Shown here: positions 1 through 32,000 of the stretch, piece by piece | Layout: every line of letters starts with the position of its first letter | Numbering within the stretch: position 1 is the first letter of the stretch | Origin: Thermoleophilia bacterium | GTDB taxonomy: Bacteria; Actinomycetota; Thermoleophilia; Miltoncostaeales; Miltoncostaeaceae | Length of the DNA: 32,000 nt | NCBI GenBank assembly: GCA_050181915.1 | Contig: JBFXCS010000002.1 | Span: 481,820-513,819, forward strand | Direction of reading: 5' to 3' | Made by a program: the position numbers and the translations under genes | The notes under the pieces: model-generated | Told to the model about the DNA's origin: nothing | Seen by the model: the letters and a program-made list of their open reading frames with translations, nothing else | The model's database searches: none

Positions 1-603
1 GTCCTCCCCGGGGTCGTCGAGCGGACCGACGCGCTGCGGCGGGGGGCGCCGCTCATGGCCGCGACGGTGGTCGTCGTGCTCACCGGCGCGGCGGCGACCC
101 AGCTGCTGGGGTTCCACCCGGCGATCGGGGCCGTCATCGCGGGCTTCTTCTTCCCCGGGGGCCTCCCAGACGCGGCGTCGCGGCGAACGCTCACCTCGGT
201 GATCGACGTGCTGCTGCCGGCCTTCTTCGTCAGCGCGGCGATGTCGGTACCGCTGCAGGCGATTCGCGACCAGGCGACCTGGGGCGGGCTGTGGTGCGCG
301 ACCGTTCTCGCGGTCGCCGCCTTCGCGTCGAAGCTCGTGGCCGGCGCCGTGTTCGGCGCTCTCCACCGCTGGCCGTGGCGGTCGTCCGGCGAGCTCGGCG
401 TGCTGCTGAACTGCCGCGGCGTCACCGAGATCGCCATCGCCTCGGTGGGCTTCCAGGCCGGCGTGATCGGCCCGTTCGCCTACGCGACCCTGTGCGGCCT
501 GGCGATCGCGACGACCGCGGCGACGGCGCCGCTCTACCGCGCCCTGGCCGTGGAGGAGGCCCACGTCATGAGCCGGCGCGAGCTGACCCGCATCGGCTCA
601 TGA
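1..603 (+). CDS. cation:proton antiporter (Na+/H+ exchanger family), C-terminal part; 5' end lies outside the window
   Basis: Frame 1 is open from nt 1, with no stop before the listed Met at 55. The product is almost entirely hydrophobic helices and contains LLNCRGVTEIAIASVG, which resembles CPA-type exchangers. GC3 is high. Confidence 0.6.
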   Translation, partial: VLPGVVERTDALRRGAPLMAATVVVVLTGAAATQLLGFHPAIGAVIAGFFFPGGLPDAASRRTLTSVIDVLLPAFFVSAAMSVPLQAIRDQATWGGLWCATVLAVAAFASKLVAGAVFGALHRWPWRSSGELGVLLNCRGVTEIAIASVGFQAGVIGPFAYATLCGLAIATTAATAPLYRALAVEEAHVMSRRELTRIGS

Positions 604-622
604 CGTCGGGTCCCCCGCCGGC

Positions 623-1108
623 TCAGGCGGCCAGCAGGGCGTCGATCTGGCCCATGGCGGCCCGCATGCCCTCCTCGGCTCCCATGTCGATGATCTGCTG
701 CATCTGCTCGCGCGAGTCGAAGACCGACCGCACCTCCATGCGGGTGCCGGCGTCGCGCGCCGCGAGCGTGACGTGCACGGTCATGGTCGGCATGGTGTCG
801 GAGGGGTTGCCGTCGGCGTCGGCGAAGCCGTCGACGAAATCGAGCGAGGTGGGCGGGCTCACCGAGGTGATCCGCCACCAGCCGCGGGAGCGATCGCCCT
901 CCGGGCCGGTCATGAAGTAGCTGACGGCGCCGCCGGGGGTGAGGTCGTGGGCCTCGACCGTCGCCGGGTAGGTGGGAGGCCCCCACCAGCGCTCGAGCTG
1001 GCGCGGATCGGCCCACAGCTGCCAGACGCGCTCGACCGGCGCGTCGAGGTCGGCGACCACCGTCAGCGTGAGGGTGTCGAAGTCCTTGTCGACGCTGGTG
1101 ACGCTCAT
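623..1108 (-). CDS. SRPBCC / AHSA1 (Aha1-like) domain protein
   Basis: Real start is the internal ATG at 1106-1108 (MSVTSVDKDFDTLTLTVV...), preceded by the RBS GGGAGAG. The upstream part of the 280-aa ORF is Arg/Pro junk. VERVWQLWADPRQLERWWGP is typical of Aha1-type SRPBCC proteins. ATGA overlap with the ArsR gene stop. Confidence 0.75.
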   Translation of the reverse strand: MSVTSVDKDFDTLTLTVVADLDAPVERVWQLWADPRQLERWWGPPTYPATVEAHDLTPGGAVSYFMTGPEGDRSRGWWRITSVSPPTSLDFVDGFADADGNPSDTMPTMTVHVTLAARDAGTRMEVRSVFDSREQMQQIIDMGAEEGMRAAMGQIDALLAA

Positions 1109-1479
1109 CTCTCCCGTCCTTCCGTCGCAGTGGTCTCGCCCGGGGCGGGCGGGCGCGCCAGCAGATCGGCCATGCGGTCGATGCGGCCGCGCCAGGTCTC
1201 CTCCAGATCGTCGAGGGCGCGCCGGGTGCGGCGTATCGCCTCCGGCTCGCTGCGCACGAGCTGCTCGCGCCCGCGGCGCTCCTTGGTGACGAGGCCGGCG
1301 CGCTCCAGCACCGCGACGTGCTTCTGCACCGCGGCGAAGCTCATCGGGTACGCCTCGGCCAGCCGCGACACCGACAGGTCGCCGACGGCGCAGCGGCGGA
1401 CGATGTCGCGCCGGGTGGCGTCGCCCAGGGCGCGGAACACGTGGTCGACCGCCTCGTCCGTCCATTCACCTACAACCAT
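1105..1479 (-). CDS. ArsR/SmtB-family winged-helix transcriptional regulator
   Basis: Start ATG at 1477-1479 (MVVGEWTDEAVDHVFRALGDATRRDIVRRC...SVSRLAEAYPMSFAAVQKHVAVLERAGLV), a classic ArsR HTH. Translationally coupled to the SRPBCC gene, a common actinobacterial pair. Confidence 0.85.
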   Translation of the reverse strand: MVVGEWTDEAVDHVFRALGDATRRDIVRRCAVGDLSVSRLAEAYPMSFAAVQKHVAVLERAGLVTKERRGREQLVRSEPEAIRRTRRALDDLEETWRGRIDRMADLLARPPAPGETTATEGRER

Positions 1480-1488
1480 ATGGTTGTA
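1471..1488. promoter_or_regulatory. perfect 18-bp palindrome TACAACCATATGGTTGTA, candidate ArsR operator
   Basis: Perfect inverted repeat covering the ArsR start codon. It lies in the 78-bp divergent region between the ArsR gene and the NmrA-like gene. Confidence 0.5.
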
Positions 1489-1557
1489 CGTTAGCACAGG
1501 CGAAACCGTCTCGGATCGCGGCGAGACTTTCGCCGCAGGTGCCGTCAGGATGGCCCC

Positions 1558-2424
1558 ATGAGCGCTCCGTCCCGCACTCCCGGCACGCGCGCCGTCCTCG
1601 TCACCGGCGCCACCGGCCAGGTCGGCCGCCACCTCGTCGCCGAGCTGCTCGCCGCCGGGGCGGGCGTGCGCGCCCTCACCCGCTCCCCCGAGTCGGCCGG
1701 CCTGCCCGAGGGCGTGGAGGTGGTCGGCGGCTCGTTCTCCGACCTGCCCGACGGAGTGTTCGACGGGGTGGACGCCACCTTCGTGTTCCCGGCCGACGGC
1801 GCCGGCGACTTCGCCCGGGCGGCGGCGGCGGCCGGCGTCCGCCATCTGGTCCTGCTGTCCTCGCTCGCCGCCGCGCTGGAGCACGAGCGCGACCGCGGCT
1901 CGGCCAGCCAGGTGCACCACGCCGCGATCGAGGCGGAGGTGACCGGCAGCGGCGCGGCGTGGACGATCCTGCGCCCGGGCACGTTCGCCGGCAACCTGCT
2001 GTCGTGGGCGCAGCCGATCCGGTACGCCGGCGGGGTCACCGGCCCCTACCCCACCTCGGCGCAGGCGCCGATCCACGAGGCCGACGTCGCCGCCGCGGCG
2101 GCGGTCGCGCTGACCCGGCCCGGCCACGAGGGCCGCATCTACCCGATGACCGGGCCCGAGGCGCTGAGCCGCACCGACCAGCTCGCCGCGATCGGCGCCG
2201 CGATCGGGCGCGACCTGACCTTCACCGAGAGCACGCCGGAGGAGTTCCGCGCCGAGATGGCCGGTTACGGCGTGGGCGAGCCGATCATCGCGATGCTGCT
2301 CGACTACTGGCGCGACACAGTCGACGAGCCGGACGTGGTGCGCTCGACCGAGCCGCTCACCGGGCGGCCGGGCCGCACCCTCGCCGAGTGGGCCCGGGAC
2401 CACGCGGCCGACTTCGGCGGCTGA
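1558..2424 (+). CDS. NmrA-like / atypical SDR NAD(P)H-binding protein
   Basis: N-terminal Rossmann motif VLVTGATGQVGRHLVAELL; length and pattern fit the NmrA/HSCARG family; high GC3. Confidence 0.8.
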   Translation: MSAPSRTPGTRAVLVTGATGQVGRHLVAELLAAGAGVRALTRSPESAGLPEGVEVVGGSFSDLPDGVFDGVDATFVFPADGAGDFARAAAAAGVRHLVLLSSLAAALEHERDRGSASQVHHAAIEAEVTGSGAAWTILRPGTFAGNLLSWAQPIRYAGGVTGPYPTSAQAPIHEADVAAAAAVALTRPGHEGRIYPMTGPEALSRTDQLAAIGAAIGRDLTFTESTPEEFRAEMAGYGVGEPIIAMLLDYWRDTVDEPDVVRSTEPLTGRPGRTLAEWARDHAADFGG

Positions 2425-2439
2425 GCCCGCGACGAAGAA

Positions 2440-2468
2440 ACCCTGCCCACCGTCGCCGGGGGCAGGGT
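2440..2468 (+). terminator. stem-loop (ACCCTGCCC / GGGCAGGGT, 11-nt loop) after the NmrA-like gene
   Basis: 9-bp perfect stem 16 nt after the stop codon. No U-tract, as is common in actinobacteria. Confidence 0.35.
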
Positions 2469-2488
2469 CGGAACCTCGACCGGATGAA

Positions 2489-2561
2489 TGGAGCTAAGGG
2501 GATTCGAACCCCTGACCTCCTGGGTGCGATCCAGGCGCTCTCCCAGCTGAGCTATAGCCCC
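2489..2561 (-). tRNA. tRNA-Ala (anticodon CGC)
   Basis: 73-nt cloverleaf. Acceptor GGGGCTA/TAGCTCC with the G3:U70 alanine identity pair, anticodon loop AT-CGC-AC, T arm GGGGTTCGAATCCCC. No encoded CCA. Confidence 0.95.
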
Positions 2562-2636
2562 GGGTCCGCCTAGTGTAGCCGTCCCGCCGCGCCGCCGGGA
2601 AACGCCCGGAGCGGCGCTCCACTACCCTCCGCCTCC

Positions 2637-3395
2637 GTGATCGACCTGCTCGCCAACCCCCTGCCCGCGACCGGCTCGGGTTCCCGGGGGGATGCCCGGG
2701 CGCTCGCCGCGGCGCGCGACGCCGAGGACGCCGGGGTGACCATGATGGTGTGCGCTCCGCCGCTCGCGGCGATGGCGCCCGCCGACGTCCACGCCGCGGT
2801 GGAGCGCCTGGCGGGCGCTCTCGGGCGGGCCGGGTCCGGGCTGCGCCTCGCCGCCGCGTCGGTGGTGCCGGTGGAGGGGCTCGCGCGCCTGGGCGACGAC
2901 GACCTGCGGGCCGCCAGCCTGGACGGCGCCGGCCGGTGGCTGCTGCTGCGGCTGCCCGAGCGCGGGTGGCCTCTGAGCCTGCCGTCGGCGCTCGCCGATC
3001 TGGAGATCCGGGGCTACCGCGCCATCGTCGCGGGGCCGGAGCGCGCCGACGCGGTGCAGCGCTCCCCCGACCGCCTGCGCGAGGCGGTGGGCCGCGGCGC
3101 CCTCGTGCTCATCACCGCGGCGGCGCTGTCGGGCGCGGACGGGCCGGCCCCGCAGCGCACAGCGACGGCGCTCATCCGCGGCGCATCAGCGCACCTGATC
3201 GGATCGGGCGCATCGGCCCCCGGCGCCCCCGGCCTGGCGGACGGCCTGGCGGTGGCCGCCCGGGCGGCCGGCGTCTATCCCGAGGCCCTGTCGTGGATGG
3301 TCGACGCCGGGCCCGAGGCGATCCTGGAGGGCCGCCCGGTCAGGCCGCCGCGCCTGGGCGGCCGCGCCGTGCACCCCCGCGCCGCGGGGAGCTGA
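2637..3395 (+). CDS. CpsB/YwqE-like PHP-fold protein with degenerate metal-binding motifs (probable pseudo-phosphatase)
   Basis: GTG start. The N-terminus MIDLLANPLP aligns with the MIDIHxHILP of CpsB-type tyrosine phosphatases, but the His residues are replaced. Later blocks behave the same way (GVTMMVCAPP, WLLLRLPE, IVAGPERAD, HLIGSGAS). Convergent with galE. Confidence 0.45.
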   Translation: MIDLLANPLPATGSGSRGDARALAAARDAEDAGVTMMVCAPPLAAMAPADVHAAVERLAGALGRAGSGLRLAAASVVPVEGLARLGDDDLRAASLDGAGRWLLLRLPERGWPLSLPSALADLEIRGYRAIVAGPERADAVQRSPDRLREAVGRGALVLITAAALSGADGPAPQRTATALIRGASAHLIGSGASAPGAPGLADGLAVAARAAGVYPEALSWMVDAGPEAILEGRPVRPPRLGGRAVHPRAAGS

Positions 3396-3406
3396 TTCAG
3401 GCTGAG

Positions 3407-4417
3407 CTACAGCGCCAGGCGGGCCCCGTCGGCGGGCGCCCCGCCGTGCACCGCCAGCTGGTGCTGCCACGCCTCCCAGGCGCTCTCGACCATCTCGTCC
3501 AGGTCGAGGCGGGCCGTCCAGCCGAGATCGGCGGCGATGCGGTCGACCGCTCCGACGATGCGCGCCGGGTCGCCGGCGCGCCGGGGCCGGATCTCCGGCT
3601 CGACGTCCACGCCGGCGACGCGCAGCATCGCCCCGATCACCTCCAGCACCGACGCGCCCTCGCCGCGGCCCACGTTGTACGCGGGCGCCACGGGCGCGCC
3701 CGTGGCCAGGTGGTGGGCCGCCGCGACGTGGGCGTCGGCGAGGTCGACCACGTGGACGTAGTCGCGCACGCACGAGCCGTCGGGGGTGGGGTAGTCGATC
3801 CCGTTGACGCTGGGCGCCTCGCCGCGCGAGAGGGCGCGGAACACCTTGGGGAACAGGTTGTGCGGGCTGTGGTCGGCCAGGTGCGGAGGCCCCGATCCGA
3901 CGACGTTGAAGTAGCGCAGCGAGGTCTGGCGCAGCGTGGGCCGCACCACGGCCAGGTCGCGCAGCAGCCACTCGCTGACCACCTTGCTCTGGCCGTAGGG
4001 GCTCTCGGGCCGCGGCGGGGCGTCCTCGTCCACCACCTCGGCGTCGGGGGTGCCGTACCACGAGGCGCTCGACGACAGCAGGAAGCGGTCGATGCCGCGC
4101 TCGGCGACCGCCTCCAGCAGCACCTGCATGCCGGTGACGTTCTGACGGAAGAAGAGCAGGGGCTGCTCCACCGAGACGCCGGCGTACTTGAGGCCGGCGA
4201 GGTGGACGACGCCGGTGACGCCGTGGTCGTCGATCGCGCGGGCGACGGCGGCGGGGTCGGTGACCGAGCCCTCGACGAAGGGGACGTCGTCGGGCACGTA
4301 GCCGCGGAAGCCGGTGGAGAGGTCGTCCAGCACCACGACGGGCGTGCCCGCGCGTTGGAAGGCGAGCACGATGTGCGAGCCGATGTAGCCGGCGCCGCCG
4401 GTCAGCAGCCAGGTCAC
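3407..4417 (-). CDS. galE: UDP-glucose 4-epimerase
   Basis: MTWLLTGGAGYIGSH Rossmann motif, SSSASWYG...PESPYGQSK (catalytic YxxxK); 336 aa. Confidence 0.9.
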   Translation of the reverse strand: MTWLLTGGAGYIGSHIVLAFQRAGTPVVVLDDLSTGFRGYVPDDVPFVEGSVTDPAAVARAIDDHGVTGVVHLAGLKYAGVSVEQPLLFFRQNVTGMQVLLEAVAERGIDRFLLSSSASWYGTPDAEVVDEDAPPRPESPYGQSKVVSEWLLRDLAVVRPTLRQTSLRYFNVVGSGPPHLADHSPHNLFPKVFRALSRGEAPSVNGIDYPTPDGSCVRDYVHVVDLADAHVAAAHHLATGAPVAPAYNVGRGEGASVLEVIGAMLRVAGVDVEPEIRPRRAGDPARIVGAVDRIAADLGWTARLDLDEMVESAWEAWQHQLAVHGGAPADGARLAL

Positions 4418-4538
4418 GGGCGGCCCGGGGCCGGGAACGGTGCGGTCACGCTGGTACCTTTCGGTCGATGGCTGGCGGTTCTCCAGCGGCCCGCAGCATG
4501 GCCCACCCCACGACAGGCGACAACGCCCGGATAGGCCA

Positions 4539-4718
4539 GTGAGCGCTCCCCGTGAGGATGGCGCCGCGCCGAGCGTCTACGCGCGGCTGGCGGCCGAGGA
4601 GGAGATCCGCTTCGTGCGCCGCACCCCGCCGCGCAGCGCGCGCTGGGTGGGGATGGCGCTGTGCCTCGCCATCGCCGTGGTGATCCTGATGGCCGCGCTG
4701 CGGGTCCACCCCTGGTAA
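4539..4718 (+). CDS. small membrane protein (one TM helix), function unknown
   Basis: GC3 becomes high only from the in-frame GTG at 4539; the ATG at 4440 sits in low-GC3 sequence. The C-terminal WVGMALCLAIAVVILMAAL is a TM helix. The stop overlaps the tmk 5' region. Confidence 0.35.
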   Translation: MSAPREDGAAPSVYARLAAEEEIRFVRRTPPRSARWVGMALCLAIAVVILMAALRVHPW

Positions 4719-5326
4719 CTCCCCGCTTCATCGCCCTCGAGGGTATCGACGGCAGCGGAAAGAGCACGCAGGCGCGGTTGCTCGCCGATGCGCTGGAGGA
4801 GCGCGGCATCGCCGTGGAGCGCACCCGCGAGCCGGGCGGCACGGTGCTGGGCGAGCGCGTCCGCGAGCTGGTGCTGTCGGGGCTGCCCGGCGAGATCGGC
4901 CTGGTGGCCGAGGCGCACCTGTTCGCCGCCGCCCGCGCCGAGCTGATGGACCGCGTGGTCGGGCCGTCGCTCACCGCCGGCCGGTGGGTGGTCACCGATC
5001 GCTTCATCGACTCGTCGCTCGCCTACCAGGGAGCGGCCCGCGGCCTCGGCATCGACCTCGTGCTCGGCATCAACCGCAGCGCGGTGGGCAGCCGCCTTCC
5101 GGACCTGTCGCTGGTGATCGACCTGCCGCCCTCGCTGGCGACGACGCGCCGCTGCGCCTCGGCGGACCGCATCGAGGCGGAGGGCGACGGCTTCCAGGCG
5201 CGCGTCGCCGCGGGGTACCGGGAGCTGGCGCGGCGCTTCCCAGACCGGGTGCGGCTGGTGCCCGGTGAGGGCGACGTGCAGGAGGTGCACGCCCGCGTGC
5301 TGGCCGCCGTCGGGATCTTCCCGTGA
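4661..5326 (+). CDS. tmk: dTMP (thymidylate) kinase
   Basis: FIALEGIDGSGKSTQ P-loop and RTREPGGT, DRF..SSLAYQG motifs. The ATG at 4661 is the only canonical start, but codons 4661-4711 have poor GC3, so the true start may lie near 4712. Confidence 0.85.
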   Translation: MPRHRRGDPDGRAAGPPLVTPRFIALEGIDGSGKSTQARLLADALEERGIAVERTREPGGTVLGERVRELVLSGLPGEIGLVAEAHLFAAARAELMDRVVGPSLTAGRWVVTDRFIDSSLAYQGAARGLGIDLVLGINRSAVGSRLPDLSLVIDLPPSLATTRRCASADRIEAEGDGFQARVAAGYRELARRFPDRVRLVPGEGDVQEVHARVLAAVGIFP

Positions 5327-6363
5327 TCGAGGTGGCGGGACAGCCGCTGGCGCAGCGCATCCTGCGCGCGGCGCTGGGCCGGGAGCGCCCGCCGCAGCAG
5401 CTGCTGATGCTGGGCCCGGCGGGGACCGGCAAGCGGCGGGCGGCCCACGACGCGGCCTGGGAGCTGATGGATCCCGGCGGCGGCCACCGCCGCACCGACG
5501 GGGCGCTCGACCTGACCGAGGTGAGGGCCACCGGCCAGCAGATCCTGCTGCGCGATCTGGAGGCCGCCCTCGCCCAGATCGCCGGGCGGCCGCAGGTGCT
5601 GGCGCGGCGGGTGATGATCGTAGAGGACGCCGACCGGCTGACGATGCGCGACGGCGCCCCGCGGTTGCTGAAGACGCTGGAGGAGCCGCCGCCGCTGTCG
5701 CACATCATCCTGGTGACGGACAACCCGGCGGACGTGCTCGACACGATCCGGTCGCGGTGCCTTCCGGTGCCCTTCCGCGAGGGCAGCTGGCGGTCGCGGG
5801 CCGACGCCGAGGGGCCGTTCGCCGCCGCGATGCGGGCGATCGGGGTGGACCTCGGCCTCACCGCGCTGGCGGGCGAGGGGGACCCGGGCGGGCAGGCGGC
5901 GCGCATCCAGGAGCGCATGGACGCGGCGGCCGACGGCCATCCGTCGCCGGAGCTCGAGCGGCTGAGGGCCGAGGCGGCGGCCCTGGAGGGCAAGCGCGGC
6001 GGTCGCACCGCCGCGAAGCGGGCGGAGGATCAGGAGAAGCGCGAGCGCCGGCGCCTGGTGACGGACGGCTGGACGCTGGTGCTGGACGCCGCCGCCGCCC
6101 TCACCGGCGATGCGCTCGCCGTCGCCGTGGGGGCGGAGCGGGTGGTGCGCCACCCCGAGCACCTCGACGCGCTGCGCGAGGTGGCGATCCCCGAGCGCCA
6201 GGCCGCCCTGGAGCGGATGGTGGAGGAGATCCAGCTCGCCCGCTCAGAGCTCAGGCTGAACCCGAACGTCGAGCTGGCCGCCGAGGCGCTGCTGGTACGC
6301 CTCGCCGCCGCCCGGCGCGGACACGCCGGGCGGCTGGTCGGGCACGGCAGGCTGCCCTTCTAA
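5323..6363 (+). CDS. holB: DNA polymerase III delta' subunit
   Basis: GTGA overlap with the tmk stop. AAA+ clamp-loader motifs LLMLGPAGTGKRRAA, VMIVEDADRL, LLKTLEEPP, SRC (IRSRCLPVPF). Confidence 0.8.
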   Translation: MIEVAGQPLAQRILRAALGRERPPQQLLMLGPAGTGKRRAAHDAAWELMDPGGGHRRTDGALDLTEVRATGQQILLRDLEAALAQIAGRPQVLARRVMIVEDADRLTMRDGAPRLLKTLEEPPPLSHIILVTDNPADVLDTIRSRCLPVPFREGSWRSRADAEGPFAAAMRAIGVDLGLTALAGEGDPGGQAARIQERMDAAADGHPSPELERLRAEAAALEGKRGGRTAAKRAEDQEKRERRRLVTDGWTLVLDAAAALTGDALAVAVGAERVVRHPEHLDALREVAIPERQAALERMVEEIQLARSELRLNPNVELAAEALLVRLAAARRGHAGRLVGHGRLPF

Positions 6364-7049
6364 CGGATGACGTAGGTGGCGCTGCGCGAGGCCGTGGTGC
6401 GGCCGTCGCTCACGGTCGCGCGCACCGTCCAGGTGCCGGGCGTGATCGGGTCGCCCGCCTTCTGCGACTTCGAGCGCAGCACGGTGCTGATGCGGAAGGG
6501 CTTGGAGGGGTAGAGCGGGCGGCCCCAGCCGATGACCTCCTGGGTCCAGCGGATGAGCCGGCCGTCGCGGTACACCTCGGTGCGGTGGGTGAGGCGCGAC
6601 GCGTTGCTGGCGAACACGTAGGCGCCCCGCACGTCGGCGCCGCGCCGCGACAGCCCCCCGCGCACGATCGACAGCTCCCGCGGCACCGTGATCTTGCGCA
6701 CCGGGCCGACGACCCAGTTGGCGTCAGTCGTCTCGGCGGGCGGCCGCGCCTTCACCAGCCAGTACCAGGTGCCGGGCGGCAGCGCCCGGGCCGACCGGAA
6801 GGGCGACTTCCCGCCGCCCAGGTACAGCGGGTCGGTGGCGAAGCCGGTCTCGTCCACCTGGGGCGAGGTGCTGAACCACACCGACGCGCCCGTCTCGCCG
6901 GGGGCGAGGGTGTACTCGAAGTCGGCACCCGCGTTGACGGTGGCGCCGTTCGCCGGCGCCACCGATGTGACCGCGCCGGCCGTCGCGGGCATCCATGCCA
7001 CCCCTGCGAGCGCCAACCCCAGCGCCCCACGTCGGATCCCACGATTCAC
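6360..7049 (-). CDS. secreted hypothetical protein
   Basis: N-terminal signal peptide MNRGIRRGALGLALAGVAWMPATAGA; high GC3; no recognisable catalytic motif. Confidence 0.6.
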   Translation of the reverse strand: MNRGIRRGALGLALAGVAWMPATAGAVTSVAPANGATVNAGADFEYTLAPGETGASVWFSTSPQVDETGFATDPLYLGGGKSPFRSARALPPGTWYWLVKARPPAETTDANWVVGPVRKITVPRELSIVRGGLSRRGADVRGAYVFASNASRLTHRTEVYRDGRLIRWTQEVIGWGRPLYPSKPFRISTVLRSKSQKAGDPITPGTWTVRATVSDGRTTASRSATYVIR

Positions 7050-7209
7050 GTCCCGCCTCCCGTCCCGAGCTCTACGGCAGGCCCCATCTTCGACGCCCGG
7101 CGGCGGATCCCGTTGCAGAAGGGATTGCGGATCGCCGGTCAGCGGGGCGCCTGCCTCGATCGGCCACGGGCCGCTATCCTTCTCGGCCGCGGCTCCACGG
7201 GGAGCCCGC

Positions 7210-7282
7210 GCCGACGTAGCTCAGCTGGTAGAGCACTTCACTCGTAATGAAGGGGTCCGGGGTTCGAGTCCCCGCGTCGGCT
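7210..7282 (+). tRNA. tRNA-Thr (anticodon CGT)
   Basis: 73-nt cloverleaf. Acceptor GCCGACG/CGTCGGC, D arm AGCTCAGCTGGTAGAGC, anticodon loop CT-CGT-AA, T arm CGGGGTTCGAGTCCCCG. No encoded CCA. Confidence 0.95.
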
Positions 7283-7973
7283 CTACGATCTCGGGCCGTG
7301 AATGGCCAAGCCCCCGCCAATGCCCCCGCCTTTTCCATCGAGAGGCCGTCGGACCCCGCCTCCCGCGGCCCCCATCGACCACCGTCATCTGCACGAAGTC
7401 GTTCATCGCGAAGTAGGTGCGCGTGGCCCGCACCCGGTGGACCCGTCCGCGGCGCCAGCGCTCCGGCACGTGGCCGGCCAGCTTCACCGGATCAGCGCTG
7501 TAGGCGACCATCGCCAGTGGATCCCGGATCGCCTCCGCCCACGCCCTCCCACCGCCCAGCACGCCCGCCCAGGCGCGATGTGCCACCTCCTGCGCCTGAT
7601 CCGCCTGCTCGGCCCGGACGCCCTTCACCAGCAGGTGCAGGTGCGGCGCCCCGTCCAGATGCAGGACCGCGCAGTCCTGCCAGCCGGTGGCCAGCACCCT
7701 GCCGGCGGCCCTGACCCGCTCCAGCGCCCGCCTCACGTCCGCCAACGCCGGCAGGGGCCGCGGCATCGTCAGGGTGAGGGCGACCGTCGGCGGGTCGCGG
7801 CGGGCGTCATCGAGCAGCCGTCGGCGCCAGGCCCGGCCCTTCGCCGGCCCGCAGGCGGGGCAGGTCCAATGCCCGCACCGCACCCGCCGCACGACCCGCC
7901 CGCTCGGCGAGCGCTCGATCCACGGAGACGGGCACCGGGGCCGTCCCCGTACATCCTCTCCCTTAGCCCCCAC
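7221..7973 (-). CDS. RepSA/HUH-type replication initiator-like protein, probably 3'-disrupted
   Basis: Zinc-knuckle-like CGHWTCPACG, followed by VALTLTMP and an HUH-like APHLHLLVKG. GC3 collapses after about 7375, and the frame only stops inside tRNA-Thr (C-terminal EPTRGLEPRTPSLRVKCSTS is antisense tRNA). The start is ambiguous: GTG at 7973, while a strong RBS plus ATG at 7952-7954 is in another frame. Confidence 0.5.
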   Translation of the reverse strand: MGAKGEDVRGRPRCPSPWIERSPSGRVVRRVRCGHWTCPACGPAKGRAWRRRLLDDARRDPPTVALTLTMPRPLPALADVRRALERVRAAGRVLATGWQDCAVLHLDGAPHLHLLVKGVRAEQADQAQEVAHRAWAGVLGGGRAWAEAIRDPLAMVAYSADPVKLAGHVPERWRRGRVHRVRATRTYFAMNDFVQMTVVDGGRGRRGPTASRWKRRGHWRGLGHSRPEIVEPTRGLEPRTPSLRVKCSTS

Positions 7974-7988
7974 GGCCGGGGCCCCGCT

Positions 7989-8318
7989 CTACGCCCGCGC
8001 CCTCTCACGGCGTGGTCGATCCAACCGCACAGAGGCCTCGACCTCGGATCGCAGCAACAGCAGCCGGCCGCCCTGCTTGTGCGCCGTGAGTGCCCCGGTG
8101 TAGATCCGGTCACGGACCTGCGCGGCCGTGAGCCGCAAGTGCTCGCCCGCCTCGCTGGTCGTCATGTAGGGCGACTTCGTCGGCGCCGTGTCCGGGGTCG
8201 TGGTGATCTCGGCCACCTGGCGCTGCACCTCGGCGCGGACGATCTCGGCCACCTGGCGCTGCACCTCGGTGGCGATGAGGTCCGCGAGGCCGTCCAGGAT
8301 CGCCTCGGCCGGGGTCAC
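7989..8318 (-). CDS. excisionase-family (MerR-like) helix-turn-helix DNA-binding protein
   Basis: YMTTSEAGEHLRLTAAQVRDRIYTGALTAHKQGGRLLLLRSEV matches the excisionase/HTH_17 pattern. GTGA overlap with the upstream gene. Confidence 0.65.
   Translation of the reverse strand: MTPAEAILDGLADLIATEVQRQVAEIVRAEVQRQVAEITTTPDTAPTKSPYMTTSEAGEHLRLTAAQVRDRIYTGALTAHKQGGRLLLLRSEVEASVRLDRPRRERARA
8205..8276. repeat. 36-bp in-frame tandem duplication (2 copies)
   Basis: GATCTCGGCCACCTGGCGCTGCACCTCGG occurs at 8205-8233 and again at 8241-8269, 29/29 identical. It encodes the duplicated peptide EVQRQVAEI in the excisionase-like protein. Confidence 0.9.
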
Positions 8319-8920
8319 GGCCGGCCCCCGATCCGACGAGCTGCACCCCGGGCCGCCGAAGCGGCGCGGTAGGCCCTCGCGGCGTCCGCCGGGCTCCCGG
8401 ACCGCTCGGCCCGTTCGCCGACCGCGGAGAGCCGCTCCGCCTCGCGCTCGAGCTCGGCGATCGCCCAGGCGCGTGGGCTGCCAGCCGGTGGGGGCGGAGG
8501 GTCGTCGCCATCGCCGGGCGCGCGCGGCCGAGCCGCCCGGCGATGGCCCGGGCGGCCGTGGGGTGTGCGGGCGCGGGCCGGCCCCCGTCCTACGGCACTG
8601 GCCGCGTCGAGGTCGCGCAGTCGTAGCCGCAGGACTACGCGCCAGCGGCAGAAGGCCTCGCGGCGCTGGCGGGCCAGGCGCTCGACCTCATCGGCGTGAC
8701 CGTGATGCTGACGGTGGCGCCATCCGTCGGCTGTTGCCTCGGCGGCGAGCTGCCAGGTGCCTTCGTGGTGGTCGACGCGGTCGAGGACATCATCCACGTC
8801 TACACCGAACAGGTGTGCCACGGAGCGCGGCTCCTCGCCGGCCGCGACCCACCTGGCCGCCGCGTCGAGCGCCGCCTCCTCGGCGAGCCGCGCACCGGCG
8901 GCGCGCAGGGCGGCGACCAT
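8315..8920 (-). CDS. hypothetical protein of the mobile-element module
   Basis: High GC3 from the first canonical in-frame ATG (8918-8920). The upstream part of the 289-aa ORF crosses the AT-richer intergenic region. Coupled by GTGA to the excisionase-like gene. Confidence 0.4.
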   Translation of the reverse strand: MVAALRAAGARLAEEAALDAAARWVAAGEEPRSVAHLFGVDVDDVLDRVDHHEGTWQLAAEATADGWRHRQHHGHADEVERLARQRREAFCRWRVVLRLRLRDLDAASAVGRGPARARTPHGRPGHRRAARPRAPGDGDDPPPPPAGSPRAWAIAELEREAERLSAVGERAERSGSPADAARAYRAASAARGAARRIGGRP

Positions 8921-9138
8921 GGCCGCGTCGTCAACCAGGGTGGTCGGGATCAGGTTCGCCGGCGATGCCGGCGACGGGGCGCTTGACCCCGGGTCTAGCG
9001 CGTTGATCGTGCGCTCATGAACATCTCTCCCGTGAGTGCGTTGCGGCCCGCTCCGTTGCTGACTCCGGGGCGGGCCGCCTTGATTTTTACGGAGCACTTG
9101 TAGCACCCTCTGCGCGGCACAGAATATCGCCAATAGCA

Positions 9139-9218
9139 GGTGATTCACATACGCACACCTAAGGTGACGTATCGGGTGATTCACCTATTCACATCTAAAG
9201 TGACGAGAGGAGATTCAC
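9139..9218. promoter_or_regulatory. iteron/operator-like repeats: two 31-bp direct repeats and three GTGAnTCAC-type palindromes
   Basis: GGTGATTCACATACGCACACCTAAGGTGACG (9139-9169) versus GGTGATTCACCTATTCACATCTAAAGTGACG (9175-9205), 26/31 identical. Core copies are GTGATTCAC at 9140 and 9176 and GAGATTCAC at 9210. This is the locally AT-richest stretch, between divergent genes. Confidence 0.55.
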
Positions 9219-9220
9219 GG

Positions 9221-9568
9221 GTGAGCACCGACACTGCCGCGCCTGTCGAGATCATCAACGAAGCGGTCAACGTGATCCGCCGCCCGCCTTCCCACCTCCT
9301 GCGCCCGTTCGGCGACGCGGTTCAGGCCGAAGTCCGCCGCCGCGCCGACGATCTTGCGAGGGATCCGGACTGGCTCACCTGCGCCGAGGCGGCCCGCCGC
9401 GCGGGCGTGGGCGGCCGCGCGAGTGGGGGCTCGAACCTCGGACATCCGCCGGGCTCCGCAGATCCGGGACGCCATCGTAGGCGACCCGCCGCCGGCACCG
9501 GTACCTGCGCCGTCCGGTCCGCGCGGGTACGGTCCCCCGCGACTGAAGGCATTCGTTCCTTTTGTTGA
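9221..9568 (+). CDS. hypothetical protein (possible degenerate HTH)
   Basis: GTG start 8 nt after the RBS GAGAGGAG. GC3 is high up to about 9420 (..DWLTCAEAARRAGV, HTH-like) and poor afterwards. Confidence 0.35.
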   Translation: MSTDTAAPVEIINEAVNVIRRPPSHLLRPFGDAVQAEVRRRADDLARDPDWLTCAEAARRAGVGGRASGGSNLGHPPGSADPGRHRRRPAAGTGTCAVRSARVRSPATEGIRSFC

Positions 9569-9569
9569 A

Positions 9570-9602
9570 TTGACAAGTGGCATGGCATCCGCGTGCTATC
9601 CT
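9570..9602 (+). promoter_or_regulatory. candidate promoter of the defence operon
   Basis: Consensus -35 TTGACA at 9570-9575. The downstream candidates TGCTAT (18-nt spacer) and TATCCT (21-nt spacer) are both imperfect. Confidence 0.3.
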
Positions 9603-9627
9603 GGCAGACACGATGGAGGGGAACCCG

Positions 9628-9972
9628 ATGACCGACGAGCTTCAGCGCCGACAGGAGATCGGCCGCAACATCCGCGCCGCCCGCGACCGGGAGGGCCTCA
9701 CCCTCCAGGAGCTCGCCGCGCGCGTCGGCGGCGACGCGTCGCGCCTCAGCCGGATCGAGAGCGGGGGGAGGGGCATCGACAGCGTCCTGCTGTTCGACAT
9801 CGCCGACGCCCTCGATGTGTCGGTCGACTCGCTCCTTGTGAGCGGGCGCTTGGCGGCGTTCGCCCGGGGCGAGCGCCAGCCGGGTGAGGACGACCCCCAC
9901 GTGCGCTGGGGGATGCGGATGATCGAGGAGATCCAAGCCGCCGAGCGCCTCGTGAGGCGATATGGCCTCTGA
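9628..9972 (+). CDS. XRE-family helix-turn-helix regulator (CapH/ImmR-like)
   Basis: ATG at 9628, 8 nt after the RBS GGAGGGG. IGRNIRAARDREGLTLQELAARVGGDASRLSRIESGGR is a canonical XRE HTH. Overlaps the next gene by 11 nt. Confidence 0.8.
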   Translation: MTDELQRRQEIGRNIRAARDREGLTLQELAARVGGDASRLSRIESGGRGIDSVLLFDIADALDVSVDSLLVSGRLAAFARGERQPGEDDPHVRWGMRMIEEIQAAERLVRRYGL

Positions 9973-10756
9973 CCTTCGCCCGGAGCCGCCCTGGCTGGCC
10001 GGAGAGCGCGCCGCGCGCGCGCTGCGCTTCGAGCTCGGCCTCGGCCACGGGCCGATCGACATCTATGACGTCATCGAGCAGCGCGGCGTGGCGATCGCCT
10101 TCCGTGATCTGGGAGGCGACGACGGGCGCTACATCTTCCACAACGGCAAGGGGCTGATCCTCGTCACCTCCACCTGCGAGGAGGCCTCGCGGCAGCGGTT
10201 CACCGCCGCGCACGAGCTCGGGCATCACGAGCTGCACCGCTTCGACGCCAACGGCGAGGTCGAGACAATTCTGATCGACAAGACGGTCCTCGGCACCGGC
10301 GGCGACGCGCGCGAGCAGGCGGCCAACTCGTTCGCGGCGCGGCTGCTGCTGCCGACCGAGGCCCTTGAGGCGCGCTTTTCGGAGCGGCAGGACGTCACCG
10401 TCGAGCAGGTCGGCGAGCTCATGGACCGCTTCGGGCTCTCCTACACGGCGACCGTGTTCATGCTCCACAACGCCGGCCGGATCAGCAACGCCCGCCGTGA
10501 CGCTCTGCGCCGCGAGGGCGAGGGTCTCGTGCACCGGCTGTCGGCCCGCTCGGAGGAGCCGCGCAAGGCCGAGCCGCCGCACGAGCTTCAGCGCCAGCTG
10601 GCCAAGCTTTACCGGGCCGGGCTGGTGCCCGCCGAGCGCCTGGCGGAGCTCACCGGCATGTCGGTGGAGCAGGTCGCCGAGGAGTACGGCCCGCCCGAGG
10701 AGCCGGAGACCGACATCGGCAACCTCCTGCGCGAGATCGAGGGCGAGGAGGCCTGA
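9962..10756 (+). CDS. ImmA/IrrE-family (M78) zinc metallopeptidase (CapP/ImmA-like)
   Basis: HEXXH motif in FTAAHELGHHELH, downstream EQAANSFAARLLLP, and the typical XRE-ImmA gene pair. Confidence 0.85.
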   Translation: MASDLRPEPPWLAGERAARALRFELGLGHGPIDIYDVIEQRGVAIAFRDLGGDDGRYIFHNGKGLILVTSTCEEASRQRFTAAHELGHHELHRFDANGEVETILIDKTVLGTGGDAREQAANSFAARLLLPTEALEARFSERQDVTVEQVGELMDRFGLSYTATVFMLHNAGRISNARRDALRREGEGLVHRLSARSEEPRKAEPPHELQRQLAKLYRAGLVPAERLAELTGMSVEQVAEEYGPPEEPETDIGNLLREIEGEEA

Positions 10757-10758
10757 CC

Positions 10759-11421
10759 GTGGAGGAGGCCCTCGACCCGGAGGATCTCGAGGTGGGCACC
10801 GATACGTCGGTGCTCATCGACCTCGCCGAGGGCAAGGTGTTCCAGGGCCTCCACGAGCTCTTTCCGGCTGTCGGGCTGCCCGGCATGGTCAAGCAGGAGC
10901 TCGAGCGGCGCACCTCGCGCCTCAACACCATGGTTCTCGCCGCCGACTGGCTCGTCCCCATCCGGGCCGAGGAGCCCGAGGACCTCGGGTTCATCGCCGA
11001 CCTGCACCGCAGCCTGGGAGGCCCGCCCAAGAACGCCGGCGAGGCGGAGCTGATCGCGCTCGCGCGGCGCCACGACTGGGTCGCCCTGATCGAGGACAAC
11101 GCCCGCAGGGTGGCGATCCGCGAGGGCGTGCACGTGATCCGCCTGAGCACCCTCGCCGCCGCCGCGGCCGCCTGCGAGGTCGTCCCGGTCGACCGCGCCT
11201 GGGGCCTTCACCGCGGGTTCCACATGCGCCGCCCACCGCAGCGGATGCCGGCGATCGGCACCACGCCGGCTGACCGCGACCGCTTCGACCGAGCGGTCGA
11301 CGCGATCGGAGTCCTGGCTGGCCATCGCGGGCGCCCCGCCTGGCCCGGGCTCCTGCGCCATCCGACCCTCAAGCCCGGCCAGCTCGATGAGCTCGTGCGC
11401 CAGATCGGCGAGCGGCCGTGA
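10759..11421 (+). CDS. PIN-like (DUF3368-type) predicted nuclease with a ~70-aa C-terminal extension
   Basis: GTG start 2 nt after the ImmA stop, RBS GAGGAGG. Acidic PIN-like positions: GTDTSVLIDL, NAGEAELIALARRHDWVALIEDNARRVAIREGVHVIRLSTL. Confidence 0.55.
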   Translation: MEEALDPEDLEVGTDTSVLIDLAEGKVFQGLHELFPAVGLPGMVKQELERRTSRLNTMVLAADWLVPIRAEEPEDLGFIADLHRSLGGPPKNAGEAELIALARRHDWVALIEDNARRVAIREGVHVIRLSTLAAAAAACEVVPVDRAWGLHRGFHMRRPPQRMPAIGTTPADRDRFDRAVDAIGVLAGHRGRPAWPGLLRHPTLKPGQLDELVRQIGERP

Positions 11422-12656
11422 CGAGCACCGCGCCGATGCCGGGCGCGGCCGTCCGACCCGCGGACGGCGAGCCCCTGCGCGCGTTCGCCTCCTACAGCTG
11501 GAAGGCGCCCGCGGACATCGAGAGCATCGCCCGGCTCGTCATCGAGCTCCGCCTGCGCGGCTTCGTCACCTTCAGGGATGCAGAGGCGATGCCGCCGGCG
11601 GGTGGCATCGAGGCGGTCATCCGCGCCGAGCTCGCCCGCAGCACGGTCTTCGTGCCGTATTTGACCCCCGACTCGCTCGAGAGCGACCCGGTCGTCGACC
11701 TCGAGTTCCACACCGCCGCCGAGCTCCGGCGCCTGCAGGGCTCACCCGTCGTCCTGCCCGTGGCGCGCAACCTCGGCACGGACCGCAACAAGCTCACCAC
11801 GGCGACCTGGGCCCGCCTGCAGCATGACTTCTCCGCTCAATGGAACACGTTCCCCGGGCCCGGCGACGGACCACTCGATCTCGCCGACGCCGCCGCCCAC
11901 GCGAACAACGCGCTCCGCGCGAGCTTCGCCGAGGGCGCCGGGCCCGCGGACGGATGCTGGGAGCTGGGCCTGGCGACCCGCGGTGAGCGGCCGCCGCCCA
12001 CCCAGCTGACCGTCGATGCGACTGGCCTCGTCGGCGGTCCGGATGCCCGAGCCGGGTCTCTGGAGGACTGGGAGAGGATCTTCGCGGGCCTCTGCGACCT
12101 GAAGCGGGCCCTCACCGCCCATGGCCGCCGCCGCCGGATCCTTCTTCGCCCGGCCTGCCATCTGAGCGCCGCCCTCGCCGTCGGTTGGGTGTTCCGCCGG
12201 GCGGCCGGCTGGCGGCTGGAGGTGGCACATGAGGACGTCGAATGCCGCTCCTCCGACACGCTCGAGCACCCGGGGCTCGTGGTCACACGCGACTACGGCG
12301 CCTTCAGCGCCCGCGGCGGGCGCCTCGTCGTCTGCATCGACCTGGTTCCGCGCGGTATCCGCGACAGCGTCATCCGGGCGCAGGCCGCCGCGCCGCGGGC
12401 GGTGCTGTCGATCAGCGCCGCCGACGGCTCCCTCCGGATCCCGGTCGACGAGCTCGGCGCGATGGCTGGCGCCGCCGCGGCGGCGATCAAGGACCTCCGC
12501 GGCGAGACCCACGCCGAGGAGGTCGCCCTCTACCTGGCGAGTCCCGCACCCTTCGCGGCGCTTCTCGGCGCCGAGTTCGGCGCGCTCGGCTGCCCGCTGC
12601 TGCTGCACGAGCACGACAACGCCACCTACCAGCCCTCCATCGTGATCCCGGGGTGA
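11418..12656 (+). CDS. TIR-SAVED fusion protein (predicted cyclic-oligonucleotide-activated NADase effector)
   Basis: The N-terminal ~130 aa are TIR-like: FASYSWK...LRGFVTFRDAE...STVFVPYLTPDSLESDPVVDLEF. The C-terminal ~280 aa resemble SAVED: ILLRPACHLSAALAVGWVFRR...ALYLASPAPFAALLGAEFG. GTGA overlap with the PIN-like gene. Confidence 0.7.
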   Translation: MTSTAPMPGAAVRPADGEPLRAFASYSWKAPADIESIARLVIELRLRGFVTFRDAEAMPPAGGIEAVIRAELARSTVFVPYLTPDSLESDPVVDLEFHTAAELRRLQGSPVVLPVARNLGTDRNKLTTATWARLQHDFSAQWNTFPGPGDGPLDLADAAAHANNALRASFAEGAGPADGCWELGLATRGERPPPTQLTVDATGLVGGPDARAGSLEDWERIFAGLCDLKRALTAHGRRRRILLRPACHLSAALAVGWVFRRAAGWRLEVAHEDVECRSSDTLEHPGLVVTRDYGAFSARGGRLVVCIDLVPRGIRDSVIRAQAAAPRAVLSISAADGSLRIPVDELGAMAGAAAAAIKDLRGETHAEEVALYLASPAPFAALLGAEFGALGCPLLLHEHDNATYQPSIVIPG

Positions 12657-12658
12657 CC

Positions 12659-13627
12659 ATGACCGCCGACGCCTACTACCGCCAACTGCTGAAGGACATC
12701 GCCGTTCCGATGGAGGACATCGAGGCCGCCCGCGAGGCGCGCGACGACCTCGGCGCCGCGGCCGTCGAGATCCTGAAGGGCTGGGGCCTCGGGTCCCCGG
12801 GGTTCTTCGCCGCCGGCGCGCTCGCGGCTGGCACCCAGATCGCCCCCCTGAACGACGTGGATCTCGTCGTTCGGGCGAACAAGATCCGCACTGGTTGGAA
12901 GGACGCGCCGCGGAGGGCGCTCGAGGACCTCTGCGTGGCGATGGGTGCGGTCGGCTATACCTGCGAGACCGGCGCCCACGCGGTCAAGGTGATGTTGCCC
13001 GGTGAGCGGTTCACCGCCGACGTCGTCTTCGGGTGCGTACATCCCGAGCAGGGTCTGTGGATCCCGCACTGCCCCAAGGGCGAGGTGCCGGCCTGGATCC
13101 GGACCGACCCGAAGGCGCACCGCGACCAGGTCAAGCAGCGCAATCGTGACCTCGGGGTCGAGTTCGCGCGGGAGATCCGGATCGCGAAGGCGCTGAACCG
13201 CAAATGGGCGCTCGCCGACGCTGAGGGCCGAAAGCCGCTCAGCTCGTTCCACATGACCGCGCTCGCGCTCGCCCTCATCACAACACCGGTCGACCACGCC
13301 CGGACAACCCCGCGCTTCCTCGAGGCGGCGGCCCGCCGTGTCCTGACACCCATGCGCGACCCGGCCGGCGTCGGACCCGATCTCGAGGCCCGGGACCCCG
13401 CCCGTGCGTCAGCCCTGCTGGCGGAGGCGGCTCGGCTCACCCGCGAGGCCCTCGCGGCCGGCGACGACGCCGAGCGGATCCTGCGCACGGTGTTCGGGGA
13501 TCCGGCGACCACGACCGGTCTCGCGGCAGGCAGGCGAGCGAGCGTCGTGGTCGGCGGGACGCTCGCCCTCGGCACGGCGGGCCGGGCGGTCGGGATGGGT
13601 CGCTCCTATGGGGACCTGGCCCGCTAG
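12659..13627 (+). CDS. CD-NTase / SMODS-type nucleotidyltransferase (second-messenger synthase)
   Basis: ATG 2 nt after the TIR-SAVED stop. Pol-beta NTase signature GALAAGTQIAPLNDVDLVV (G[SA]x10DxD), third acidic residue in FTADVVFG, then WIRTDPKAH and IRIAKALNRKW as in CD-NTases. Confidence 0.75.
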   Translation: MTADAYYRQLLKDIAVPMEDIEAAREARDDLGAAAVEILKGWGLGSPGFFAAGALAAGTQIAPLNDVDLVVRANKIRTGWKDAPRRALEDLCVAMGAVGYTCETGAHAVKVMLPGERFTADVVFGCVHPEQGLWIPHCPKGEVPAWIRTDPKAHRDQVKQRNRDLGVEFAREIRIAKALNRKWALADAEGRKPLSSFHMTALALALITTPVDHARTTPRFLEAAARRVLTPMRDPAGVGPDLEARDPARASALLAEAARLTREALAAGDDAERILRTVFGDPATTTGLAAGRRASVVVGGTLALGTAGRAVGMGRSYGDLAR

Positions 13628-14315
13628 CGCCAGCCGCCGGGCCGGCGGCCGATCCCACGCGCGCCGCCGGCGGCACCTCGCCCGCCAGCGCCTGCATCGC
13701 GTCCAGCGCCGTGCGCTGCGCCACCTGCGGCGGGCGAAGGCTCGCCGGAAAGCCCGCCCTTGGCGCGGCTGGTGGGAGCGGCATCCGCTCGACCTTGTGG
13801 CGCTCGAGGCCGGCTTTCCTCCCGAGTACGCGGGTTTCGAGCGTCGGATCGTCGGCCGTGCGCTCGTCTACAACGGGATCGTCGAGGTGCCGGACGTCGG
13901 TGCGCGCCGTCTGGCACTCATCTTCGCCGAGCGGCCGGGGCTGCGCGCGCCGATCGTGATGGCCGACGGGCCGCGTCGCTCCCGCCACCGCTACCGCTGG
14001 GCGCGGCCCACCTCCCTCTGCATCTGGCACCCCGATGATCCGCCGCCGGATCGCTGGAGCCTGCGCGAGGGGCTCGTTGGACTCATCGACCGAGCGCGGG
14101 TGCACCTGTTCCTCGAGGCGTGGTGGCGGGTGAGCGGCCGGTGGGACGCCCCCGAGGTCCATCGCGAGCCCCGGGGCGATGAGCGCGCAGGGGCGGGACG
14201 GGTCCGCCGAAAGGTTGCTCGCCAGTGGTGCTGGTGCGGAACTCGCCGCTACAGCGCATGCCACGGGGCGATCTCCGAGGCCAGCGAACTCACGGCCGTA
14301 GGCCTCGGCGGCTGA
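13608..14315 (+). CDS. E2/UBC-like protein with a C-terminal SEC-C zinc-knuckle motif
   Basis: HRYRWARPTSLCIWHPDDPPPDRWS resembles the E2 HPN...C...W core, after a beta-meander-like YNGIVEVPDVGARRLALIF. The C-terminus CWCGTRRYSACHG matches the SEC-C pattern. The start is uncertain: ATG at 13608 overlaps the cyclase by 20 nt, and the next in-frame GTG is at about 13797. Confidence 0.45.
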   Translation: MGTWPASASRRAGGRSHARRRRHLARQRLHRVQRRALRHLRRAKARRKARPWRGWWERHPLDLVALEAGFPPEYAGFERRIVGRALVYNGIVEVPDVGARRLALIFAERPGLRAPIVMADGPRRSRHRYRWARPTSLCIWHPDDPPPDRWSLREGLVGLIDRARVHLFLEAWWRVSGRWDAPEVHREPRGDERAGAGRVRRKVARQWCWCGTRRYSACHGAISEASELTAVGLGG

Positions 14316-14386
14316 CCCGGCCGGCGCCCGCCGGCGCGTTGCGAACACCCGCGTCCACGTCAGCGGCGCCGGTTAGGGTGGGCTTC

Positions 14387-14612
14387 ATGGCCACCTCCGT
14401 GACGCTTCCCAACGGCGAGGGCGAGTTGCCCTTCGCACGCACCCTGTTCGAGGCATGCGATCGGCTCCGCGGGCATGTGGAGTTGGCCGAGTACAACACT
14501 TGGTGCTCGGCCTGATCTTCCTGAAGCACATCTCCGACGCCTTCGAGCGCCGGCGCGCCGCACTCGACGCCGAGACCGGCCGCCCCGAGTCCGCCCTCTA
14601 CACCGAGGAGGG
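14387..14612 (+). pseudogene. hsdM: type I restriction-modification methylase (HsdM) 5' fragment, frameshifted and truncated
   Basis: LFEACDRLRGHVELAEYN continues in another frame as HLVLGLIFLKHISDAFERRRAALDAE, the HsdM N-terminal signature. This implies a 1-nt deletion near 14495-14498. Similarity ends at about 14611-14625. Confidence 0.6.
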
Positions 14613-15060
14613 CGCGAGCGGTGCGGTCCGCTGTGGATGCGGTGGCCGACCCGTTCGATGCGGCCGAGCTTCTTGACGTCGATGTGGATCAGCTCGCCGG
14701 GATGGGCGCCGTCGTGGGTGGCGGGTAGGCAGTTAAGGCCCGAGCGGGTGAGCACCGCCCGCACGGTGCGCTCGGCAACGCCGAAGTCGCCGCGATGCGG
14801 GTGCCACTGAACCGCAGTTCGCGCAGCGCGCAGATCGCGTCCTCAACCTCGGCCGGTGTCCGGTGGGCAGCCGGGTGGGCTGCCGGGGGGCGGTCCTCCA
14901 GGTCGTGGTCGCCGGCCCGCCGGCGGCGCCCAGCCACTCCCGGGCGCGGCGCTCGTTCAGGCCGGCCGCCTCGGCGGCCTGCCTGAGCGTCCATCCCTCA
15001 TCCTCGACGGCACAACAACCGTCGTGAGGCCGGGCACGTCCTGGCGTTCTGATGAAGTGT
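14613..15060 (-). mobile_element. IS481-family transposase pseudogene (N-terminal part only, several frameshifts)
   Basis: Pieces lie in three frames on the minus strand: LHQNARTCPASRRLL; VEDEGWTLRQAAEAAGLNERRAREWL; RTPAEVEDAICALRE; ERTVRAVLTRSGLNCL...PGELIHIDVKKLGRIERVGHRIH. The DDE core after that point is missing. Confidence 0.6.
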
Positions 15061-15110
15061 CACCGCCGGGTCTCCTCTTGGCAGGTTGCTCGGCTCGCAA
15101 CCCGAAGCCT

Positions 15111-16208
15111 CTAGTGCAGCGCCGGCTGGTAGTGCTCGGCGAACACCTTGGCGACGAGCTCGCCGCGCGAGGACACGCCGACCTTCTCGAAGATCGCCTT
15201 CACGTGGTCGCGCACCGTGTGGAGGGAGAGGTGGAGGGAGCTCGCGATCTCCCGCGTGGAGCGGCCGCGGGCGATGAGCTGGACGACCTCCTGCTCGCGT
15301 CGGGAGAGCCCGTAGGCGGTGACGATGAGCGGGGCGATCTCGGCGGCGCGGGCAGGCTCGATGACCAGTCCCGTGTCGCCGATGCCGCCGTCGGCGAGCC
15401 GCAGCGAGGAAGCGTGCACGACCAGCCAGCGGCCCGAGCGGGAGCGCACCCGCAGCCGCGCCTGCCCGTCCTCGCGGCCCTGCGCGATGGCGCGGGCGCG
15501 CGCCACGGTGGCCGTCACCTGGGTGGGCAGCGGGATGCCGTCCGCCGTCAGCGGGCCGACAGGCAGCTCGTCGAGCCACGTGCGCGCCTGGTCGTTGAGC
15601 GATATCAGCACGCCGTCGGGATCGAACATGATCAGCCCGGGCCCCTCGGGCTCGCGTCCCGCGCCCCCGGCGGCGAGCACGGACGTGCGCCGTAGCGCCT
15701 CGGCGATGGGGGCGAGCAGCTCTCCGACGGCGGCGGTCTCGTCGGCCGAGAAGGCCGGCCGGCCTCGCTCGCGCATGAGCGAGACCAACCCCCAGGTCTC
15801 GCCGTCGACCTGGAACGCGGCGCGCAGCTCGTCGTCATAGCCCTGGGGCGCGATGTACTCGCGGTAGCGGGCGCTGCGCCGGGGACGATCCGCGAGCCTC
15901 GCCCGCAGCGTGCCGACCGCCGGCGTCGCGCGCGCCACGTCGCGGTACAGCAGCGCGTCCTCGACCAGGAACTCGCGCTGCCAGTACGTCTCGCAGTGCC
16001 CGCTCTCGATGTTCTCGGCCAGCACCGGTGAGGTGGCCAGGCAGGTGCTGGGGTCGGCGCCGACCCACAGCGCGCCGTCGTAGGGCACCACCTCGCGCAT
16101 CGGCCGCACGATCGCCGCGTACAGCTCATCCGCCGTGGTCGCGCCTGCGCACGCCCGGCGAACCGCGTCGATCGCCCGCCGTGCACCAGCCACGGACGGT
16201 ATCGGCAT
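15111..16208 (-). CDS. LuxR-family transcriptional regulator (GAF-like sensor + C-terminal HTH)
   Basis: Start ATG at 16206-16208 (MPIPSVAG...). The C-terminus LSRREQEVVQLIARGRSTREIASSLHLSLHTVRDHVKAIFEKVGVSSRGELV is a LuxR/GerE HTH. Confidence 0.8.
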   Translation of the reverse strand: MPIPSVAGARRAIDAVRRACAGATTADELYAAIVRPMREVVPYDGALWVGADPSTCLATSPVLAENIESGHCETYWQREFLVEDALLYRDVARATPAVGTLRARLADRPRRSARYREYIAPQGYDDELRAAFQVDGETWGLVSLMRERGRPAFSADETAAVGELLAPIAEALRRTSVLAAGGAGREPEGPGLIMFDPDGVLISLNDQARTWLDELPVGPLTADGIPLPTQVTATVARARAIAQGREDGQARLRVRSRSGRWLVVHASSLRLADGGIGDTGLVIEPARAAEIAPLIVTAYGLSRREQEVVQLIARGRSTREIASSLHLSLHTVRDHVKAIFEKVGVSSRGELVAKVFAEHYQPALH

Positions 16209-16338
16209 GACCCGAGGGTTCCACACCGCCCCGGCGGCGGCAACCCCCTCAGATGCGGGATCCCGGCCGCCGCTCACCCCCGGGCAACCCCGCACGCGTG
16301 GGATTGCCCGCGCGCCGTGCGGCGATCACGTTCATCCC

Positions 16339-17403
16339 ATGACCACGAACCCGCACACGGGGGGAGCGATGACGACGCCCGAGGACACCGGAACGCTGAC
16401 GCCGGTGCCGCTGATGCAGATCTCGACCGGCTTCTGGGCCTTCAAGACGCTCGCGGCCGCCACCGAGCTCGATCTGTTCACGCGCCTGGCCGACGGCGCC
16501 GAGGTGACGGCCGAGGGGCTCGCGCGCGAGCTGGGCATCGAGCCGCGGCCGGCGGAGATGCTGCTGACCGGCTGCGCCTCGCTCGGCCTGCTGGAACGCG
16601 GCGAGCACGGCTACCGCAACACGCCGCTCAGCGAGCGCTTCCTGGTGCGCGGCGCCCGCTACGACTTCGGCGGGCTGGTGACGATGTTCGACCGGCGGCT
16701 GTACCCGGGCTGGGCGAAGCTCACCGAGGCGATCCGGACCAACCGGCCGACCACGTGGGACCCGGAGCGCGAGCGCTCCCTGTTCGAGCGCGAGGACCCG
16801 GCCGTCCTGGAGACCTTCTGGGAGGCGATGCACTCCCTCTCGAGCTTCACCGCCCGCGCGCTCGGAGAGGCGATCGATCTCGGCCCCGCGACACGGCTGC
16901 TCGACGTCGGCGGCGGCTCGGGCGCCTACGCCATCGAGCTCTGCCGGCTGTACCGGTCGCTGTGCGCGACCGTCCTCGATCTGCCCTACGTGATCGACAT
17001 CGCGGCCGACAGGATCGCCGATGCCGGGCTGCGCGATCGCATCGCCGTGCACGCCGGCGACTTCTTCGCCGATCCGCTGCCGCCCGGCCACGACGTGCAT
17101 CTGTACTCGATGATCATGCACGACTGGAACGAGCAGCACGACCGGCTCCTGCTGCGCAGATCCTTCGAGGCGCTCCCCAGCGGCGGCGCGATCATCATCA
17201 GCGAGCTCCTCGTCGACGACGACAAGACCGGCCCCGCCCCGGCCGCGCTCATGAGCCTCAACATGCTGATCGAGACCGAGGGCCGCAACTACACCGCATC
17301 CGAGTACACCGCGTGGCTGGAGGACGCCGGCTTCACCGAGGTCCGCACCGTCCGCTTCGACGCACCGGGCGCGAACGGCGCGGTCATCGCCCGCGCGCCA
17401 TAG
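16339..17403 (+). CDS. class I SAM-dependent O-methyltransferase (Methyltransf_2 type with N-terminal dimerisation domain)
   Basis: SAM motif LLDVGGGSGAYAIEL, DLPYVI, GDFFADPLP, YSMIMHDWNE. The start is either ATG 16339 or ATG 16369. Confidence 0.8.
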   Translation: MTTNPHTGGAMTTPEDTGTLTPVPLMQISTGFWAFKTLAAATELDLFTRLADGAEVTAEGLARELGIEPRPAEMLLTGCASLGLLERGEHGYRNTPLSERFLVRGARYDFGGLVTMFDRRLYPGWAKLTEAIRTNRPTTWDPERERSLFEREDPAVLETFWEAMHSLSSFTARALGEAIDLGPATRLLDVGGGSGAYAIELCRLYRSLCATVLDLPYVIDIAADRIADAGLRDRIAVHAGDFFADPLPPGHDVHLYSMIMHDWNEQHDRLLLRRSFEALPSGGAIIISELLVDDDKTGPAPAALMSLNMLIETEGRNYTASEYTAWLEDAGFTEVRTVRFDAPGANGAVIARAP

Positions 17404-17441
17404 CCGGCGCCCGGATTACTCGCCGAGTCCAGCCCGGACGC

Positions 17442-17477
17442 CCGTCCGTCCGCGGCGCGGGCACCGCGGACGGACGG
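17442..17477. terminator. bidirectional stem-loop between convergent genes
   Basis: Perfect 14-bp stem CCGTCCGTCCGCGG / CCGCGGACGGACGG with an 8-nt loop, between the methyltransferase stop (17403) and the phosphatase stop (17505). Confidence 0.55.
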
Positions 17478-17504
17478 CTGCGCATCGCATCGCGTCGAAG
17501 CGGG

Positions 17505-18905
17505 TCAGCCCCTGCCCTGCAGGACCCGGAACAGGTCCGTGTGGTCGTTGGTCCCGAGGACCGCGAGACCACCGGGGCCCTTGGCCCACACGGGCACGAC
17601 CGCGCCGGTGTGCTGCTGGCTGGGGGGCGTCGCGGTGGGGGCGGCGCCCTCCCCGCCGTAGCCGGCGGTGCCGTAGGTGAGGGACAGGGTCTGGCCGTCC
17701 CTGGTCAGGACGTTGGTCGAGTAGCCGGCGGGCAGGCCGCTCCCGCTCGCGTCCTCCGACACGATCTGGCTGGTGTGCGCGTGGTCGCCGGTCACCACGA
17801 TCAGGGTGTCGGGGTGCTCACGCTGGTAGGCGAGCGCGACGCCGATGGCCTCGTCGAACGCCACCGTCTCGCCGATCTGCCCGCATGCGTTGGTCGCGTG
17901 GTCCTGCTTGTCGATCGAGGCGCCCTCCACCTGGAGGAAGAACCCGCGCGGGTTGTCGAGCAGATCGAGCGCCTTGGCGGTGAGGTCGGACAGGCTCGGC
18001 TCGTTCGCCGGGCGCTGGTCCTCCGTGCAGGCGACCGGGTCGTTCCCCTTGCCGAGGGACGACTTCGGGCCGCTCCACTCGAGGGACAGGTTGCCGGAGT
18101 TGAACAGGCCGAGCACGCGCCGGCCCTTCTTCACCTCGGCGAGGCCCTCGGCGTCGCTGACGTAGGTGTACCCCTTGCCCTGCGCCGACTCGATCACCGT
18201 CTTCCCGGCGTCCGGGCCGCCCGTGATCGTCTGCTCGAAGCGGGCGCGCCCGCCGCCGAGCAGGACGTCCACCTCGTGATCGATCTCCTGCTCCGCGATG
18301 GAGCCCAGGCCGCCGTTCTCCTTCTTCGCCTCCGGGCAGGTGGCCAGGTCGGCGGGCCCCTGGCAACCGCGCAGGTTGACGTGCGCGGCGAGCACCGCCG
18401 GCGTCGCGTCGGTGATCTCCGCGGTAGAGACGCTGCCGACCCTCTTGCCGCGCTTCTGCGCGAGCTCCAGCACCGTCGGATAGTCCTCGCCGGGGACCTC
18501 CTCGCCGCTGCTGGGGCCCTGGGAGATCCGCTCGTCGATCGTCTTCTCGCCGGTCGCCCACTGGGTGCCGGTGGACGCCGAGTCGGGGTCGTAGTCGGGC
18601 AGGTACGGCGGACCGTCGCCCGGCTTCACCGTCCAGGTCGTGCTGAAGCCGGTCAGCGGCAGCCGGTCGACGTTCAGCTCGTTCTCGACCCCCTGGTAGT
18701 AGCGGGCGGCGGTGATCTCCTGCGTGCCGAGGCCGTCGCCCAGGAAGAAGATCACGTTGTTCGCCTTCTTCGTGCCGAGCGCCTCGACGACGGCGCGCTC
18801 GGTTCCCCCATGACCGAAGAAGCCGCCGGCGGCAGCGGTGCCCACTCCGAGCACGCCGACCGCCAGGGATGCGGCGACGACGACACTGCGTCGGGACCGT
18901 CTCAC
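17505..18905 (-). CDS. phoA: alkaline phosphatase (PhoA family), secreted
   Basis: GTG start 6 nt after the RBS GGAGG, with a signal peptide. FFLGDGLG, active-site DSASTGT, DKQDHA and VTGDHAHT metal-site motifs. Confidence 0.9.
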   Translation of the reverse strand: MRRSRRSVVVAASLAVGVLGVGTAAAGGFFGHGGTERAVVEALGTKKANNVIFFLGDGLGTQEITAARYYQGVENELNVDRLPLTGFSTTWTVKPGDGPPYLPDYDPDSASTGTQWATGEKTIDERISQGPSSGEEVPGEDYPTVLELAQKRGKRVGSVSTAEITDATPAVLAAHVNLRGCQGPADLATCPEAKKENGGLGSIAEQEIDHEVDVLLGGGRARFEQTITGGPDAGKTVIESAQGKGYTYVSDAEGLAEVKKGRRVLGLFNSGNLSLEWSGPKSSLGKGNDPVACTEDQRPANEPSLSDLTAKALDLLDNPRGFFLQVEGASIDKQDHATNACGQIGETVAFDEAIGVALAYQREHPDTLIVVTGDHAHTSQIVSEDASGSGLPAGYSTNVLTRDGQTLSLTYGTAGYGGEGAAPTATPPSQQHTGAVVPVWAKGPGGLAVLGTNDHTDLFRVLQGRG

Positions 18906-19073
18906 TCGATGCCTCCGCGTTCGTGGATTCCGGTTCCCTCCCCCCGGCGGTCGACCGTACGAACGGGACGGTTACACCGGGGTGTGGCCTCCGTGACAGC
19001 GGGTCTCACGGCACGCATCGCCGGCCCTCTCTCGGGGCCCGGCCCCGGGGCTACTCGGGCGAGACGCCCGTCG

Positions 19074-20180
19074 TCAACCGGCCTGCGGCGGCGCGGCGGG
19101 CAGCCGCACGGTGGCGCGAAGCCCTCCCTCGGTGCGGGGGGCGAGGGTGAGGGTCCCGTCGTGCGCCTGGACGATGCTCCTGACGATCGCCAGGCCGAGG
19201 CCGACGCCGGCGTGGTCGGTGCGGATGCGTCTGCTGCCGCGCTGGAACGGCTCGGCGAGCGTGGCGACCAGCTGGGGGGTGAGCTGCTCGCCGGTGTTCT
19301 CGACCGTGAGCGCCGCTCCCCCGGGGTGAGCGCCGGTCGTGACCCACACGGTGCCGCGGTCGGGCAGGTTGTGGACGATCGCGTTGTGCACGAGGTTCAT
19401 CGCCATCTGCAGCAGCAGGGCGGGTGAGCCGACGGTGGGGGTCATGTCGCCGGAGGTCTCGATGGTGGCGCCGCGCCGCTCCGCGAGGGGCAGCAGCGAC
19501 TCGGTGGCCTCCTCGGCGATGAGGGACAGGTCGGCGTGCTCGCGGACGAATGACCGCTGATCGGCGCGGCTGAGCAGGAGCAGCGCCTCGGTGAGGTCGA
19601 TCGCCCGGGTGTTGACCGCGCGGAGGCGGTCGATGAGCTCGTCGTCGTCGCGGCTCGGATCCTTGCGGGCCACGTCGAGCAGCGTCTGCGTGACCGCCAG
19701 CGGGGTGCGCAGCTCGTGGGAGGCGTTGGCGGCGAACCGCTGCTGCTCCGCGACCTGCGCCTCGAGGCGCGCGAGCATGGCGTCGAAGGCGTCGGCGAGC
19801 TCGCGGAACTCGTCCCGGCGGCCATGCAGCCGGATGCGGTGGGAGAGCGATCCGCTCGCGGCCAGGCGCGTGGCGTCGGTGATGCGGTCCAGCGGGGTGA
19901 GCATCCGGCCGGCCAGGATCCAGCCGCCCAGGAGGCCGAACACCAGCAGGAAGGCCAGCGCGATGGCCGCCTTCGGGGCGAAGGCGTCGAGCAGGTCGGA
20001 GCGGTTGGGGATGAAGGGGGCGGGCGCGCGATCGGGCCCCACCAGGATCACCCTGTCGGGTACGTAGCGCAGCAGGAACACCCACACGACCGCGAGCAGC
20101 AGGGCTCCCGCCACCATCAGGAAGCCGGCGTAGCTGAGGGTGAGCTTGAGGCGGACGCTCAGGCCGGGGGATCTATCCAC
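19074..20180 (-). CDS. vanS: VanS-type sensor histidine kinase
   Basis: Two N-terminal TM helices with a short loop, a HAMP domain, H-box ASHELRTPL, N-box NLVHNAIVHN, G-box GVGLGLAIV. Overlaps vanR by 8 nt and is adjacent to vanHAX. Confidence 0.8.
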   Translation of the reverse strand: MDRSPGLSVRLKLTLSYAGFLMVAGALLLAVVWVFLLRYVPDRVILVGPDRAPAPFIPNRSDLLDAFAPKAAIALAFLLVFGLLGGWILAGRMLTPLDRITDATRLAASGSLSHRIRLHGRRDEFRELADAFDAMLARLEAQVAEQQRFAANASHELRTPLAVTQTLLDVARKDPSRDDDELIDRLRAVNTRAIDLTEALLLLSRADQRSFVREHADLSLIAEEATESLLPLAERRGATIETSGDMTPTVGSPALLLQMAMNLVHNAIVHNLPDRGTVWVTTGAHPGGAALTVENTGEQLTPQLVATLAEPFQRGSRRIRTDHAGVGLGLAIVRSIVQAHDGTLTLAPRTEGGLRATVRLPAAPPQAG

Positions 20181-20856
20181 GGTCCCCTTCCCCGCGCCCG
20201 CCGTCGATGCGGTACCCGGCGCCGGGCACGGTGGCGATGATCCAGGGCTCGCCGAGGCGCTTGCGCAGCGCCGAGACCGTGATGCGCACCGCGTTGGTGA
20301 ACGGGTCCGCGTTCCGATCCCAGGCCCGCTCCAGCAGCTCCTCCGCGCTGACGACGCCGCCCTCGGCGGCGACCAGGACCTCGAGCACCGCGAACTGCTT
20401 GCGGGTGAGCGGGACGTAGCGGCCGTCGCGGTAGACCTCGCGGCGGAACGGGTCGAGGCGCAGGCCGGCGATCTCGCGCACGGGCGGGCGGTGGTGGGCG
20501 CGGCGGCGGTCGAGCGCCCTGAGGCGGAGCACGAGCTCGCGGAGCTCGAACGGCTTCGTGAGGTAGTCGTCGGCGCCGAGCCCGAACCCGGAGGCCTTGT
20601 CGTCGAGACGGTCGGCGGCGGTCAGCATGAGGATCGGCATGCCGCTGCCGGAGGCGACGATCCGTCCGGCGATCTCGTCGCCGGACGGCCCGGGGATGTC
20701 CCGGTCGAGGACGGCGATGTCATAGGCGTTGGCGCCCAGCAGCTCCAGGGCGGTGTCGCCGTCACCCGCGATGTCCGCCGCGATCGCCTCCAGCCGCAGC
20801 CCGTCGCGGATGGCCTCCGCCAGATAGGGCTCGTCCTCGACGAGCAGCACGCGCAT
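20173..20856 (-). CDS. vanR: VanR-type OmpR/PhoB-family response regulator
   Basis: MRVLLVEDEPYLAEAIRDGLRLEAIAADIAGDGDTALELL...DIAVLDRDIPGPSGDEI...TKPFELRELVLRLRAL plus a winged-helix C-terminus. As I recall it, this closely matches actinomycete VanR. Confidence 0.85.
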   Translation of the reverse strand: MRVLLVEDEPYLAEAIRDGLRLEAIAADIAGDGDTALELLGANAYDIAVLDRDIPGPSGDEIAGRIVASGSGMPILMLTAADRLDDKASGFGLGADDYLTKPFELRELVLRLRALDRRRAHHRPPVREIAGLRLDPFRREVYRDGRYVPLTRKQFAVLEVLVAAEGGVVSAEELLERAWDRNADPFTNAVRITVSALRKRLGEPWIIATVPGAGYRIDGGRGEGDRG

Positions 20857-20877
20857 CCGCCGATGCTAACCGAGCCG

Positions 20878-20943
20878 CGCATATCGTCGGCATATCGGAA
20901 ACCGCATACGCGCCGGCAACGCCGCCGGCCCTGAGATGGCGGC
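20878..20943 (+). promoter_or_regulatory. van promoter module copy A (also faces vanR divergently)
   Basis: ATATCG-N5-ATATCG (20881, 20892), invariant CATACGCGCCGGCAACGC, -10-like TGAGAT (20932-20937), GTG at 20944. On the minus strand, TAGCAT (20863-20868) lies 6 nt before the vanR ATG. Confidence 0.6.
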
Positions 20944-21021
20944 GTGACCTCCAGTGAGCCGGGACGAACAGCGGTCCGCGCCCGATCGACCGTCCCCGTC
21001 GGCTCCGCCCGTGCGGCATGA
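20944..21021 (+). CDS. possible 25-codon leaderless upstream ORF coupled to the carboxypeptidase gene
   Basis: GTG sits exactly 20 nt after the module core, as in copies B and D. VTSSEPGRTAVRAR parallels the N-termini of VanH (MIRGEPRRTATRR) and the VanY-like protein (VTHGEPARTMRRVR). Its TGA overlaps the ATG at 21018 (ATGA). Confidence 0.25.
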   Translation: MTSSEPGRTAVRARSTVPVGSARAA

Positions 21022-22052
21022 GCACGAGGCCGCGGCCGCGCCGCGGGACGGCGGCCCTGTACCGTCGCCGCCGCCGACGCGCGCTGATCGGCGCGATCAT
21101 CGCCCTCCTCCTCGCGGCCGCGGCCTTCGCGCCGCCCCTCCACCTGCTCGACGACGGCGGCCGCGGCTCCCCGCCCGACCTCTCGGGCAGCGGCGCGCCG
21201 CGCGACGACGCGGACAGCGCCTACCTGTCGACGGACGGATGGCCGCTTCAGGGCCAGGGGGCGTACGTGATCGGCGACGGCCGGCCGGCGGTGAGCCCCC
21301 ACCAGCGGCCGGTCCCGATCGCCAGCGTGGCGAAGGTGATGACCGCCTACCTCGTGCTCAAGCACCATCCGCTGCGGGCCGGCGAGAGCGGCCCGCTGTT
21401 CACGGTCACCCAGGACGACGTCGAGGACACCGAGGCGAGGCTCCGAGGGGGCCAGTCGGTGGTCCCCGTCAGCGCCGGCGAGCAGCTCACCGAGCGGGAT
21501 GCCCTCATGGCGATCCTGCTGCCGTCGGCGAACAACGTCGCGGTGCTCGTCGCGCGTCAGGTCTCCGGCAGCGTCCCCGCCTTCGTCGAGGAGATGAACC
21601 GCACCGCGCGCGAGCTGGGGATGTCCCAGACGACCTACACCGATCCGAGCGGATACGACGACGGCACGGTGTCGACGGCCCTCGACCAGCTGCGCCTGGC
21701 GCGGGTGGTGGCCGAGGACGAGACGCTGGCGGCCATGATGGCCACCCGCACCCACTGGCTGCCGGTCGCCGGCGAGGTGACCAACACCAACGCCCTGCTC
21801 GGCCATGACGGCTTCGTCGGCATGAAGACCGGCTCGCACCAGGCGGCCGGCGGCTGCCTGATGTTCCGGGTCGTGTGGCCCACCGGCGGCGGCGACGTGA
21901 CGCTGATCGGCGTGGTGCTCGGCCAGCGGGGGGACAGCCTGATCACCGCGGGACACGATGCGGCCGAGCAGCTGGCGGACCGCCTGGCGCCGGAGGCGTA
22001 TCGCCCGCATATCGAAAACCCCATACGCGCCGGCAACGCCCCGCCGCCTTGA
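21018..22052 (+). CDS. serine-type D-Ala-D-Ala carboxypeptidase (S11, PBP5/DacB-like), membrane anchored
   Basis: N-terminal Arg-rich segment plus a TM helix. Carries the SxxK (SVAKVMT), SxN (PSANN) and KTG (MKTGSH) motifs. The 3' end runs through van module copy B. Confidence 0.8.
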   Translation: MSTRPRPRRGTAALYRRRRRRALIGAIIALLLAAAAFAPPLHLLDDGGRGSPPDLSGSGAPRDDADSAYLSTDGWPLQGQGAYVIGDGRPAVSPHQRPVPIASVAKVMTAYLVLKHHPLRAGESGPLFTVTQDDVEDTEARLRGGQSVVPVSAGEQLTERDALMAILLPSANNVAVLVARQVSGSVPAFVEEMNRTARELGMSQTTYTDPSGYDDGTVSTALDQLRLARVVAEDETLAAMMATRTHWLPVAGEVTNTNALLGHDGFVGMKTGSHQAAGGCLMFRVVWPTGGGDVTLIGVVLGQRGDSLITAGHDAAEQLADRLAPEAYRPHIENPIRAGNAPPP

Positions 22053-22060
22053 CTGGATGC
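21996..22060 (+). promoter_or_regulatory. van promoter module copy B (vanHAX-murF operon)
   Basis: GTATCG-N5-ATATCG (21998, 22009), CATACGCGCCGGCAACGC, TTGACT (22049-22054), ATG at 22061. Confidence 0.6.
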
Positions 22061-23065
22061 ATGATCCGCGGCGAACCGAGGCGCACCGCGACCCGCCGCA
22101 CCCCGCCGGCGACGGGTATCACGATCTACGGGTGCGGGCGGGACGAGGCCGCCCTGTTCCGGGAGAGGGCGCCTCGCCTCGGCGTCGATCCGACGATCAC
22201 CGAGGCGCCGTTGACCGACGGCAACGTCGGGCTGGCGCTCGGGAACCGATGCATCAGCGTCGGCCACAAGGCCCGTGTCGCGAACTCCGCGCTTCTCGCG
22301 CTCGGCGAGGCCGGCGTGACCTACATCTCCACGCGAAGCGTCGGATGCGACCACATCGACGTGAGCTACGCCCGGAGCCGGGGCATCACCGTCGAGACCG
22401 TCGCCTACTCACCCGACAGCGTCGCCGACTACACGCTGATGCTGATGCTGATGTCGCTGCGACATGCCGCATCCGTCATCAGGCGCGCGGACGCCCACGA
22501 CTACCGGCTGAGCGATGCGCGCGGACGAGAGCTGCGCGACCTGACCGTCGGGGTGGTCGGGACGGGGCGCATCGGCGGCGCGGTGATGGACCGGCTGCGG
22601 GGGTTCGGCTGCACGGTGCTCGCCCACGACGCGCGGCCCGCGACCTATGCCGACTACGTCACCCTCGATGAGCTGATCGAGCGGAGCGACGTCGTGACGC
22701 TCCACACGCCGCTCACCGCCGAGACGCACCATCTCCTCGACGGCCGCCGGATCGCGCGGATGAAGCCCGGTGCGGTGATCGTCAACACCGGCCGCGGCGC
22801 GCTCATCGACACCGAGGCGCTCGTCTCGGCACTGGAGGGCGGCCGGTTGGGCGGCGCGGCGCTGGACGTCCTCGAAGGCGAGGAGGGGGTCTTCTACGCC
22901 GACCGCAGGGGCACGCCCATCGACGGTGACCTGCTGCGGCTGCACAGGCTGCCGAACGTGCTGATCAGCCCGCACACCGCCTACTACACCGACCGCGCCC
23001 TGAGCGACACCGTCGAGCGCTGCCTGGCCAACTGCCTGGCCTTCGCGGGTCGAGGTCGGGCATGA
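22061..23065 (+). CDS. vanH: VanH D-specific 2-hydroxyacid (D-lactate) dehydrogenase
   Basis: ITIYGCGRDEAALF, NAD motif VGVVGTGRIGGAV, VNTGRGALID, ISPHTAYYT. ATGA overlap with vanA. Confidence 0.9.
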   Translation: MIRGEPRRTATRRTPPATGITIYGCGRDEAALFRERAPRLGVDPTITEAPLTDGNVGLALGNRCISVGHKARVANSALLALGEAGVTYISTRSVGCDHIDVSYARSRGITVETVAYSPDSVADYTLMLMLMSLRHAASVIRRADAHDYRLSDARGRELRDLTVGVVGTGRIGGAVMDRLRGFGCTVLAHDARPATYADYVTLDELIERSDVVTLHTPLTAETHHLLDGRRIARMKPGAVIVNTGRGALIDTEALVSALEGGRLGGAALDVLEGEEGVFYADRRGTPIDGDLLRLHRLPNVLISPHTAYYTDRALSDTVERCLANCLAFAGRGRA

Positions 23066-24102
23066 ACAGGCTGCGGGTCGGGATCCTCTTCGGCGGCTGC
23101 TCCGAGGAGCATCCGATCTCCGTCAAATCGGCGCAGGAGGTCGCGCGCCACCTCGACACCGCCAAGTACGAGCCGTTCTACGTCGGGATCACGACGAGCG
23201 GCGCCTGGAGGCTCTGCGATGGCCCCGGCGCGGGCTGGGAGGACGGGAACTGCCGTCCGGCCGTCCTGTCGCCGGACAGGAGCGTCCACGGCCTGCTCGT
23301 CCTGGAGCGGGGCCGGTACGAGACGATCGGCCTCGACCTGGTGCTGCCCGTCCTGCACGGCAGGCTCGGCGAGGACGGCGCGATGCAGGGCCTGCTGGAG
23401 CTCTCCGGCATCCCATACGCCGGCTGCGACGTCCCGAGCTCCGCCCTGTGCATGGACAAGTCCCTCACCTACACGGTCGCCCGCGCCGCGGGGATCGCCA
23501 CGCCGGGGTTCCGGATCGTGACGGCGGGCGAGGGCATCGATCCCGGTCTGTTCACCTACCCCGTCTTCGTGAAGCCGGCCCGCTCGGGCTCGTCGTTCGG
23601 CGTCAGCAGGGCGTCGCGCCGAGAGGACCTGCCGGGAGCGCTCGAGACCGCCGGGCGGTACGACTCGAAGGTGCTGATCGAGGAGACCGTCGTCGGCAGC
23701 GAGGTCGGATGCGCCGTCCTCGGGAACGGCCCGGACCTGCGGGTCGGCGAGGTCGACCGGATCGCGCTGTCCCACGGCTTCTTCAGGATCCATCAGGAGG
23801 ACGCGCCGGAGACGGGCTCCGAGAACTCGGTCGTGACCGTTCCGGCGGACATCCCGGAGGAGTCGCGCCTGCTCGTCCGGGAGACGGCGAAGACCGTCTA
23901 TCGCGCCCTGGGATGCAGGGGGCTGTCGCGGGTGGACATGTTCCTGAAGGAGGACGGAGAGGTGGTCCTCAACGAGGTCAACACGCTGCCCGGCCTGACC
24001 TCCTACAGCCGCTACCCGAGGATGATGGCGGCCGCGGGACTGACGCTCTCCGAGGTGATCGACCGGATGGTGTCGCTGGCGCTGGCGGGCGACGGACGAT
24101 GA
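23062..24102 (+). CDS. vanA: VanA-type D-alanine--D-lactate ligase
   Basis: MNRLRVGILFGGCSEEHPISVKSA, HGFFRIHQE, LNEVNTLPGLTSYSRYPRM. ATP-grasp Ddl fold with the VanA/B-type insertion. ATGA overlaps on both sides. Confidence 0.9.
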   Translation: MNRLRVGILFGGCSEEHPISVKSAQEVARHLDTAKYEPFYVGITTSGAWRLCDGPGAGWEDGNCRPAVLSPDRSVHGLLVLERGRYETIGLDLVLPVLHGRLGEDGAMQGLLELSGIPYAGCDVPSSALCMDKSLTYTVARAAGIATPGFRIVTAGEGIDPGLFTYPVFVKPARSGSSFGVSRASRREDLPGALETAGRYDSKVLIEETVVGSEVGCAVLGNGPDLRVGEVDRIALSHGFFRIHQEDAPETGSENSVVTVPADIPEESRLLVRETAKTVYRALGCRGLSRVDMFLKEDGEVVLNEVNTLPGLTSYSRYPRMMAAAGLTLSEVIDRMVSLALAGDGR

Positions 24103-24707
24103 CGGGCGACTTCGCCTTCGTCGACGAGCTCGTGGCCGGGGTACGCTGGGACGCGAAGTACGCGACGTGGGACAACTTCACCGGCAGGCCGGTGGACGGG
24201 TATCTGGCCAATCGCATCGTGGGCACGAGGGCCATGTGCGCCGCCCTGGAGCGGGCGCGAGACGAGGCCGCGACCCGTGGCCTCGGCCTGCTGCTCTGGG
24301 ACGGATACCGCCCTCAGCGCGCCGTGGATTGCTTCCTGCGCTGGGCGCGGCAACCGGAGGACGGCCGGACGAAGCTGCGGCACTACCCCAACATCGACAG
24401 GGCCCAGATGTTCGAGAGAGGGTACGTGGCGGCGCGGTCGGGCCACACCCGGGGCAGCACCGTCGACCTGACGCTCTACCACCTGGCCAGCGGCGAGCTC
24501 GTCCCCATGGGCGGCGGCTACGACCTGATGGATGCGGTCTCGCATCACGGAGCGCGCGGCATCACGCGGGCCGAGGCGGGCAACCGGCGATGCCTCCGCT
24601 CGCTCATGGAGGCCTGCGGGTTCCGCCCCTACGAGCGCGAGTGGTGGCACTACACCCTTCGCGGGGAGCCGTATCCGGACTCCTACTTCGATTTCACCAT
24701 CTCGTGA
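24099..24707 (+). CDS. vanX: VanX D-Ala-D-Ala dipeptidase
   Basis: WDGYRPQRAV, SGHTRGSTVDLT, EWWHYTL zinc-dipeptidase motifs; 202 aa. Confidence 0.9.
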   Translation: MTGDFAFVDELVAGVRWDAKYATWDNFTGRPVDGYLANRIVGTRAMCAALERARDEAATRGLGLLLWDGYRPQRAVDCFLRWARQPEDGRTKLRHYPNIDRAQMFERGYVAARSGHTRGSTVDLTLYHLASGELVPMGGGYDLMDAVSHHGARGITRAEAGNRRCLRSLMEACGFRPYEREWWHYTLRGEPYPDSYFDFTIS

Positions 24708-24732
24708 GGGCCGGCGGTGTCCGGGGTGACGG

Positions 24733-26079
24733 GTGCGCTGCTCGACCGCCGAGCTGACGGCCCGTCTGGGCGGTGAGCTGGTCGGGCCCGATGTGGTCGT
24801 CGAGGGGGCGGGCATCGACTCGAGGACGATCCGGCATGGGCAGCTCTACGTTCCGATCACGACCCGGCGCGACGGTCACGCCTTCATCCCGGCGGCGCTC
24901 GAGGCGGGCGCGCCGGCCTACCTCACCGCGCGGGAGCCGGTCGGCGGGACGGCCATCCGCGTCCGCGACACCGCCGCCGCCCTGCTGCGCCTCGGGGAGC
25001 TGGCCCGCGGTCGGCTCGGCGGCGCGATCGGCATCACTGGGTCGGTGGGCAAGACCACCACCAAGGACCTGCTGGCCGGTTGCCTGGCGACGACCTTCCG
25101 CACCGCCGCCAGCGAGCGCTCCTTCAACAACGAGCTGGGCCTCCCCCTGACGCTGTTCAACGCGCCGGAGGCCGCGCGCTGGGCGGTCCTCGAGATGGGG
25201 GCCCGGCGGGCGGGGGACATCGCGCGGCTGGCGCGGGTCGCACGACCCGAGGTCGGCGTCGTGACCAGCGTCGACATGGCGCACGTGGAGTACCTGGGCG
25301 ATCTCGACGGCGTGGCCCGCGCCAAGGGCGAGCTGGTGGCCGCCCTGCCGGCATCGGGTGTCGCGGTCCTGAACTTCGACGACCCCCGGGTCCGGGGCAT
25401 GGCGTCGCTCGGCGCATGTCCCGTGCTGGGGTACGGGGTGGACGGCCACGCCGAGGTGCGGGCCGAACGGGTCAGGCTCGACCGGGACCTGCGCGCCCGG
25501 TTCCGCCTGTCGTCGCCGTGGGGCCGGGCCGAGGTGCGGCTGGCGCTGCACGGCGTGCAGCAGGTCGCCGACGCGCTGGCGGCGGCGGCGGCCGCGCTGT
25601 GGTGCGGGGTCCCCATCGAGGCCGTGACCGCGGCGCTGGCGGTGAGCCGGGGCTCGCCCTGGCGCATGGAGGTCCATCGCCTGCCCGGCGGCCCCGTCCT
25701 GGTCGTCGACTGCTTCAACGCCATCCCCGCGTCGGCCGAGGCGGCCGTGCGCTCGCTGGCCGCGTTGCCGGGCCAGCGCCGGCTGGCGCTCCTCGGGCTG
25801 ATGGCCGAGCTGGGGGACCGCAGCGCCTCCGAGCATCATCGGATCGCCCTCGTGGCGGAGGAGCTCGGCATCGACGTGGTGGGGTACCGGACCGGCCTCT
25901 ACGGCGGGGCGTACGTGACCGGCGTCGACGAGGCCGTCGCCCTGCTGCGCACGATGGGCCCGGGTGACGCGGCACTCGTCAAGGGCAGCCGCGTGACGCG
26001 GCTCGAGGAGGTGGTGCACGCCTACGCGAGGGCCGTGGGCGCGTCGCCGCTCATCCTCGGCGCCGAGGCGCCCGGGTAG
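24733..26079 (+). CDS. murF: MurF paralog (UDP-MurNAc-tripeptide--D-alanyl-D-alanine/D-lactate ligase) inside the van operon
   Basis: GITGSVGKTTTKD P-loop, NNELGLPLTL, Mur ligase middle and C-terminal domains. No van module or obvious terminator separates it from vanX (25-nt gap). Confidence 0.85.
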   Translation: MRCSTAELTARLGGELVGPDVVVEGAGIDSRTIRHGQLYVPITTRRDGHAFIPAALEAGAPAYLTAREPVGGTAIRVRDTAAALLRLGELARGRLGGAIGITGSVGKTTTKDLLAGCLATTFRTAASERSFNNELGLPLTLFNAPEAARWAVLEMGARRAGDIARLARVARPEVGVVTSVDMAHVEYLGDLDGVARAKGELVAALPASGVAVLNFDDPRVRGMASLGACPVLGYGVDGHAEVRAERVRLDRDLRARFRLSSPWGRAEVRLALHGVQQVADALAAAAAALWCGVPIEAVTAALAVSRGSPWRMEVHRLPGGPVLVVDCFNAIPASAEAAVRSLAALPGQRRLALLGLMAELGDRSASEHHRIALVAEELGIDVVGYRTGLYGGAYVTGVDEAVALLRTMGPGDAALVKGSRVTRLEEVVHAYARAVGASPLILGAEAPG

Positions 26080-26097
26080 CGGCCTCGTGCCGCGGCC

Positions 26098-26165
26098 CGG
26101 CGATATCGCCGACATATCGAGAACCGCATACGCGCCGGCAACGCCGCACCCGCTGTACTCGCCGC
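26098..26165 (+). promoter_or_regulatory. van promoter module copy C (dioxygenase gene)
   Basis: ATATCG-N5-ATATCG (26102, 26113), CATACGCGCCGGCAACGC, TGTACT (26153-26158), ATG at 26166. Confidence 0.6.
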
Positions 26166-26966
26166 ATGACCTACCACGACGCATCAGCAGAGATCACCAC
26201 CGCGGAGGCGGCCAGGGCCGTGACGGACGACGGCTGGTCGGTGGTCGGAGTCCTCGACGGGCCCCTCGCCCGCCGTCTGCTCCAGGCGGTGGACGAGGTG
26301 ACGGCCCGATCCGCCGACGCCGGCGGACCGCTCCACCGGCTGTCGGGCCTGGCGCAGCACCCCGATCTGGCGGCGGTCGTCGACTGGCCGCCCCTCCTGG
26401 CGCTGGCGGTCGAGCTCCTGTCGCCCAACGTCTACATCAACCACTCCCACCTCGACGTCCACCCGCCCCACCCGCCCACCGGCGCCCGCCGCTGGCATCG
26501 CGACAACGGCCTGATGGGCCGGGACATGCGGCTGCTCTGGCGGGACCAGCCGAGGGTGACCCTGAAGGTCGCCGTCTACCTCACCGACGTGGAGTCCCCG
26601 GACGACGGCGCACTGGAGGTGGTGCCCCGCAGTCACCTCGACACGACGTCGCGATACCCCACCGAGGAGCAGCCCGACGGAGAGCCCATCCTCGGGCCCG
26701 CCGGCACGGTCGCCGTCTTCGACGCCCGGCTCTGGCACCGCCGGCGGGACAACCTCGGCACCCGCACCCGACGCGCCATGTTCATGGCGTACAGCTACCG
26801 CTGGCTGACCTCGCGCGACATCCCGTTCGAGGACGTGCCGGAGTGGGCCGACCTGTCCCCGATCCGCCGCCAGCTGCTCGGAGACCCGACGGTCGACCCG
26901 TTCTACTGGGCCTCCGGCGAGCTCCCGCTCGACCCCCGCTCCGCCGGCTACCCGGAGGCCGCCTGA
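26166..26966 (+). CDS. phytanoyl-CoA dioxygenase (PhyH)-family Fe(II)/2-oxoglutarate oxygenase
   Basis: HxD in RRWHRDNG, distal His in FDARLWHRRRDN, and R in TRRAMFMAY. Length and pattern fit the PhyH family. Confidence 0.7.
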   Translation: MTYHDASAEITTAEAARAVTDDGWSVVGVLDGPLARRLLQAVDEVTARSADAGGPLHRLSGLAQHPDLAAVVDWPPLLALAVELLSPNVYINHSHLDVHPPHPPTGARRWHRDNGLMGRDMRLLWRDQPRVTLKVAVYLTDVESPDDGALEVVPRSHLDTTSRYPTEEQPDGEPILGPAGTVAVFDARLWHRRRDNLGTRTRRAMFMAYSYRWLTSRDIPFEDVPEWADLSPIRRQLLGDPTVDPFYWASGELPLDPRSAGYPEAA

Positions 26967-26975
26967 TCGGAGCCG

Positions 26976-27042
26976 GCGCATATCGTCGGCGTATCGGAAA
27001 CGGCATACGCGCCGGCAACGCGGCGCCGCCTTGACTGGGGGC
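26976..27042 (+). promoter_or_regulatory. van promoter module copy D (VanY-like gene)
   Basis: ATATCG-N5-GTATCG (26980, 26991), CATACGCGCCGGCAACGC, TTGACT (27031-27036), GTG at 27043. Confidence 0.6.
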
Positions 27043-27627
27043 GTGACCCACGGCGAGCCGGCACGGACGATGCGACGGGTTCGGATGCGGTGGATCCGCG
27101 TCGCCGGCCTGCTCGTCGCCATGGGGGCGATCGCCGCGACCCTCGGCCATCAGATCCTGGCGTCCTCGGCGCTCGGCGAGGCCGACGGCGCCGTCCCCGA
27201 CGGCACGACGGTCTTCGACGACGCGGTCCCGGGCGTGGCCAACCTCGACCCGTCCCTCCTCGGCGCCCTGCGCCGAGCCGCGGCCGTCGCCGCGGGCGAG
27301 GGGATCACCCTCTACGTCGACAGCGGCTGGCGCTCGCCGGAGTACCAGGAGCACCTGCTCCGCGAGGCGACCCGGAAGTACGGCTCGCAGGAGGAGGCCG
27401 CCCGCTGGGTGGCCACCCCCGTCGCCTCCGCCCACGTGTCGGGGGACGCGGTCGACATCGGGCGCTCCGACGCCCGGGCATGGCTGTCCCGGCACGGCGC
27501 CGGCTACGGGTTGTGCCAGATCTACGGCAACGAGCCCTGGCACTACGAGCTGCGCCCCGAGGCCATCGATCGCGGCTGCCCTCCCCCGTACGCCGACCCG
27601 ACGCACGACCCGAGGATGCGGAGGTGA
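27043..27627 (+). CDS. vanY: VanY-type (M15B) zinc D,D-carboxypeptidase, membrane anchored
   Basis: SGWRSPEYQ, SAHVSGDAVDI, NEPWHYE motifs and an N-terminal TM helix. The GTG at 27043 is chosen by its spacing to the promoter module; alternatives are TTG 27031 and ATG 27070/27085. Confidence 0.8.
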   Translation: MTHGEPARTMRRVRMRWIRVAGLLVAMGAIAATLGHQILASSALGEADGAVPDGTTVFDDAVPGVANLDPSLLGALRRAAAVAAGEGITLYVDSGWRSPEYQEHLLREATRKYGSQEEAARWVATPVASAHVSGDAVDIGRSDARAWLSRHGAGYGLCQIYGNEPWHYELRPEAIDRGCPPPYADPTHDPRMRR

Positions 27628-27653
27628 CCCGGCACCGATCCGCACGGGCCGGG

Positions 27654-27941
27654 TCAGCCCCCGGCGACCACCTCGTCGAAGAACTCGATCGTGGTCGACT
27701 CCAGGTCGACCGTGGCCTCGGCCATCGCGGCGCGCAGGTCCTCGTCGGCGAGGTACGCGTCGGCGGCGGCGCGGCTGTCGAAGGTGTGCGTCACCACGAT
27801 GTCGGTGCGATCGCCGCTCGCGCTGAGGGCGGCGTGCGCCCGCACGCCGCCGGCCCGCTGCGCGTCGGCGAAACCGCGATAGACGGCGAGCCAGGCGTCG
27901 AAGTCCCCCACCCGATGGCGGATCAGGACGGTCGTCCTCAT
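27654..27941 (-). CDS. small ferredoxin-like (dimeric alpha/beta-barrel type) protein, function unknown
   Basis: The ATG at 27939-27941 is preceded by the strong RBS GAGGAGGAAG and makes an ATGA overlap with the aldolase stop. 95 aa (MRTTVLIRHRVGDFDAWLAVY...). The rest of the 332-aa ORF is off-frame junk. Confidence 0.5.
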   Translation of the reverse strand: MRTTVLIRHRVGDFDAWLAVYRGFADAQRAGGVRAHAALSASGDRTDIVVTHTFDSRAAADAYLADEDLRAAMAEATVDLESTTIEFFDEVVAGG

Positions 27942-28774
27942 CGCTTCCTCCTCGACGGCGTCGCGCCGTCCGTCGCGTCCGCGCCCCTGCGGAGCAGGAG
28001 CTGCCGCTTCGCGGTGGCGATGTCGTCGGAGAGCTCGCGGCACGATGCGGCGAACAGGCTCACGTCGACGCCGACCGACACCATCTGGGCGCCCATCTCG
28101 ATCAGGTCGAGCGCCGCCGCGGCCGACCACGCCAGGTCGAGCACCGGCAGCCCGTTCGCGCGCGCGGCCGCGTAGACGCGCTCGCGCTCGCTCGCGACGT
28201 CCGCGGAATGGGCCTCGGCCGGCATGCCCATCGAGACGGCCAGGTCGAACGGCCCGAAGAAGATGCCGCCGAGGCCGGGCACGGCGGCGATCTCCTCGAT
28301 GCGCTCGACGCCCGCGTACTCCTCGATGAGCGCGACCACCAGCGTCTCGTCCTGCGAGCGGGAGTAGTGATGGGGCCAGTCCGTCAGCCCCTGGTGGGAG
28401 CCGATGACGGCGGGCGTCGCGGAGCGGCGTCCCTTGGGGTGGTGGTAGCCGGCCGAGACGGCCGCCGCGGCCTCGGCCGCGGAGTTGACGTGGGGCACGA
28501 TGACGGCGGCCGCGCCCATGTCGAGGGCCTTCAGGATCTGGCCGGGGTCGTTCCAGGTCACGCGGACCGCGGCGGCGAGGTTGGCCGACCAGGCGGCGCG
28601 GATCAGGTTCGCGAGGTCGGAGCCGTACGGGCTCACCGCCGCGTGCTCGCAATCGATGATCACGAAGTCGAGGCCGGCGTGTCCGATCGTCTCCACCATC
28701 ACCTGGGAACCCGACGTGGAGAAGGTGCCGATGAGCGCATCGCCGCGGTCGAGCGCCTGCTTCAGGTTGAGCAC
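27938..28774 (-). CDS. HpcH/HpaI-family 2-keto-3-deoxy-acid aldolase
   Basis: GLDFVIIDCEHA, VRV...ILKALDMGAAAVIVPHV, IEE..GVERIEEIAAVPGLGGIFFGPFDL, typical of class II aldolases of this family. Confidence 0.8.
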   Translation of the reverse strand: MLNLKQALDRGDALIGTFSTSGSQVMVETIGHAGLDFVIIDCEHAAVSPYGSDLANLIRAAWSANLAAAVRVTWNDPGQILKALDMGAAAVIVPHVNSAAEAAAAVSAGYHHPKGRRSATPAVIGSHQGLTDWPHHYSRSQDETLVVALIEEYAGVERIEEIAAVPGLGGIFFGPFDLAVSMGMPAEAHSADVASERERVYAAARANGLPVLDLAWSAAAALDLIEMGAQMVSVGVDVSLFAASCRELSDDIATAKRQLLLRRGADATDGATPSRRKR

Positions 28775-28862
28775 GGAGGGACTCCTGGGGACGGGGGTTG
28801 GCGTGATGACGCCGCGGCCGGTCCGGCGAAGGGGGACGCCGGGCCGGCCGCGGGCCGGACGG

Positions 28863-30071
28863 TCAGGCCCCGGTCTCCTTCACGATCCAGATGCCGTCGT
28901 TCGTGCCCGACAGGTAGATGTAGCCGCGCGGGTCGACCAGCACGTCCTGCGTGCACGCCACCCGGCTCCCCCCGTGGAAGATGTCGAACTCCCGGTCGTA
29001 GGGACGCGGATCCAGGATCGCCCCCGGGTCGGGCGCCACGAACGAGGCCACCTCGCGCGGGCGGGCCGAGTCCGCGATGTCGTAGATCCGCAGGCCGGCG
29101 TTGCAGTACGTCGCGTAGATCTTGTCGACCTCGCGCTTCGTGTTCACGTGGTTCTCGTGAATGCAGTGCGGGCCGAAGCGGTCGCCGCGCTCGAAGTACG
29201 TCTCGTACGGCTCCTCCGAGGAGGGCTCCGGGATCGGCATCTTGGAGATGGGCTCCGGGTGCTCCTCGTCGCTGATGTCGAACACCCAGATGCTCTTGAG
29301 GCCCTCGCCGCCGAAGTTCGCCGTGTTCTCCTCGATCACGACCAGCTCGTCGCGCTCGGCGATCGGCATGCAGGTGTGCGTGTTGCCGTCCGACATCTCC
29401 GGGAAGGTCTTCACATGGGAGATCAGGCGCGGGTTCGCCCGGTCCTCGATGTCGACGATCGCGAAGCCCCCGTCCCAGTAGGCGACGTAGGCGCGGTCCC
29501 CCTCGACGAGGGGCTGGTGGGTGTACAGCGTCTCGCCGTCGCCGATCGGCGGGCCGCCGGGTCGCTGCTCCGGCAGCCAGAACTCCGACACCTTGCGGGG
29601 CGCCGTCGGATCCGACACGTCGAGGGTGAGCATGATGCGGGTCATGTCCGGCGCGCCGTGCATCGAGATGCCCGGCGCGGCGATGCCGGCGGACACGTAG
29701 GCGTACTCGCCGCCGTTCCACCAGGACCGATGGCAGCCGATGCCGCCCGCCTCGGCGAACCCCACCTCGCGCGGCGCGATCGGGTCGGTCGCGTCGAAGA
29801 AGCGCACCCCGCTCCTCACGTTCGCCGCGTCGACGTCGGCCGCGAAGAAGTTCAGCTCCGACGGGATCATCATGAGCCCCTCGGCGAGCTGCACCTTGAT
29901 GTGCCACGTGTCCTTGTTCGGCGTCGGGATGAACCCCGCGACCGCCGGCGACGCCGGGTCGGTGACGTCGAGGATGCTCACGCCGCCCGACCAGAAGTGG
30001 CCGACGTACAGGTAGTGGCGGCCCGCGACCTCCTGGTACTGCATCTGCAGGCCGTCGGGCTTCCCGTCCAT
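28863..30071 (-). CDS. LVIVD-repeat beta-propeller protein
   Basis: Repeated blocks G.aY.a....g.l.i.Di.dP..P (VSILDVTDPASP, VRFFDATDPIAP, LTLDVSDPTAP, FAIVDIEDRANP, IWVFDISDEEHP, LRIYDIADSARP). Coding signal continues upstream of the ATG (see findings). Confidence 0.7.
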   Translation of the reverse strand: MDGKPDGLQMQYQEVAGRHYLYVGHFWSGGVSILDVTDPASPAVAGFIPTPNKDTWHIKVQLAEGLMMIPSELNFFAADVDAANVRSGVRFFDATDPIAPREVGFAEAGGIGCHRSWWNGGEYAYVSAGIAAPGISMHGAPDMTRIMLTLDVSDPTAPRKVSEFWLPEQRPGGPPIGDGETLYTHQPLVEGDRAYVAYWDGGFAIVDIEDRANPRLISHVKTFPEMSDGNTHTCMPIAERDELVVIEENTANFGGEGLKSIWVFDISDEEHPEPISKMPIPEPSSEEPYETYFERGDRFGPHCIHENHVNTKREVDKIYATYCNAGLRIYDIADSARPREVASFVAPDPGAILDPRPYDREFDIFHGGSRVACTQDVLVDPRGYIYLSGTNDGIWIVKETGA

Positions 30072-30215
30072 GTCGGTGTAGCCGACGATCTCGACGCCGT
30101 GGGCGACGGGGTGGTCGAGAACCGGGCCGCGGACGCGCGTCGCGGCCCTCCGGCTCCTCGTCTGACTGGTGATGGCTGCTCCCTTCCTCGGATGGATGCT
30201 GGACGGCCCTGGCGC

Positions 30216-31340
30216 CTAGCCGGCGCTGCAGCTGGCGCGGAACTCGGCGTCGATCTCCAGGTCGAGCGGAGCCTCGTCGATGTTCGCGGGCGTGTAGACG
30301 TTCCCCGGCACGACGGTGAGCTCATCGGGAGAGCCGCCCTCGAGCAGGGAGATGGTGTTGGCGACGACCAGGCGGCCGTAGTAGACGGCGGGCACGCCCA
30401 GCACGATCGCGAGACGGTCCTCCTGGAGAAGGCGGATCTGATCGCAGTCGCCGAGGATCTGGCCGACCGCGAAGGCCTCGCCGGCGCGCCCGCCCGCGGC
30501 GAGCGCGTCGCTCGCGGCGGCGGCCATCGCCGTCGTGGTGGTCATCACGCCCGCCAGGTCGGGGTGGCGCACGAGCTGCGTCTCGACGGCGGCCTGCACC
30601 TTCGAGGGGTCGAAGTCGGGGATCGTCTGGGTCGCGACCACATCGATTCCCGGGAACTCGGCGAGGGCGCGCTCCATGCCCTCCTGCAGCGAGCTCTGGT
30701 ACGCGGACCCGGCGCCGCCGAGCACGACGATCGCCTTGCCCTCGCCGCCCATCTTCCGGAACAGGGCCGACGCCATGGTCTCGCCGTCGAGGCTGAAGTC
30801 GCCGGTCACGGTCATCTTGAGGGGCATGTCCGGAGGCTGCACGAAGCCGATCACCTCGATGCCCGCGTCCTCCGCCTTCTTCAGGGCGGGGACCACCGCC
30901 GTCGGATCCGTGGCCCACACCACGAGGGCGTCGGGCTTCTGCAGGATGGCCGCCTCGATCTGGTCGATCTGCTTCGGCACGTTCTGGTATCCGCCCGCGT
31001 CGTTCACCGTGACCTCGGCGCCCAGCTCCTTCGCGTACTCCTGGACCGCCCGCGCCGCGCTGATCGCGAACGCGTCGCTGCGATGCGCCTGCAGGAGGAC
31101 GATGCGATACGCCCGATCGGGCTTCTCGATCTCCGGCAGGGCGTACTCGTTGATGTGCCCCACCTCGGGAGCCTGAACCTGCCCGGTCTGGCCGCCGTCG
31201 GTGGCCGCGGCTCCGTCGTCGGAGTCGTCGCCGCAGCCGGCGAGCAGCGCACCGGCGCAGAGAGCCGCGGCGGCCAGGCCGAGGACGGTGGCCAGGCGCC
31301 GGCGCGGCGCTCGGCGTGGGGGCGGTGCGAGGGGACTCAC
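30216..31340 (-). CDS. sugar ABC transporter substrate-binding lipoprotein (periplasmic-binding-protein type I)
   Basis: GTG at 31338-31340, 9 nt after the RBS AAGGAGG. Signal peptide with lipobox LLAGCG. The pattern ALVVWATDP...IEVIGF matches ribose/monosaccharide-type binding proteins. Confidence 0.8.
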   Translation of the reverse strand: MSPLAPPPRRAPRRRLATVLGLAAAALCAGALLAGCGDDSDDGAAATDGGQTGQVQAPEVGHINEYALPEIEKPDRAYRIVLLQAHRSDAFAISAARAVQEYAKELGAEVTVNDAGGYQNVPKQIDQIEAAILQKPDALVVWATDPTAVVPALKKAEDAGIEVIGFVQPPDMPLKMTVTGDFSLDGETMASALFRKMGGEGKAIVVLGGAGSAYQSSLQEGMERALAEFPGIDVVATQTIPDFDPSKVQAAVETQLVRHPDLAGVMTTTTAMAAAASDALAAGGRAGEAFAVGQILGDCDQIRLLQEDRLAIVLGVPAVYYGRLVVANTISLLEGGSPDELTVVPGNVYTPANIDEAPLDLEIDAEFRASCSAG

Positions 31341-31404
31341 GGTGATGGACCTCCTTGGGAAGAAGACGGCGCCCGCCGGGACCGGGGGCGCGGATGCGGA
31401 GTGC

Positions 31405-32000
31405 TCAGGCGGCCCGCGCGTCCGGCAGTTGGGCGCGCATGAGCGACTCCTCCGAGGCGTCTGCGGCATCCATCTCCGCCGCCAGGCGCCCCTCCCGCAT
31501 CACGGCGATGCGATGGCACAGCCCGATCAGCTCGAGCATGTCGGAGGAGGAGACGACGACGCCGAAGCCGTCGGCGGCGAGGTCGGCGAGGGCCCGGTAG
31601 ATCTCGCCGCGCGCGCCGATGTCGACGCCGGCGGTGGGCTCGTCGCACACGACCACCCGGGTGCCGGCGCAGAGGACGCGCGACAGGACCACCTTCTGCT
31701 GGTTGCCGCCCGACAGGGTGCGGATGGGCGCCCGGACGCCCGCGGCCTTGATCGCGAAGCGATCGATGAAGGTCCGCGCCCGCGAGCGCTCGGCGCGGGG
31801 CGAGATCACCGCGAGCCGCCCGAGCGACCGCAGGGAGGCGAGCGTGATCGAGCGCCCCACCGAGAAGGTCGGGACGATCGCCTGGCGCCGGCGGTCCGGG
31901 GGCACGAAGCCGAGGCCTCGGCGCAGAGCGCGCGCCGGGGTGGGGCGCGGCAGGTGGCGCCCTATCACGACGAGACGGCCGCGGGCGCCGGGCTCGACGC
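31405..32000 (-). CDS. sugar ABC transporter ATP-binding protein, C-terminal part; 5' end lies outside the window
   Basis: Signature LSGGNQQKVVL and Walker B VVVCDEPTAGVDIGA. The frame stays open to the window edge. Confidence 0.8.
   Translation of the reverse strand, partial: VEPGARGRLVVIGRHLPRPTPARALRRGLGFVPPDRRRQAIVPTFSVGRSITLASLRSLGRLAVISPRAERSRARTFIDRFAIKAAGVRAPIRTLSGGNQQKVVLSRVLCAGTRVVVCDEPTAGVDIGARGEIYRALADLAADGFGVVVSSSDMLELIGLCHRIAVMREGRLAAEMDAADASEESLMRAQLPDARAA

Follow-up and report, generated by a model that had tools for sequence, protein, structure and literature searches.

An XRE–ImmA–PIN trio at the head of an E2-only CBASS in a Thermoleophilia genome: a putative composite defence operon

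Control of CBASS by an XRE repressor and a zinc protease of the CapH/CapP type has been established by experiment (10.1101/2022.04.27.489752). Such pairs are very often associated with 'type II short' CBASS, and a single TIR effector is found among the 408 CapH/CapP systems in Table S1 of that study (10.1101/2022.04.27.489752). Searching the same table with the words 'PIN' and 'toxin' revealed no gene annotated as either. CapP and IrrE sense ssDNA through a groove between their peptidase and GAF domains, and in CapP the GAF domain also docks CapH (10.64898/2026.05.16.725639). E2-only CBASS is likewise a described class, and its published cyclases are longer and mostly of clade G (73.65%; PMC12948482). 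They are reported to end in a conserved glycine or, in Serratia, in glycine plus one residue (PMC12948482; 10.1101/2022.05.25.493364).

Other relatives are toxin–antitoxin systems. In VapBC52 of M. tuberculosis, ssDNA triggers self-cleavage of the antitoxin, which frees the PIN toxin, and the crystal structure has the C-terminal domain of VapB52 occluding the active site of VapC52 (PMC13273310). UPF0175 has been reported solely beside COG2405/DUF3368 proteins, and UPF0175–DUF3368 combinations are regarded as toxin–antitoxin pairs; some members of COG2405 are catalytically incompetent (PMC5499597). Earlier surveys already list the combination of an HTH protein, a DUF955 protein and a COG2405/DUF3368 protein among predicted toxin–antitoxin systems, as one with three components (PMC5499597; PMC2701414). 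Among its relatives, RosmerTA is a named defence system and VapBC52 has been characterised.

The locus described here lies in the window, the 32,000-nucleotide stretch of a Thermoleophilia genome that was analysed. It is reasonably probable that two known defence modules, one at 9562–11421 (module 1) and one at 11418–14315 (module 2), are combined in it as a composite operon. A trio of this kind joined to an E2-only CBASS was not found in a literature search, and each half is known already.

Gene organization and the CBASS genes

Six tightly packed genes occupy positions 9628–14315 of the + strand. All of the open reading frames are confirmed, each with a coding-type codon-position GC pattern and a GC3 of 0.84–0.93. 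The region is a decaying defence island with an HsdM fragment among other defence debris. The junctions are those that the earlier note had read off the sequence. The XRE gene stops at 9972, past the ImmA ATG at 9962 (−11 nt), and the ImmA stop at 10756 is followed by the PIN GTG at 10759 (+2 nt), with GAGGAGG just 5′ of that start. The PIN stop at 11421 and the TIR-SAVED GTG at 11418 overlap in GTGA (−4 nt), and an alternative TIR-SAVED start, ATG 11436, lies at +14 from the PIN stop. The TIR-SAVED stop at 12656 precedes the cyclase ATG at 12659 (+2 nt), and the cyclase stop at 13627 lies beyond the E2 ATG at 13608 (−20 nt). A simple pattern scan of 9000–14800 found 0 promoters and 0 terminators inside. 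Judging from the spacing and this weak pattern scan, the six genes look like one operon. The E2-CBASS is probably transcribed from the promoter of the trio, as neither room nor a signal was seen for a separate one, and since the CBASS appears to have no promoter of its own, the trio is probably a regulator of the CapH/CapP type here too.

Profile matches assign the last three genes to an E2-only ('type II short') CBASS with a TIR-SAVED effector, a CD-NTase and an E2. The effector (11418..12656, + strand, 412 aa) matches SAVED (1.3e-12) and TIR_2 (7.1e-8) of Pfam, SAVED_TIR of PADLOC (1.3e-33) and SAVED of NCBIfam (1.6e-17). The nearest solved structure to its SAVED domain is that of Cap4 (6vm6, 2.2e-7), and six relatives, the most distant of them 23% identical, all keep its putative catalytic residue, Glu96. 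The CD-NTase (12659..13627, + strand, 322 aa) matches the PADLOC Cyclase model at 1.9e-25, while its matches to Pfam SMODS (5.9e-4) and NCBIfam CBASS_cyclase_b (2.8e-21) are below the cut-offs. Its motifs, G53…D66-V-D68…D121, contain four residues (G53, D66, D68 and D121) that are invariant in relatives. The solved structures closest to it are CdnD and CdnC (5.7e-6), and it is unlike clade G. The tail of the protein, …GRAVGMGRSYG-DLAR, runs four residues beyond the last glycine, an ending that is kept in close relatives.

The E2-like protein (13608..14315, + strand, 235 aa; PADLOC E2, 6.3e-20) consists of an Arg-rich N-terminal region of ~60 aa, a UBC-like core with H127, R128 and C138, and a C-terminus, CWCGTRRYSACHG, that forms a SEC-C-like C3H knuckle. 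A set of 36 homologues keeps H127, R128, C138, C208, W209, C210, Y215, C218 and H219 without change, and the pattern CWCG-x3-Y-x2-CHG is present in 36/36. We take the knuckle to be one residue shorter than the SEC-C motif of E. coli SecA. Pfam SEC-C (PF02810) matches weakly in 9 of the 36 homologues (best E 0.29) and not in the E2 of the window, and a comparison of the E2 sequence with solved structures gave no match. Two close relatives have an annotated start 57 codons further in, which corresponds to GTG 13797 of the window. Sequence comparison supports ATG 13608, the least certain of the six starts, because many of the 36 homologues keep an Arg/Lys-rich extension and a WW..PLEL motif 5′ of the position of GTG 13797. 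A related E1, used as a tblastn query, had no match in the window, and no JAB domain was found in the neighbouring ORFs scanned.

The earlier note had identified the six proteins from motifs, and profile matches in Pfam, PADLOC and NCBIfam back these identifications. Its call of a CBASS with TIR-SAVED and E2 and with neither E1 nor JAB agrees with the SAVED, TIR_2, Cyclase and E2 matches and the empty E1 search, and the invariant knuckle bears out the SEC-C-like E2 ending that it had proposed, though the Pfam matches are weak. The lack of E1 and JAB, which it had listed within the unrecognised combination, is a property of an already described class (PMC12948482).

The XRE–ImmA–PIN trio and its distribution

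The first gene encodes an XRE/CapH-like repressor (9628..9972, + strand, 114 aa) that matches HTH_3 of Pfam at 3.6e-11 and capH of PADLOC at 4.5e-8. It also matches, weakly, the N-terminal part of the RmrA models of PADLOC. Its N-terminal HTH is joined to a C-terminal helix by a conserved linker, GRLxAFARGERQP. By analogy with the F82–R83 site of CapH (10.64898/2026.05.16.725639), the repressor would be cleaved within this linker. The start is most likely ATG 9628 and not 9577, because GGAGG lies upstream of it and the resulting 114 aa equals the length in relatives; 9613 is also a possible start, as is 9577. XRE is the best conserved of the three trio proteins, with 76–96% identity among close trio loci.

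A putative promoter and operator is located upstream (9562..9602, + strand). It contains an inverted repeat, TTGTT-GAATT-GACAA, at 9562–9576, which includes TTGACA, and a −10-like element, TATCCT, at 9597–9602. In 8/8 aligned related loci TTGyC-N5-GrCAA is followed by TGCTAnnnT at a constant distance to the XRE start, and the DNA around the two elements is not conserved in the eight loci. A generic sigma-70 scan did not call the element.

The second gene encodes an ImmA/IrrE/CapP-like zinc metallopeptidase (9962..10756, + strand, 264 aa; Pfam Peptidase_M78, 4.3e-21), the peptidase domain of which carries HELGH and residues H84, E85, H88 and E118. The capP model of PADLOC matches at 7.4e-29, restricted to model positions 7–148 of 242, and the RmrA model matches residues 15–243 at 1.8e-19. 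The peptidase domain is followed by an IrrE-type helical HTH (~147–186), a UPF0175-like/VapB52-CTD-like helical domain (~200–245) and an acidic tail; a GAF domain and a cysteine-switch loop are both absent. Pfam UPF0175 matches in 48 of 113 family members (best 4.3e-5), the match of the window's own protein (E 0.072) being below threshold, and the family profile aligns to residues 180–388 of the VapB52 chain (9vzy), C-terminal domain included. An AF2 model of the protein (pLDDT 90) is all-helical beyond residue 107 and has its top fold matches, over ~175 columns, in CapP (7t5t, the closest), IrrE and PprI. These fold matches, together with the capH and capP matches, agree with the earlier description of the XRE/ImmA pair as CapH/CapP-like. 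We infer that the UPF0175/VapB52-CTD-like domain covers the active site of a DUF3368 PIN nuclease, the gene of which starts after a gap of 2 nt.

That PIN-like protein, of the DUF3368/COG2405 family, is encoded by the third gene (10759..11421, + strand, 220 aa) and matches PDC-S70, a PIN candidate defence family in PADLOC, at 1.5e-9. Its PIN domain (~1–140) is followed by a conserved helical C-terminal extension of ~80 aa. Precomputed PF11848/DUF3368 assignments are present on 12/12 homologues and on an identical database protein, and a direct Pfam scan of the protein gave nothing at E ≤ 0.1. The AF2 model (pLDDT 92.2) has VapC toxins as its top Foldseek matches (probability 1.00, target TM ~0.65). 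D15, E47, E95/E97 and D113 are invariant among the homologues, as are R146-A-W-G-L-H151 and P193/W195/P196.

In a small and largely metagenome-derived sample of loci, XRE, ImmA and the DUF3368 PIN protein occur together wherever there is enough sequence, the sole exception being a truncated PIN remnant, and XRE–ImmA precedes all 12 of the 12 PIN homologues with readable context at a gap of 1–6 nt. The trio is followed by TIR-SAVED, CD-NTase and E2 in the window, L002 and L008, and by the same genes plus E1 in L007. It heads a separate CBASS lineage (24–29% identical) with the order CD-NTase, E2, TIR-SAVED in L004 and L013, carries a 357-aa uncharacterised protein as non-CBASS cargo in L006, and remains intact in L001 and L009 beside a deleted CBASS of which only a stump is left. 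ImmA homologues that are 41–45% identical are followed by DUF3368 genes without CBASS in L014 and L015. The CBASS cassette occurs without the trio in L016, where a 123-nt spacer of its own precedes it, and in L017, and with a divergent XRE–ImmA pair in L019. ImmA and PIN genes also stand beside other CBASS types, with a DUF4411 PIN and a NucC CBASS in L018 and with a type III CBASS of Mesorhizobium in L021. DISARM genes surround related loci. The effector-first order that the earlier note had listed within the unrecognised combination is constant in the CBASS lineage of the window (L016, L018 and L019). The effector comes first in the classic capV–dncV operon too.

On this gene context the XRE–ImmA–PIN trio is not part of CBASS, and the PIN gene belongs with XRE–ImmA. 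The proposal of a single CBASS subtype of unrecognised composition is not supported, because the trio occurs without CBASS, with other cargo and with unrelated CBASS. As for gene-neighbourhood conservation, which the earlier note had proposed to survey, the order of the trio is kept in all loci examined, and the PIN gene tracks XRE–ImmA, not CBASS. Since the trio is portable and a VapB52-type domain replaces GAF, it is classed here as a split relative of the VapBC52/RosmerTA three-component toxin–antitoxin systems.

That the modules are also found apart (L014 and L015 versus L016 and L017) is what would be expected if a RosmerTA/VapBC52-like toxin–antitoxin system and an E2-CBASS were independent neighbours in one defence island, with the tight spacing due to compaction. 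The decaying state of the island, its other debris and the DISARM genes around related loci fit this explanation as well. It is nevertheless unlikely. In the fused loci the distance between the PIN stop and the first CBASS gene is −4 to +24 nt without exception, so that each has a GTGA overlap or a gap of ≤24 nt, in two unrelated CBASS lineages, whereas the stand-alone CBASS has a spacer of its own. In addition, ImmA-type modules recur beside CBASS in three arrangements, and control of the CapH/CapP type is experimentally established (10.1101/2022.04.27.489752).

The PIN protein and a proposed mechanism

The composite reading treats the PIN protein as a toxin. Alternatively, it could be no toxin but a subunit of the regulator that senses nucleic acids and stands in, in trans, for the missing GAF, by presenting the protease with ssDNA or RNA or by docking XRE. 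The protease does lack the GAF domain, which in CapP contributes half of the ssDNA groove and is also where CapH docks (10.64898/2026.05.16.725639), and the PIN protein is always translationally coupled to ImmA and differs from ordinary DUF3368 toxins by a conserved extension of 80 aa. However, the four canonical acidic residues of the PIN domain are all invariant, which argues for what is probably an active nuclease, the C-terminal domain of the protease is homologous to a known toxin-occluding domain, and UPF0175–DUF3368 pairs are viewed as toxin–antitoxin pairs (PMC5499597), all of which makes a non-toxin role quite improbable.

The earlier suggestion of a two-effector system is plausible in a broad sense. 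Some CBASS operons have two effectors. In the strict sense, a PIN protein activated by the cyclic nucleotide is highly improbable: it appears to be co-transcribed with the cyclase, but neither the profile scans nor the AF2 model reveal a nucleotide-sensor domain such as SAVED or CARF, and its gene follows ImmA rather than the cyclase, is present without any CBASS and stays intact after CBASS deletion.

For the composite operon, a mechanism that couples protease, PIN and CBASS can be inferred. XRE would hold expression of the entire operon low by binding to the conserved inverted repeat at the promoter. A stress cue would switch on the protease; by comparison with CapP, IrrE and VapB52, ssDNA or DNA damage is likeliest, although the cue may differ from ssDNA because GAF, part of the ssDNA groove of CapP/IrrE, is missing. 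The protease would cleave XRE at the conserved linker to de-repress all six genes, and may release the PIN nuclease as well. The main toxin-binding part of VapB52 is its XRE-like N-terminal domain, and by analogy the separate XRE, instead of ImmA, could be the main toxin neutraliser. Upon infection the CD-NTase would produce a cyclic oligonucleotide, likely a trinucleotide given its CdnC/D-like and the effector's Cap4-like affinities and the NucC effector in a sister operon. The SAVED domain would bind this signal, which would lead the TIR domain to degrade NAD+, and E2 would trim and conjugate the cyclase tail after Gly318, as the Serratia E2 has been shown to do.

A bolder and rather doubtful extension is that the trio acts as an 'alarm plus nuclease' cassette that moves between loci and places captured immune operons under its own promoter, with one cleavage both freeing the PIN RNase and inducing CBASS. 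If so, the locus would be a layered two-effector abortive-infection unit, the distinction drawn between 'CapH/CapP regulators' on one side and 'RosmerTA-type toxin–antitoxin defence systems' on the other would be artificial, and the Arg-rich, Zn-knuckle E2 subfamily may sense a nucleic-acid cue directly.

Comparison with known systems

The E2-CBASS of Serratia marcescens (CdnG–E2; PMC12948482; 10.1101/2022.05.25.493364) likewise consists of a CD-NTase and a stand-alone E2 without E1 or JAB. Shared features are a conserved histidine ~11 residues before the catalytic cysteine of E2 and a flexible cyclase tail with a glycine near its end, followed by residues that E2 could trim. In contrast to the long clade-G cyclase of Serratia, the 322-aa cyclase here is nearest CdnC/CdnD and has four residues after the glycine. 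The Serratia E2 has a Lys-bearing tail, whereas the E2 here is extended by an Arg-rich stretch at its N-terminus and carries the invariant SEC-C-like C3H knuckle, and the effector is TIR-SAVED.

As in CapH/CapP systems (10.1101/2022.04.27.489752), an XRE repressor and an IrrE-family zinc protease are encoded directly 5′ of CBASS, with a conserved operator-like repeat. The 'vast majority' of CapH/CapP pairs are on the strand opposite to the immune operon, whereas the genes here are co-directional and fused into the operon. Regulators at the head of the operon, to which the earlier note had drawn attention, are thus unusual as a co-directional fusion, but not as a pairing with 'type II short' CBASS, which is common. 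CapP has a peptidase–HTH–GAF architecture with a cysteine switch, whereas the protease here has a UPF0175-like domain in place of GAF and no switch, and a third gene, PIN, is always present.

M. tuberculosis VapBC52 (PMC13273310; PDB 9vzy) resembles the trio in that a PIN toxin is combined with an XRE HTH, with an IrrE-like peptidase that also carries an HTH, and with a helical domain at the C-terminus. Its published mechanism served as the template for the one proposed above. VapB52, however, is a single 415-aa antitoxin with a cysteine switch, whereas XRE is encoded separately here and ImmA is without the switch. The toxin here is of the DUF3368 type with an extra C-terminal extension, and VapBC52 is not linked to CBASS. 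RosmerTA (RmrT/RmrA) resembles the trio in its zinc-peptidase antitoxin with an XRE HTH and in its variable toxin, which includes PIN-like families (10.1101/2022.05.11.491447; PMC10440598). In RmrA, HTH and peptidase are normally fused in one protein, and RosmerTA stands alone as a pair, in contrast to the two genes here, which would drive a downstream CBASS. What is unusual in this locus is therefore the co-directional, operon-fused regulator, the GAF-less UPF0175-like protease, and the N- and C-terminal additions that the E2 subfamily has of its own.

The six-gene block and its parts

The window has a G+C content of about 73%, and the six plus-strand ORFs spanning 9577–14315 show coding-type codon-position GC (GC3 0.84–0.93). 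The identities that an earlier note had assigned by motif to all six products were confirmed by profile searches with Pfam, PADLOC and NCBIfam. The first product matches HTH_3 and capH (XRE), the second matches Peptidase_M78 and capP (ImmA protease), and the third belongs to the PADLOC candidate family PDC-S70 and carries a Pfam DUF3368 match precomputed on a database protein of a Thermoleophilia MAG to which it is 100% identical (PIN). These are followed by a TIR-SAVED effector (SAVED_TIR, 1.3e-33), a CD-NTase, hereafter the cyclase (PADLOC, 1.9e-25), and an E2 protein (PADLOC, 6.3e-20). The catalytic residues are conserved, namely H84, E85, H88 and E118 of the protease, D15, E47, E95/E97 and D113 of the PIN protein, the putative catalytic Glu96 of the TIR domain, D66, D68 and D121 of the cyclase, and H127 and C138 of the E2. 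The gene junctions reported in the same note all proved right when read from the sequence, being −11 nt for XRE/ImmA, +2 for ImmA/PIN, −4 (GTGA) for PIN/TIR-SAVED, +2 for TIR-SAVED/cyclase and −20 for cyclase/E2, and neither a promoter nor a terminator was detected within the block by simple scans.

Translation of the XRE gene most likely begins at ATG 9628, since this codon is preceded by GGAGG and yields a 114-aa product, the length found in relatives. For the E2 gene, a start at GTG 13797, which would leave a 169-nt non-coding spacer after the cyclase gene, was considered because gene callers set the start 57 codons further in for two close relatives and because a 1-nt deletion in a 93%-identical relative (L008, 4628–4798) breaks the frame of the N-terminal extension. 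That deletion may genuinely truncate the protein, or it may stem from misassembly of a low-coverage contig. GTG 13797 was ruled out as the main reading by an alignment of 36 homologues in which the Arg/Lys-rich N-terminal extension and a WW..PLEL motif, both upstream of this codon, are conserved, and ATG 13608 was therefore kept as the E2 start.

The XRE–ImmA–PIN trio

Comparison of gene context across related loci (handles L001–L021) indicates that the block is a fusion of two portable modules, the XRE–ImmA–PIN trio and the TIR-SAVED>cyclase>E2 cassette, since the trio occurs with varied CBASS genes or with none and the cassette occurs without the trio; the loci behind the portability of the trio are few and mostly metagenomic. 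A search of 5.8 billion proteins returned only 12 homologues of the PIN protein, with two loci among 185,579 species genomes and two in JGI metagenomes, and searches of 72,556 plasmids and of 50,697 phage records gave no relatives. Wherever the context was readable, the PIN gene lies 1–6 nt after XRE–ImmA. In L010 all that is left of PIN is an N-terminally truncated remnant, which lies beside an unrelated VapC-like ORF and lacks an upstream XRE–ImmA pair; this locus was therefore set aside as uninformative on the linkage.

What follows the trio varies. The same cassette as in the window is found in five loci (L002, L003, L008, L011 and L012), and in L007 it is accompanied by a separate ThiF E1 and its cyclase has a Gly end. 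In three others (L004, L005 and L013) the CBASS behind the trio is of another lineage, which is only 24–29% identical and has the gene order cyclase>E2>TIR-SAVED, and in L006 the trio precedes a 357-aa protein without a family match that adjoins the DISARM gene DrmC. In L001 (8660–9090) and L009 (1605–2035) the CBASS is deleted to TIR-SAVED residues 1–110 and 185–218 and the trio is intact, with 92% identity to the window for ImmA and 79–81% for PIN; one of the two is a Miltoncostaeaceae MAG. A '100-aa gene' in L001 that might have been an alternative cargo was identified by tblastn as the truncated TIR-SAVED. Persistence of the trio after loss of the CBASS genes would fit an addictive module. 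The protease family comprises 184 proteins, and two more distant members (L014 and L015, 41–45% identical) have a DUF3368 gene directly downstream and no CBASS at all. Conversely, L016 and L017 carry the cassette but no trio, and in L019 the cassette is accompanied by a divergent XRE–ImmA pair. The earlier note had taken the PIN protein as a component of a single CBASS subtype, a reading rejected here, as PIN tracks ImmA, is found without CBASS and has no sensor domain.

The protease is CapP-like in its peptidase half only. The capP model matches it at model positions 7–148 of 242, and the match of the family profile to CapP (7t5t) is limited to positions 61–164. In the AF2 model (pLDDT 90) everything beyond the peptidase domain is helical, which indicates that there is no GAF domain, and no cysteine-switch loop is seen. 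Pfam UPF0175 matches the C-terminal region in 48 of 113 family members (best E 4.3e-5; 0.072 for the window protein alone). This signal is not explained by the central HTH of IrrE, since in the model the IrrE-type helices occupy residues 147–186, and the UPF0175-like region lies beyond them, at about 200–245, in the place of the GAF domain of CapP. UPF0175 is reported to occur exclusively beside COG2405/DUF3368 PIN proteins (Matelska et al. 2017, PMC5499597), and HTH, DUF955/COG2856 and PIN proteins together have been predicted to form a three-component toxin–antitoxin system (PMC5499597; Makarova et al. 2009, PMC2701414).

Two known antitoxins also resemble the protease. Its residues 15–243 are matched by PADLOC models of RmrA, which serves as the Zn-peptidase antitoxin in the RosmerTA defence system (10.1101/2022.05.11.491447; PMC10440598). 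More telling still, the family profile aligns with chain 9vzy_A, which from its length and molecule name is M. tuberculosis VapB52, up to residue 388 of 393. The alignment takes in the C-terminal domain, by which the PIN active site of VapC52 is occluded in the crystal structure. In VapBC52, ssDNA triggers self-cleavage of the antitoxin (PMC13273310). The PIN model (pLDDT 92) matches VapC toxins, and the PIN profile has no sequence match in the PDB. A conserved 80-aa extension of the PIN protein is shared by about 40 clusters at 50% identity and is absent from ordinary DUF3368 proteins. From the UPF0175 matches, the RmrA match, the VapB52 alignment and the VapC-like PIN fold we conclude that the trio is a predicted split module of the VapBC52/RosmerTA type, in which the XRE and the protease are encoded separately and the DUF3368 PIN protein is the likely toxin.

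The E2-only CBASS cassette and its surroundings

The second half of the block is an E2-only CBASS, a class known from 616 genomes (PMC12948482). The published E2-CBASS cyclases are mostly of the long clade-G type (PMC12948482), whereas the window cyclase is short (322 aa) and CdnC/D-like, its nearest solved structures being CdnD/CdnC. Cap4 is the nearest solved structure to the SAVED domain, and NucC is the effector of a sister operon; a cyclic trinucleotide signal would fit both. The effector-first gene order had been thought unusual, but it is fixed in this lineage (L016, L018 and L019).

The E2 of Serratia is a Cys protease that removes residues past a terminal Gly and requires a His upstream of the Cys (10.1101/2022.05.25.493364). 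The window cyclase ends in …GRSYG-DLAR, and its conserved YG together with the conserved H127/C138 of the E2 would be compatible with the Serratia trimming scheme. The E2 has no sequence match in the PDB. All 36 members of its subfamily share the motif CWCG-x3-Y-x2-CHG without variation. This motif resembles the SecA SEC-C knuckle, the ending that the earlier note gave to the protein, but Pfam SEC-C matches are weak and confined to 9 of the 36 members. No link of SEC-C to a CBASS E2 was found in the literature searched. Behind the same trio, the sister operon of L007 (2789–6845) encodes a cyclase with a Gly end, an E2 of 145 aa that lacks the SEC-C-like tail and, as a protein of its own, a ThiF-type E1 (PADLOC E1-E2, 3.5e-131); in this small sample, presence of the knuckle thus coincides with absence of an E1. 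The subfamily, with its short CdnC/D-like cyclase and an E2 bearing a C3H knuckle and a basic N-terminus, could help to find the signal that reaches the E2 in E2-only CBASS.

Directly after the E2, positions 14387–14994 hold a broken, frameshifted N-terminus of a type I R-M HsdM (PF12161, 8.4e-4), followed by short ORFs that are possible insertion-sequence debris; on these grounds the CBASS may sit in a decaying defence island. On the other side, the stretch at 7210–9184 resembles the remnant of an element that had inserted at a tRNA, and no integrase was seen within it. It contains tRNA-Thr(CGT) (7210–7283), abutted by a minus-strand ORF with a CxxC motif and no Pfam match (7221–7973), an excisionase-like HTH_17 ORF (7989–8318) and a 289-aa ORF without a family. 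At 9134–9218 a 36-nt tandem unit, with GTGATTCAC in each copy, occurs in three copies spaced 36 and 34 nt apart. This stretch is less GC-rich and lies between divergent ORFs at 8315–9184 (minus) and 9221–9568 (plus), and the repeats may serve the mobile element next to them as iteron- or operator-like sites.

Proposed coupling of the trio to CBASS, and known systems

The distance from the PIN stop codon to the start of the first CBASS gene is −4 to +24 nt in every fused locus, across two unrelated CBASS lineages, and a standalone cassette (L016) has its own 123-nt upstream spacer. The DNA ahead of XRE is otherwise unconserved, yet in eight loci it contains an inverted repeat (TTGyC-N5-GrCAA) and, at a constant distance, a −10-like element (TAnnnT); the pattern is that expected of an autoregulated XRE operator. 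That CapH/CapP control CBASS in response to DNA damage has been shown by experiment, and such control is frequent among type II short systems (10.1101/2022.04.27.489752). From the tight junctions, the spacer of the standalone cassette, the conserved repeat, this known control and the ImmA–PIN pairs beside other CBASS types, we infer that the trio also regulates CBASS; the XRE–ImmA switch would control CBASS expression and may release PIN.

Three of the loci show other arrangements. On Mesorhizobium loti plasmid p_1 (L021, CP050295.1, 107158–114805), a type III CBASS (cyclase 4.5e-127, HORMA 2e-82, TRIP13 1.3e-127) is divergent from an RmrA-like HTH–ImmA fusion (6.6e-54) and an annotated PIN-domain protein, so that the pairing of ImmA and PIN with CBASS extends to a cultured proteobacterium. 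L018 (3082–9102) begins with an HTH–ImmA fusion and a DUF4411 PIN; 466 nt further on come NucC, a first cyclase, an E2 of the SEC-C type, another cyclase and a protein of 196 aa that matches TrkA_C weakly. It is a two-cyclase relative of the window CBASS with the same E2 type. In L019 (2546–4617) the cassette follows a DUF2188/PDC-S16 gene and is divergent from XRE–ImmA and a 190-aa protein without a family match in the place of PIN.

Taken singly, all parts of the block belong to known kinds. No precedent was found in the literature searched for the co-directional joining of an XRE–ImmA–PIN module to CBASS, a GAF-less CapP relative with a UPF0175-like tail, the 80-aa PIN extension, or the E2 subfamily with a basic N-terminus and Zn knuckle. 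The table of Lau et al. (10.1101/2022.04.27.489752) lists 408 CapH/CapP-associated CBASS systems, of which one has a TIR effector, and the words 'PIN' and 'toxin', when searched for in it, gave no such annotation. In a DISARM locus of Nocardia the authors mention, without discussion, a 'vapC-like gene' next to fused CapH–CapP. Current models are not overturned by any of these findings. The block offers a compact test case of a GAF-less CapP relative that would need another way to sense its cue. Should the coupling prove real, it would be an example of a toxin–antitoxin switch taken over to regulate a larger immune operon, and the work on CapH/CapP, RosmerTA and VapBC52 would be linked as concerning one protease module.

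What the first reader, a model, noticed from the sequence alone, without database searches (positions are those of the whole stretch)
13608..14315. E2/UBC-like protein with a C-terminal SEC-C zinc knuckle and an Arg-rich N-terminus, overlapping the cyclase 3' end
The segment VYNGIVEVPDVGARRLALIF...PIVMADGPRRSRHRYRWARPTSLCIWHPDDPPPDRWS mimics the E2 beta-meander followed by HPN-x(n)-C-x-W, so Cys in SLCIW is the candidate active site. The protein ends with CWCGTRRYSACHG, a SEC-C-type CxCG-x3-Y-x2-CH motif. No E1 or JAB gene is present. The only canonical start that keeps the long open frame (ATG 13608) overlaps the cyclase by 20 nt and adds an unusual ~60-aa Arg-rich helix-like region. The alternative GTG near 13797 would leave a 170-nt gap that nevertheless has high GC3 in this frame. 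An E2-only regulator bearing SEC-C is not something I can place in described CBASS types.
Basis: inference. Interest (0 to 1): 0.65.

Follow-up and report, generated by a model that had tools for sequence, protein, structure and literature searches.

The report
E2-only CBASS regulator with extra tails
This gene encodes the E2-like regulator of an already described kind of bacterial anti-phage system (E2-only, or "type II short", CBASS), but in a rare form that carries a very basic N-terminal helix and a SecA-type zinc knuckle, neither of which has a known role.

Summary
ORF 13608-14315 (+) encodes a 235-aa protein with a UBC/E2 fold, an invariant Cys138 (SLCIW), a conserved CWCG-x3-Y-x2-CH tail and a polybasic N-terminus. 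Its ATG overlaps the cyclase gene by 20 nt.

The protein is an E2 and Cys138 is the active-site Cys. However, "E2-only" CBASS is a described class (type II short, or E2-CBASS). There the E2 acts without an E1: a His-Cys protease-like dyad trims the cyclase tail after a conserved Gly and binds the cyclase covalently. All elements of that scheme are present here:
- His127/Cys138 align with SmE2 His87/Cys101.
- Cyclase Gly318, in a [YHF]-G-[DE] motif followed by a short tail, is invariant in 46/46 homologues.
- No E1 or JAB gene was found.

The operon is HTH, M78 peptidase, PIN-like gene, TIR-SAVED, CdnC/D-like cyclase, E2.

Two decorations appear undescribed. One is a 49-59-aa Arg/Lys helix (+21 charge), shown to be coding by start-codon conservation in 9/10 loci and dN/dS of 0.3-0.57. 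The other is a SEC-C knuckle; clade relatives pass Pfam's cut-off, while the window copy has lost one residue. A second E2-CBASS lineage carries a canonical SEC-C. The function of both decorations is inferred only, as polyanion or ribosome docking.

This is a new variant of a known kind, of moderate interest.

The parts
9577..9972 (+). HTH (XRE-type) regulator, CapH-like; first gene of the six-gene cassette
   Evidence: Pfam HTH_3 at 3.6e-11. PADLOC capH at 4.5e-08. Its end overlaps the next gene by 11 nt. The same gene is present in L005/L006/L040.
9962..10756 (+). M78/IrrE-type metallopeptidase, CapP-like
   Evidence: Pfam Peptidase_M78 at 4.3e-21. PADLOC capP at 7.4e-29.
10759..11421 (+). 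PIN-like protein, with DUF3368 assigned to its L040 orthologue; role unknown
   Evidence: PADLOC PDC-S70 at 1.5e-09. PF11848 DUF3368 is assigned to the L040 orthologue. Conserved at 58-89% identity in L005/L006/L040.
11418..12656 (+). TIR-SAVED effector (predicted cyclic-oligonucleotide-activated NADase)
   Evidence: Pfam SAVED at 1.3e-12 and TIR_2 at 7.1e-08. PADLOC SAVED_TIR at 1.3e-33. The SAVED domain is nearest by sequence to the Cap4 structures 6vm6/6vm5.
12659..13627 (+). CD-NTase (322 aa), CdnC/CdnD-like
   Evidence: PADLOC Cyclase at 1.9e-25. AF2 pLDDT 91.9. Foldseek gives PaCdnD 6p82 at E=9.7e-14 with TM 0.70.
13502..13591 (+). Cyclase C-terminal helix plus three short strands (residues 282-311): a compact counterpart of the 'E2-binding motif' of E2-CBASS cyclases
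   Evidence: AF2 secondary structure shows H282-289, E294-296, E302-304 and E309-311, with pLDDT falling from 84 to 61. PMC12948482 describes an alpha-helix plus a three-stranded sheet as specific to E2-associated cyclases.
13610..13612 (+). Cyclase Gly318 codon, the predicted conjugation/cleavage residue. The tail D-L-A-R (13613-13624) is predicted to be removed.
   Evidence: G318 is invariant in 46/46 homologues, within [YHF]-G-[DENSV] followed by 0-5 residues. This is the same layout as SmCdnG Y405-G406-E407 (10.1101/2022.05.25.493364). The model is disordered over residues 314-322.
13608..14315 (+). E2-like regulator gene (235 aa), including the stop codon
13608..13769 (+). N-terminal polybasic extension (residues 1-54: 21 Arg/Lys, no Asp/Glu, net +21); predicted helix at residues 14-49
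   Evidence: AF2 helix with pLDDT about 96. Conserved length, composition and ATG in 9/10 loci. dN/dS 0.30-0.57. Charge computed.
13770..14177 (+). E2/UBC core (residues 55-190), from the WW motif to PEVH185
   Evidence: PADLOC E2 match over residues 91-186. Foldseek hit to 8yjy_B. Core profile A5 hits SmE2 at E=0.018.
13986..13988 (+). His127 codon, the predicted catalytic His
   Evidence: Invariant. Aligns with SmE2 His87.
14019..14021 (+). Cys138 codon, the predicted active-site Cys
   Evidence: Invariant. Aligns with SmE2 Cys101.
14229..14267 (+). SEC-C-derived metal knuckle C208-W-C210-G-T-R-R-Y215-S-A-C218-H219-G220
   Evidence: At least 90% conserved. Pfam SEC-C gives 11.9 bits in the window but 22.4-25.1 bits in clade members with x8 spacing. 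The profile weakly hits SecA zinc-domain peptides.
14268..14312 (+). Conserved C-terminal helix after the knuckle (E227, L228, L231, G232)
   Evidence: These positions are nearly invariant. AF2 helix at residues 224-231 with pLDDT about 90.

Best explanation
The ORF is the E2 subunit of an E2-only ('type II short', E2-CBASS) anti-phage operon made of TIR-SAVED, a CD-NTase and the E2. A CapH/CapP-like regulator pair and a PIN-like gene lie upstream.

The proposed mechanism is transferred from the characterised Serratia system and was not tested here.
1. The E2 docks on the C-terminal helix and mini-sheet of the cyclase.
2. The disordered cyclase tail threads into the E2 active site. The His127-Cys138 dyad cleaves after Gly318, removing D-L-A-R, and leaves the cyclase bound to Cys138 as a thioester. 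No E1 or ATP is needed.
3. This covalent state, and its transfer to lysines, controls cyclase activity.
4. The cyclase has a CdnC/D-like fold and probably makes a cyclic trinucleotide. That signal binds the SAVED domain and switches on the TIR NADase, stopping the infected cell.

The gene starts at ATG 13608, inside the cyclase Tyr-Gly codons, so the two genes are translationally coupled.

This clade adds two modules to the roughly 150-aa E2. One is a 49-59-residue Arg/Lys helix. The other is a SecA-type Cys3His knuckle followed by a conserved short helix. My inference (low confidence, about 0.35) is that together they dock the E2 or the E2-cyclase adduct on a polyanionic partner, either nucleic acid or the ribosome. 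That would place or gate the conjugation step.
For: Shown by tools:
- PADLOC E2 model at 1.5e-19.
- UBC fold with SmE2 (8yjy_B) as the top PDB match, E=9.3e-4.
- The core profile hits SmE2 at E=0.018 and aligns His127 with H87 and Cys138 with C101. Both residues are invariant across 56 diverse family members.
- Cyclase Gly318 is invariant in 46/46 homologues, followed by a 0-5-residue tail.
- The cyclase model has a C-terminal helix, three short strands and a disordered tail.
- The E2 gene lies immediately downstream of a cyclase homologue in every related locus that extends far enough upstream.
- TIR-SAVED lies upstream in L001-L007, L040 and L041.
- No E1 or JAB was found.
- The cyclase fold is nearest PaCdnD/EcCdnC and the SAVED domain is nearest Cap4.
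- The start codon and N-terminal extension are conserved.
- SEC-C homology is supported.
- A second E2-CBASS lineage has a canonical SEC-C in the same position.

From the literature:
- The E1-independent protease and conjugation mechanism of E2-CBASS (10.1101/2022.05.25.493364; PMC12948482).
- cA3 activation of TIR-SAVED (10.1101/2022.05.04.490601).
- The SecA SEC-C domain binds metal, SecB and ribosomes (10.1101/613315; PMC6620043).

Support for the docking idea:
- The extension has net charge +21 and no acidic residue.
- Its composition and length are conserved but no single position before W55 is. That fits polyanion binding better than a specific protein interface.
Against: - No biochemistry was done; the mechanism is transferred from a homologue with only 19% identity. 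The Foldseek TM-score is 0.38/0.53, and the sequence profile reaches SmE2 only at E=0.018.
- The acceptor lysine of SmE2 (K159) has no conserved counterpart. The tail after His185 has no conserved Lys, so the isopeptide-locked state may not exist here.
- The cyclase is short (322 aa) and CdnC/D-like. Published E2-CBASS cyclases are longer and 74% are clade G (PMC12948482).
- The catalytic loop is modelled with only moderate confidence (pLDDT 61-71).
- In the second SEC-C lineage the cyclases end in ...SRSWRP(TG) without the aromatic-Gly-acid motif, so the Gly rule is not universal.
- Nothing tested here bears directly on what the basic helix or the knuckle binds.
Confidence: 0.8

Rival explanations
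1. The appendages are purely structural. The SEC-C knuckle and the following helix replace the short C-terminal lid loop that covers the active site in SmE2 (residues 150-160, with H152 and K159). The basic helix packs on them. They would then regulate access to Cys138 within the molecule, with no external partner.
For: - The knuckle lies directly after the conserved PE(V/A)PH motif, which corresponds to the start of the SmE2 lid.
- Other E2-CBASS E2s carry a different Cys-rich tail at the same place (P0164, P0166 and P0171 end in CxxxC...CPSCxGRG). This suggests the tail is a variable structural element.
- The residues after the knuckle are conserved by position (E227, L228, L231, G232).
- AF2 places the helices with high confidence.
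Against: - A net charge of +21 with no acidic residue and no positional conservation is unusual for an intramolecular packing element.
- The E2 core and the cyclase are not acidic (pI 10.2 and 8.9), so nothing in the complex would neutralise it.
- Model coordinates could not be inspected.
Confidence: 0.3
2. The real start is GTG 13797 or another internal codon. The Arg-rich stretch would then be an untranslated leader or intergenic region that merely stays open in a 73% GC genome.
For: - Gene callers chose short forms for many homologues (171-198 aa).
- Long open alternative frames are common at this GC content.
- In the closest relative, L040, a 1-nt deletion breaks the extension and a new ATG appears at the position equivalent to 13800-13802, one codon after GTG 13797.
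- No strong Shine-Dalgarno sequence precedes 13608.
Against: - The conserved WW-x-x-x-P-L motif lies upstream of 13797 and is near-universal in the family, including the short E2s (W55 at least 90% conserved over 56 sequences).
- The ATG is conserved in 9/10 loci at the same place inside the cyclase YGD codons.
- There are 8 synonymous changes against 1 conservative change versus L040.
- dN/dS is below 1 in all seven pairs.
- Relatives with Lys-rich sequence keep the basic extension.
Confidence: 0.07
3. The protein is a catalytically inert UEV-like adaptor, or a protease-only maturase. It would bind or trim the cyclase tail but never form or transfer a covalent cyclase conjugate.
For: - There is no conserved acceptor Lys in the tail.
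- The HPN motif of canonical E2s is absent, and Pfam UQ_con gives no hit at E<=1.
Against: - Cys138 and His127 are invariant over the whole family and align with the residues needed for thioester formation in SmE2.
- UEV proteins lack the Cys.
- Cleavage by a Cys protease passes through the same acyl-enzyme thioester, so 'protease-only' differs only in the fate of the intermediate.
Confidence: 0.1

Closest known systems
E2-CBASS / type II (short) CBASS E2, prototype Serratia marcescens SmE2 (PDB 8yjy, 8hsb, 9kkb; Yan et al. bioRxiv 10.1101/2022.05.25.493364; Xiao et al. mLife 2026, PMC12948482)
   Same: - Stand-alone E2 encoded right after a CD-NTase, with no E1 or JAB.
- UBC fold without the C-terminal alpha3/alpha4 helices.
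- The His...Cys dyad is aligned (H127/C138 with H87/C101).
- A PE(V/A)PH-type His after the long helix.
- The cyclase has a C-terminal helix and small sheet, plus an aromatic-Gly-acidic end.
   Different: - 235 aa instead of about 160.
- An added 54-aa polybasic N-terminal helix.
- An added SEC-C-type knuckle and a conserved terminal helix.
- No conserved Lys equivalent to K159.
- The cyclase is 322 aa and CdnC/D-like rather than about 400 aa and clade G.
- The effector is TIR-SAVED instead of 2TM-SAVED.
- The gene order is effector-cyclase-E2.
- Sequence identity to SmE2 is only about 19%.
Type II CBASS Cap2 (E1-E2 fusion) with Cap3 (JAB), e.g. Enterobacter cloacae Cap2-CdnD02 (7to3)
   Same: An E2-type Cys accepts the cyclase C-terminus. 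The cyclase fold (CdnD-like) resembles that of these systems (7to3_C at E=3.2e-09).
   Different: No E1 adenylation domain and no JAB isopeptidase is found anywhere in the window. The catalytic His of E2-CBASS is present, which Cap2 E2 domains lack according to Yan et al.
SecA C-terminal metal-binding domain / SEC-C motif (PF02810; also YecA, YchJ)
   Same: - A CxC...CH ligand set with the conserved aromatic residue (Y215, matching SecA Tyr-893) and flanking basic residues.
- Clade members with x8 spacing pass Pfam's gathering score.
- The family profile picks up SecA zinc-domain peptides.
   Different: - The window copy has CxC-x7-CH (one residue shorter), with Thr in place of Ser-889, and scores below threshold (11.9 bits).
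- It is not at the extreme C-terminus; 15 more residues follow.
- It is attached to an E2, and no SecB or Sec context is evident.
MkeTIR-SAVED CBASS of Microbacterium ketosireducens (Hogrel et al., bioRxiv 10.1101/2022.05.04.490601)
   Same: An actinobacterial CBASS with a TIR-SAVED NADase effector and a cyclase that makes a cyclic trinucleotide (cA3), plus a ubiquitin-like ancillary system.
   Different: The paper describes that operon only as having a ubiquitin-like modification system, plus a NucC effector. Here the ancillary protein is an E2-only protein with extra domains. Product identity was not tested here.

Membership tests
E2-CBASS (type II short) E2 | UBC/E2 fold | tested here: met
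   The AF2 model (pLDDT 83.5, pTM 0.73) shows a four-strand meander, a Cys loop and a long helix. Foldseek's top hit is 8yjy_B at E=9.3e-4 with probability 1.0, followed by eukaryotic E2s.
E2-CBASS (type II short) E2 | Family HMM match | tested here: met
   PADLOC E2 PDLC00867 at E=1.5e-19, plus three further E2 models.
E2-CBASS (type II short) E2 | Active-site Cys equivalent to SmE2 C101 | tested here: met
   C138 is invariant in 37 and in 56 sequences. It aligns with C101 in the profile-to-8hsb_B alignment.
E2-CBASS (type II short) E2 | Catalytic His upstream of the Cys (SmE2 H87), specific to E2-CBASS | tested here: met
   H127 is invariant and aligns with H87.
E2-CBASS (type II short) E2 | Second His in the C-terminal lid (SmE2 H152) | tested here: inconclusive
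   H185 in PEVH is at least 90% conserved. In the ungapped HMM alignment it falls one position from H152.
E2-CBASS (type II short) E2 | Acceptor Lys in the C-terminal lid (SmE2 K159) for the isopeptide-locked state | tested here: not met
   No conserved Lys lies between H185 and C208. The linker is variable and Arg-rich.
E2-CBASS (type II short) E2 | Encoded next to a CD-NTase whose C-terminus has a conserved Gly followed by a short removable tail | tested here: met
   G318 is invariant in 46/46 homologues within [YHF]-G-[DENSV] plus 0-5 residues. Adjacency holds in all informative loci.
E2-CBASS (type II short) E2 | No E1 domain and no JAB peptidase in the operon | tested here: met
   No ThiF or JAB hits in the six operon proteins or in 18 other window ORFs selected as coding-like or neighbouring. 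Short or atypical ORFs were not all scanned.
E2-CBASS (type II short) E2 | Spontaneous, E1- and ATP-independent covalent cyclase-E2 adduct | not testable with these tools
   This needs co-expression and SDS-PAGE or mass spectrometry.
E2-CBASS cyclase (as described in PMC12948482) | Extended cyclase, predominantly clade G, with a C-terminal helix and three-stranded sheet as the E2-binding motif | tested here: inconclusive
   The cyclase is 322 aa and nearest to CdnD/CdnC, not CdnG. A C-terminal helix (282-289) and three 3-residue strands (294-311) are predicted, at pLDDT 84 falling to 61.
SEC-C motif (Pfam PF02810) | Score above Pfam's gathering cut-off (20.4 bits) | tested here: not met
   Window tail: 11.9 bits, E=0.22. 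Clade relatives do pass: L008 24.8, P0041 25.1, P0092 23.6, P0040 22.4 bits. The second lineage also passes: P0175 36.4 and P0121 27.5 bits.
SEC-C motif (Pfam PF02810) | CxC-x8-C[HC] ligand spacing with conserved Ser and aromatic residues (10.1101/613315) | tested here: not met
   The window has CWC-x7-CH. The Tyr is conserved (Y215) and Thr212 stands where the Ser would be. Relatives such as L008 (CWCGSGRKYTRCHG) keep x8 and the Ser. The window copy is therefore a one-residue-deleted derivative.
SEC-C motif (Pfam PF02810) | Binds Zn or Fe | not testable with these tools
   This needs metal analysis of purified protein.
Canonical UBC E2 (Pfam UQ_con) | HPN motif and family HMM match | tested here: not met
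   Pfam gave no family at E<=1. The sequence at the HPN position is S-R-H-R-Y.
Full type II CBASS (Cap2 E1-E2 plus Cap3) | E1 adenylation domain fused to the E2, and a JAB isopeptidase | tested here: not met
   The protein is 235 aa with no E1 region. No JAB or ThiF hit in the window.

The most novel reading that the evidence does not exclude
The E2 is itself the infection sensor of this CBASS. Its polybasic helix and SEC-C knuckle would bind a phage-derived or infection-altered polyanion (viral RNA or DNA, or the ribosome, as the SecA SEC-C domain does). That binding would release or trigger the E1-independent cyclase conjugation. Sensing would then be shifted from the cyclase to the ubiquitin-like ancillary protein.
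Probability: 0.15. Interest if true: 0.7.

Novelty: new variant of a known kind. Interest (0 to 1): 0.4.

Why it matters
How CBASS systems sense infection, and what the ubiquitin-like ancillary proteins contribute, is still largely open. For E2-only systems the in vivo trigger is unknown; only low pH in vitro has been reported.

This E2 clade has a conserved nucleic-acid-like binding tail and a SecA-type metal knuckle. A second lineage has independently acquired a canonical SEC-C at the same position. Together they give a concrete handle: the appendages can be deleted or mutated, and their partner pulled down. This would test whether the E2 localises or gates cyclase activation.

The case also shows that E2-CBASS is not restricted to long clade-G cyclases. 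In addition, automatic gene calls systematically truncate this protein: 171-198 aa calls against the real length of about 235 aa. That hides the N-terminal module from databases.

If the appendages prove to be only structural, the finding is an ordinary member of a known system.

Tried and rejected
- Pfam, NCBIfam and PHROGs gave no family for the E2. Only PADLOC recognised it.
- A sequence search of the PDB with the full family profile A1 found nothing at E<=1. A broader profile, A4, gave only weak hits to SecA zinc peptides, eukaryotic E2s and SmE2. A core-only profile, A5, was needed to reach SmE2 at E=0.018.
- The N-terminal 69 residues matched only ribosomal protein bL34 at E=2.2, which is compositional and not meaningful.
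- Foldseek against viral structures gave only insignificant giant-virus E2 hits, so there is no sign of a phage-encoded mimic.
- The scan of species-representative genomes found one relative, a Solirubrobacteraceae MAG. The family is known almost only from metagenomes, and source names are all 'hypothetical protein'.
- A cyclase-E2 fusion made by ribosomal frameshifting was considered because natural fusions exist (P0090, P0116, P0135, P0157) and the E2 frame is open 261 nt upstream of the ATG. I rejected it. The conserved ATG sits at or after the Gly codon in 9/10 loci. A fusion made upstream of it would lose Gly318.
- I looked for an att-type repeat of the tRNA-Thr 3' end to delimit an island and found none.
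- I looked for a terminator after the E2 gene. The consensus scan found none there, and the local hairpin is no better than shuffled sequence (z=-0.25).
Full report
**1. What is at 13608-14315**

The window is 73% GC. On the + strand the frame is open from 13347 to the TGA at 14313-14315. The in-frame start codons are GTG 13404, ATG 13608 and GTG 13797.

**2. The protein is an E2**

- Pfam, NCBIfam and PHROGs give nothing. PADLOC's CBASS 'E2' model matches residues 91-186 at E=1.5e-19.
- A search of 5.8 billion proteins found 36 homologues, all unnamed and almost all from metagenomes.
- In their alignment G83, V92, R100, P110, G121, H127, R128, W131, L137, C138, D144, W150 and others are invariant.
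- AlphaFold2 on this alignment gave pLDDT 83.5 and pTM 0.73. The model shows a four-strand meander (78-119), a short strand carrying Cys138 and a long helix at 152-176.
- Foldseek against the PDB puts the E2 of the Serratia marcescens CdnG-E2 complex first (8yjy_B, E=9.3e-4, probability 1.0), followed by eukaryotic E2s at E of about 0.2.
- A profile of the E2 core built from 26 diverse family members hits the same chain by sequence (E=0.018). It aligns His127 with SmE2 His87 and Cys138 with Cys101. The conserved PEVH185 falls within one position of His152.

**3. The neighbourhood is a CBASS operon without E1 or JAB**

Six tightly packed genes lie on the + strand:

| Coordinates | Gene | Evidence |
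|---|---|---|
| 9577-9972 | HTH regulator (CapH-like) | |
| 9962-10756 | M78 peptidase (CapP-like, PADLOC 7.4e-29) | |
| 10759-11421 | PIN-like protein (PADLOC PDC-S70; DUF3368 in the L040 orthologue) | |
| 11418-12656 | TIR-SAVED | |
| 12659-13627 | CD-NTase (PADLOC Cyclase 1.9e-25) | |
| 13608-14315 | E2 | |

None of the other coding-like ORFs of the window hits ThiF/E1 or JAB families; they are housekeeping genes.

In related loci the E2 always follows a cyclase homologue. TIR-SAVED precedes the cyclase in L001-L007, L040 and L041. L010 has a DUF6602 protein there instead. The HTH-M78-PIN trio recurs in L005/L006 and L040.

**4. This class is already described**

E2-only CBASS is 'type II (short)' or 'E2-CBASS', reported in 616 genomes. 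In the Serratia system the E2 needs no E1.
- A Cys101-His87 dyad removes the residue after the conserved C-terminal Gly406 of the cyclase (…Y405-G406-E407).
- It forms a Gly-Cys thioester. This interconverts with an isopeptide to Lys159 in a C-terminal lid and supports cyclase-cyclase chains that activate the enzyme (bioRxiv 10.1101/2022.05.25.493364).
- The cyclases of these systems carry an extra C-terminal helix and a three-stranded sheet that docks the E2 (PMC12948482).

**5. The cyclase fits the scheme, with differences**

- Forty-six homologues all end in [YHF]-G-[DENSV] plus 0-5 residues. Gly318 is invariant; in the window the end is …R-S-Y-G318-D-L-A-R.
- The AF2 model (pLDDT 91.9) has a C-terminal helix (282-289), three short strands (294-311) and a disordered tail (314-322). 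This is a compact version of the described E2-binding motif.
- Unlike most published E2-CBASS cyclases (longer, 74% clade G), this one is 322 aa. It is closest by sequence and fold to CdnD/CdnC.
- The SAVED domain is closest to Cap4, which senses cyclic trinucleotides. An actinobacterial TIR-SAVED is activated by cA3 (10.1101/2022.05.04.490601). A cyclic trinucleotide signal is therefore likely, but this is inferred.

**6. The start codon and the Arg-rich N-terminus**

- The conserved WW-x3-P-L motif (W55 at least 90% conserved even among distant short E2s) lies upstream of GTG 13797. That start would cut into the conserved domain.
- In 9 of 10 loci an ATG lies 49-59 codons upstream of WW. It overlaps the cyclase stop by 11-20 nt and sits within the conserved cyclase Tyr-Gly-Asp codons, always in the +1 frame.
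- The extension is 37-48% Arg+Lys with at most one acidic residue. In the window it carries 21 basic and no acidic residues.
- Pairwise dN/dS is 0.30-0.57, against 0.12-0.22 for the core.
- Against the closest relative the changes downstream of the cyclase stop are 8 synonymous and 1 Lys-to-Arg.
- Members whose own sequence is Lys-rich rather than Arg-rich keep the basic extension (P0045, P0023, L010).
- AF2 predicts a helix at residues 14-49 with pLDDT of about 96.
- No individual position before W55 is conserved. The constraint is on charge and length, not on a specific surface.
- Gene callers often truncated the protein. The exact 235-aa sequence is not in the protein collection.

**7. The C-terminal knuckle**

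- CWCG-x3-Y-x2-CHG is present in 35 of 36 close homologues.
- In the window it scores only 11.9 bits against Pfam SEC-C (cut-off 20.4) and has x7 instead of x8 spacing.
- Members of the same E2 clade with x8 spacing pass the cut-off: L008 CWCGSGRKYTRCHG 24.8, P0041 25.1, P0092 23.6, P0040 22.4 bits.
- The family profile weakly retrieves the SecA zinc-domain peptides 1tm6, 1ozb and 1sx0.
- The window copy is thus a one-residue-deleted SEC-C derivative. It keeps the three Cys, the His and the conserved Tyr. For SecA the motif is CxC-x8-CH with Ser-889 and Tyr-893 (10.1101/613315).
- It is followed by a positionally conserved short helix (E227, L228, L231, G232).

**8. How widespread the architecture is**

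A profile search of 1.84 billion cluster representatives found 384 relatives.
- Most are 140-165-aa E2s ending soon after '…WLGPEAPH'.
- A few are cyclase-E2 fusions.
- About 16 of the top 150 carry the CWCG-type tail.
- Two distant members (P0121, P0175) end in a canonical SEC-C that passes Pfam (27.5 and 36.4 bits).
- Another small group ends in CxxxC…CPSCxGRG.

P0175 and P0121 are also encoded between a SMODS cyclase and a SAVED or TIR effector. Their starts overlap the cyclase 3' end by 13-19 nt. Their cyclases end in …SRSWRP(TG), not in aromatic-Gly-acid. E2 plus SEC-C therefore recurs in at least two E2-CBASS lineages.

My full-text searches found no paper linking CBASS E2 proteins with SEC-C. 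The only CBASS paper mentioning SEC-C concerns an unrelated lactococcal protein.

**9. Mechanism**

With high confidence (about 0.8) this is an E2-CBASS E2. It uses His127/Cys138 on the Gly318 tail of its cyclase, and translation of the two genes is coupled through the overlap.

One feature of the Serratia mechanism is not conserved: no Lys equivalent to K159 is found. The isopeptide-locked state may therefore be absent or use another acceptor.

The role of the appendages is inferred. The extreme, position-independent basic charge, together with a Cys3His knuckle whose SecA homologue binds ribosomes and SecB (PMC6620043; 10.1101/613315), suggests docking on nucleic acid or ribosomes. The main rival is an intramolecular lid replacing the SmE2 C-terminal loop.

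**10. Verdict**

The locus is a new variant of a known kind, with interest of about 0.4.

The most novel reading still open is that the decorated E2 is the infection sensor. I give that a probability of about 0.15.

Noticed in passing
window 7210-7283 and about 7300-15100: A tRNA-Thr(cgt) lies just upstream of the defence cassette. The stretch up to about 15.1 kb has locally lower GC (0.66-0.70 at 9.0-10.5 kb, against 0.73 overall). It ends in broken-looking ORFs. This looks like a tRNA-linked genomic island, but no att-type repeat of the tRNA 3' end was found.
   Followed up: partly
window 14225-14515 (+) and 14360-14994 (-): Directly after the E2 gene there is a short ORF whose product (MATSVTLPNGEGELPFARTLFEACDRLRGHVELAEYNTW...) reads like the N-terminus of a type I restriction-modification methylase that has been cut short. 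On the opposite strand, fragments read like a frameshifted IS481-type transposase (…HPGELIHIDVKKLGRIERVGHRI…). Pfam gave no hit at E<=1e-3 for the plus-strand ORF or for the 14363-14764 part of the minus-strand stretch, so both readings rest on my own recognition only.
   Followed up: partly
window 9577-11421; also L005/L006 838-2634 and L040 607-2412: An HTH, M78 peptidase and PIN-like (DUF3368/PDC-S70) trio precedes TIR-SAVED with overlapping or 2-nt junctions. It recurs in three related loci at 53-95% identity but is absent from L001-L004, L007 and L041. The first two genes resemble the CapH/CapP damage-responsive regulator pair. The role of the third gene is unknown.
   Followed up: partly
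L040 about 4750-4800 (equivalent to window 13750-13800): The closest relative (about 91% identical E2) has a 1-nt deletion that breaks the basic N-terminal extension just before the WW motif. At the same time GTG-GCG is changed to GCG-ATG, creating a new start at 'MLEAD'. This is either a natural loss of the basic helix or an assembly error in a Logan contig.
   Followed up: partly
L043 3997-5612 and L044 3973-5642: A second E2-CBASS lineage has a canonical, Pfam-passing SEC-C at the extreme C-terminus of the E2. Its gene order is cyclase, E2, SAVED/TIR effector. Its cyclases end in …SRSWRP(TG), without the aromatic-Gly-acid motif.
   Followed up: partly
proteins P0164, P0166, P0171: A third small group of short E2-CBASS E2s ends in a different Cys-rich tail (CxxxC in the last helix plus CPSCxGRG). 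Metal-binding tails therefore seem to be a recurrent add-on at this position.
   Followed up: no
L010 3087-3878: In some SEC-C-clade loci the gene before the cyclase is a DUF6602 protein (Pfam 4.3e-29) instead of TIR-SAVED. The decorated E2 is therefore not tied to one effector type.
   Followed up: partly
window 20173-26079: A response regulator, a DD-carboxypeptidase, a D-Ala-D-Ala ligase and a Mur ligase lie together. This is a cell-wall or van-like cluster unrelated to the finding.
   Followed up: no
window 8205-8276: Two tandem copies of a 36-nt unit (89% identical) lie in a region of uncertain coding status between the tRNA and the cassette.
   Followed up: no

Follow-up and report, generated by a model that had tools for sequence, protein, structure and literature searches.

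A MAG from an uncultured Thermoleophilia bacterium (GCA_050181915.1 JBFXCS010000002.1:481820-513819; the 32,000 nucleotides analysed are referred to as the window) carries a van resistance island in which one short module is repeated four times, each time upstream of a start codon. The question raised by this locus is what the repeated module does and how such different genes came to lie behind it. As described below, the four repeats are probably copies of a promoter cassette that is conserved among VanSc-type glycopeptide-resistance clusters of actinobacteria and is predicted to give leaderless, VanR-dependent transcripts. The module is by no means confined to this MAG, and its kind is already known from Streptomyces coelicolor.

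Organization of the resistance island

The island comprises vanSR, a gene for an S11 DD-carboxypeptidase, vanHAX-murF, a gene for a PhyH-family dioxygenase and vanY (Table 1). The NCBIfam vocabulary at the locus is that of VanR-O, VanS-O, VanH, VanA-Sc, VanX and VanY. Both regulatory proteins score under the cut-offs of their models (vanS with HK_VanS_O, 485 bits against 720; vanR with vanR-O, 450 bits against 505), and PGAP names the vanR product 'VanSc-type ... VanR'; this protein is a member of a 90%-identity cluster with 4537 members from several genera. Five transcription units are predicted, namely vanRS, a small ORF with the S11 gene, vanHAX-murF, the PhyH gene and vanY, giving a confident operon map of the island. 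Within the third unit, the vanH/vanA and vanA/vanX junctions are ATGA overlaps, and a search of the window at up to three mismatches found no module belonging to murF itself.

Table 1. Genes, promoter elements and modules of the van resistance island, in window coordinates.
Feature	Coordinates	Strand	Details
vanS sensor kinase, VanS-O/Sc type	19074..20180	-	Pfam HAMP, HisKA, HATPase_c
vanR, OmpR/PhoB-family response regulator	20173..20856	-	Pfam Response_reg, Trans_reg_C
Predicted -10 (TAGCAT) of leaderless vanR promoter	20863..20868	-	-12..-7 of ATG 20856; read from sequence
Module 1 hexamer pair, ATATCG-N5-ATATCG	20881..20897	+	-63..-47 of module start
Module 1 core, CATACGCGCCGGCAACGC	20905..20922	+	-39..-22
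Module 1 -10-like hexamer, TGAGAT	20932..20937	+	Most divergent of the four
Predicted leaderless small ORF, 25 codons (VTSSEPGRTAVRARSTVPVGSARAA)	20944..21021	+	GTG start; TGA overlaps next ATG as ATGA
S11-family D-Ala-D-Ala carboxypeptidase	21018..22052	+	Pfam Peptidase_S11 1e-30; PGAP start 21018
Module 2	21998..22060	+	Hexamers 21998-22014, core 22022-22039, -10-like TTGACT 22049-22054
vanH	22061..23065	+	ATG start; NCBIfam VanH models; PGAP start 22061
vanA D-Ala-D-Lac ligase	23062..24102	+	NCBIfam D_ala_D_lac 604 bits, over 550 cut-off
vanX dipeptidase	24099..24707	+	NCBIfam dipept_VanX 389 bits, over 320 cut-off
murF-like ligase, final gene of vanHAX-murF unit	24733..26079	+	Pfam Mur ligase domains
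Module 3	26103..26165	+	Hexamers 26103-26119, core 26127-26144, -10-like TGTACT 26154-26159
PhyH-family dioxygenase	26166..26966	+	ATG start; Pfam PhyH; PGAP start 26166
Module 4	26980..27042	+	Hexamers 26980-26996, core 27004-27021, -10-like TTGACT 27031-27036
vanY-type DD-carboxypeptidase, start VTHGEPARTMRR	27043..27627	+	GTG start; Pfam VanY; NCBIfam vanY_far weak match

Architecture and distribution of the module

A sequence-only reading of this DNA had described four plus-strand copies sharing tandem hexamers, a core and a -10-like hexamer, and matching bears out each of these elements, with the cores and hexamer pairs far above chance. The 18-bp core is present without mismatch at its four positions, all on the plus strand, with a chance expectation of 0.14 and four copies reached in 0 of 100 shuffles; no further copy was found in the window at up to three mismatches. 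The tandem (A/G)TATCG hexamers, reported as exactly 11 bp apart, recur as RTATCG-N5-RTATCG in all four modules and at no other site in the window at up to one mismatch (chance expectation 0.20). Alignment shows little or no variation among the copies between a point about 3 nt upstream of the first hexamer and the start codon; the latter begins precisely 63 nt past that hexamer's first base in every case. The distance from core to start codon, given earlier as 20-21 nt, measures 21 nt in all four, and the same four -10-like hexamers occupy -12..-7, ending 6 nt before the GTG or ATG where 6-7 nt had been proposed. Module 2 overlaps the gene before it, as the 3' end of the S11 gene runs through the module and its stop codon is the TGA within TTGACT.

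Modules were found in 71 of the 81 van loci examined, for a total of 160, a number that does not count independent events, the copies being phylogenetically related. All 160 keep the 11-bp hexamer spacing, with hexamer positions 92-100% conserved, and an ATG or GTG stands at offset 63 or 64 in 156; loci of the Bacillota/Chloroflexota type lacked the module (0 of 7). The genes driven by modules across these loci encode VanH, VanY, VanK, VanJ, a VanZ-like protein, MurF, S11 peptidase, PhyH and an ABC ATPase, including 20 VanY genes outside the window and an orthologue of the window's PhyH gene at locus L007. In most of these genera the VanR proteins share 91-95% identity, compared with 75-82% for VanA.

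A candidate VanR operator

The PhoB pho box and the PmrA box are hexamer-N5-hexamer direct repeats. A pair of directly repeated half-sites separated by about one helical turn is likewise present in the four window modules and throughout the set of 160, and a cognate OmpR-family regulator, vanR, is adjacent to the hexamers and co-conserved with them. The hexamer pair of module 1 also lies, inverted, at -41..-25 of the predicted leaderless vanR promoter, and is the only element common to the modules and that promoter. Inverted hexamers were found at -42..-40 in 40 of 43 vanR promoters and persist at vanR loci whose divergent module has decayed. Since they recur in nearly all vanR promoters, the hexamers are the best candidate for the VanR operator, which favors the earlier proposal that they are VanR boxes and suggests that VanR may bind them in the Thermoleophilia MAG.

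The core is conserved to the same degree as the hexamers, it sits at the usual position of a PhoB-type activator (-39..-22) and its CATACG resembles a hexamer, so that the core (CATACG-N6-CAACRC) could itself be the VanR site, leaving the hexamers to bind another factor or to serve as an UP-like element. We regard this as unlikely, as vanR promoters and about 13 loci combining inverted hexamers with TTGACT keep the hexamers at -41..-25 with no core in a functional position, and the stand-alone vanR promoters of L002, L003 and L004 have lost the core entirely while retaining the hexamers. The hexamer pair thus remains the preferred candidate. Its placement relative to the promoter differs between the two settings: at the divergent vanR promoter the repeats show the pho-box geometry, over or replacing the -35, but in the four plus-strand modules they lie at -63..-47. 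In these modules the hexamers do not cover the -35 as they would in a classical PhoB promoter, a point that, like the very strong conservation of the core, counts against the operator reading.

The published record also weighs against it: a 2021 structural paper described the VanRSc recognition sequence as not yet known (PMC8329863), and gel-shift attempts failed for VnlR, the Amycolatopsis homologue (PMC5036315).

Proposed leaderless starts and an unusual -10 element

Actinobacterial sigma-A promoters normally need an A at position 2 of the -10. This base is absent from all four plus-strand hexamers (TGAGAT, TTGACT, TGTACT and TTGACT), as had already been remarked, and a generic sigma-70 scan found no promoter. 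The 6 nt between hexamer and start codon read GGCGGC, GGATGC, CGCCGC and GGGGGC in modules 1-4; there is no Shine-Dalgarno sequence at functional spacing, the consensus GGnGG lying only 1-2 nt from the start. The predicted vanR promoter combines a TANNNT-type -10 (TAGCAT) with the 6-7 nt spacing, and most of the 43 vanR homologues inspected repeat the corresponding (C)TCGTAGCAT-N6-ATGCGTGTG arrangement.

The leaderless reading draws support from S. coelicolor. PMC3160421, citing Hong et al. 2004 (Mol Microbiol 52:1107), includes the vanK (CCGCCGCCTTGACTGGGGGCATG) and vanH genes of this species among leaderless genes documented by experiment. In a comparison covering the final 20 nt of the S. 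coelicolor upstream sequences, the -10/start strings of vanK and vanH proved nearly the same as those of module 4 (GCGCCGCCTTGACTGGGGGCGTG) and module 2, respectively, and as the 160-module consensus. Overall, the published upstream strings of S. coelicolor vanK, vanH and vanR differ by 1-2 mismatches from the modules and from L053, an S. coelicolor-like locus that has a full module before each of vanJ, vanK and vanH, making exactly three modules plus the vanR promoter. L053 and a second S. coelicolor-like locus, L073, match the published leaderless vanR string and carry the complete hexamer-core module. In addition, the PGAP starts of VanH and the PhyH protein coincide with the module start codons. 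From these homologues and the constant position of the start codon in 156 of the 160 modules, we infer that transcription starts at the first base of the start codon; the four modules would also be VanR-dependent and glycopeptide-induced.

TTGACT equals the sigma-70 -35 consensus at 5 of 6 positions, and conservation of the nucleotide sequence to about +27, synonymous sites included, could reflect a promoter in which TTGACT is the -35, transcription starts about 30 nt downstream and the conserved ATG and first codons are spacer. We give this very little credence: the consensus contains no TANNNT 16-18 nt downstream, there would be no reason for an ATG or GTG to stand at a fixed offset in the reading frame of VanH, VanY, VanK and others, the precise RTGA junctions described below argue that the small ORFs are read, and the S. 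coelicolor listing just cited points the other way. The leaderless start is therefore preferred.

Conserved first codons

Similarity among the copies had been reported to extend into the coding sequence, as (A/G)TGACC in three copies and a shared peptide in three. Both hold for three modules, the former for modules 1, 3 and 4 and the peptide, as xEPxRT, for modules 1, 2 and 4. The proposed cassette of promoter plus N-terminus is supported by comparison with other loci, at which VanH, VanY, VanK, MurF, S11 peptidase and an ABC ATPase share an M(T/S)YSEPART start. The window's VanH has an N-terminal extension of 15-19 residues, beginning MIRGEPRRTATRRT, that derives from the cassette; the NCBIfam VanH models match only from residues 16-20. 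The PhyH dioxygenase keeps just the first three cassette codons (ATGACCTAC).

The roughly nine conserved codons read ATG ACC TAC AGC GAA CCA GCA CGA ACA, and their codon choice departs strongly from that of gene bodies: GAA encodes the Glu at codon 5 in 92% of cases versus 36%, and CCA, CGA and ACA reach 76%, 77% and 78% versus 6%, 10% and 9.5%. Predicted folding of the initial 36 nt gives -5.1 kcal/mol, compared with -11.0 for internal windows. Because conservation extends to about +27 and favors rare A-ending codons, the constraint on the first codons appears to act at the level of nucleotides. Gene starts in GC-rich genomes, however, commonly show weak 5' structure and early codons ending in A, so that these features are no specific proof of leaderless translation.

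That the same peptide heads the unrelated VanH, VanK, VanY, MurF and S11 proteins might instead mark M(T/S)YSEPARTAARR as a protein tag on Van proteins, for example a degron or interaction tag, with nucleotide conservation secondary. Such a role is highly improbable given that the peptide is detached from the enzyme as a separate small ORF in at least 27 cases, that some VanH proteins nearly lack the extension and the PhyH protein keeps so little of it, that it occurs on both cytoplasmic and membrane-anchored proteins, and that at synonymous positions the choice is fixed on rare codons ending in A, which points to a nucleotide-level constraint.

A small ORF with a stop-start overlap before the S11 gene

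The module start codon is the gene start for modules 2-4; at module 1, GTG 20944 opens the small ORF and not the S11 enzyme, being out of frame with the S11 gene (ATG 21018). The small ORF ends with TGA at 21019-21021, so that positions 21018-21021 form an ATGA stop-start overlap. Elsewhere, 22 of 27 module-driven small ORFs, 8 to 39 codons long and in three gene families, overlap the main start in the same way (RTGA).

As the window comes from a MAG and the S11 orthologue at L007 is fused in frame to the leader, the small ORF could be an assembly frameshift in what is really such a fusion. This explanation can be all but dismissed, as the 344-aa S11 product from 21018 is found under three NCBI accessions and in Logan, the independent Conexibacter locus L050 has a 26-codon ORF, ATGA and an S11 gene, and the overlap is exact and shared with the small ORFs elsewhere. 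For annotation, it follows that the start codon behind a van promoter may be that of a small ORF and not of the enzyme.

Model and implications

In the proposed mechanism, a glycopeptide would switch VanS to kinase mode, as established in S. coelicolor, and VanR~P dimers would bind the tandem CATATCG hexamers head-to-tail, one helical turn apart. RNA polymerase would then be recruited to a promoter with no recognisable -35 and an unusual TTGACT-type -10, where the core at -39..-22 could be either a further, degenerate VanR site (CATACG...) or an essential polymerase contact. The first transcribed base would be the initial A or G of the start codon itself, 6 nt past the hexamer, as in the S. 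coelicolor homologues, which would make the mRNA leaderless and translated from its 5' end, with the A-rich, weakly structured cassette codons continuing into the transcript. As the module 1 hexamers also lie inverted upstream of vanR, a single 87-bp region would both autoregulate vanRS and drive the divergent unit. Genes could enter the regulon by in-frame fusion to the leader, as predicted in the window for vanH, vanY and the PhyH gene, or behind a short leaderless ORF with an RTGA overlap, by termination-reinitiation, as predicted for the 25-codon ORF before the S11 gene.

Taking these points together, we lean, by a modest degree, towards a promoter that moves as one piece of about 90 bp (from -66 to roughly +27), in which the operator, core and -10 are followed by a leaderless start and some nine codons constrained as nucleotides. 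Across actinobacteria this unit would have brought at least nine unrelated gene families under VanR control, by in-frame fusion or through a small ORF that passes ribosomes on at an RTGA overlap, with the CATATCG hexamers as the VanRSc operator in both orientations and at two spacings that differ by two helical turns. The patterns in the sequence are directly observed. Under the model, the small ORFs would be translated and needed, +4..+27 would be functionally required and VanR would occupy the hexamers.

The S11 DD-carboxypeptidase and the PhyH-family dioxygenase are thereby flagged as probable members of a glycopeptide-induced regulon. The comparison of 71 loci provides a specific candidate operator for VanRSc that experiments can test, where structural and genetic papers up to 2021 describe the operator as unknown, and the motif is usable to predict VanR regulons from sequence alone. 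It also suggests how a leaderless promoter may spread, carrying its own start codon, with the recruited gene fused to it or coupled stop-to-start.

Comparison with known systems

Enterococcal van mRNAs have leaders. Enterococcal VanR resembles the actinobacterial protein in being of the OmpR family, autoregulating vanRS and activating vanHAX, and VanR-P binds PvanH and PvanR (Holman et al. 1994, as cited in PMC8329863); however, VanR-A/B and VanRSc share <20% identity and their upstream regions are unrelated (PMC8329863).

The modules resemble the pho box and PmrA box in having two direct hexamers with 11-bp periodicity, and at the vanR promoter the hexamers replace the -35 and end about 12 nt before the -10; modelling of VanRSc in PMC8329863 drew on the PmrA-DNA structure 4S04. 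Unlike the pho box, the plus-strand modules have their repeats 22 bp further upstream and in the opposite orientation, with the additional 18-bp core in the -35/spacer region.

The modules also resemble actinobacterial leaderless mRNAs (Zheng et al. 2011, PMC3160421) in a -10 that ends 6-7 nt before an AUG or GUG and in the lack of a functional Shine-Dalgarno sequence. Where they differ is in the -10, which is TTGACT and not TANNNT, and in carrying a start and about nine codons together with an activator-dependent promoter, as one unit, before at least nine gene families. Leaderless mRNAs are known from mycobacterial transcriptomes too, and short ORFs at the 5' end are a further feature in common.

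The closest counterpart is S. coelicolor, which has four VanR-dependent units, with vanRS divergent from vanJ (PMC10345050, PMC6001138). Its vanH, vanK, vanJ and vanRS promoters resemble those of the window in belonging to a VanSc-type cluster, in CCTTGAnT-N6-ATG and in vanRS diverging from a module-driven gene; the S. coelicolor units are VanR-dependent and vancomycin-inducible, and it is there that leaderless transcripts are documented. The window differs in its host class (a Thermoleophilia MAG), in having four modules rather than three, one of which drives a coupled small ORF, and in a predicted regulon with S11, murF in the vanHAX unit, PhyH and vanY instead of vanJ and vanK.

Four near-identical promoter modules in a resistance island

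Four plus-strand copies of a promoter module combining tandem hexamers with an invariant core had been described from the sequence alone, and exact motif matches and alignment in the window confirm them. The window contains four exact copies of the 18-bp core, CATACGCGCCGGCAACGC, and no extra one at up to three mismatches (chance expectation 0.14), and the hexamer pair RTATCG-N5-RTATCG is found once per module and nowhere else in the window (chance expectation 0.20). When aligned, the modules are nearly invariant from just upstream of hexamer 1 through the start codon. Each of the four start codons is exactly 63 nt past the first base of hexamer 1, with the -10-like hexamer 6 nt ahead of it, bearing out the earlier claim that such a hexamer shortly precedes each GTG or ATG. 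If the core is taken as another two repeats in phase at 11 bp, the spacings come out at 14 and 12 nt, an imperfect periodicity. An ECF-type promoter reading (GAAAC...CGCC), judged by eye, was rejected, since neither the fixed start codon nor the S. coelicolor mapping fits it. Scanning of 19000-28500 for sigma-70 promoters and terminators returned 0 promoters and 0 terminators.

Genes and promoter modules of the island, and loci with a third promoter geometry; coordinates count within the window or, in the last row, within each comparison locus.
Feature	Coordinates	Strand	Basis
vanS	19074-20180	-	domain/family profile assignments
vanR	20173-20856	-	domain/family profile assignments
S11 D-Ala-D-Ala carboxypeptidase	21018-22052	+	domain/family profile assignments
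vanH	22061-23065	+	domain/family profile assignments
vanA	23062-24102	+	domain/family profile assignments
vanX	24099-24707	+	family profile and junction reading
murF-like ligase	24733-26079	+	domain/family profile assignments
PhyH-family dioxygenase	26166-26966	+	domain/family profile assignments
vanY	27043-27627	+	domain/family profile assignments
Module 1	hexamers 20881, core 20905, GTG 20944	+	exact motif matches, alignment
Module 2	hexamers 21998, core 22022, ATG 22061	+	exact motif matches, alignment
Module 3	hexamers 26103, core 26127, ATG 26166	+	exact motif matches, alignment
Module 4	hexamers 26980, core 27004, GTG 27043	+	exact motif matches, alignment
Third-geometry loci (L023, L034, L038, L046, L051, L052, L056, L060, L062, L064, L065, L079)	~12060 in most	-	

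The window has a G+C content of 73%, and the database records of its proteins come from a Thermoleophilia MAG. The van genes stand alone as a resistance island and are not part of an antibiotic gene cluster; one flank carries alkaline phosphatase, methyltransferase and LuxR regulator genes and the other aldolase and sugar-binding protein genes, all unrelated to van. A vanRS-HAX-Y arrangement, sometimes including murF, has been reported for Solirubrobacterales (PMC8698665). An ORF at 24167-24757 was rejected as vanX, being in the wrong frame and having no Pfam match. Elsewhere in the window, ORF 11418-12656 encodes a TIR and SAVED domain protein with the architecture of a CBASS-type defence effector, unrelated to the island.

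The PhyH-family (ectoine-hydroxylase-like) dioxygenase, for which we know of no role in glycopeptide resistance, has its own van module both here and in a Solirubrobacteraceae MAG (locus L007, module at 13685); the protein of the window falls in a 49-member, mostly metagenomic 90%-identity cluster. The S11 ORF runs through the whole vanH module (21996-22054) to a TGA inside TTGACT (22049-22054), and its L007 orthologue has a like ending (...YRRHIQDHIRPGNPPLP); promoter DNA thus encodes the last ~18 S11 residues. The 194-aa VanY read from its module GTG is absent from the protein collection, in which the neighbouring proteins are present; the start chosen in public annotation is therefore probably a different one, e.g. 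TTG 27031, which lies within the -10-like hexamer of module 4.

Distribution of the module across van loci

Eighty loci, each surrounding a VanA homologue with 75-82% identity, were scanned together with the window (81 sources), the best VanA match to the window in the genome collection being 82%. The scan yielded 160 modules in 71 of the 81 sources, with the consensus GCATATCGTCGGCRTATCGAAAACCGCATACGyGCCGGCAACACC-N7-CCTTGACTGGnGGC-ATGACCTACAGCGAACCAGC, and in 156 of the 160 an ATG or GTG stands at offset 63 (n = 133) or 64 (n = 23) from the first base of hexamer 1. No module was found at any of the seven Bacillota/Chloroflexota-type loci scanned, in one 2.9-kb fragment or at two actinobacterial loci. 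The downstream genes encode VanH (69), VanY (20), VanK (19) and VanJ (7), as well as a VanZ-like protein, MurF, the S11 peptidase, the PhyH protein and an ABC ATPase. From these comparisons, the module is predicted to be the general actinobacterial van promoter.

The hexamer pair alone, with 1 mismatch allowed, was discarded as a search motif. A conserved vanH coding stretch ~750 nt into the gene, GAATCG-N5-CGTATCG (e.g. L003 9675), imitates it with one mismatch in many loci, non-actinobacterial ones included, and would give false positives whenever a whole genome is scanned for the motif.

The hexamers as candidate VanR operator

The actinomycete VanR motif was called undetermined in papers of 2016 (PMC5036315) and 2021 (PMC8329863), and no defined VanR motif or ChIP-seq study in Streptomyces was found in the literature searched. 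Among 43 vanR homologues, 40 have a -10 at -12..-7 from the start codon (mostly TAGCAT) and an inverted hexamer pair at -41..-25, which is usually shared with a divergent module at 87 nt start to start, as in the window. At five loci (L002, L003, L004, L039 and L067) this divergent module has decayed, keeping the hexamers and losing the core. A third geometry precedes murF at ~13 Streptomyces/Kitasatospora loci, with inverted hexamers at -41..-25, TTGACT and ATG, and no core. In these loci a divergent TTGACT-N6-ATG promoter uses the hexamers of the vanH module a second time, inverted, and would drive a small ORF followed, in most of them, by an RTGA stop-start overlap into murF.

The hexamers are the sole element common to all the VanR-linked promoters compared, and this comparative evidence favours them as the candidate VanR operator. 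Across most of these genera VanR itself shows 91-95% identity, VanA just 75-82%, and the VanR of the window is one of the 4537 members of a cluster drawn at 90% identity. The core (-39..-22) is conserved as strongly as the hexamers and may serve as an additional, degenerate VanR site or be contacted by the polymerase.

Conserved leader codons

Downstream of the modules, unrelated proteins begin alike, with M(T/S)YSEPARTAARR, and the first 20 nt are still conserved in the 96 modules outside the VanH group (a set including 9 VanH genes mislabelled "other", which leaves the conclusions unaffected). At its synonymous sites the leader is fixed on codons ending in A, which these genomes rarely use: GAA makes up 92% of Glu codons in the leader vs 36% in gene bodies, CCA 76% vs 6% of Pro, CGA 77% vs 10% of Arg and ACA 78% vs 9.5% of Thr. 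Folding of the first 36 nt is also weaker than that of internal windows (-5.1 vs -11.0 kcal/mol). Together, the fixed rare codons and the weak 5' folding argue for a probable constraint on the nucleotides rather than on the function of the peptide: the 5' end may be kept free of structure, or may hold a promoter-proximal element. In part, gene starts in GC-rich genomes show this pattern generally. The conservation past +1 is not accounted for by any known RNA leader; an Rfam scan of 19000-28500 gave a single sub-threshold chance match, within the PhyH gene. CGAAC occurs twice, 10 nt apart, at +12..+26 (AGCGAACCAGCACGAACAGCG), also in the consensus of the loci, and may be a binding site, an RNA feature or merely the E-P-x-R-T codons.

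Small ORFs probably coupled to the main genes

The sequence-only reading holds in description and interpretation, with one correction at module 1. The GTG of this module is out of frame with the S11 gene; it begins an ORF of 25 codons, and the TGA of that ORF overlaps the S11 ATG as ATGA (21018-21021). An assembly frameshift is unlikely, since the 344-aa S11 product is recorded under three accessions, and the Conexibacter locus L050 has the same arrangement of small ORF and S11 gene. Across the loci, 27 modules open small ORFs of 8-52 codons, and 22 of these overlap the main start as RTGA, ahead of MurF, VanK and S11 genes, an overlap kept despite widely differing small-ORF lengths. The alternative to coupling is in-frame fusion, as in the S11 protein of L007; MurF occurs in both forms, fused at 474 aa or as a 447-aa protein with a small ORF ahead of it. 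ATGA overlaps also join vanH to vanA (23062-23065) and vanA to vanX (24099-24102) in the window.

Relation to the S. coelicolor van promoters

Three points appear to be new to the accessible literature: the candidate hexamer operator as defined by comparison and used in two orientations, a leader constrained at the nucleotide level, and the fusion-or-coupling rule for module-driven genes. A literature search for the full module sequence in print found only the 20-nt -10/start upstream strings that a survey of leaderless genes gives for S. coelicolor vanH, vanK and vanR, which it lists among 13 literature-documented leaderless genes, citing Hong et al. 2004 (PMC3160421); the experimental link runs through such secondary citations of that study. 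The vanK string CCGCCGCCTTGACTGGGGGCATG is near-identical both to the consensus and to module 4 (GCGCCGCCTTGACTGGGGGCGTG), and the three published strings differ from the S. coelicolor-like locus L053 by 1-2 mismatches. This homology to mapped promoters, known through the citing papers, supports the earlier proposal of leaderless, VanR-dependent transcripts; for this organism we infer VanR binding, transcription start, induction and small-ORF translation. In S. coelicolor there are four VanR-dependent transcription units, with vanRS divergent from vanJ (PMC10345050, PMC6001138), and L053, with full modules before vanJ, vanK and vanH plus the vanR promoter, has a set corresponding to these four. 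Judged by this likeness, the modules are predicted VanR-dependent leaderless promoters of the S. coelicolor type, a kind already known.

Follow-up and report, generated by a model that had tools for sequence, protein, structure and literature searches.

Introduction

Clusters of van genes are among the best-studied resistance systems; as effectors they are known to encode ligases, dehydrogenases, peptidases, transferases of the Mur/Fem type and a small number of membrane proteins. The locus described here raises the question of what an oxygenase is doing in such company. Our study concerns a stretch of 32,000 nucleotides from a Thermoleophilia bacterium (GCA_050181915.1), referred to below as the window, in which a gene for a PhyH-family Fe(II)/2-oxoglutarate (2OG) dioxygenase lies within a van cluster. 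The first-pass annotation had described this gene as an unassigned member of the glycopeptide-resistance regulon and had offered three options for its product: an enzyme that modifies a cell-wall precursor, an enzyme that modifies the antibiotic itself, or a hitch-hiker that acquired the promoter. The van cluster itself is of an already known kind; the new part is a conserved, enzymatically distinct additional effector.

The vanRSHAXY genes, with or without murF, have been described in Solirubrobacterales, and murF, murG and GNAT genes have been found co-localised with van genes in actinobacteria (Andreo-Vidal et al. 2021, PMC8698665). The words "oxygenase" and "hydroxylase" do not occur in that survey of actinobacterial van clusters, and our literature searches returned no paper in which a PhyH/2OG oxygenase is connected with van genes or with the hydroxylation of peptidoglycan. 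Like the actinobacterial van accessories (murF/murF2, murG, GNAT, the FemX-like vanK, and vanJ), the oxygenase is a VanRS-associated and lineage-restricted extra beside vanHAX; all of these accessories, the oxygenase included, are presumably needed for the reprogrammed cell wall to work. Unlike them, it brings oxygenase chemistry and is also found in VanRS-like operons that have no vanHAX.

Organization of the van cluster

A complete van cluster occupies positions 19074-27627 of the window, with vanRS divergent from the effector genes. The reverse strand carries the genes for the VanS histidine kinase (19074-20180) and the OmpR-family response regulator VanR (20173-20856), whose top NCBIfam models are VanS-O and VanR-O, respectively; VanR presumably binds the direct repeats described below. 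On the forward strand follow the genes for a Peptidase_S11 D-Ala-D-Ala carboxypeptidase (21018-22052), the D-lactate dehydrogenase VanH (22061-23065), a VanA-type D-Ala-D-Lac ligase (23062-24102), the dipeptidase VanX (24099-24707), a van-linked MurF (24733-26079), the oxygenase (26166-26966) and a VanY-like M15 carboxypeptidase (27043-27627). The VanH and VanY-like assignments come from family profiles, the score of the ligase exceeds the cut-off of the D-Ala-D-Lac equivalog, and the frame of vanX was set by homology to the Peptidase_M15 genes of relatives. The oxygenase gene therefore stands where the first-pass annotation had placed it, between vanHAX-murF and the VanY-like gene.

The van-linked MurF is 75-86% identical to other van-linked copies and 67-74% identical to the housekeeping MurF of the lineage, and from the latter value the van-linked gene looks like a within-lineage duplicate and not an import. 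Housekeeping murF is divergent from ddl, whose product is 34% identical to VanA (loci L058-L096, for example L068 4914-7344). The window has a G+C content of 73%. An Rfam scan of it returned two tRNAs and nothing else, and no glycopeptide biosynthetic cluster was found in it, its remainder being ordinary chromosome together with a CBASS-like locus.

Sequence and predicted structure of the oxygenase

The oxygenase gene encodes a protein of 266 aa, and ORF analysis of the window shows that its ATG at 26166 is the earliest possible in-frame start. The product matches the Pfam family PhyH (PF05721) with an E value of 2.4e-12 and 48 bits, against a gathering cut-off of 22. The Fe(II) triad consists of H111 and D113 in the motif WHRD and H191 in the motif LWHRRRDN; these three residues and R202, which corresponds to H191+11, do not vary among 16 aligned homologues, which span 49-89% identity. 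These results bear out the earlier description of a 266-aa PhyH dioxygenase with a facial triad. In human PHYH, R275 lies about 11 residues past the distal His and binds the C5 carboxylate of 2OG, and by analogy R202 may be the 2OG-binding Arg of the oxygenase. The HxD...H residues align with the iron ligands of the solved structure of TlxI, and an alignment to EctD was obtained as well. On its sequence, the protein belongs to the PhyH-type Fe(II)/2OG dioxygenases; its active-site residues are intact, and activity is predicted.

An AlphaFold model of the oxygenase (pLDDT 76, pTM 0.79) predicts a double-stranded beta-helix. Foldseek aligned this model to TlxI, SptF, AndA, FtmOx1, EasH and AviO1 with TM scores of 0.66-0.73 and at most 20% identity, the probability being 1.0 for the first four. 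What the oxygenase has in common with TlxI/J, SptF, AndA, FtmOx1, EasH, AviO1, KanJ, EctD and human PHYH is the beta-helix fold (TM about 0.7), the HxD...H residues and an Arg at His+11; it differs from the solved PhyH-type enzymes in that identity is so low and the substrate-binding regions are not conserved. The structural neighbours are natural-product tailoring enzymes and, at this identity, are uninformative on specificity, and sequence and profile searches of the PDB, like Foldseek, returned only generic PhyH-type tailoring oxygenases that give no clue to the substrate. The solved PhyH-type enzymes act on secondary metabolites, compatible solutes or acyl-CoA, and none of them is tied to peptidoglycan or to antibiotic resistance.

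Many homologues are labelled "ectoine hydroxylase" by JGI, and the oxygenase shows weak similarity to EctD structures; on this basis it could be taken for EctD, which makes hydroxyectoine as a stress protectant. This identity was rejected, because the NCBIfam equivalog TIGR02408 gives only 22.8 bits against a cut-off of 336.5. There are also no ect genes nearby in any locus that we examined, and we consider such an identity almost certainly wrong.

The protein is acidic (pI 5.3) and free of cysteine. Searches of its sequence for a signal peptide, a lipobox or a transmembrane segment found none, and the only segment of mild hydrophobicity forms a helix in the core of the AlphaFold model. These properties bear on the suggestion that the enzyme modifies the antibiotic. 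According to this explanation, the oxygenase would inactivate a glycopeptide, or some other antibiotic that binds lipid II, by hydroxylation or oxidative damage, and such enzymatic inactivation would be a new mechanism; the nearest structural relatives (TlxI, SptF, FtmOx1, AviO1 and KanJ) do tailor complex secondary metabolites, and in some lineages MacB-type ABC transporters are linked to the gene. Glycopeptides, however, act at the outer face of the membrane, and are not known to enter the cytoplasm, whereas the enzyme would depend on intracellular Fe(II), 2OG and O2. That a cytoplasmic enzyme of this kind modifies the drug directly is therefore disfavoured, and the family members in the dcw and cwlM neighbourhoods described below are hard to square with a drug-specific enzyme. 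We regard this explanation as very unlikely.

A promoter cassette shared with the core van genes

A 19-nt core, GCATACGCGCCGGCAACGC, occurs four times in the window (20904, 22021, 26126 and 27003), against 0.01 occurrences expected by chance, and belongs to a full cassette repeat of about 93 nt that is likewise present in four copies. The four cassettes, all on the forward strand, head the S11 carboxypeptidase gene (m1, 20877-20946, which fills the intergenic region between vanR and this gene and has a GTG at 20944), vanH and with it vanHAX-murF (m2, 21994-22063, ATG at 22061), the oxygenase gene (m3, 26099-26165) and the VanY-like gene (m4, 26976-27045, GTG at 27043). Within m3, also on the forward strand, there are three direct repeats (ATATCG at 26103-26108, ATATCG at 26114-26119 and ATACGC at 26128-26133), the core at 26126-26144 and a -10-like hexamer, TGTACT, at 26154-26159, the end of which lies 6 nt before the ATG. 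The full van module that had been claimed upstream of the oxygenase is thus present, with 21 nt between the end of the core and the start codon.

From the window and related loci we collected 63 distinct copies of the cassette, with the consensus gCATATCGtCGGCaTATCGAAAAcCgCATACG.GC.GGCAACaCc.CGctGccTTgAcTGgcGGC-ATG/GTG; in 56 of them the ATG or GTG lies at a fixed offset. The direct repeats have the form ATATCG-N5-ATATCG-N8-ATACGC, with successive starts 11 nt and 14 nt apart, and OmpR/PhoB-family regulators, of which VanR is one, typically have repeats spaced by 11 nt. The usual hexamer is TTGACT, in place of which m3 has TGTACT; both are atypical in having no A at position 2. A scan of positions 20700-27900 for sigma-70 consensus promoters and terminators found none, and m3 contains no Shine-Dalgarno sequence before the oxygenase ATG. 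Since there are 6 nt between the hexamer and the start codon and no Shine-Dalgarno sequence, we infer that the mRNAs are leaderless, and initiation at the oxygenase ATG would be of this kind. Judging from the same sequences, VanR probably binds the cassette, and glycopeptides would be expected to induce the oxygenase. The cassette may also serve as an inducible leaderless expression module.

Similarity among the cassettes does not end at the start codon. It runs into the coding sequence over the first 12-15 codons or so (x-x-x-x-E-P-x-R-T-x-x-R; alignment A1), so the mobile unit comprises the promoter, the start codon and an N-terminal peptide. This peptide is common to the S11 carboxypeptidase, VanH and VanY (20944-20990, 22061-22110 and 27043-27090), and through the cassette-encoded codons VanH gains an N-terminal extension of about 19 aa over canonical VanH; the oxygenase has only M-T-Y of it. 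The S11 ORF, which begins with an ATG (21018), and the cassette GTG at 20944 are in different reading frames, and the GTG frame stops after 25 codons. Since the S11 orthologue in locus L003 begins at the cassette GTG (VSYSEPARTAARR...), the S11 gene of the window has either a frameshift, real or due to a sequencing error, or a 74-nt leader.

Conservation of the oxygenase in related van clusters

Two family-specific peptide patterns were used for a scan of genomes, which identified 23 loci, and all genomic orthologues with at least 80% identity and readable flanks sit in van clusters. The hosts include Solirubrobacter soli, S. deserti, Patulibacter medicamentivorans and P. defluvii, together with metagenome-assembled genomes (MAGs) of Solirubrobacteraceae and Paraconexibacteraceae. 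For a scan in the reverse direction, metagenomes were searched with MurF, and a locus was taken as decidable if it had enough downstream sequence, two further van-type loci being cut off. The oxygenase was found in 16 of the 18 decidable van-type murF loci and was missing from the other two (L046 and L047), so the absence from related van clusters that the first-pass annotation had named as speaking against the gene's membership is not what we observed. Among the housekeeping murF-ddl loci of the lineage recovered in the metagenomic MurF scan, none contained either the oxygenase or the cassette.

The usual gene order is vanRS followed by (S11)-vanHAX-murF-(LytR_C gene)-oxygenase-(vanY), the genes in parentheses being variably present. 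The position of the oxygenase differs between clusters: it may follow murF or the LytR_C gene, precede vanH or adjoin vanS. The L004 copy opens a cassette-driven oxygenase-vanH... operon, and the L009 copy is a neighbour of vanS. The oxygenase has a cassette immediately in front of it in L003-L007, L009, L010, L023 and 11 metagenomic loci, about 20 in all. Oxygenase genes that have no cassette of their own stand close behind murF or the LytR_C gene, which are themselves cassette-driven.

The LytR_C gene, an extra gene between murF and the oxygenase in many related clusters, encodes a membrane-anchored protein of about 195 aa and often has its own cassette (for example L008 5697-6413, L013 9321-9908, L012 at about 170-759, and L032 7341-8000). 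It is missing in the window, where the gap between murF and the oxygenase is 86 nt (26080-26165).

Nonsynonymous divergence (dN) between the window genes and those of relatives was estimated by the Nei-Gojobori method, the proportions of synonymous differences being similar across genes. The median dN was 0.078 for the oxygenase, 0.11 for MurF, 0.14 for VanX, 0.154 for the S11 carboxypeptidase, 0.156 for VanA and 0.162 for VanH, so that the oxygenase has the lowest value among the effector genes compared. The gene is under strong purifying selection. With a cis element in common with the core van genes and a conserved linkage to them, the oxygenase very probably belongs, in our assessment, to the VanRS regulon of Solirubrobacterales-type actinobacteria, as an effector that selection maintains.

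It is conceivable that a metabolic oxygenase with no role in resistance merely acquired a mobile cassette, or came to lie at a chance site next to murF. The cassette is indeed prone to copying, as its 63 distinct copies stand before at least six types of gene; the canonical van clusters of other phyla function without such an enzyme; and the gene is absent from two related loci. Nevertheless, the constraint on the oxygenase, the strongest by dN among the effectors, argues strongly against the status of a passenger, and the gene has been kept through several rearrangements of gene order and is spread over at least three families or genera. Moreover, members of the tight family (at least 50% identity) occur almost only with two-component-system/ABC genes or cell-wall genes. 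The hitch-hiker option of the first-pass annotation is disfavoured by these observations, and we consider it improbable.

In one MAG (L024), positions 10001-10186 hold a remnant of the oxygenase between vanR and vanH, which corresponds to residues 150-211 and is 81% identical; an ABC module lies downstream of the van cluster there, and the remnant looks like the decay of the gene in one lineage.

Family members outside van clusters

The oxygenase family is tight: in a search of 1.84 billion cluster representatives, one full-length representative scored 436 bits and the next full-length relatives at most 200 bits. Named members come from Patulibacter, Capillimicrobium and Acidimicrobiales, and a second database search with the family profile gave essentially the same proteins again. 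The names of the next-nearest relatives are uninformative, as these are unnamed or generically named metagenome proteins, and the distant relatives (at most 200 bits) lie in contexts unrelated to the cell wall or to van genes.

Homologues with 70-75% identity were identified in Acidimicrobiales-like MAGs, where the oxygenase is the last gene of a hypothetical-PG_binding_1-MacB-type ABC operon, divergent from a VanRS-like two-component system whose VanR is 52% identical. These operons contain neither vanHAX nor murF, which indicates that the role of the oxygenase is independent of the D-Lac pathway. The van cassette was sought in the same ABC-type operons and is absent from them; what they have is another element, GGTAACAGG...CTGTTACC, likewise conserved, and a leader with a normal Shine-Dalgarno sequence. 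In the alignment of this region (A3; L026 at about 3000-3115, L014 and L028), the upstream element reads GGTAACAGG-N-CAACAAGCTCTGTTGAGCCCCTGTTACC with an inverted repeat and is followed by the ribosome-binding site GGAAGGAG.

The ABC module is also present, driven by the cassette, inside some van clusters of Solirubrobacterales (L004, L048 and L051). As a four-gene module it consists of a hypothetical protein of 206 aa, a PG_binding_1 protein of about 540 aa, a MacB-type ABC ATPase and an FtsX permease (L026 3115-7383, L004 2960-5849, L051 9645-13111, L048 33-1182, L055 and L057). In the Acidimicrobiales-like MAGs the module is under VanRS-like control, and it may constitute a transporter-based (BceAB-like) defence against glycopeptides.

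More divergent homologues lie next to genes of cell-wall synthesis and division. In L018, a homologue with 58% identity is located between ftsQ and ftsZ of a canonical dcw cluster, in the order ftsI-mur-ftsW-murC-murB-ftsQ-oxygenase-ftsZ-ylmE-sepF-divIVA; four tandem units resembling CCCCATTGCGGCTGAC are found between ftsQ and this homologue, at about 9590-9660. In L029 and L030, a homologue with 54% identity directly follows cwlM, downstream of murJ, in the block murJ-degV-trxB-trxA-cwlM. Another, with 55% identity, adjoins a different two-component system and a MacB transporter (L118 and L119), and one in the range of 50-58% lies upstream of an ABC-2 transporter (L116). Other homologues of 50-58% identity are in contexts without cell-wall genes, namely Pirin/thiolase, TPR-AAA and luciferase-like. 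Cell-wall synthesis or the response to envelope antibiotics is the recurring theme of the informative neighbourhoods.

These neighbourhoods also bear on the possibility that the oxygenase is a metabolic support or regulatory enzyme. It could carry out a KanJ-like oxidative deamination or alpha-hydroxylation of D-Ala, or of D-Ala-terminated precursors, and so supply pyruvate for VanH, or it could hydroxylate a division or regulatory protein and adjust growth during cell-wall stress. Such roles agree with the presence of the oxidative deaminase KanJ, a PhyH-family enzyme, among the sequence matches, with the position of the gene directly after murF or, in L004, directly before vanH, and with the homologue between ftsQ and ftsZ. 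Yet a supply of pyruvate for VanH does not explain the 70-75% homologues in operons without vanHAX or murF, and the PhyH family is not known to include a protein hydroxylase. We therefore judge an enzyme of either sort unlikely.

A possible role in cell-wall precursor metabolism

The option of the first-pass annotation that our study favours is the modification of a cell-wall precursor, because family members are present in dcw and cwlM loci as well. When a glycopeptide is sensed, phosphorylated VanR would bind the three repeats of the cassette, upstream of and across the -35 region, and would switch on transcription of a leaderless mRNA that opens with the ATG at 26166. The product would be a soluble cytoplasmic Fe(II)/2OG hydroxylase that oxidises a cytoplasmic cell-wall metabolite, the likeliest substrate being a nucleotide-linked (UDP-MurNAc) peptidoglycan precursor, a residue of the stem peptide or a building block. 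Such a reaction would complement the D-Ala-D-Lac reprogramming without depending on it. We hold the combined statement, a VanRS-regulon effector that acts as a hydroxylase on a cytoplasmic cell-wall metabolite, with slightly less than even confidence, and the cell-wall-metabolite mechanism as such is a tentative proposal that we regard as possible but doubtful. The literature that we searched documents no hydroxylated peptidoglycan component in these organisms.

A functional parallel to the proposed reaction exists in mycobacteria, where NamH hydroxylates UDP-N-acetylmuramic acid in the cytoplasm and alters susceptibility to agents that target the cell wall. The likeness is one of function, the hydroxylation of a nucleotide-linked peptidoglycan precursor, which for the oxygenase is only proposed by analogy. 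NamH is a Rieske-type enzyme with a fold and a cofactor requirement unrelated to those of the PhyH-type oxygenase, and it is a constitutive housekeeping enzyme that is not under VanRS control.

As a more speculative extension, somewhat unlikely in our estimation, the oxygenase and its relatives could form a small family of Fe(II)/2OG hydroxylases dedicated to the cell wall, with a housekeeping function in some Acidimicrobiia (the dcw and cwlM loci) and VanR-inducible in Solirubrobacterales, that modify a peptidoglycan precursor such as a UDP-MurNAc-peptide or a stem residue. If true, this would be a D-Lac-independent layer of defence against lipid II-binding antibiotics that has gone unnoticed so far, and the metabolism of peptidoglycan precursors would include a chemical step, as yet unrecognised, that is relevant when lipid II is attacked. 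The novelty of the locus lies in a redox enzyme whose conservation exceeds that of VanH, VanA and VanX, which has the van promoter cassette, and which has relatives in dcw and cwlM loci; glycopeptide resistance may here include a cell-wall step that has not been described.

A CBASS-like defence locus in the window

A CBASS-like defence locus was identified at 9574-13627 of the window. It comprises genes for an XRE-type HTH protein (9574-9972) and an M78/ImmA-like peptidase (9962-10756), which we take to be a CapH/CapP-like pair, and for a TIR-SAVED effector (11418-12656), followed by a weak SMODS/CD-NTase-like ORF (12653-13627). The G+C content of the window falls to 68% at 9-10 kb.
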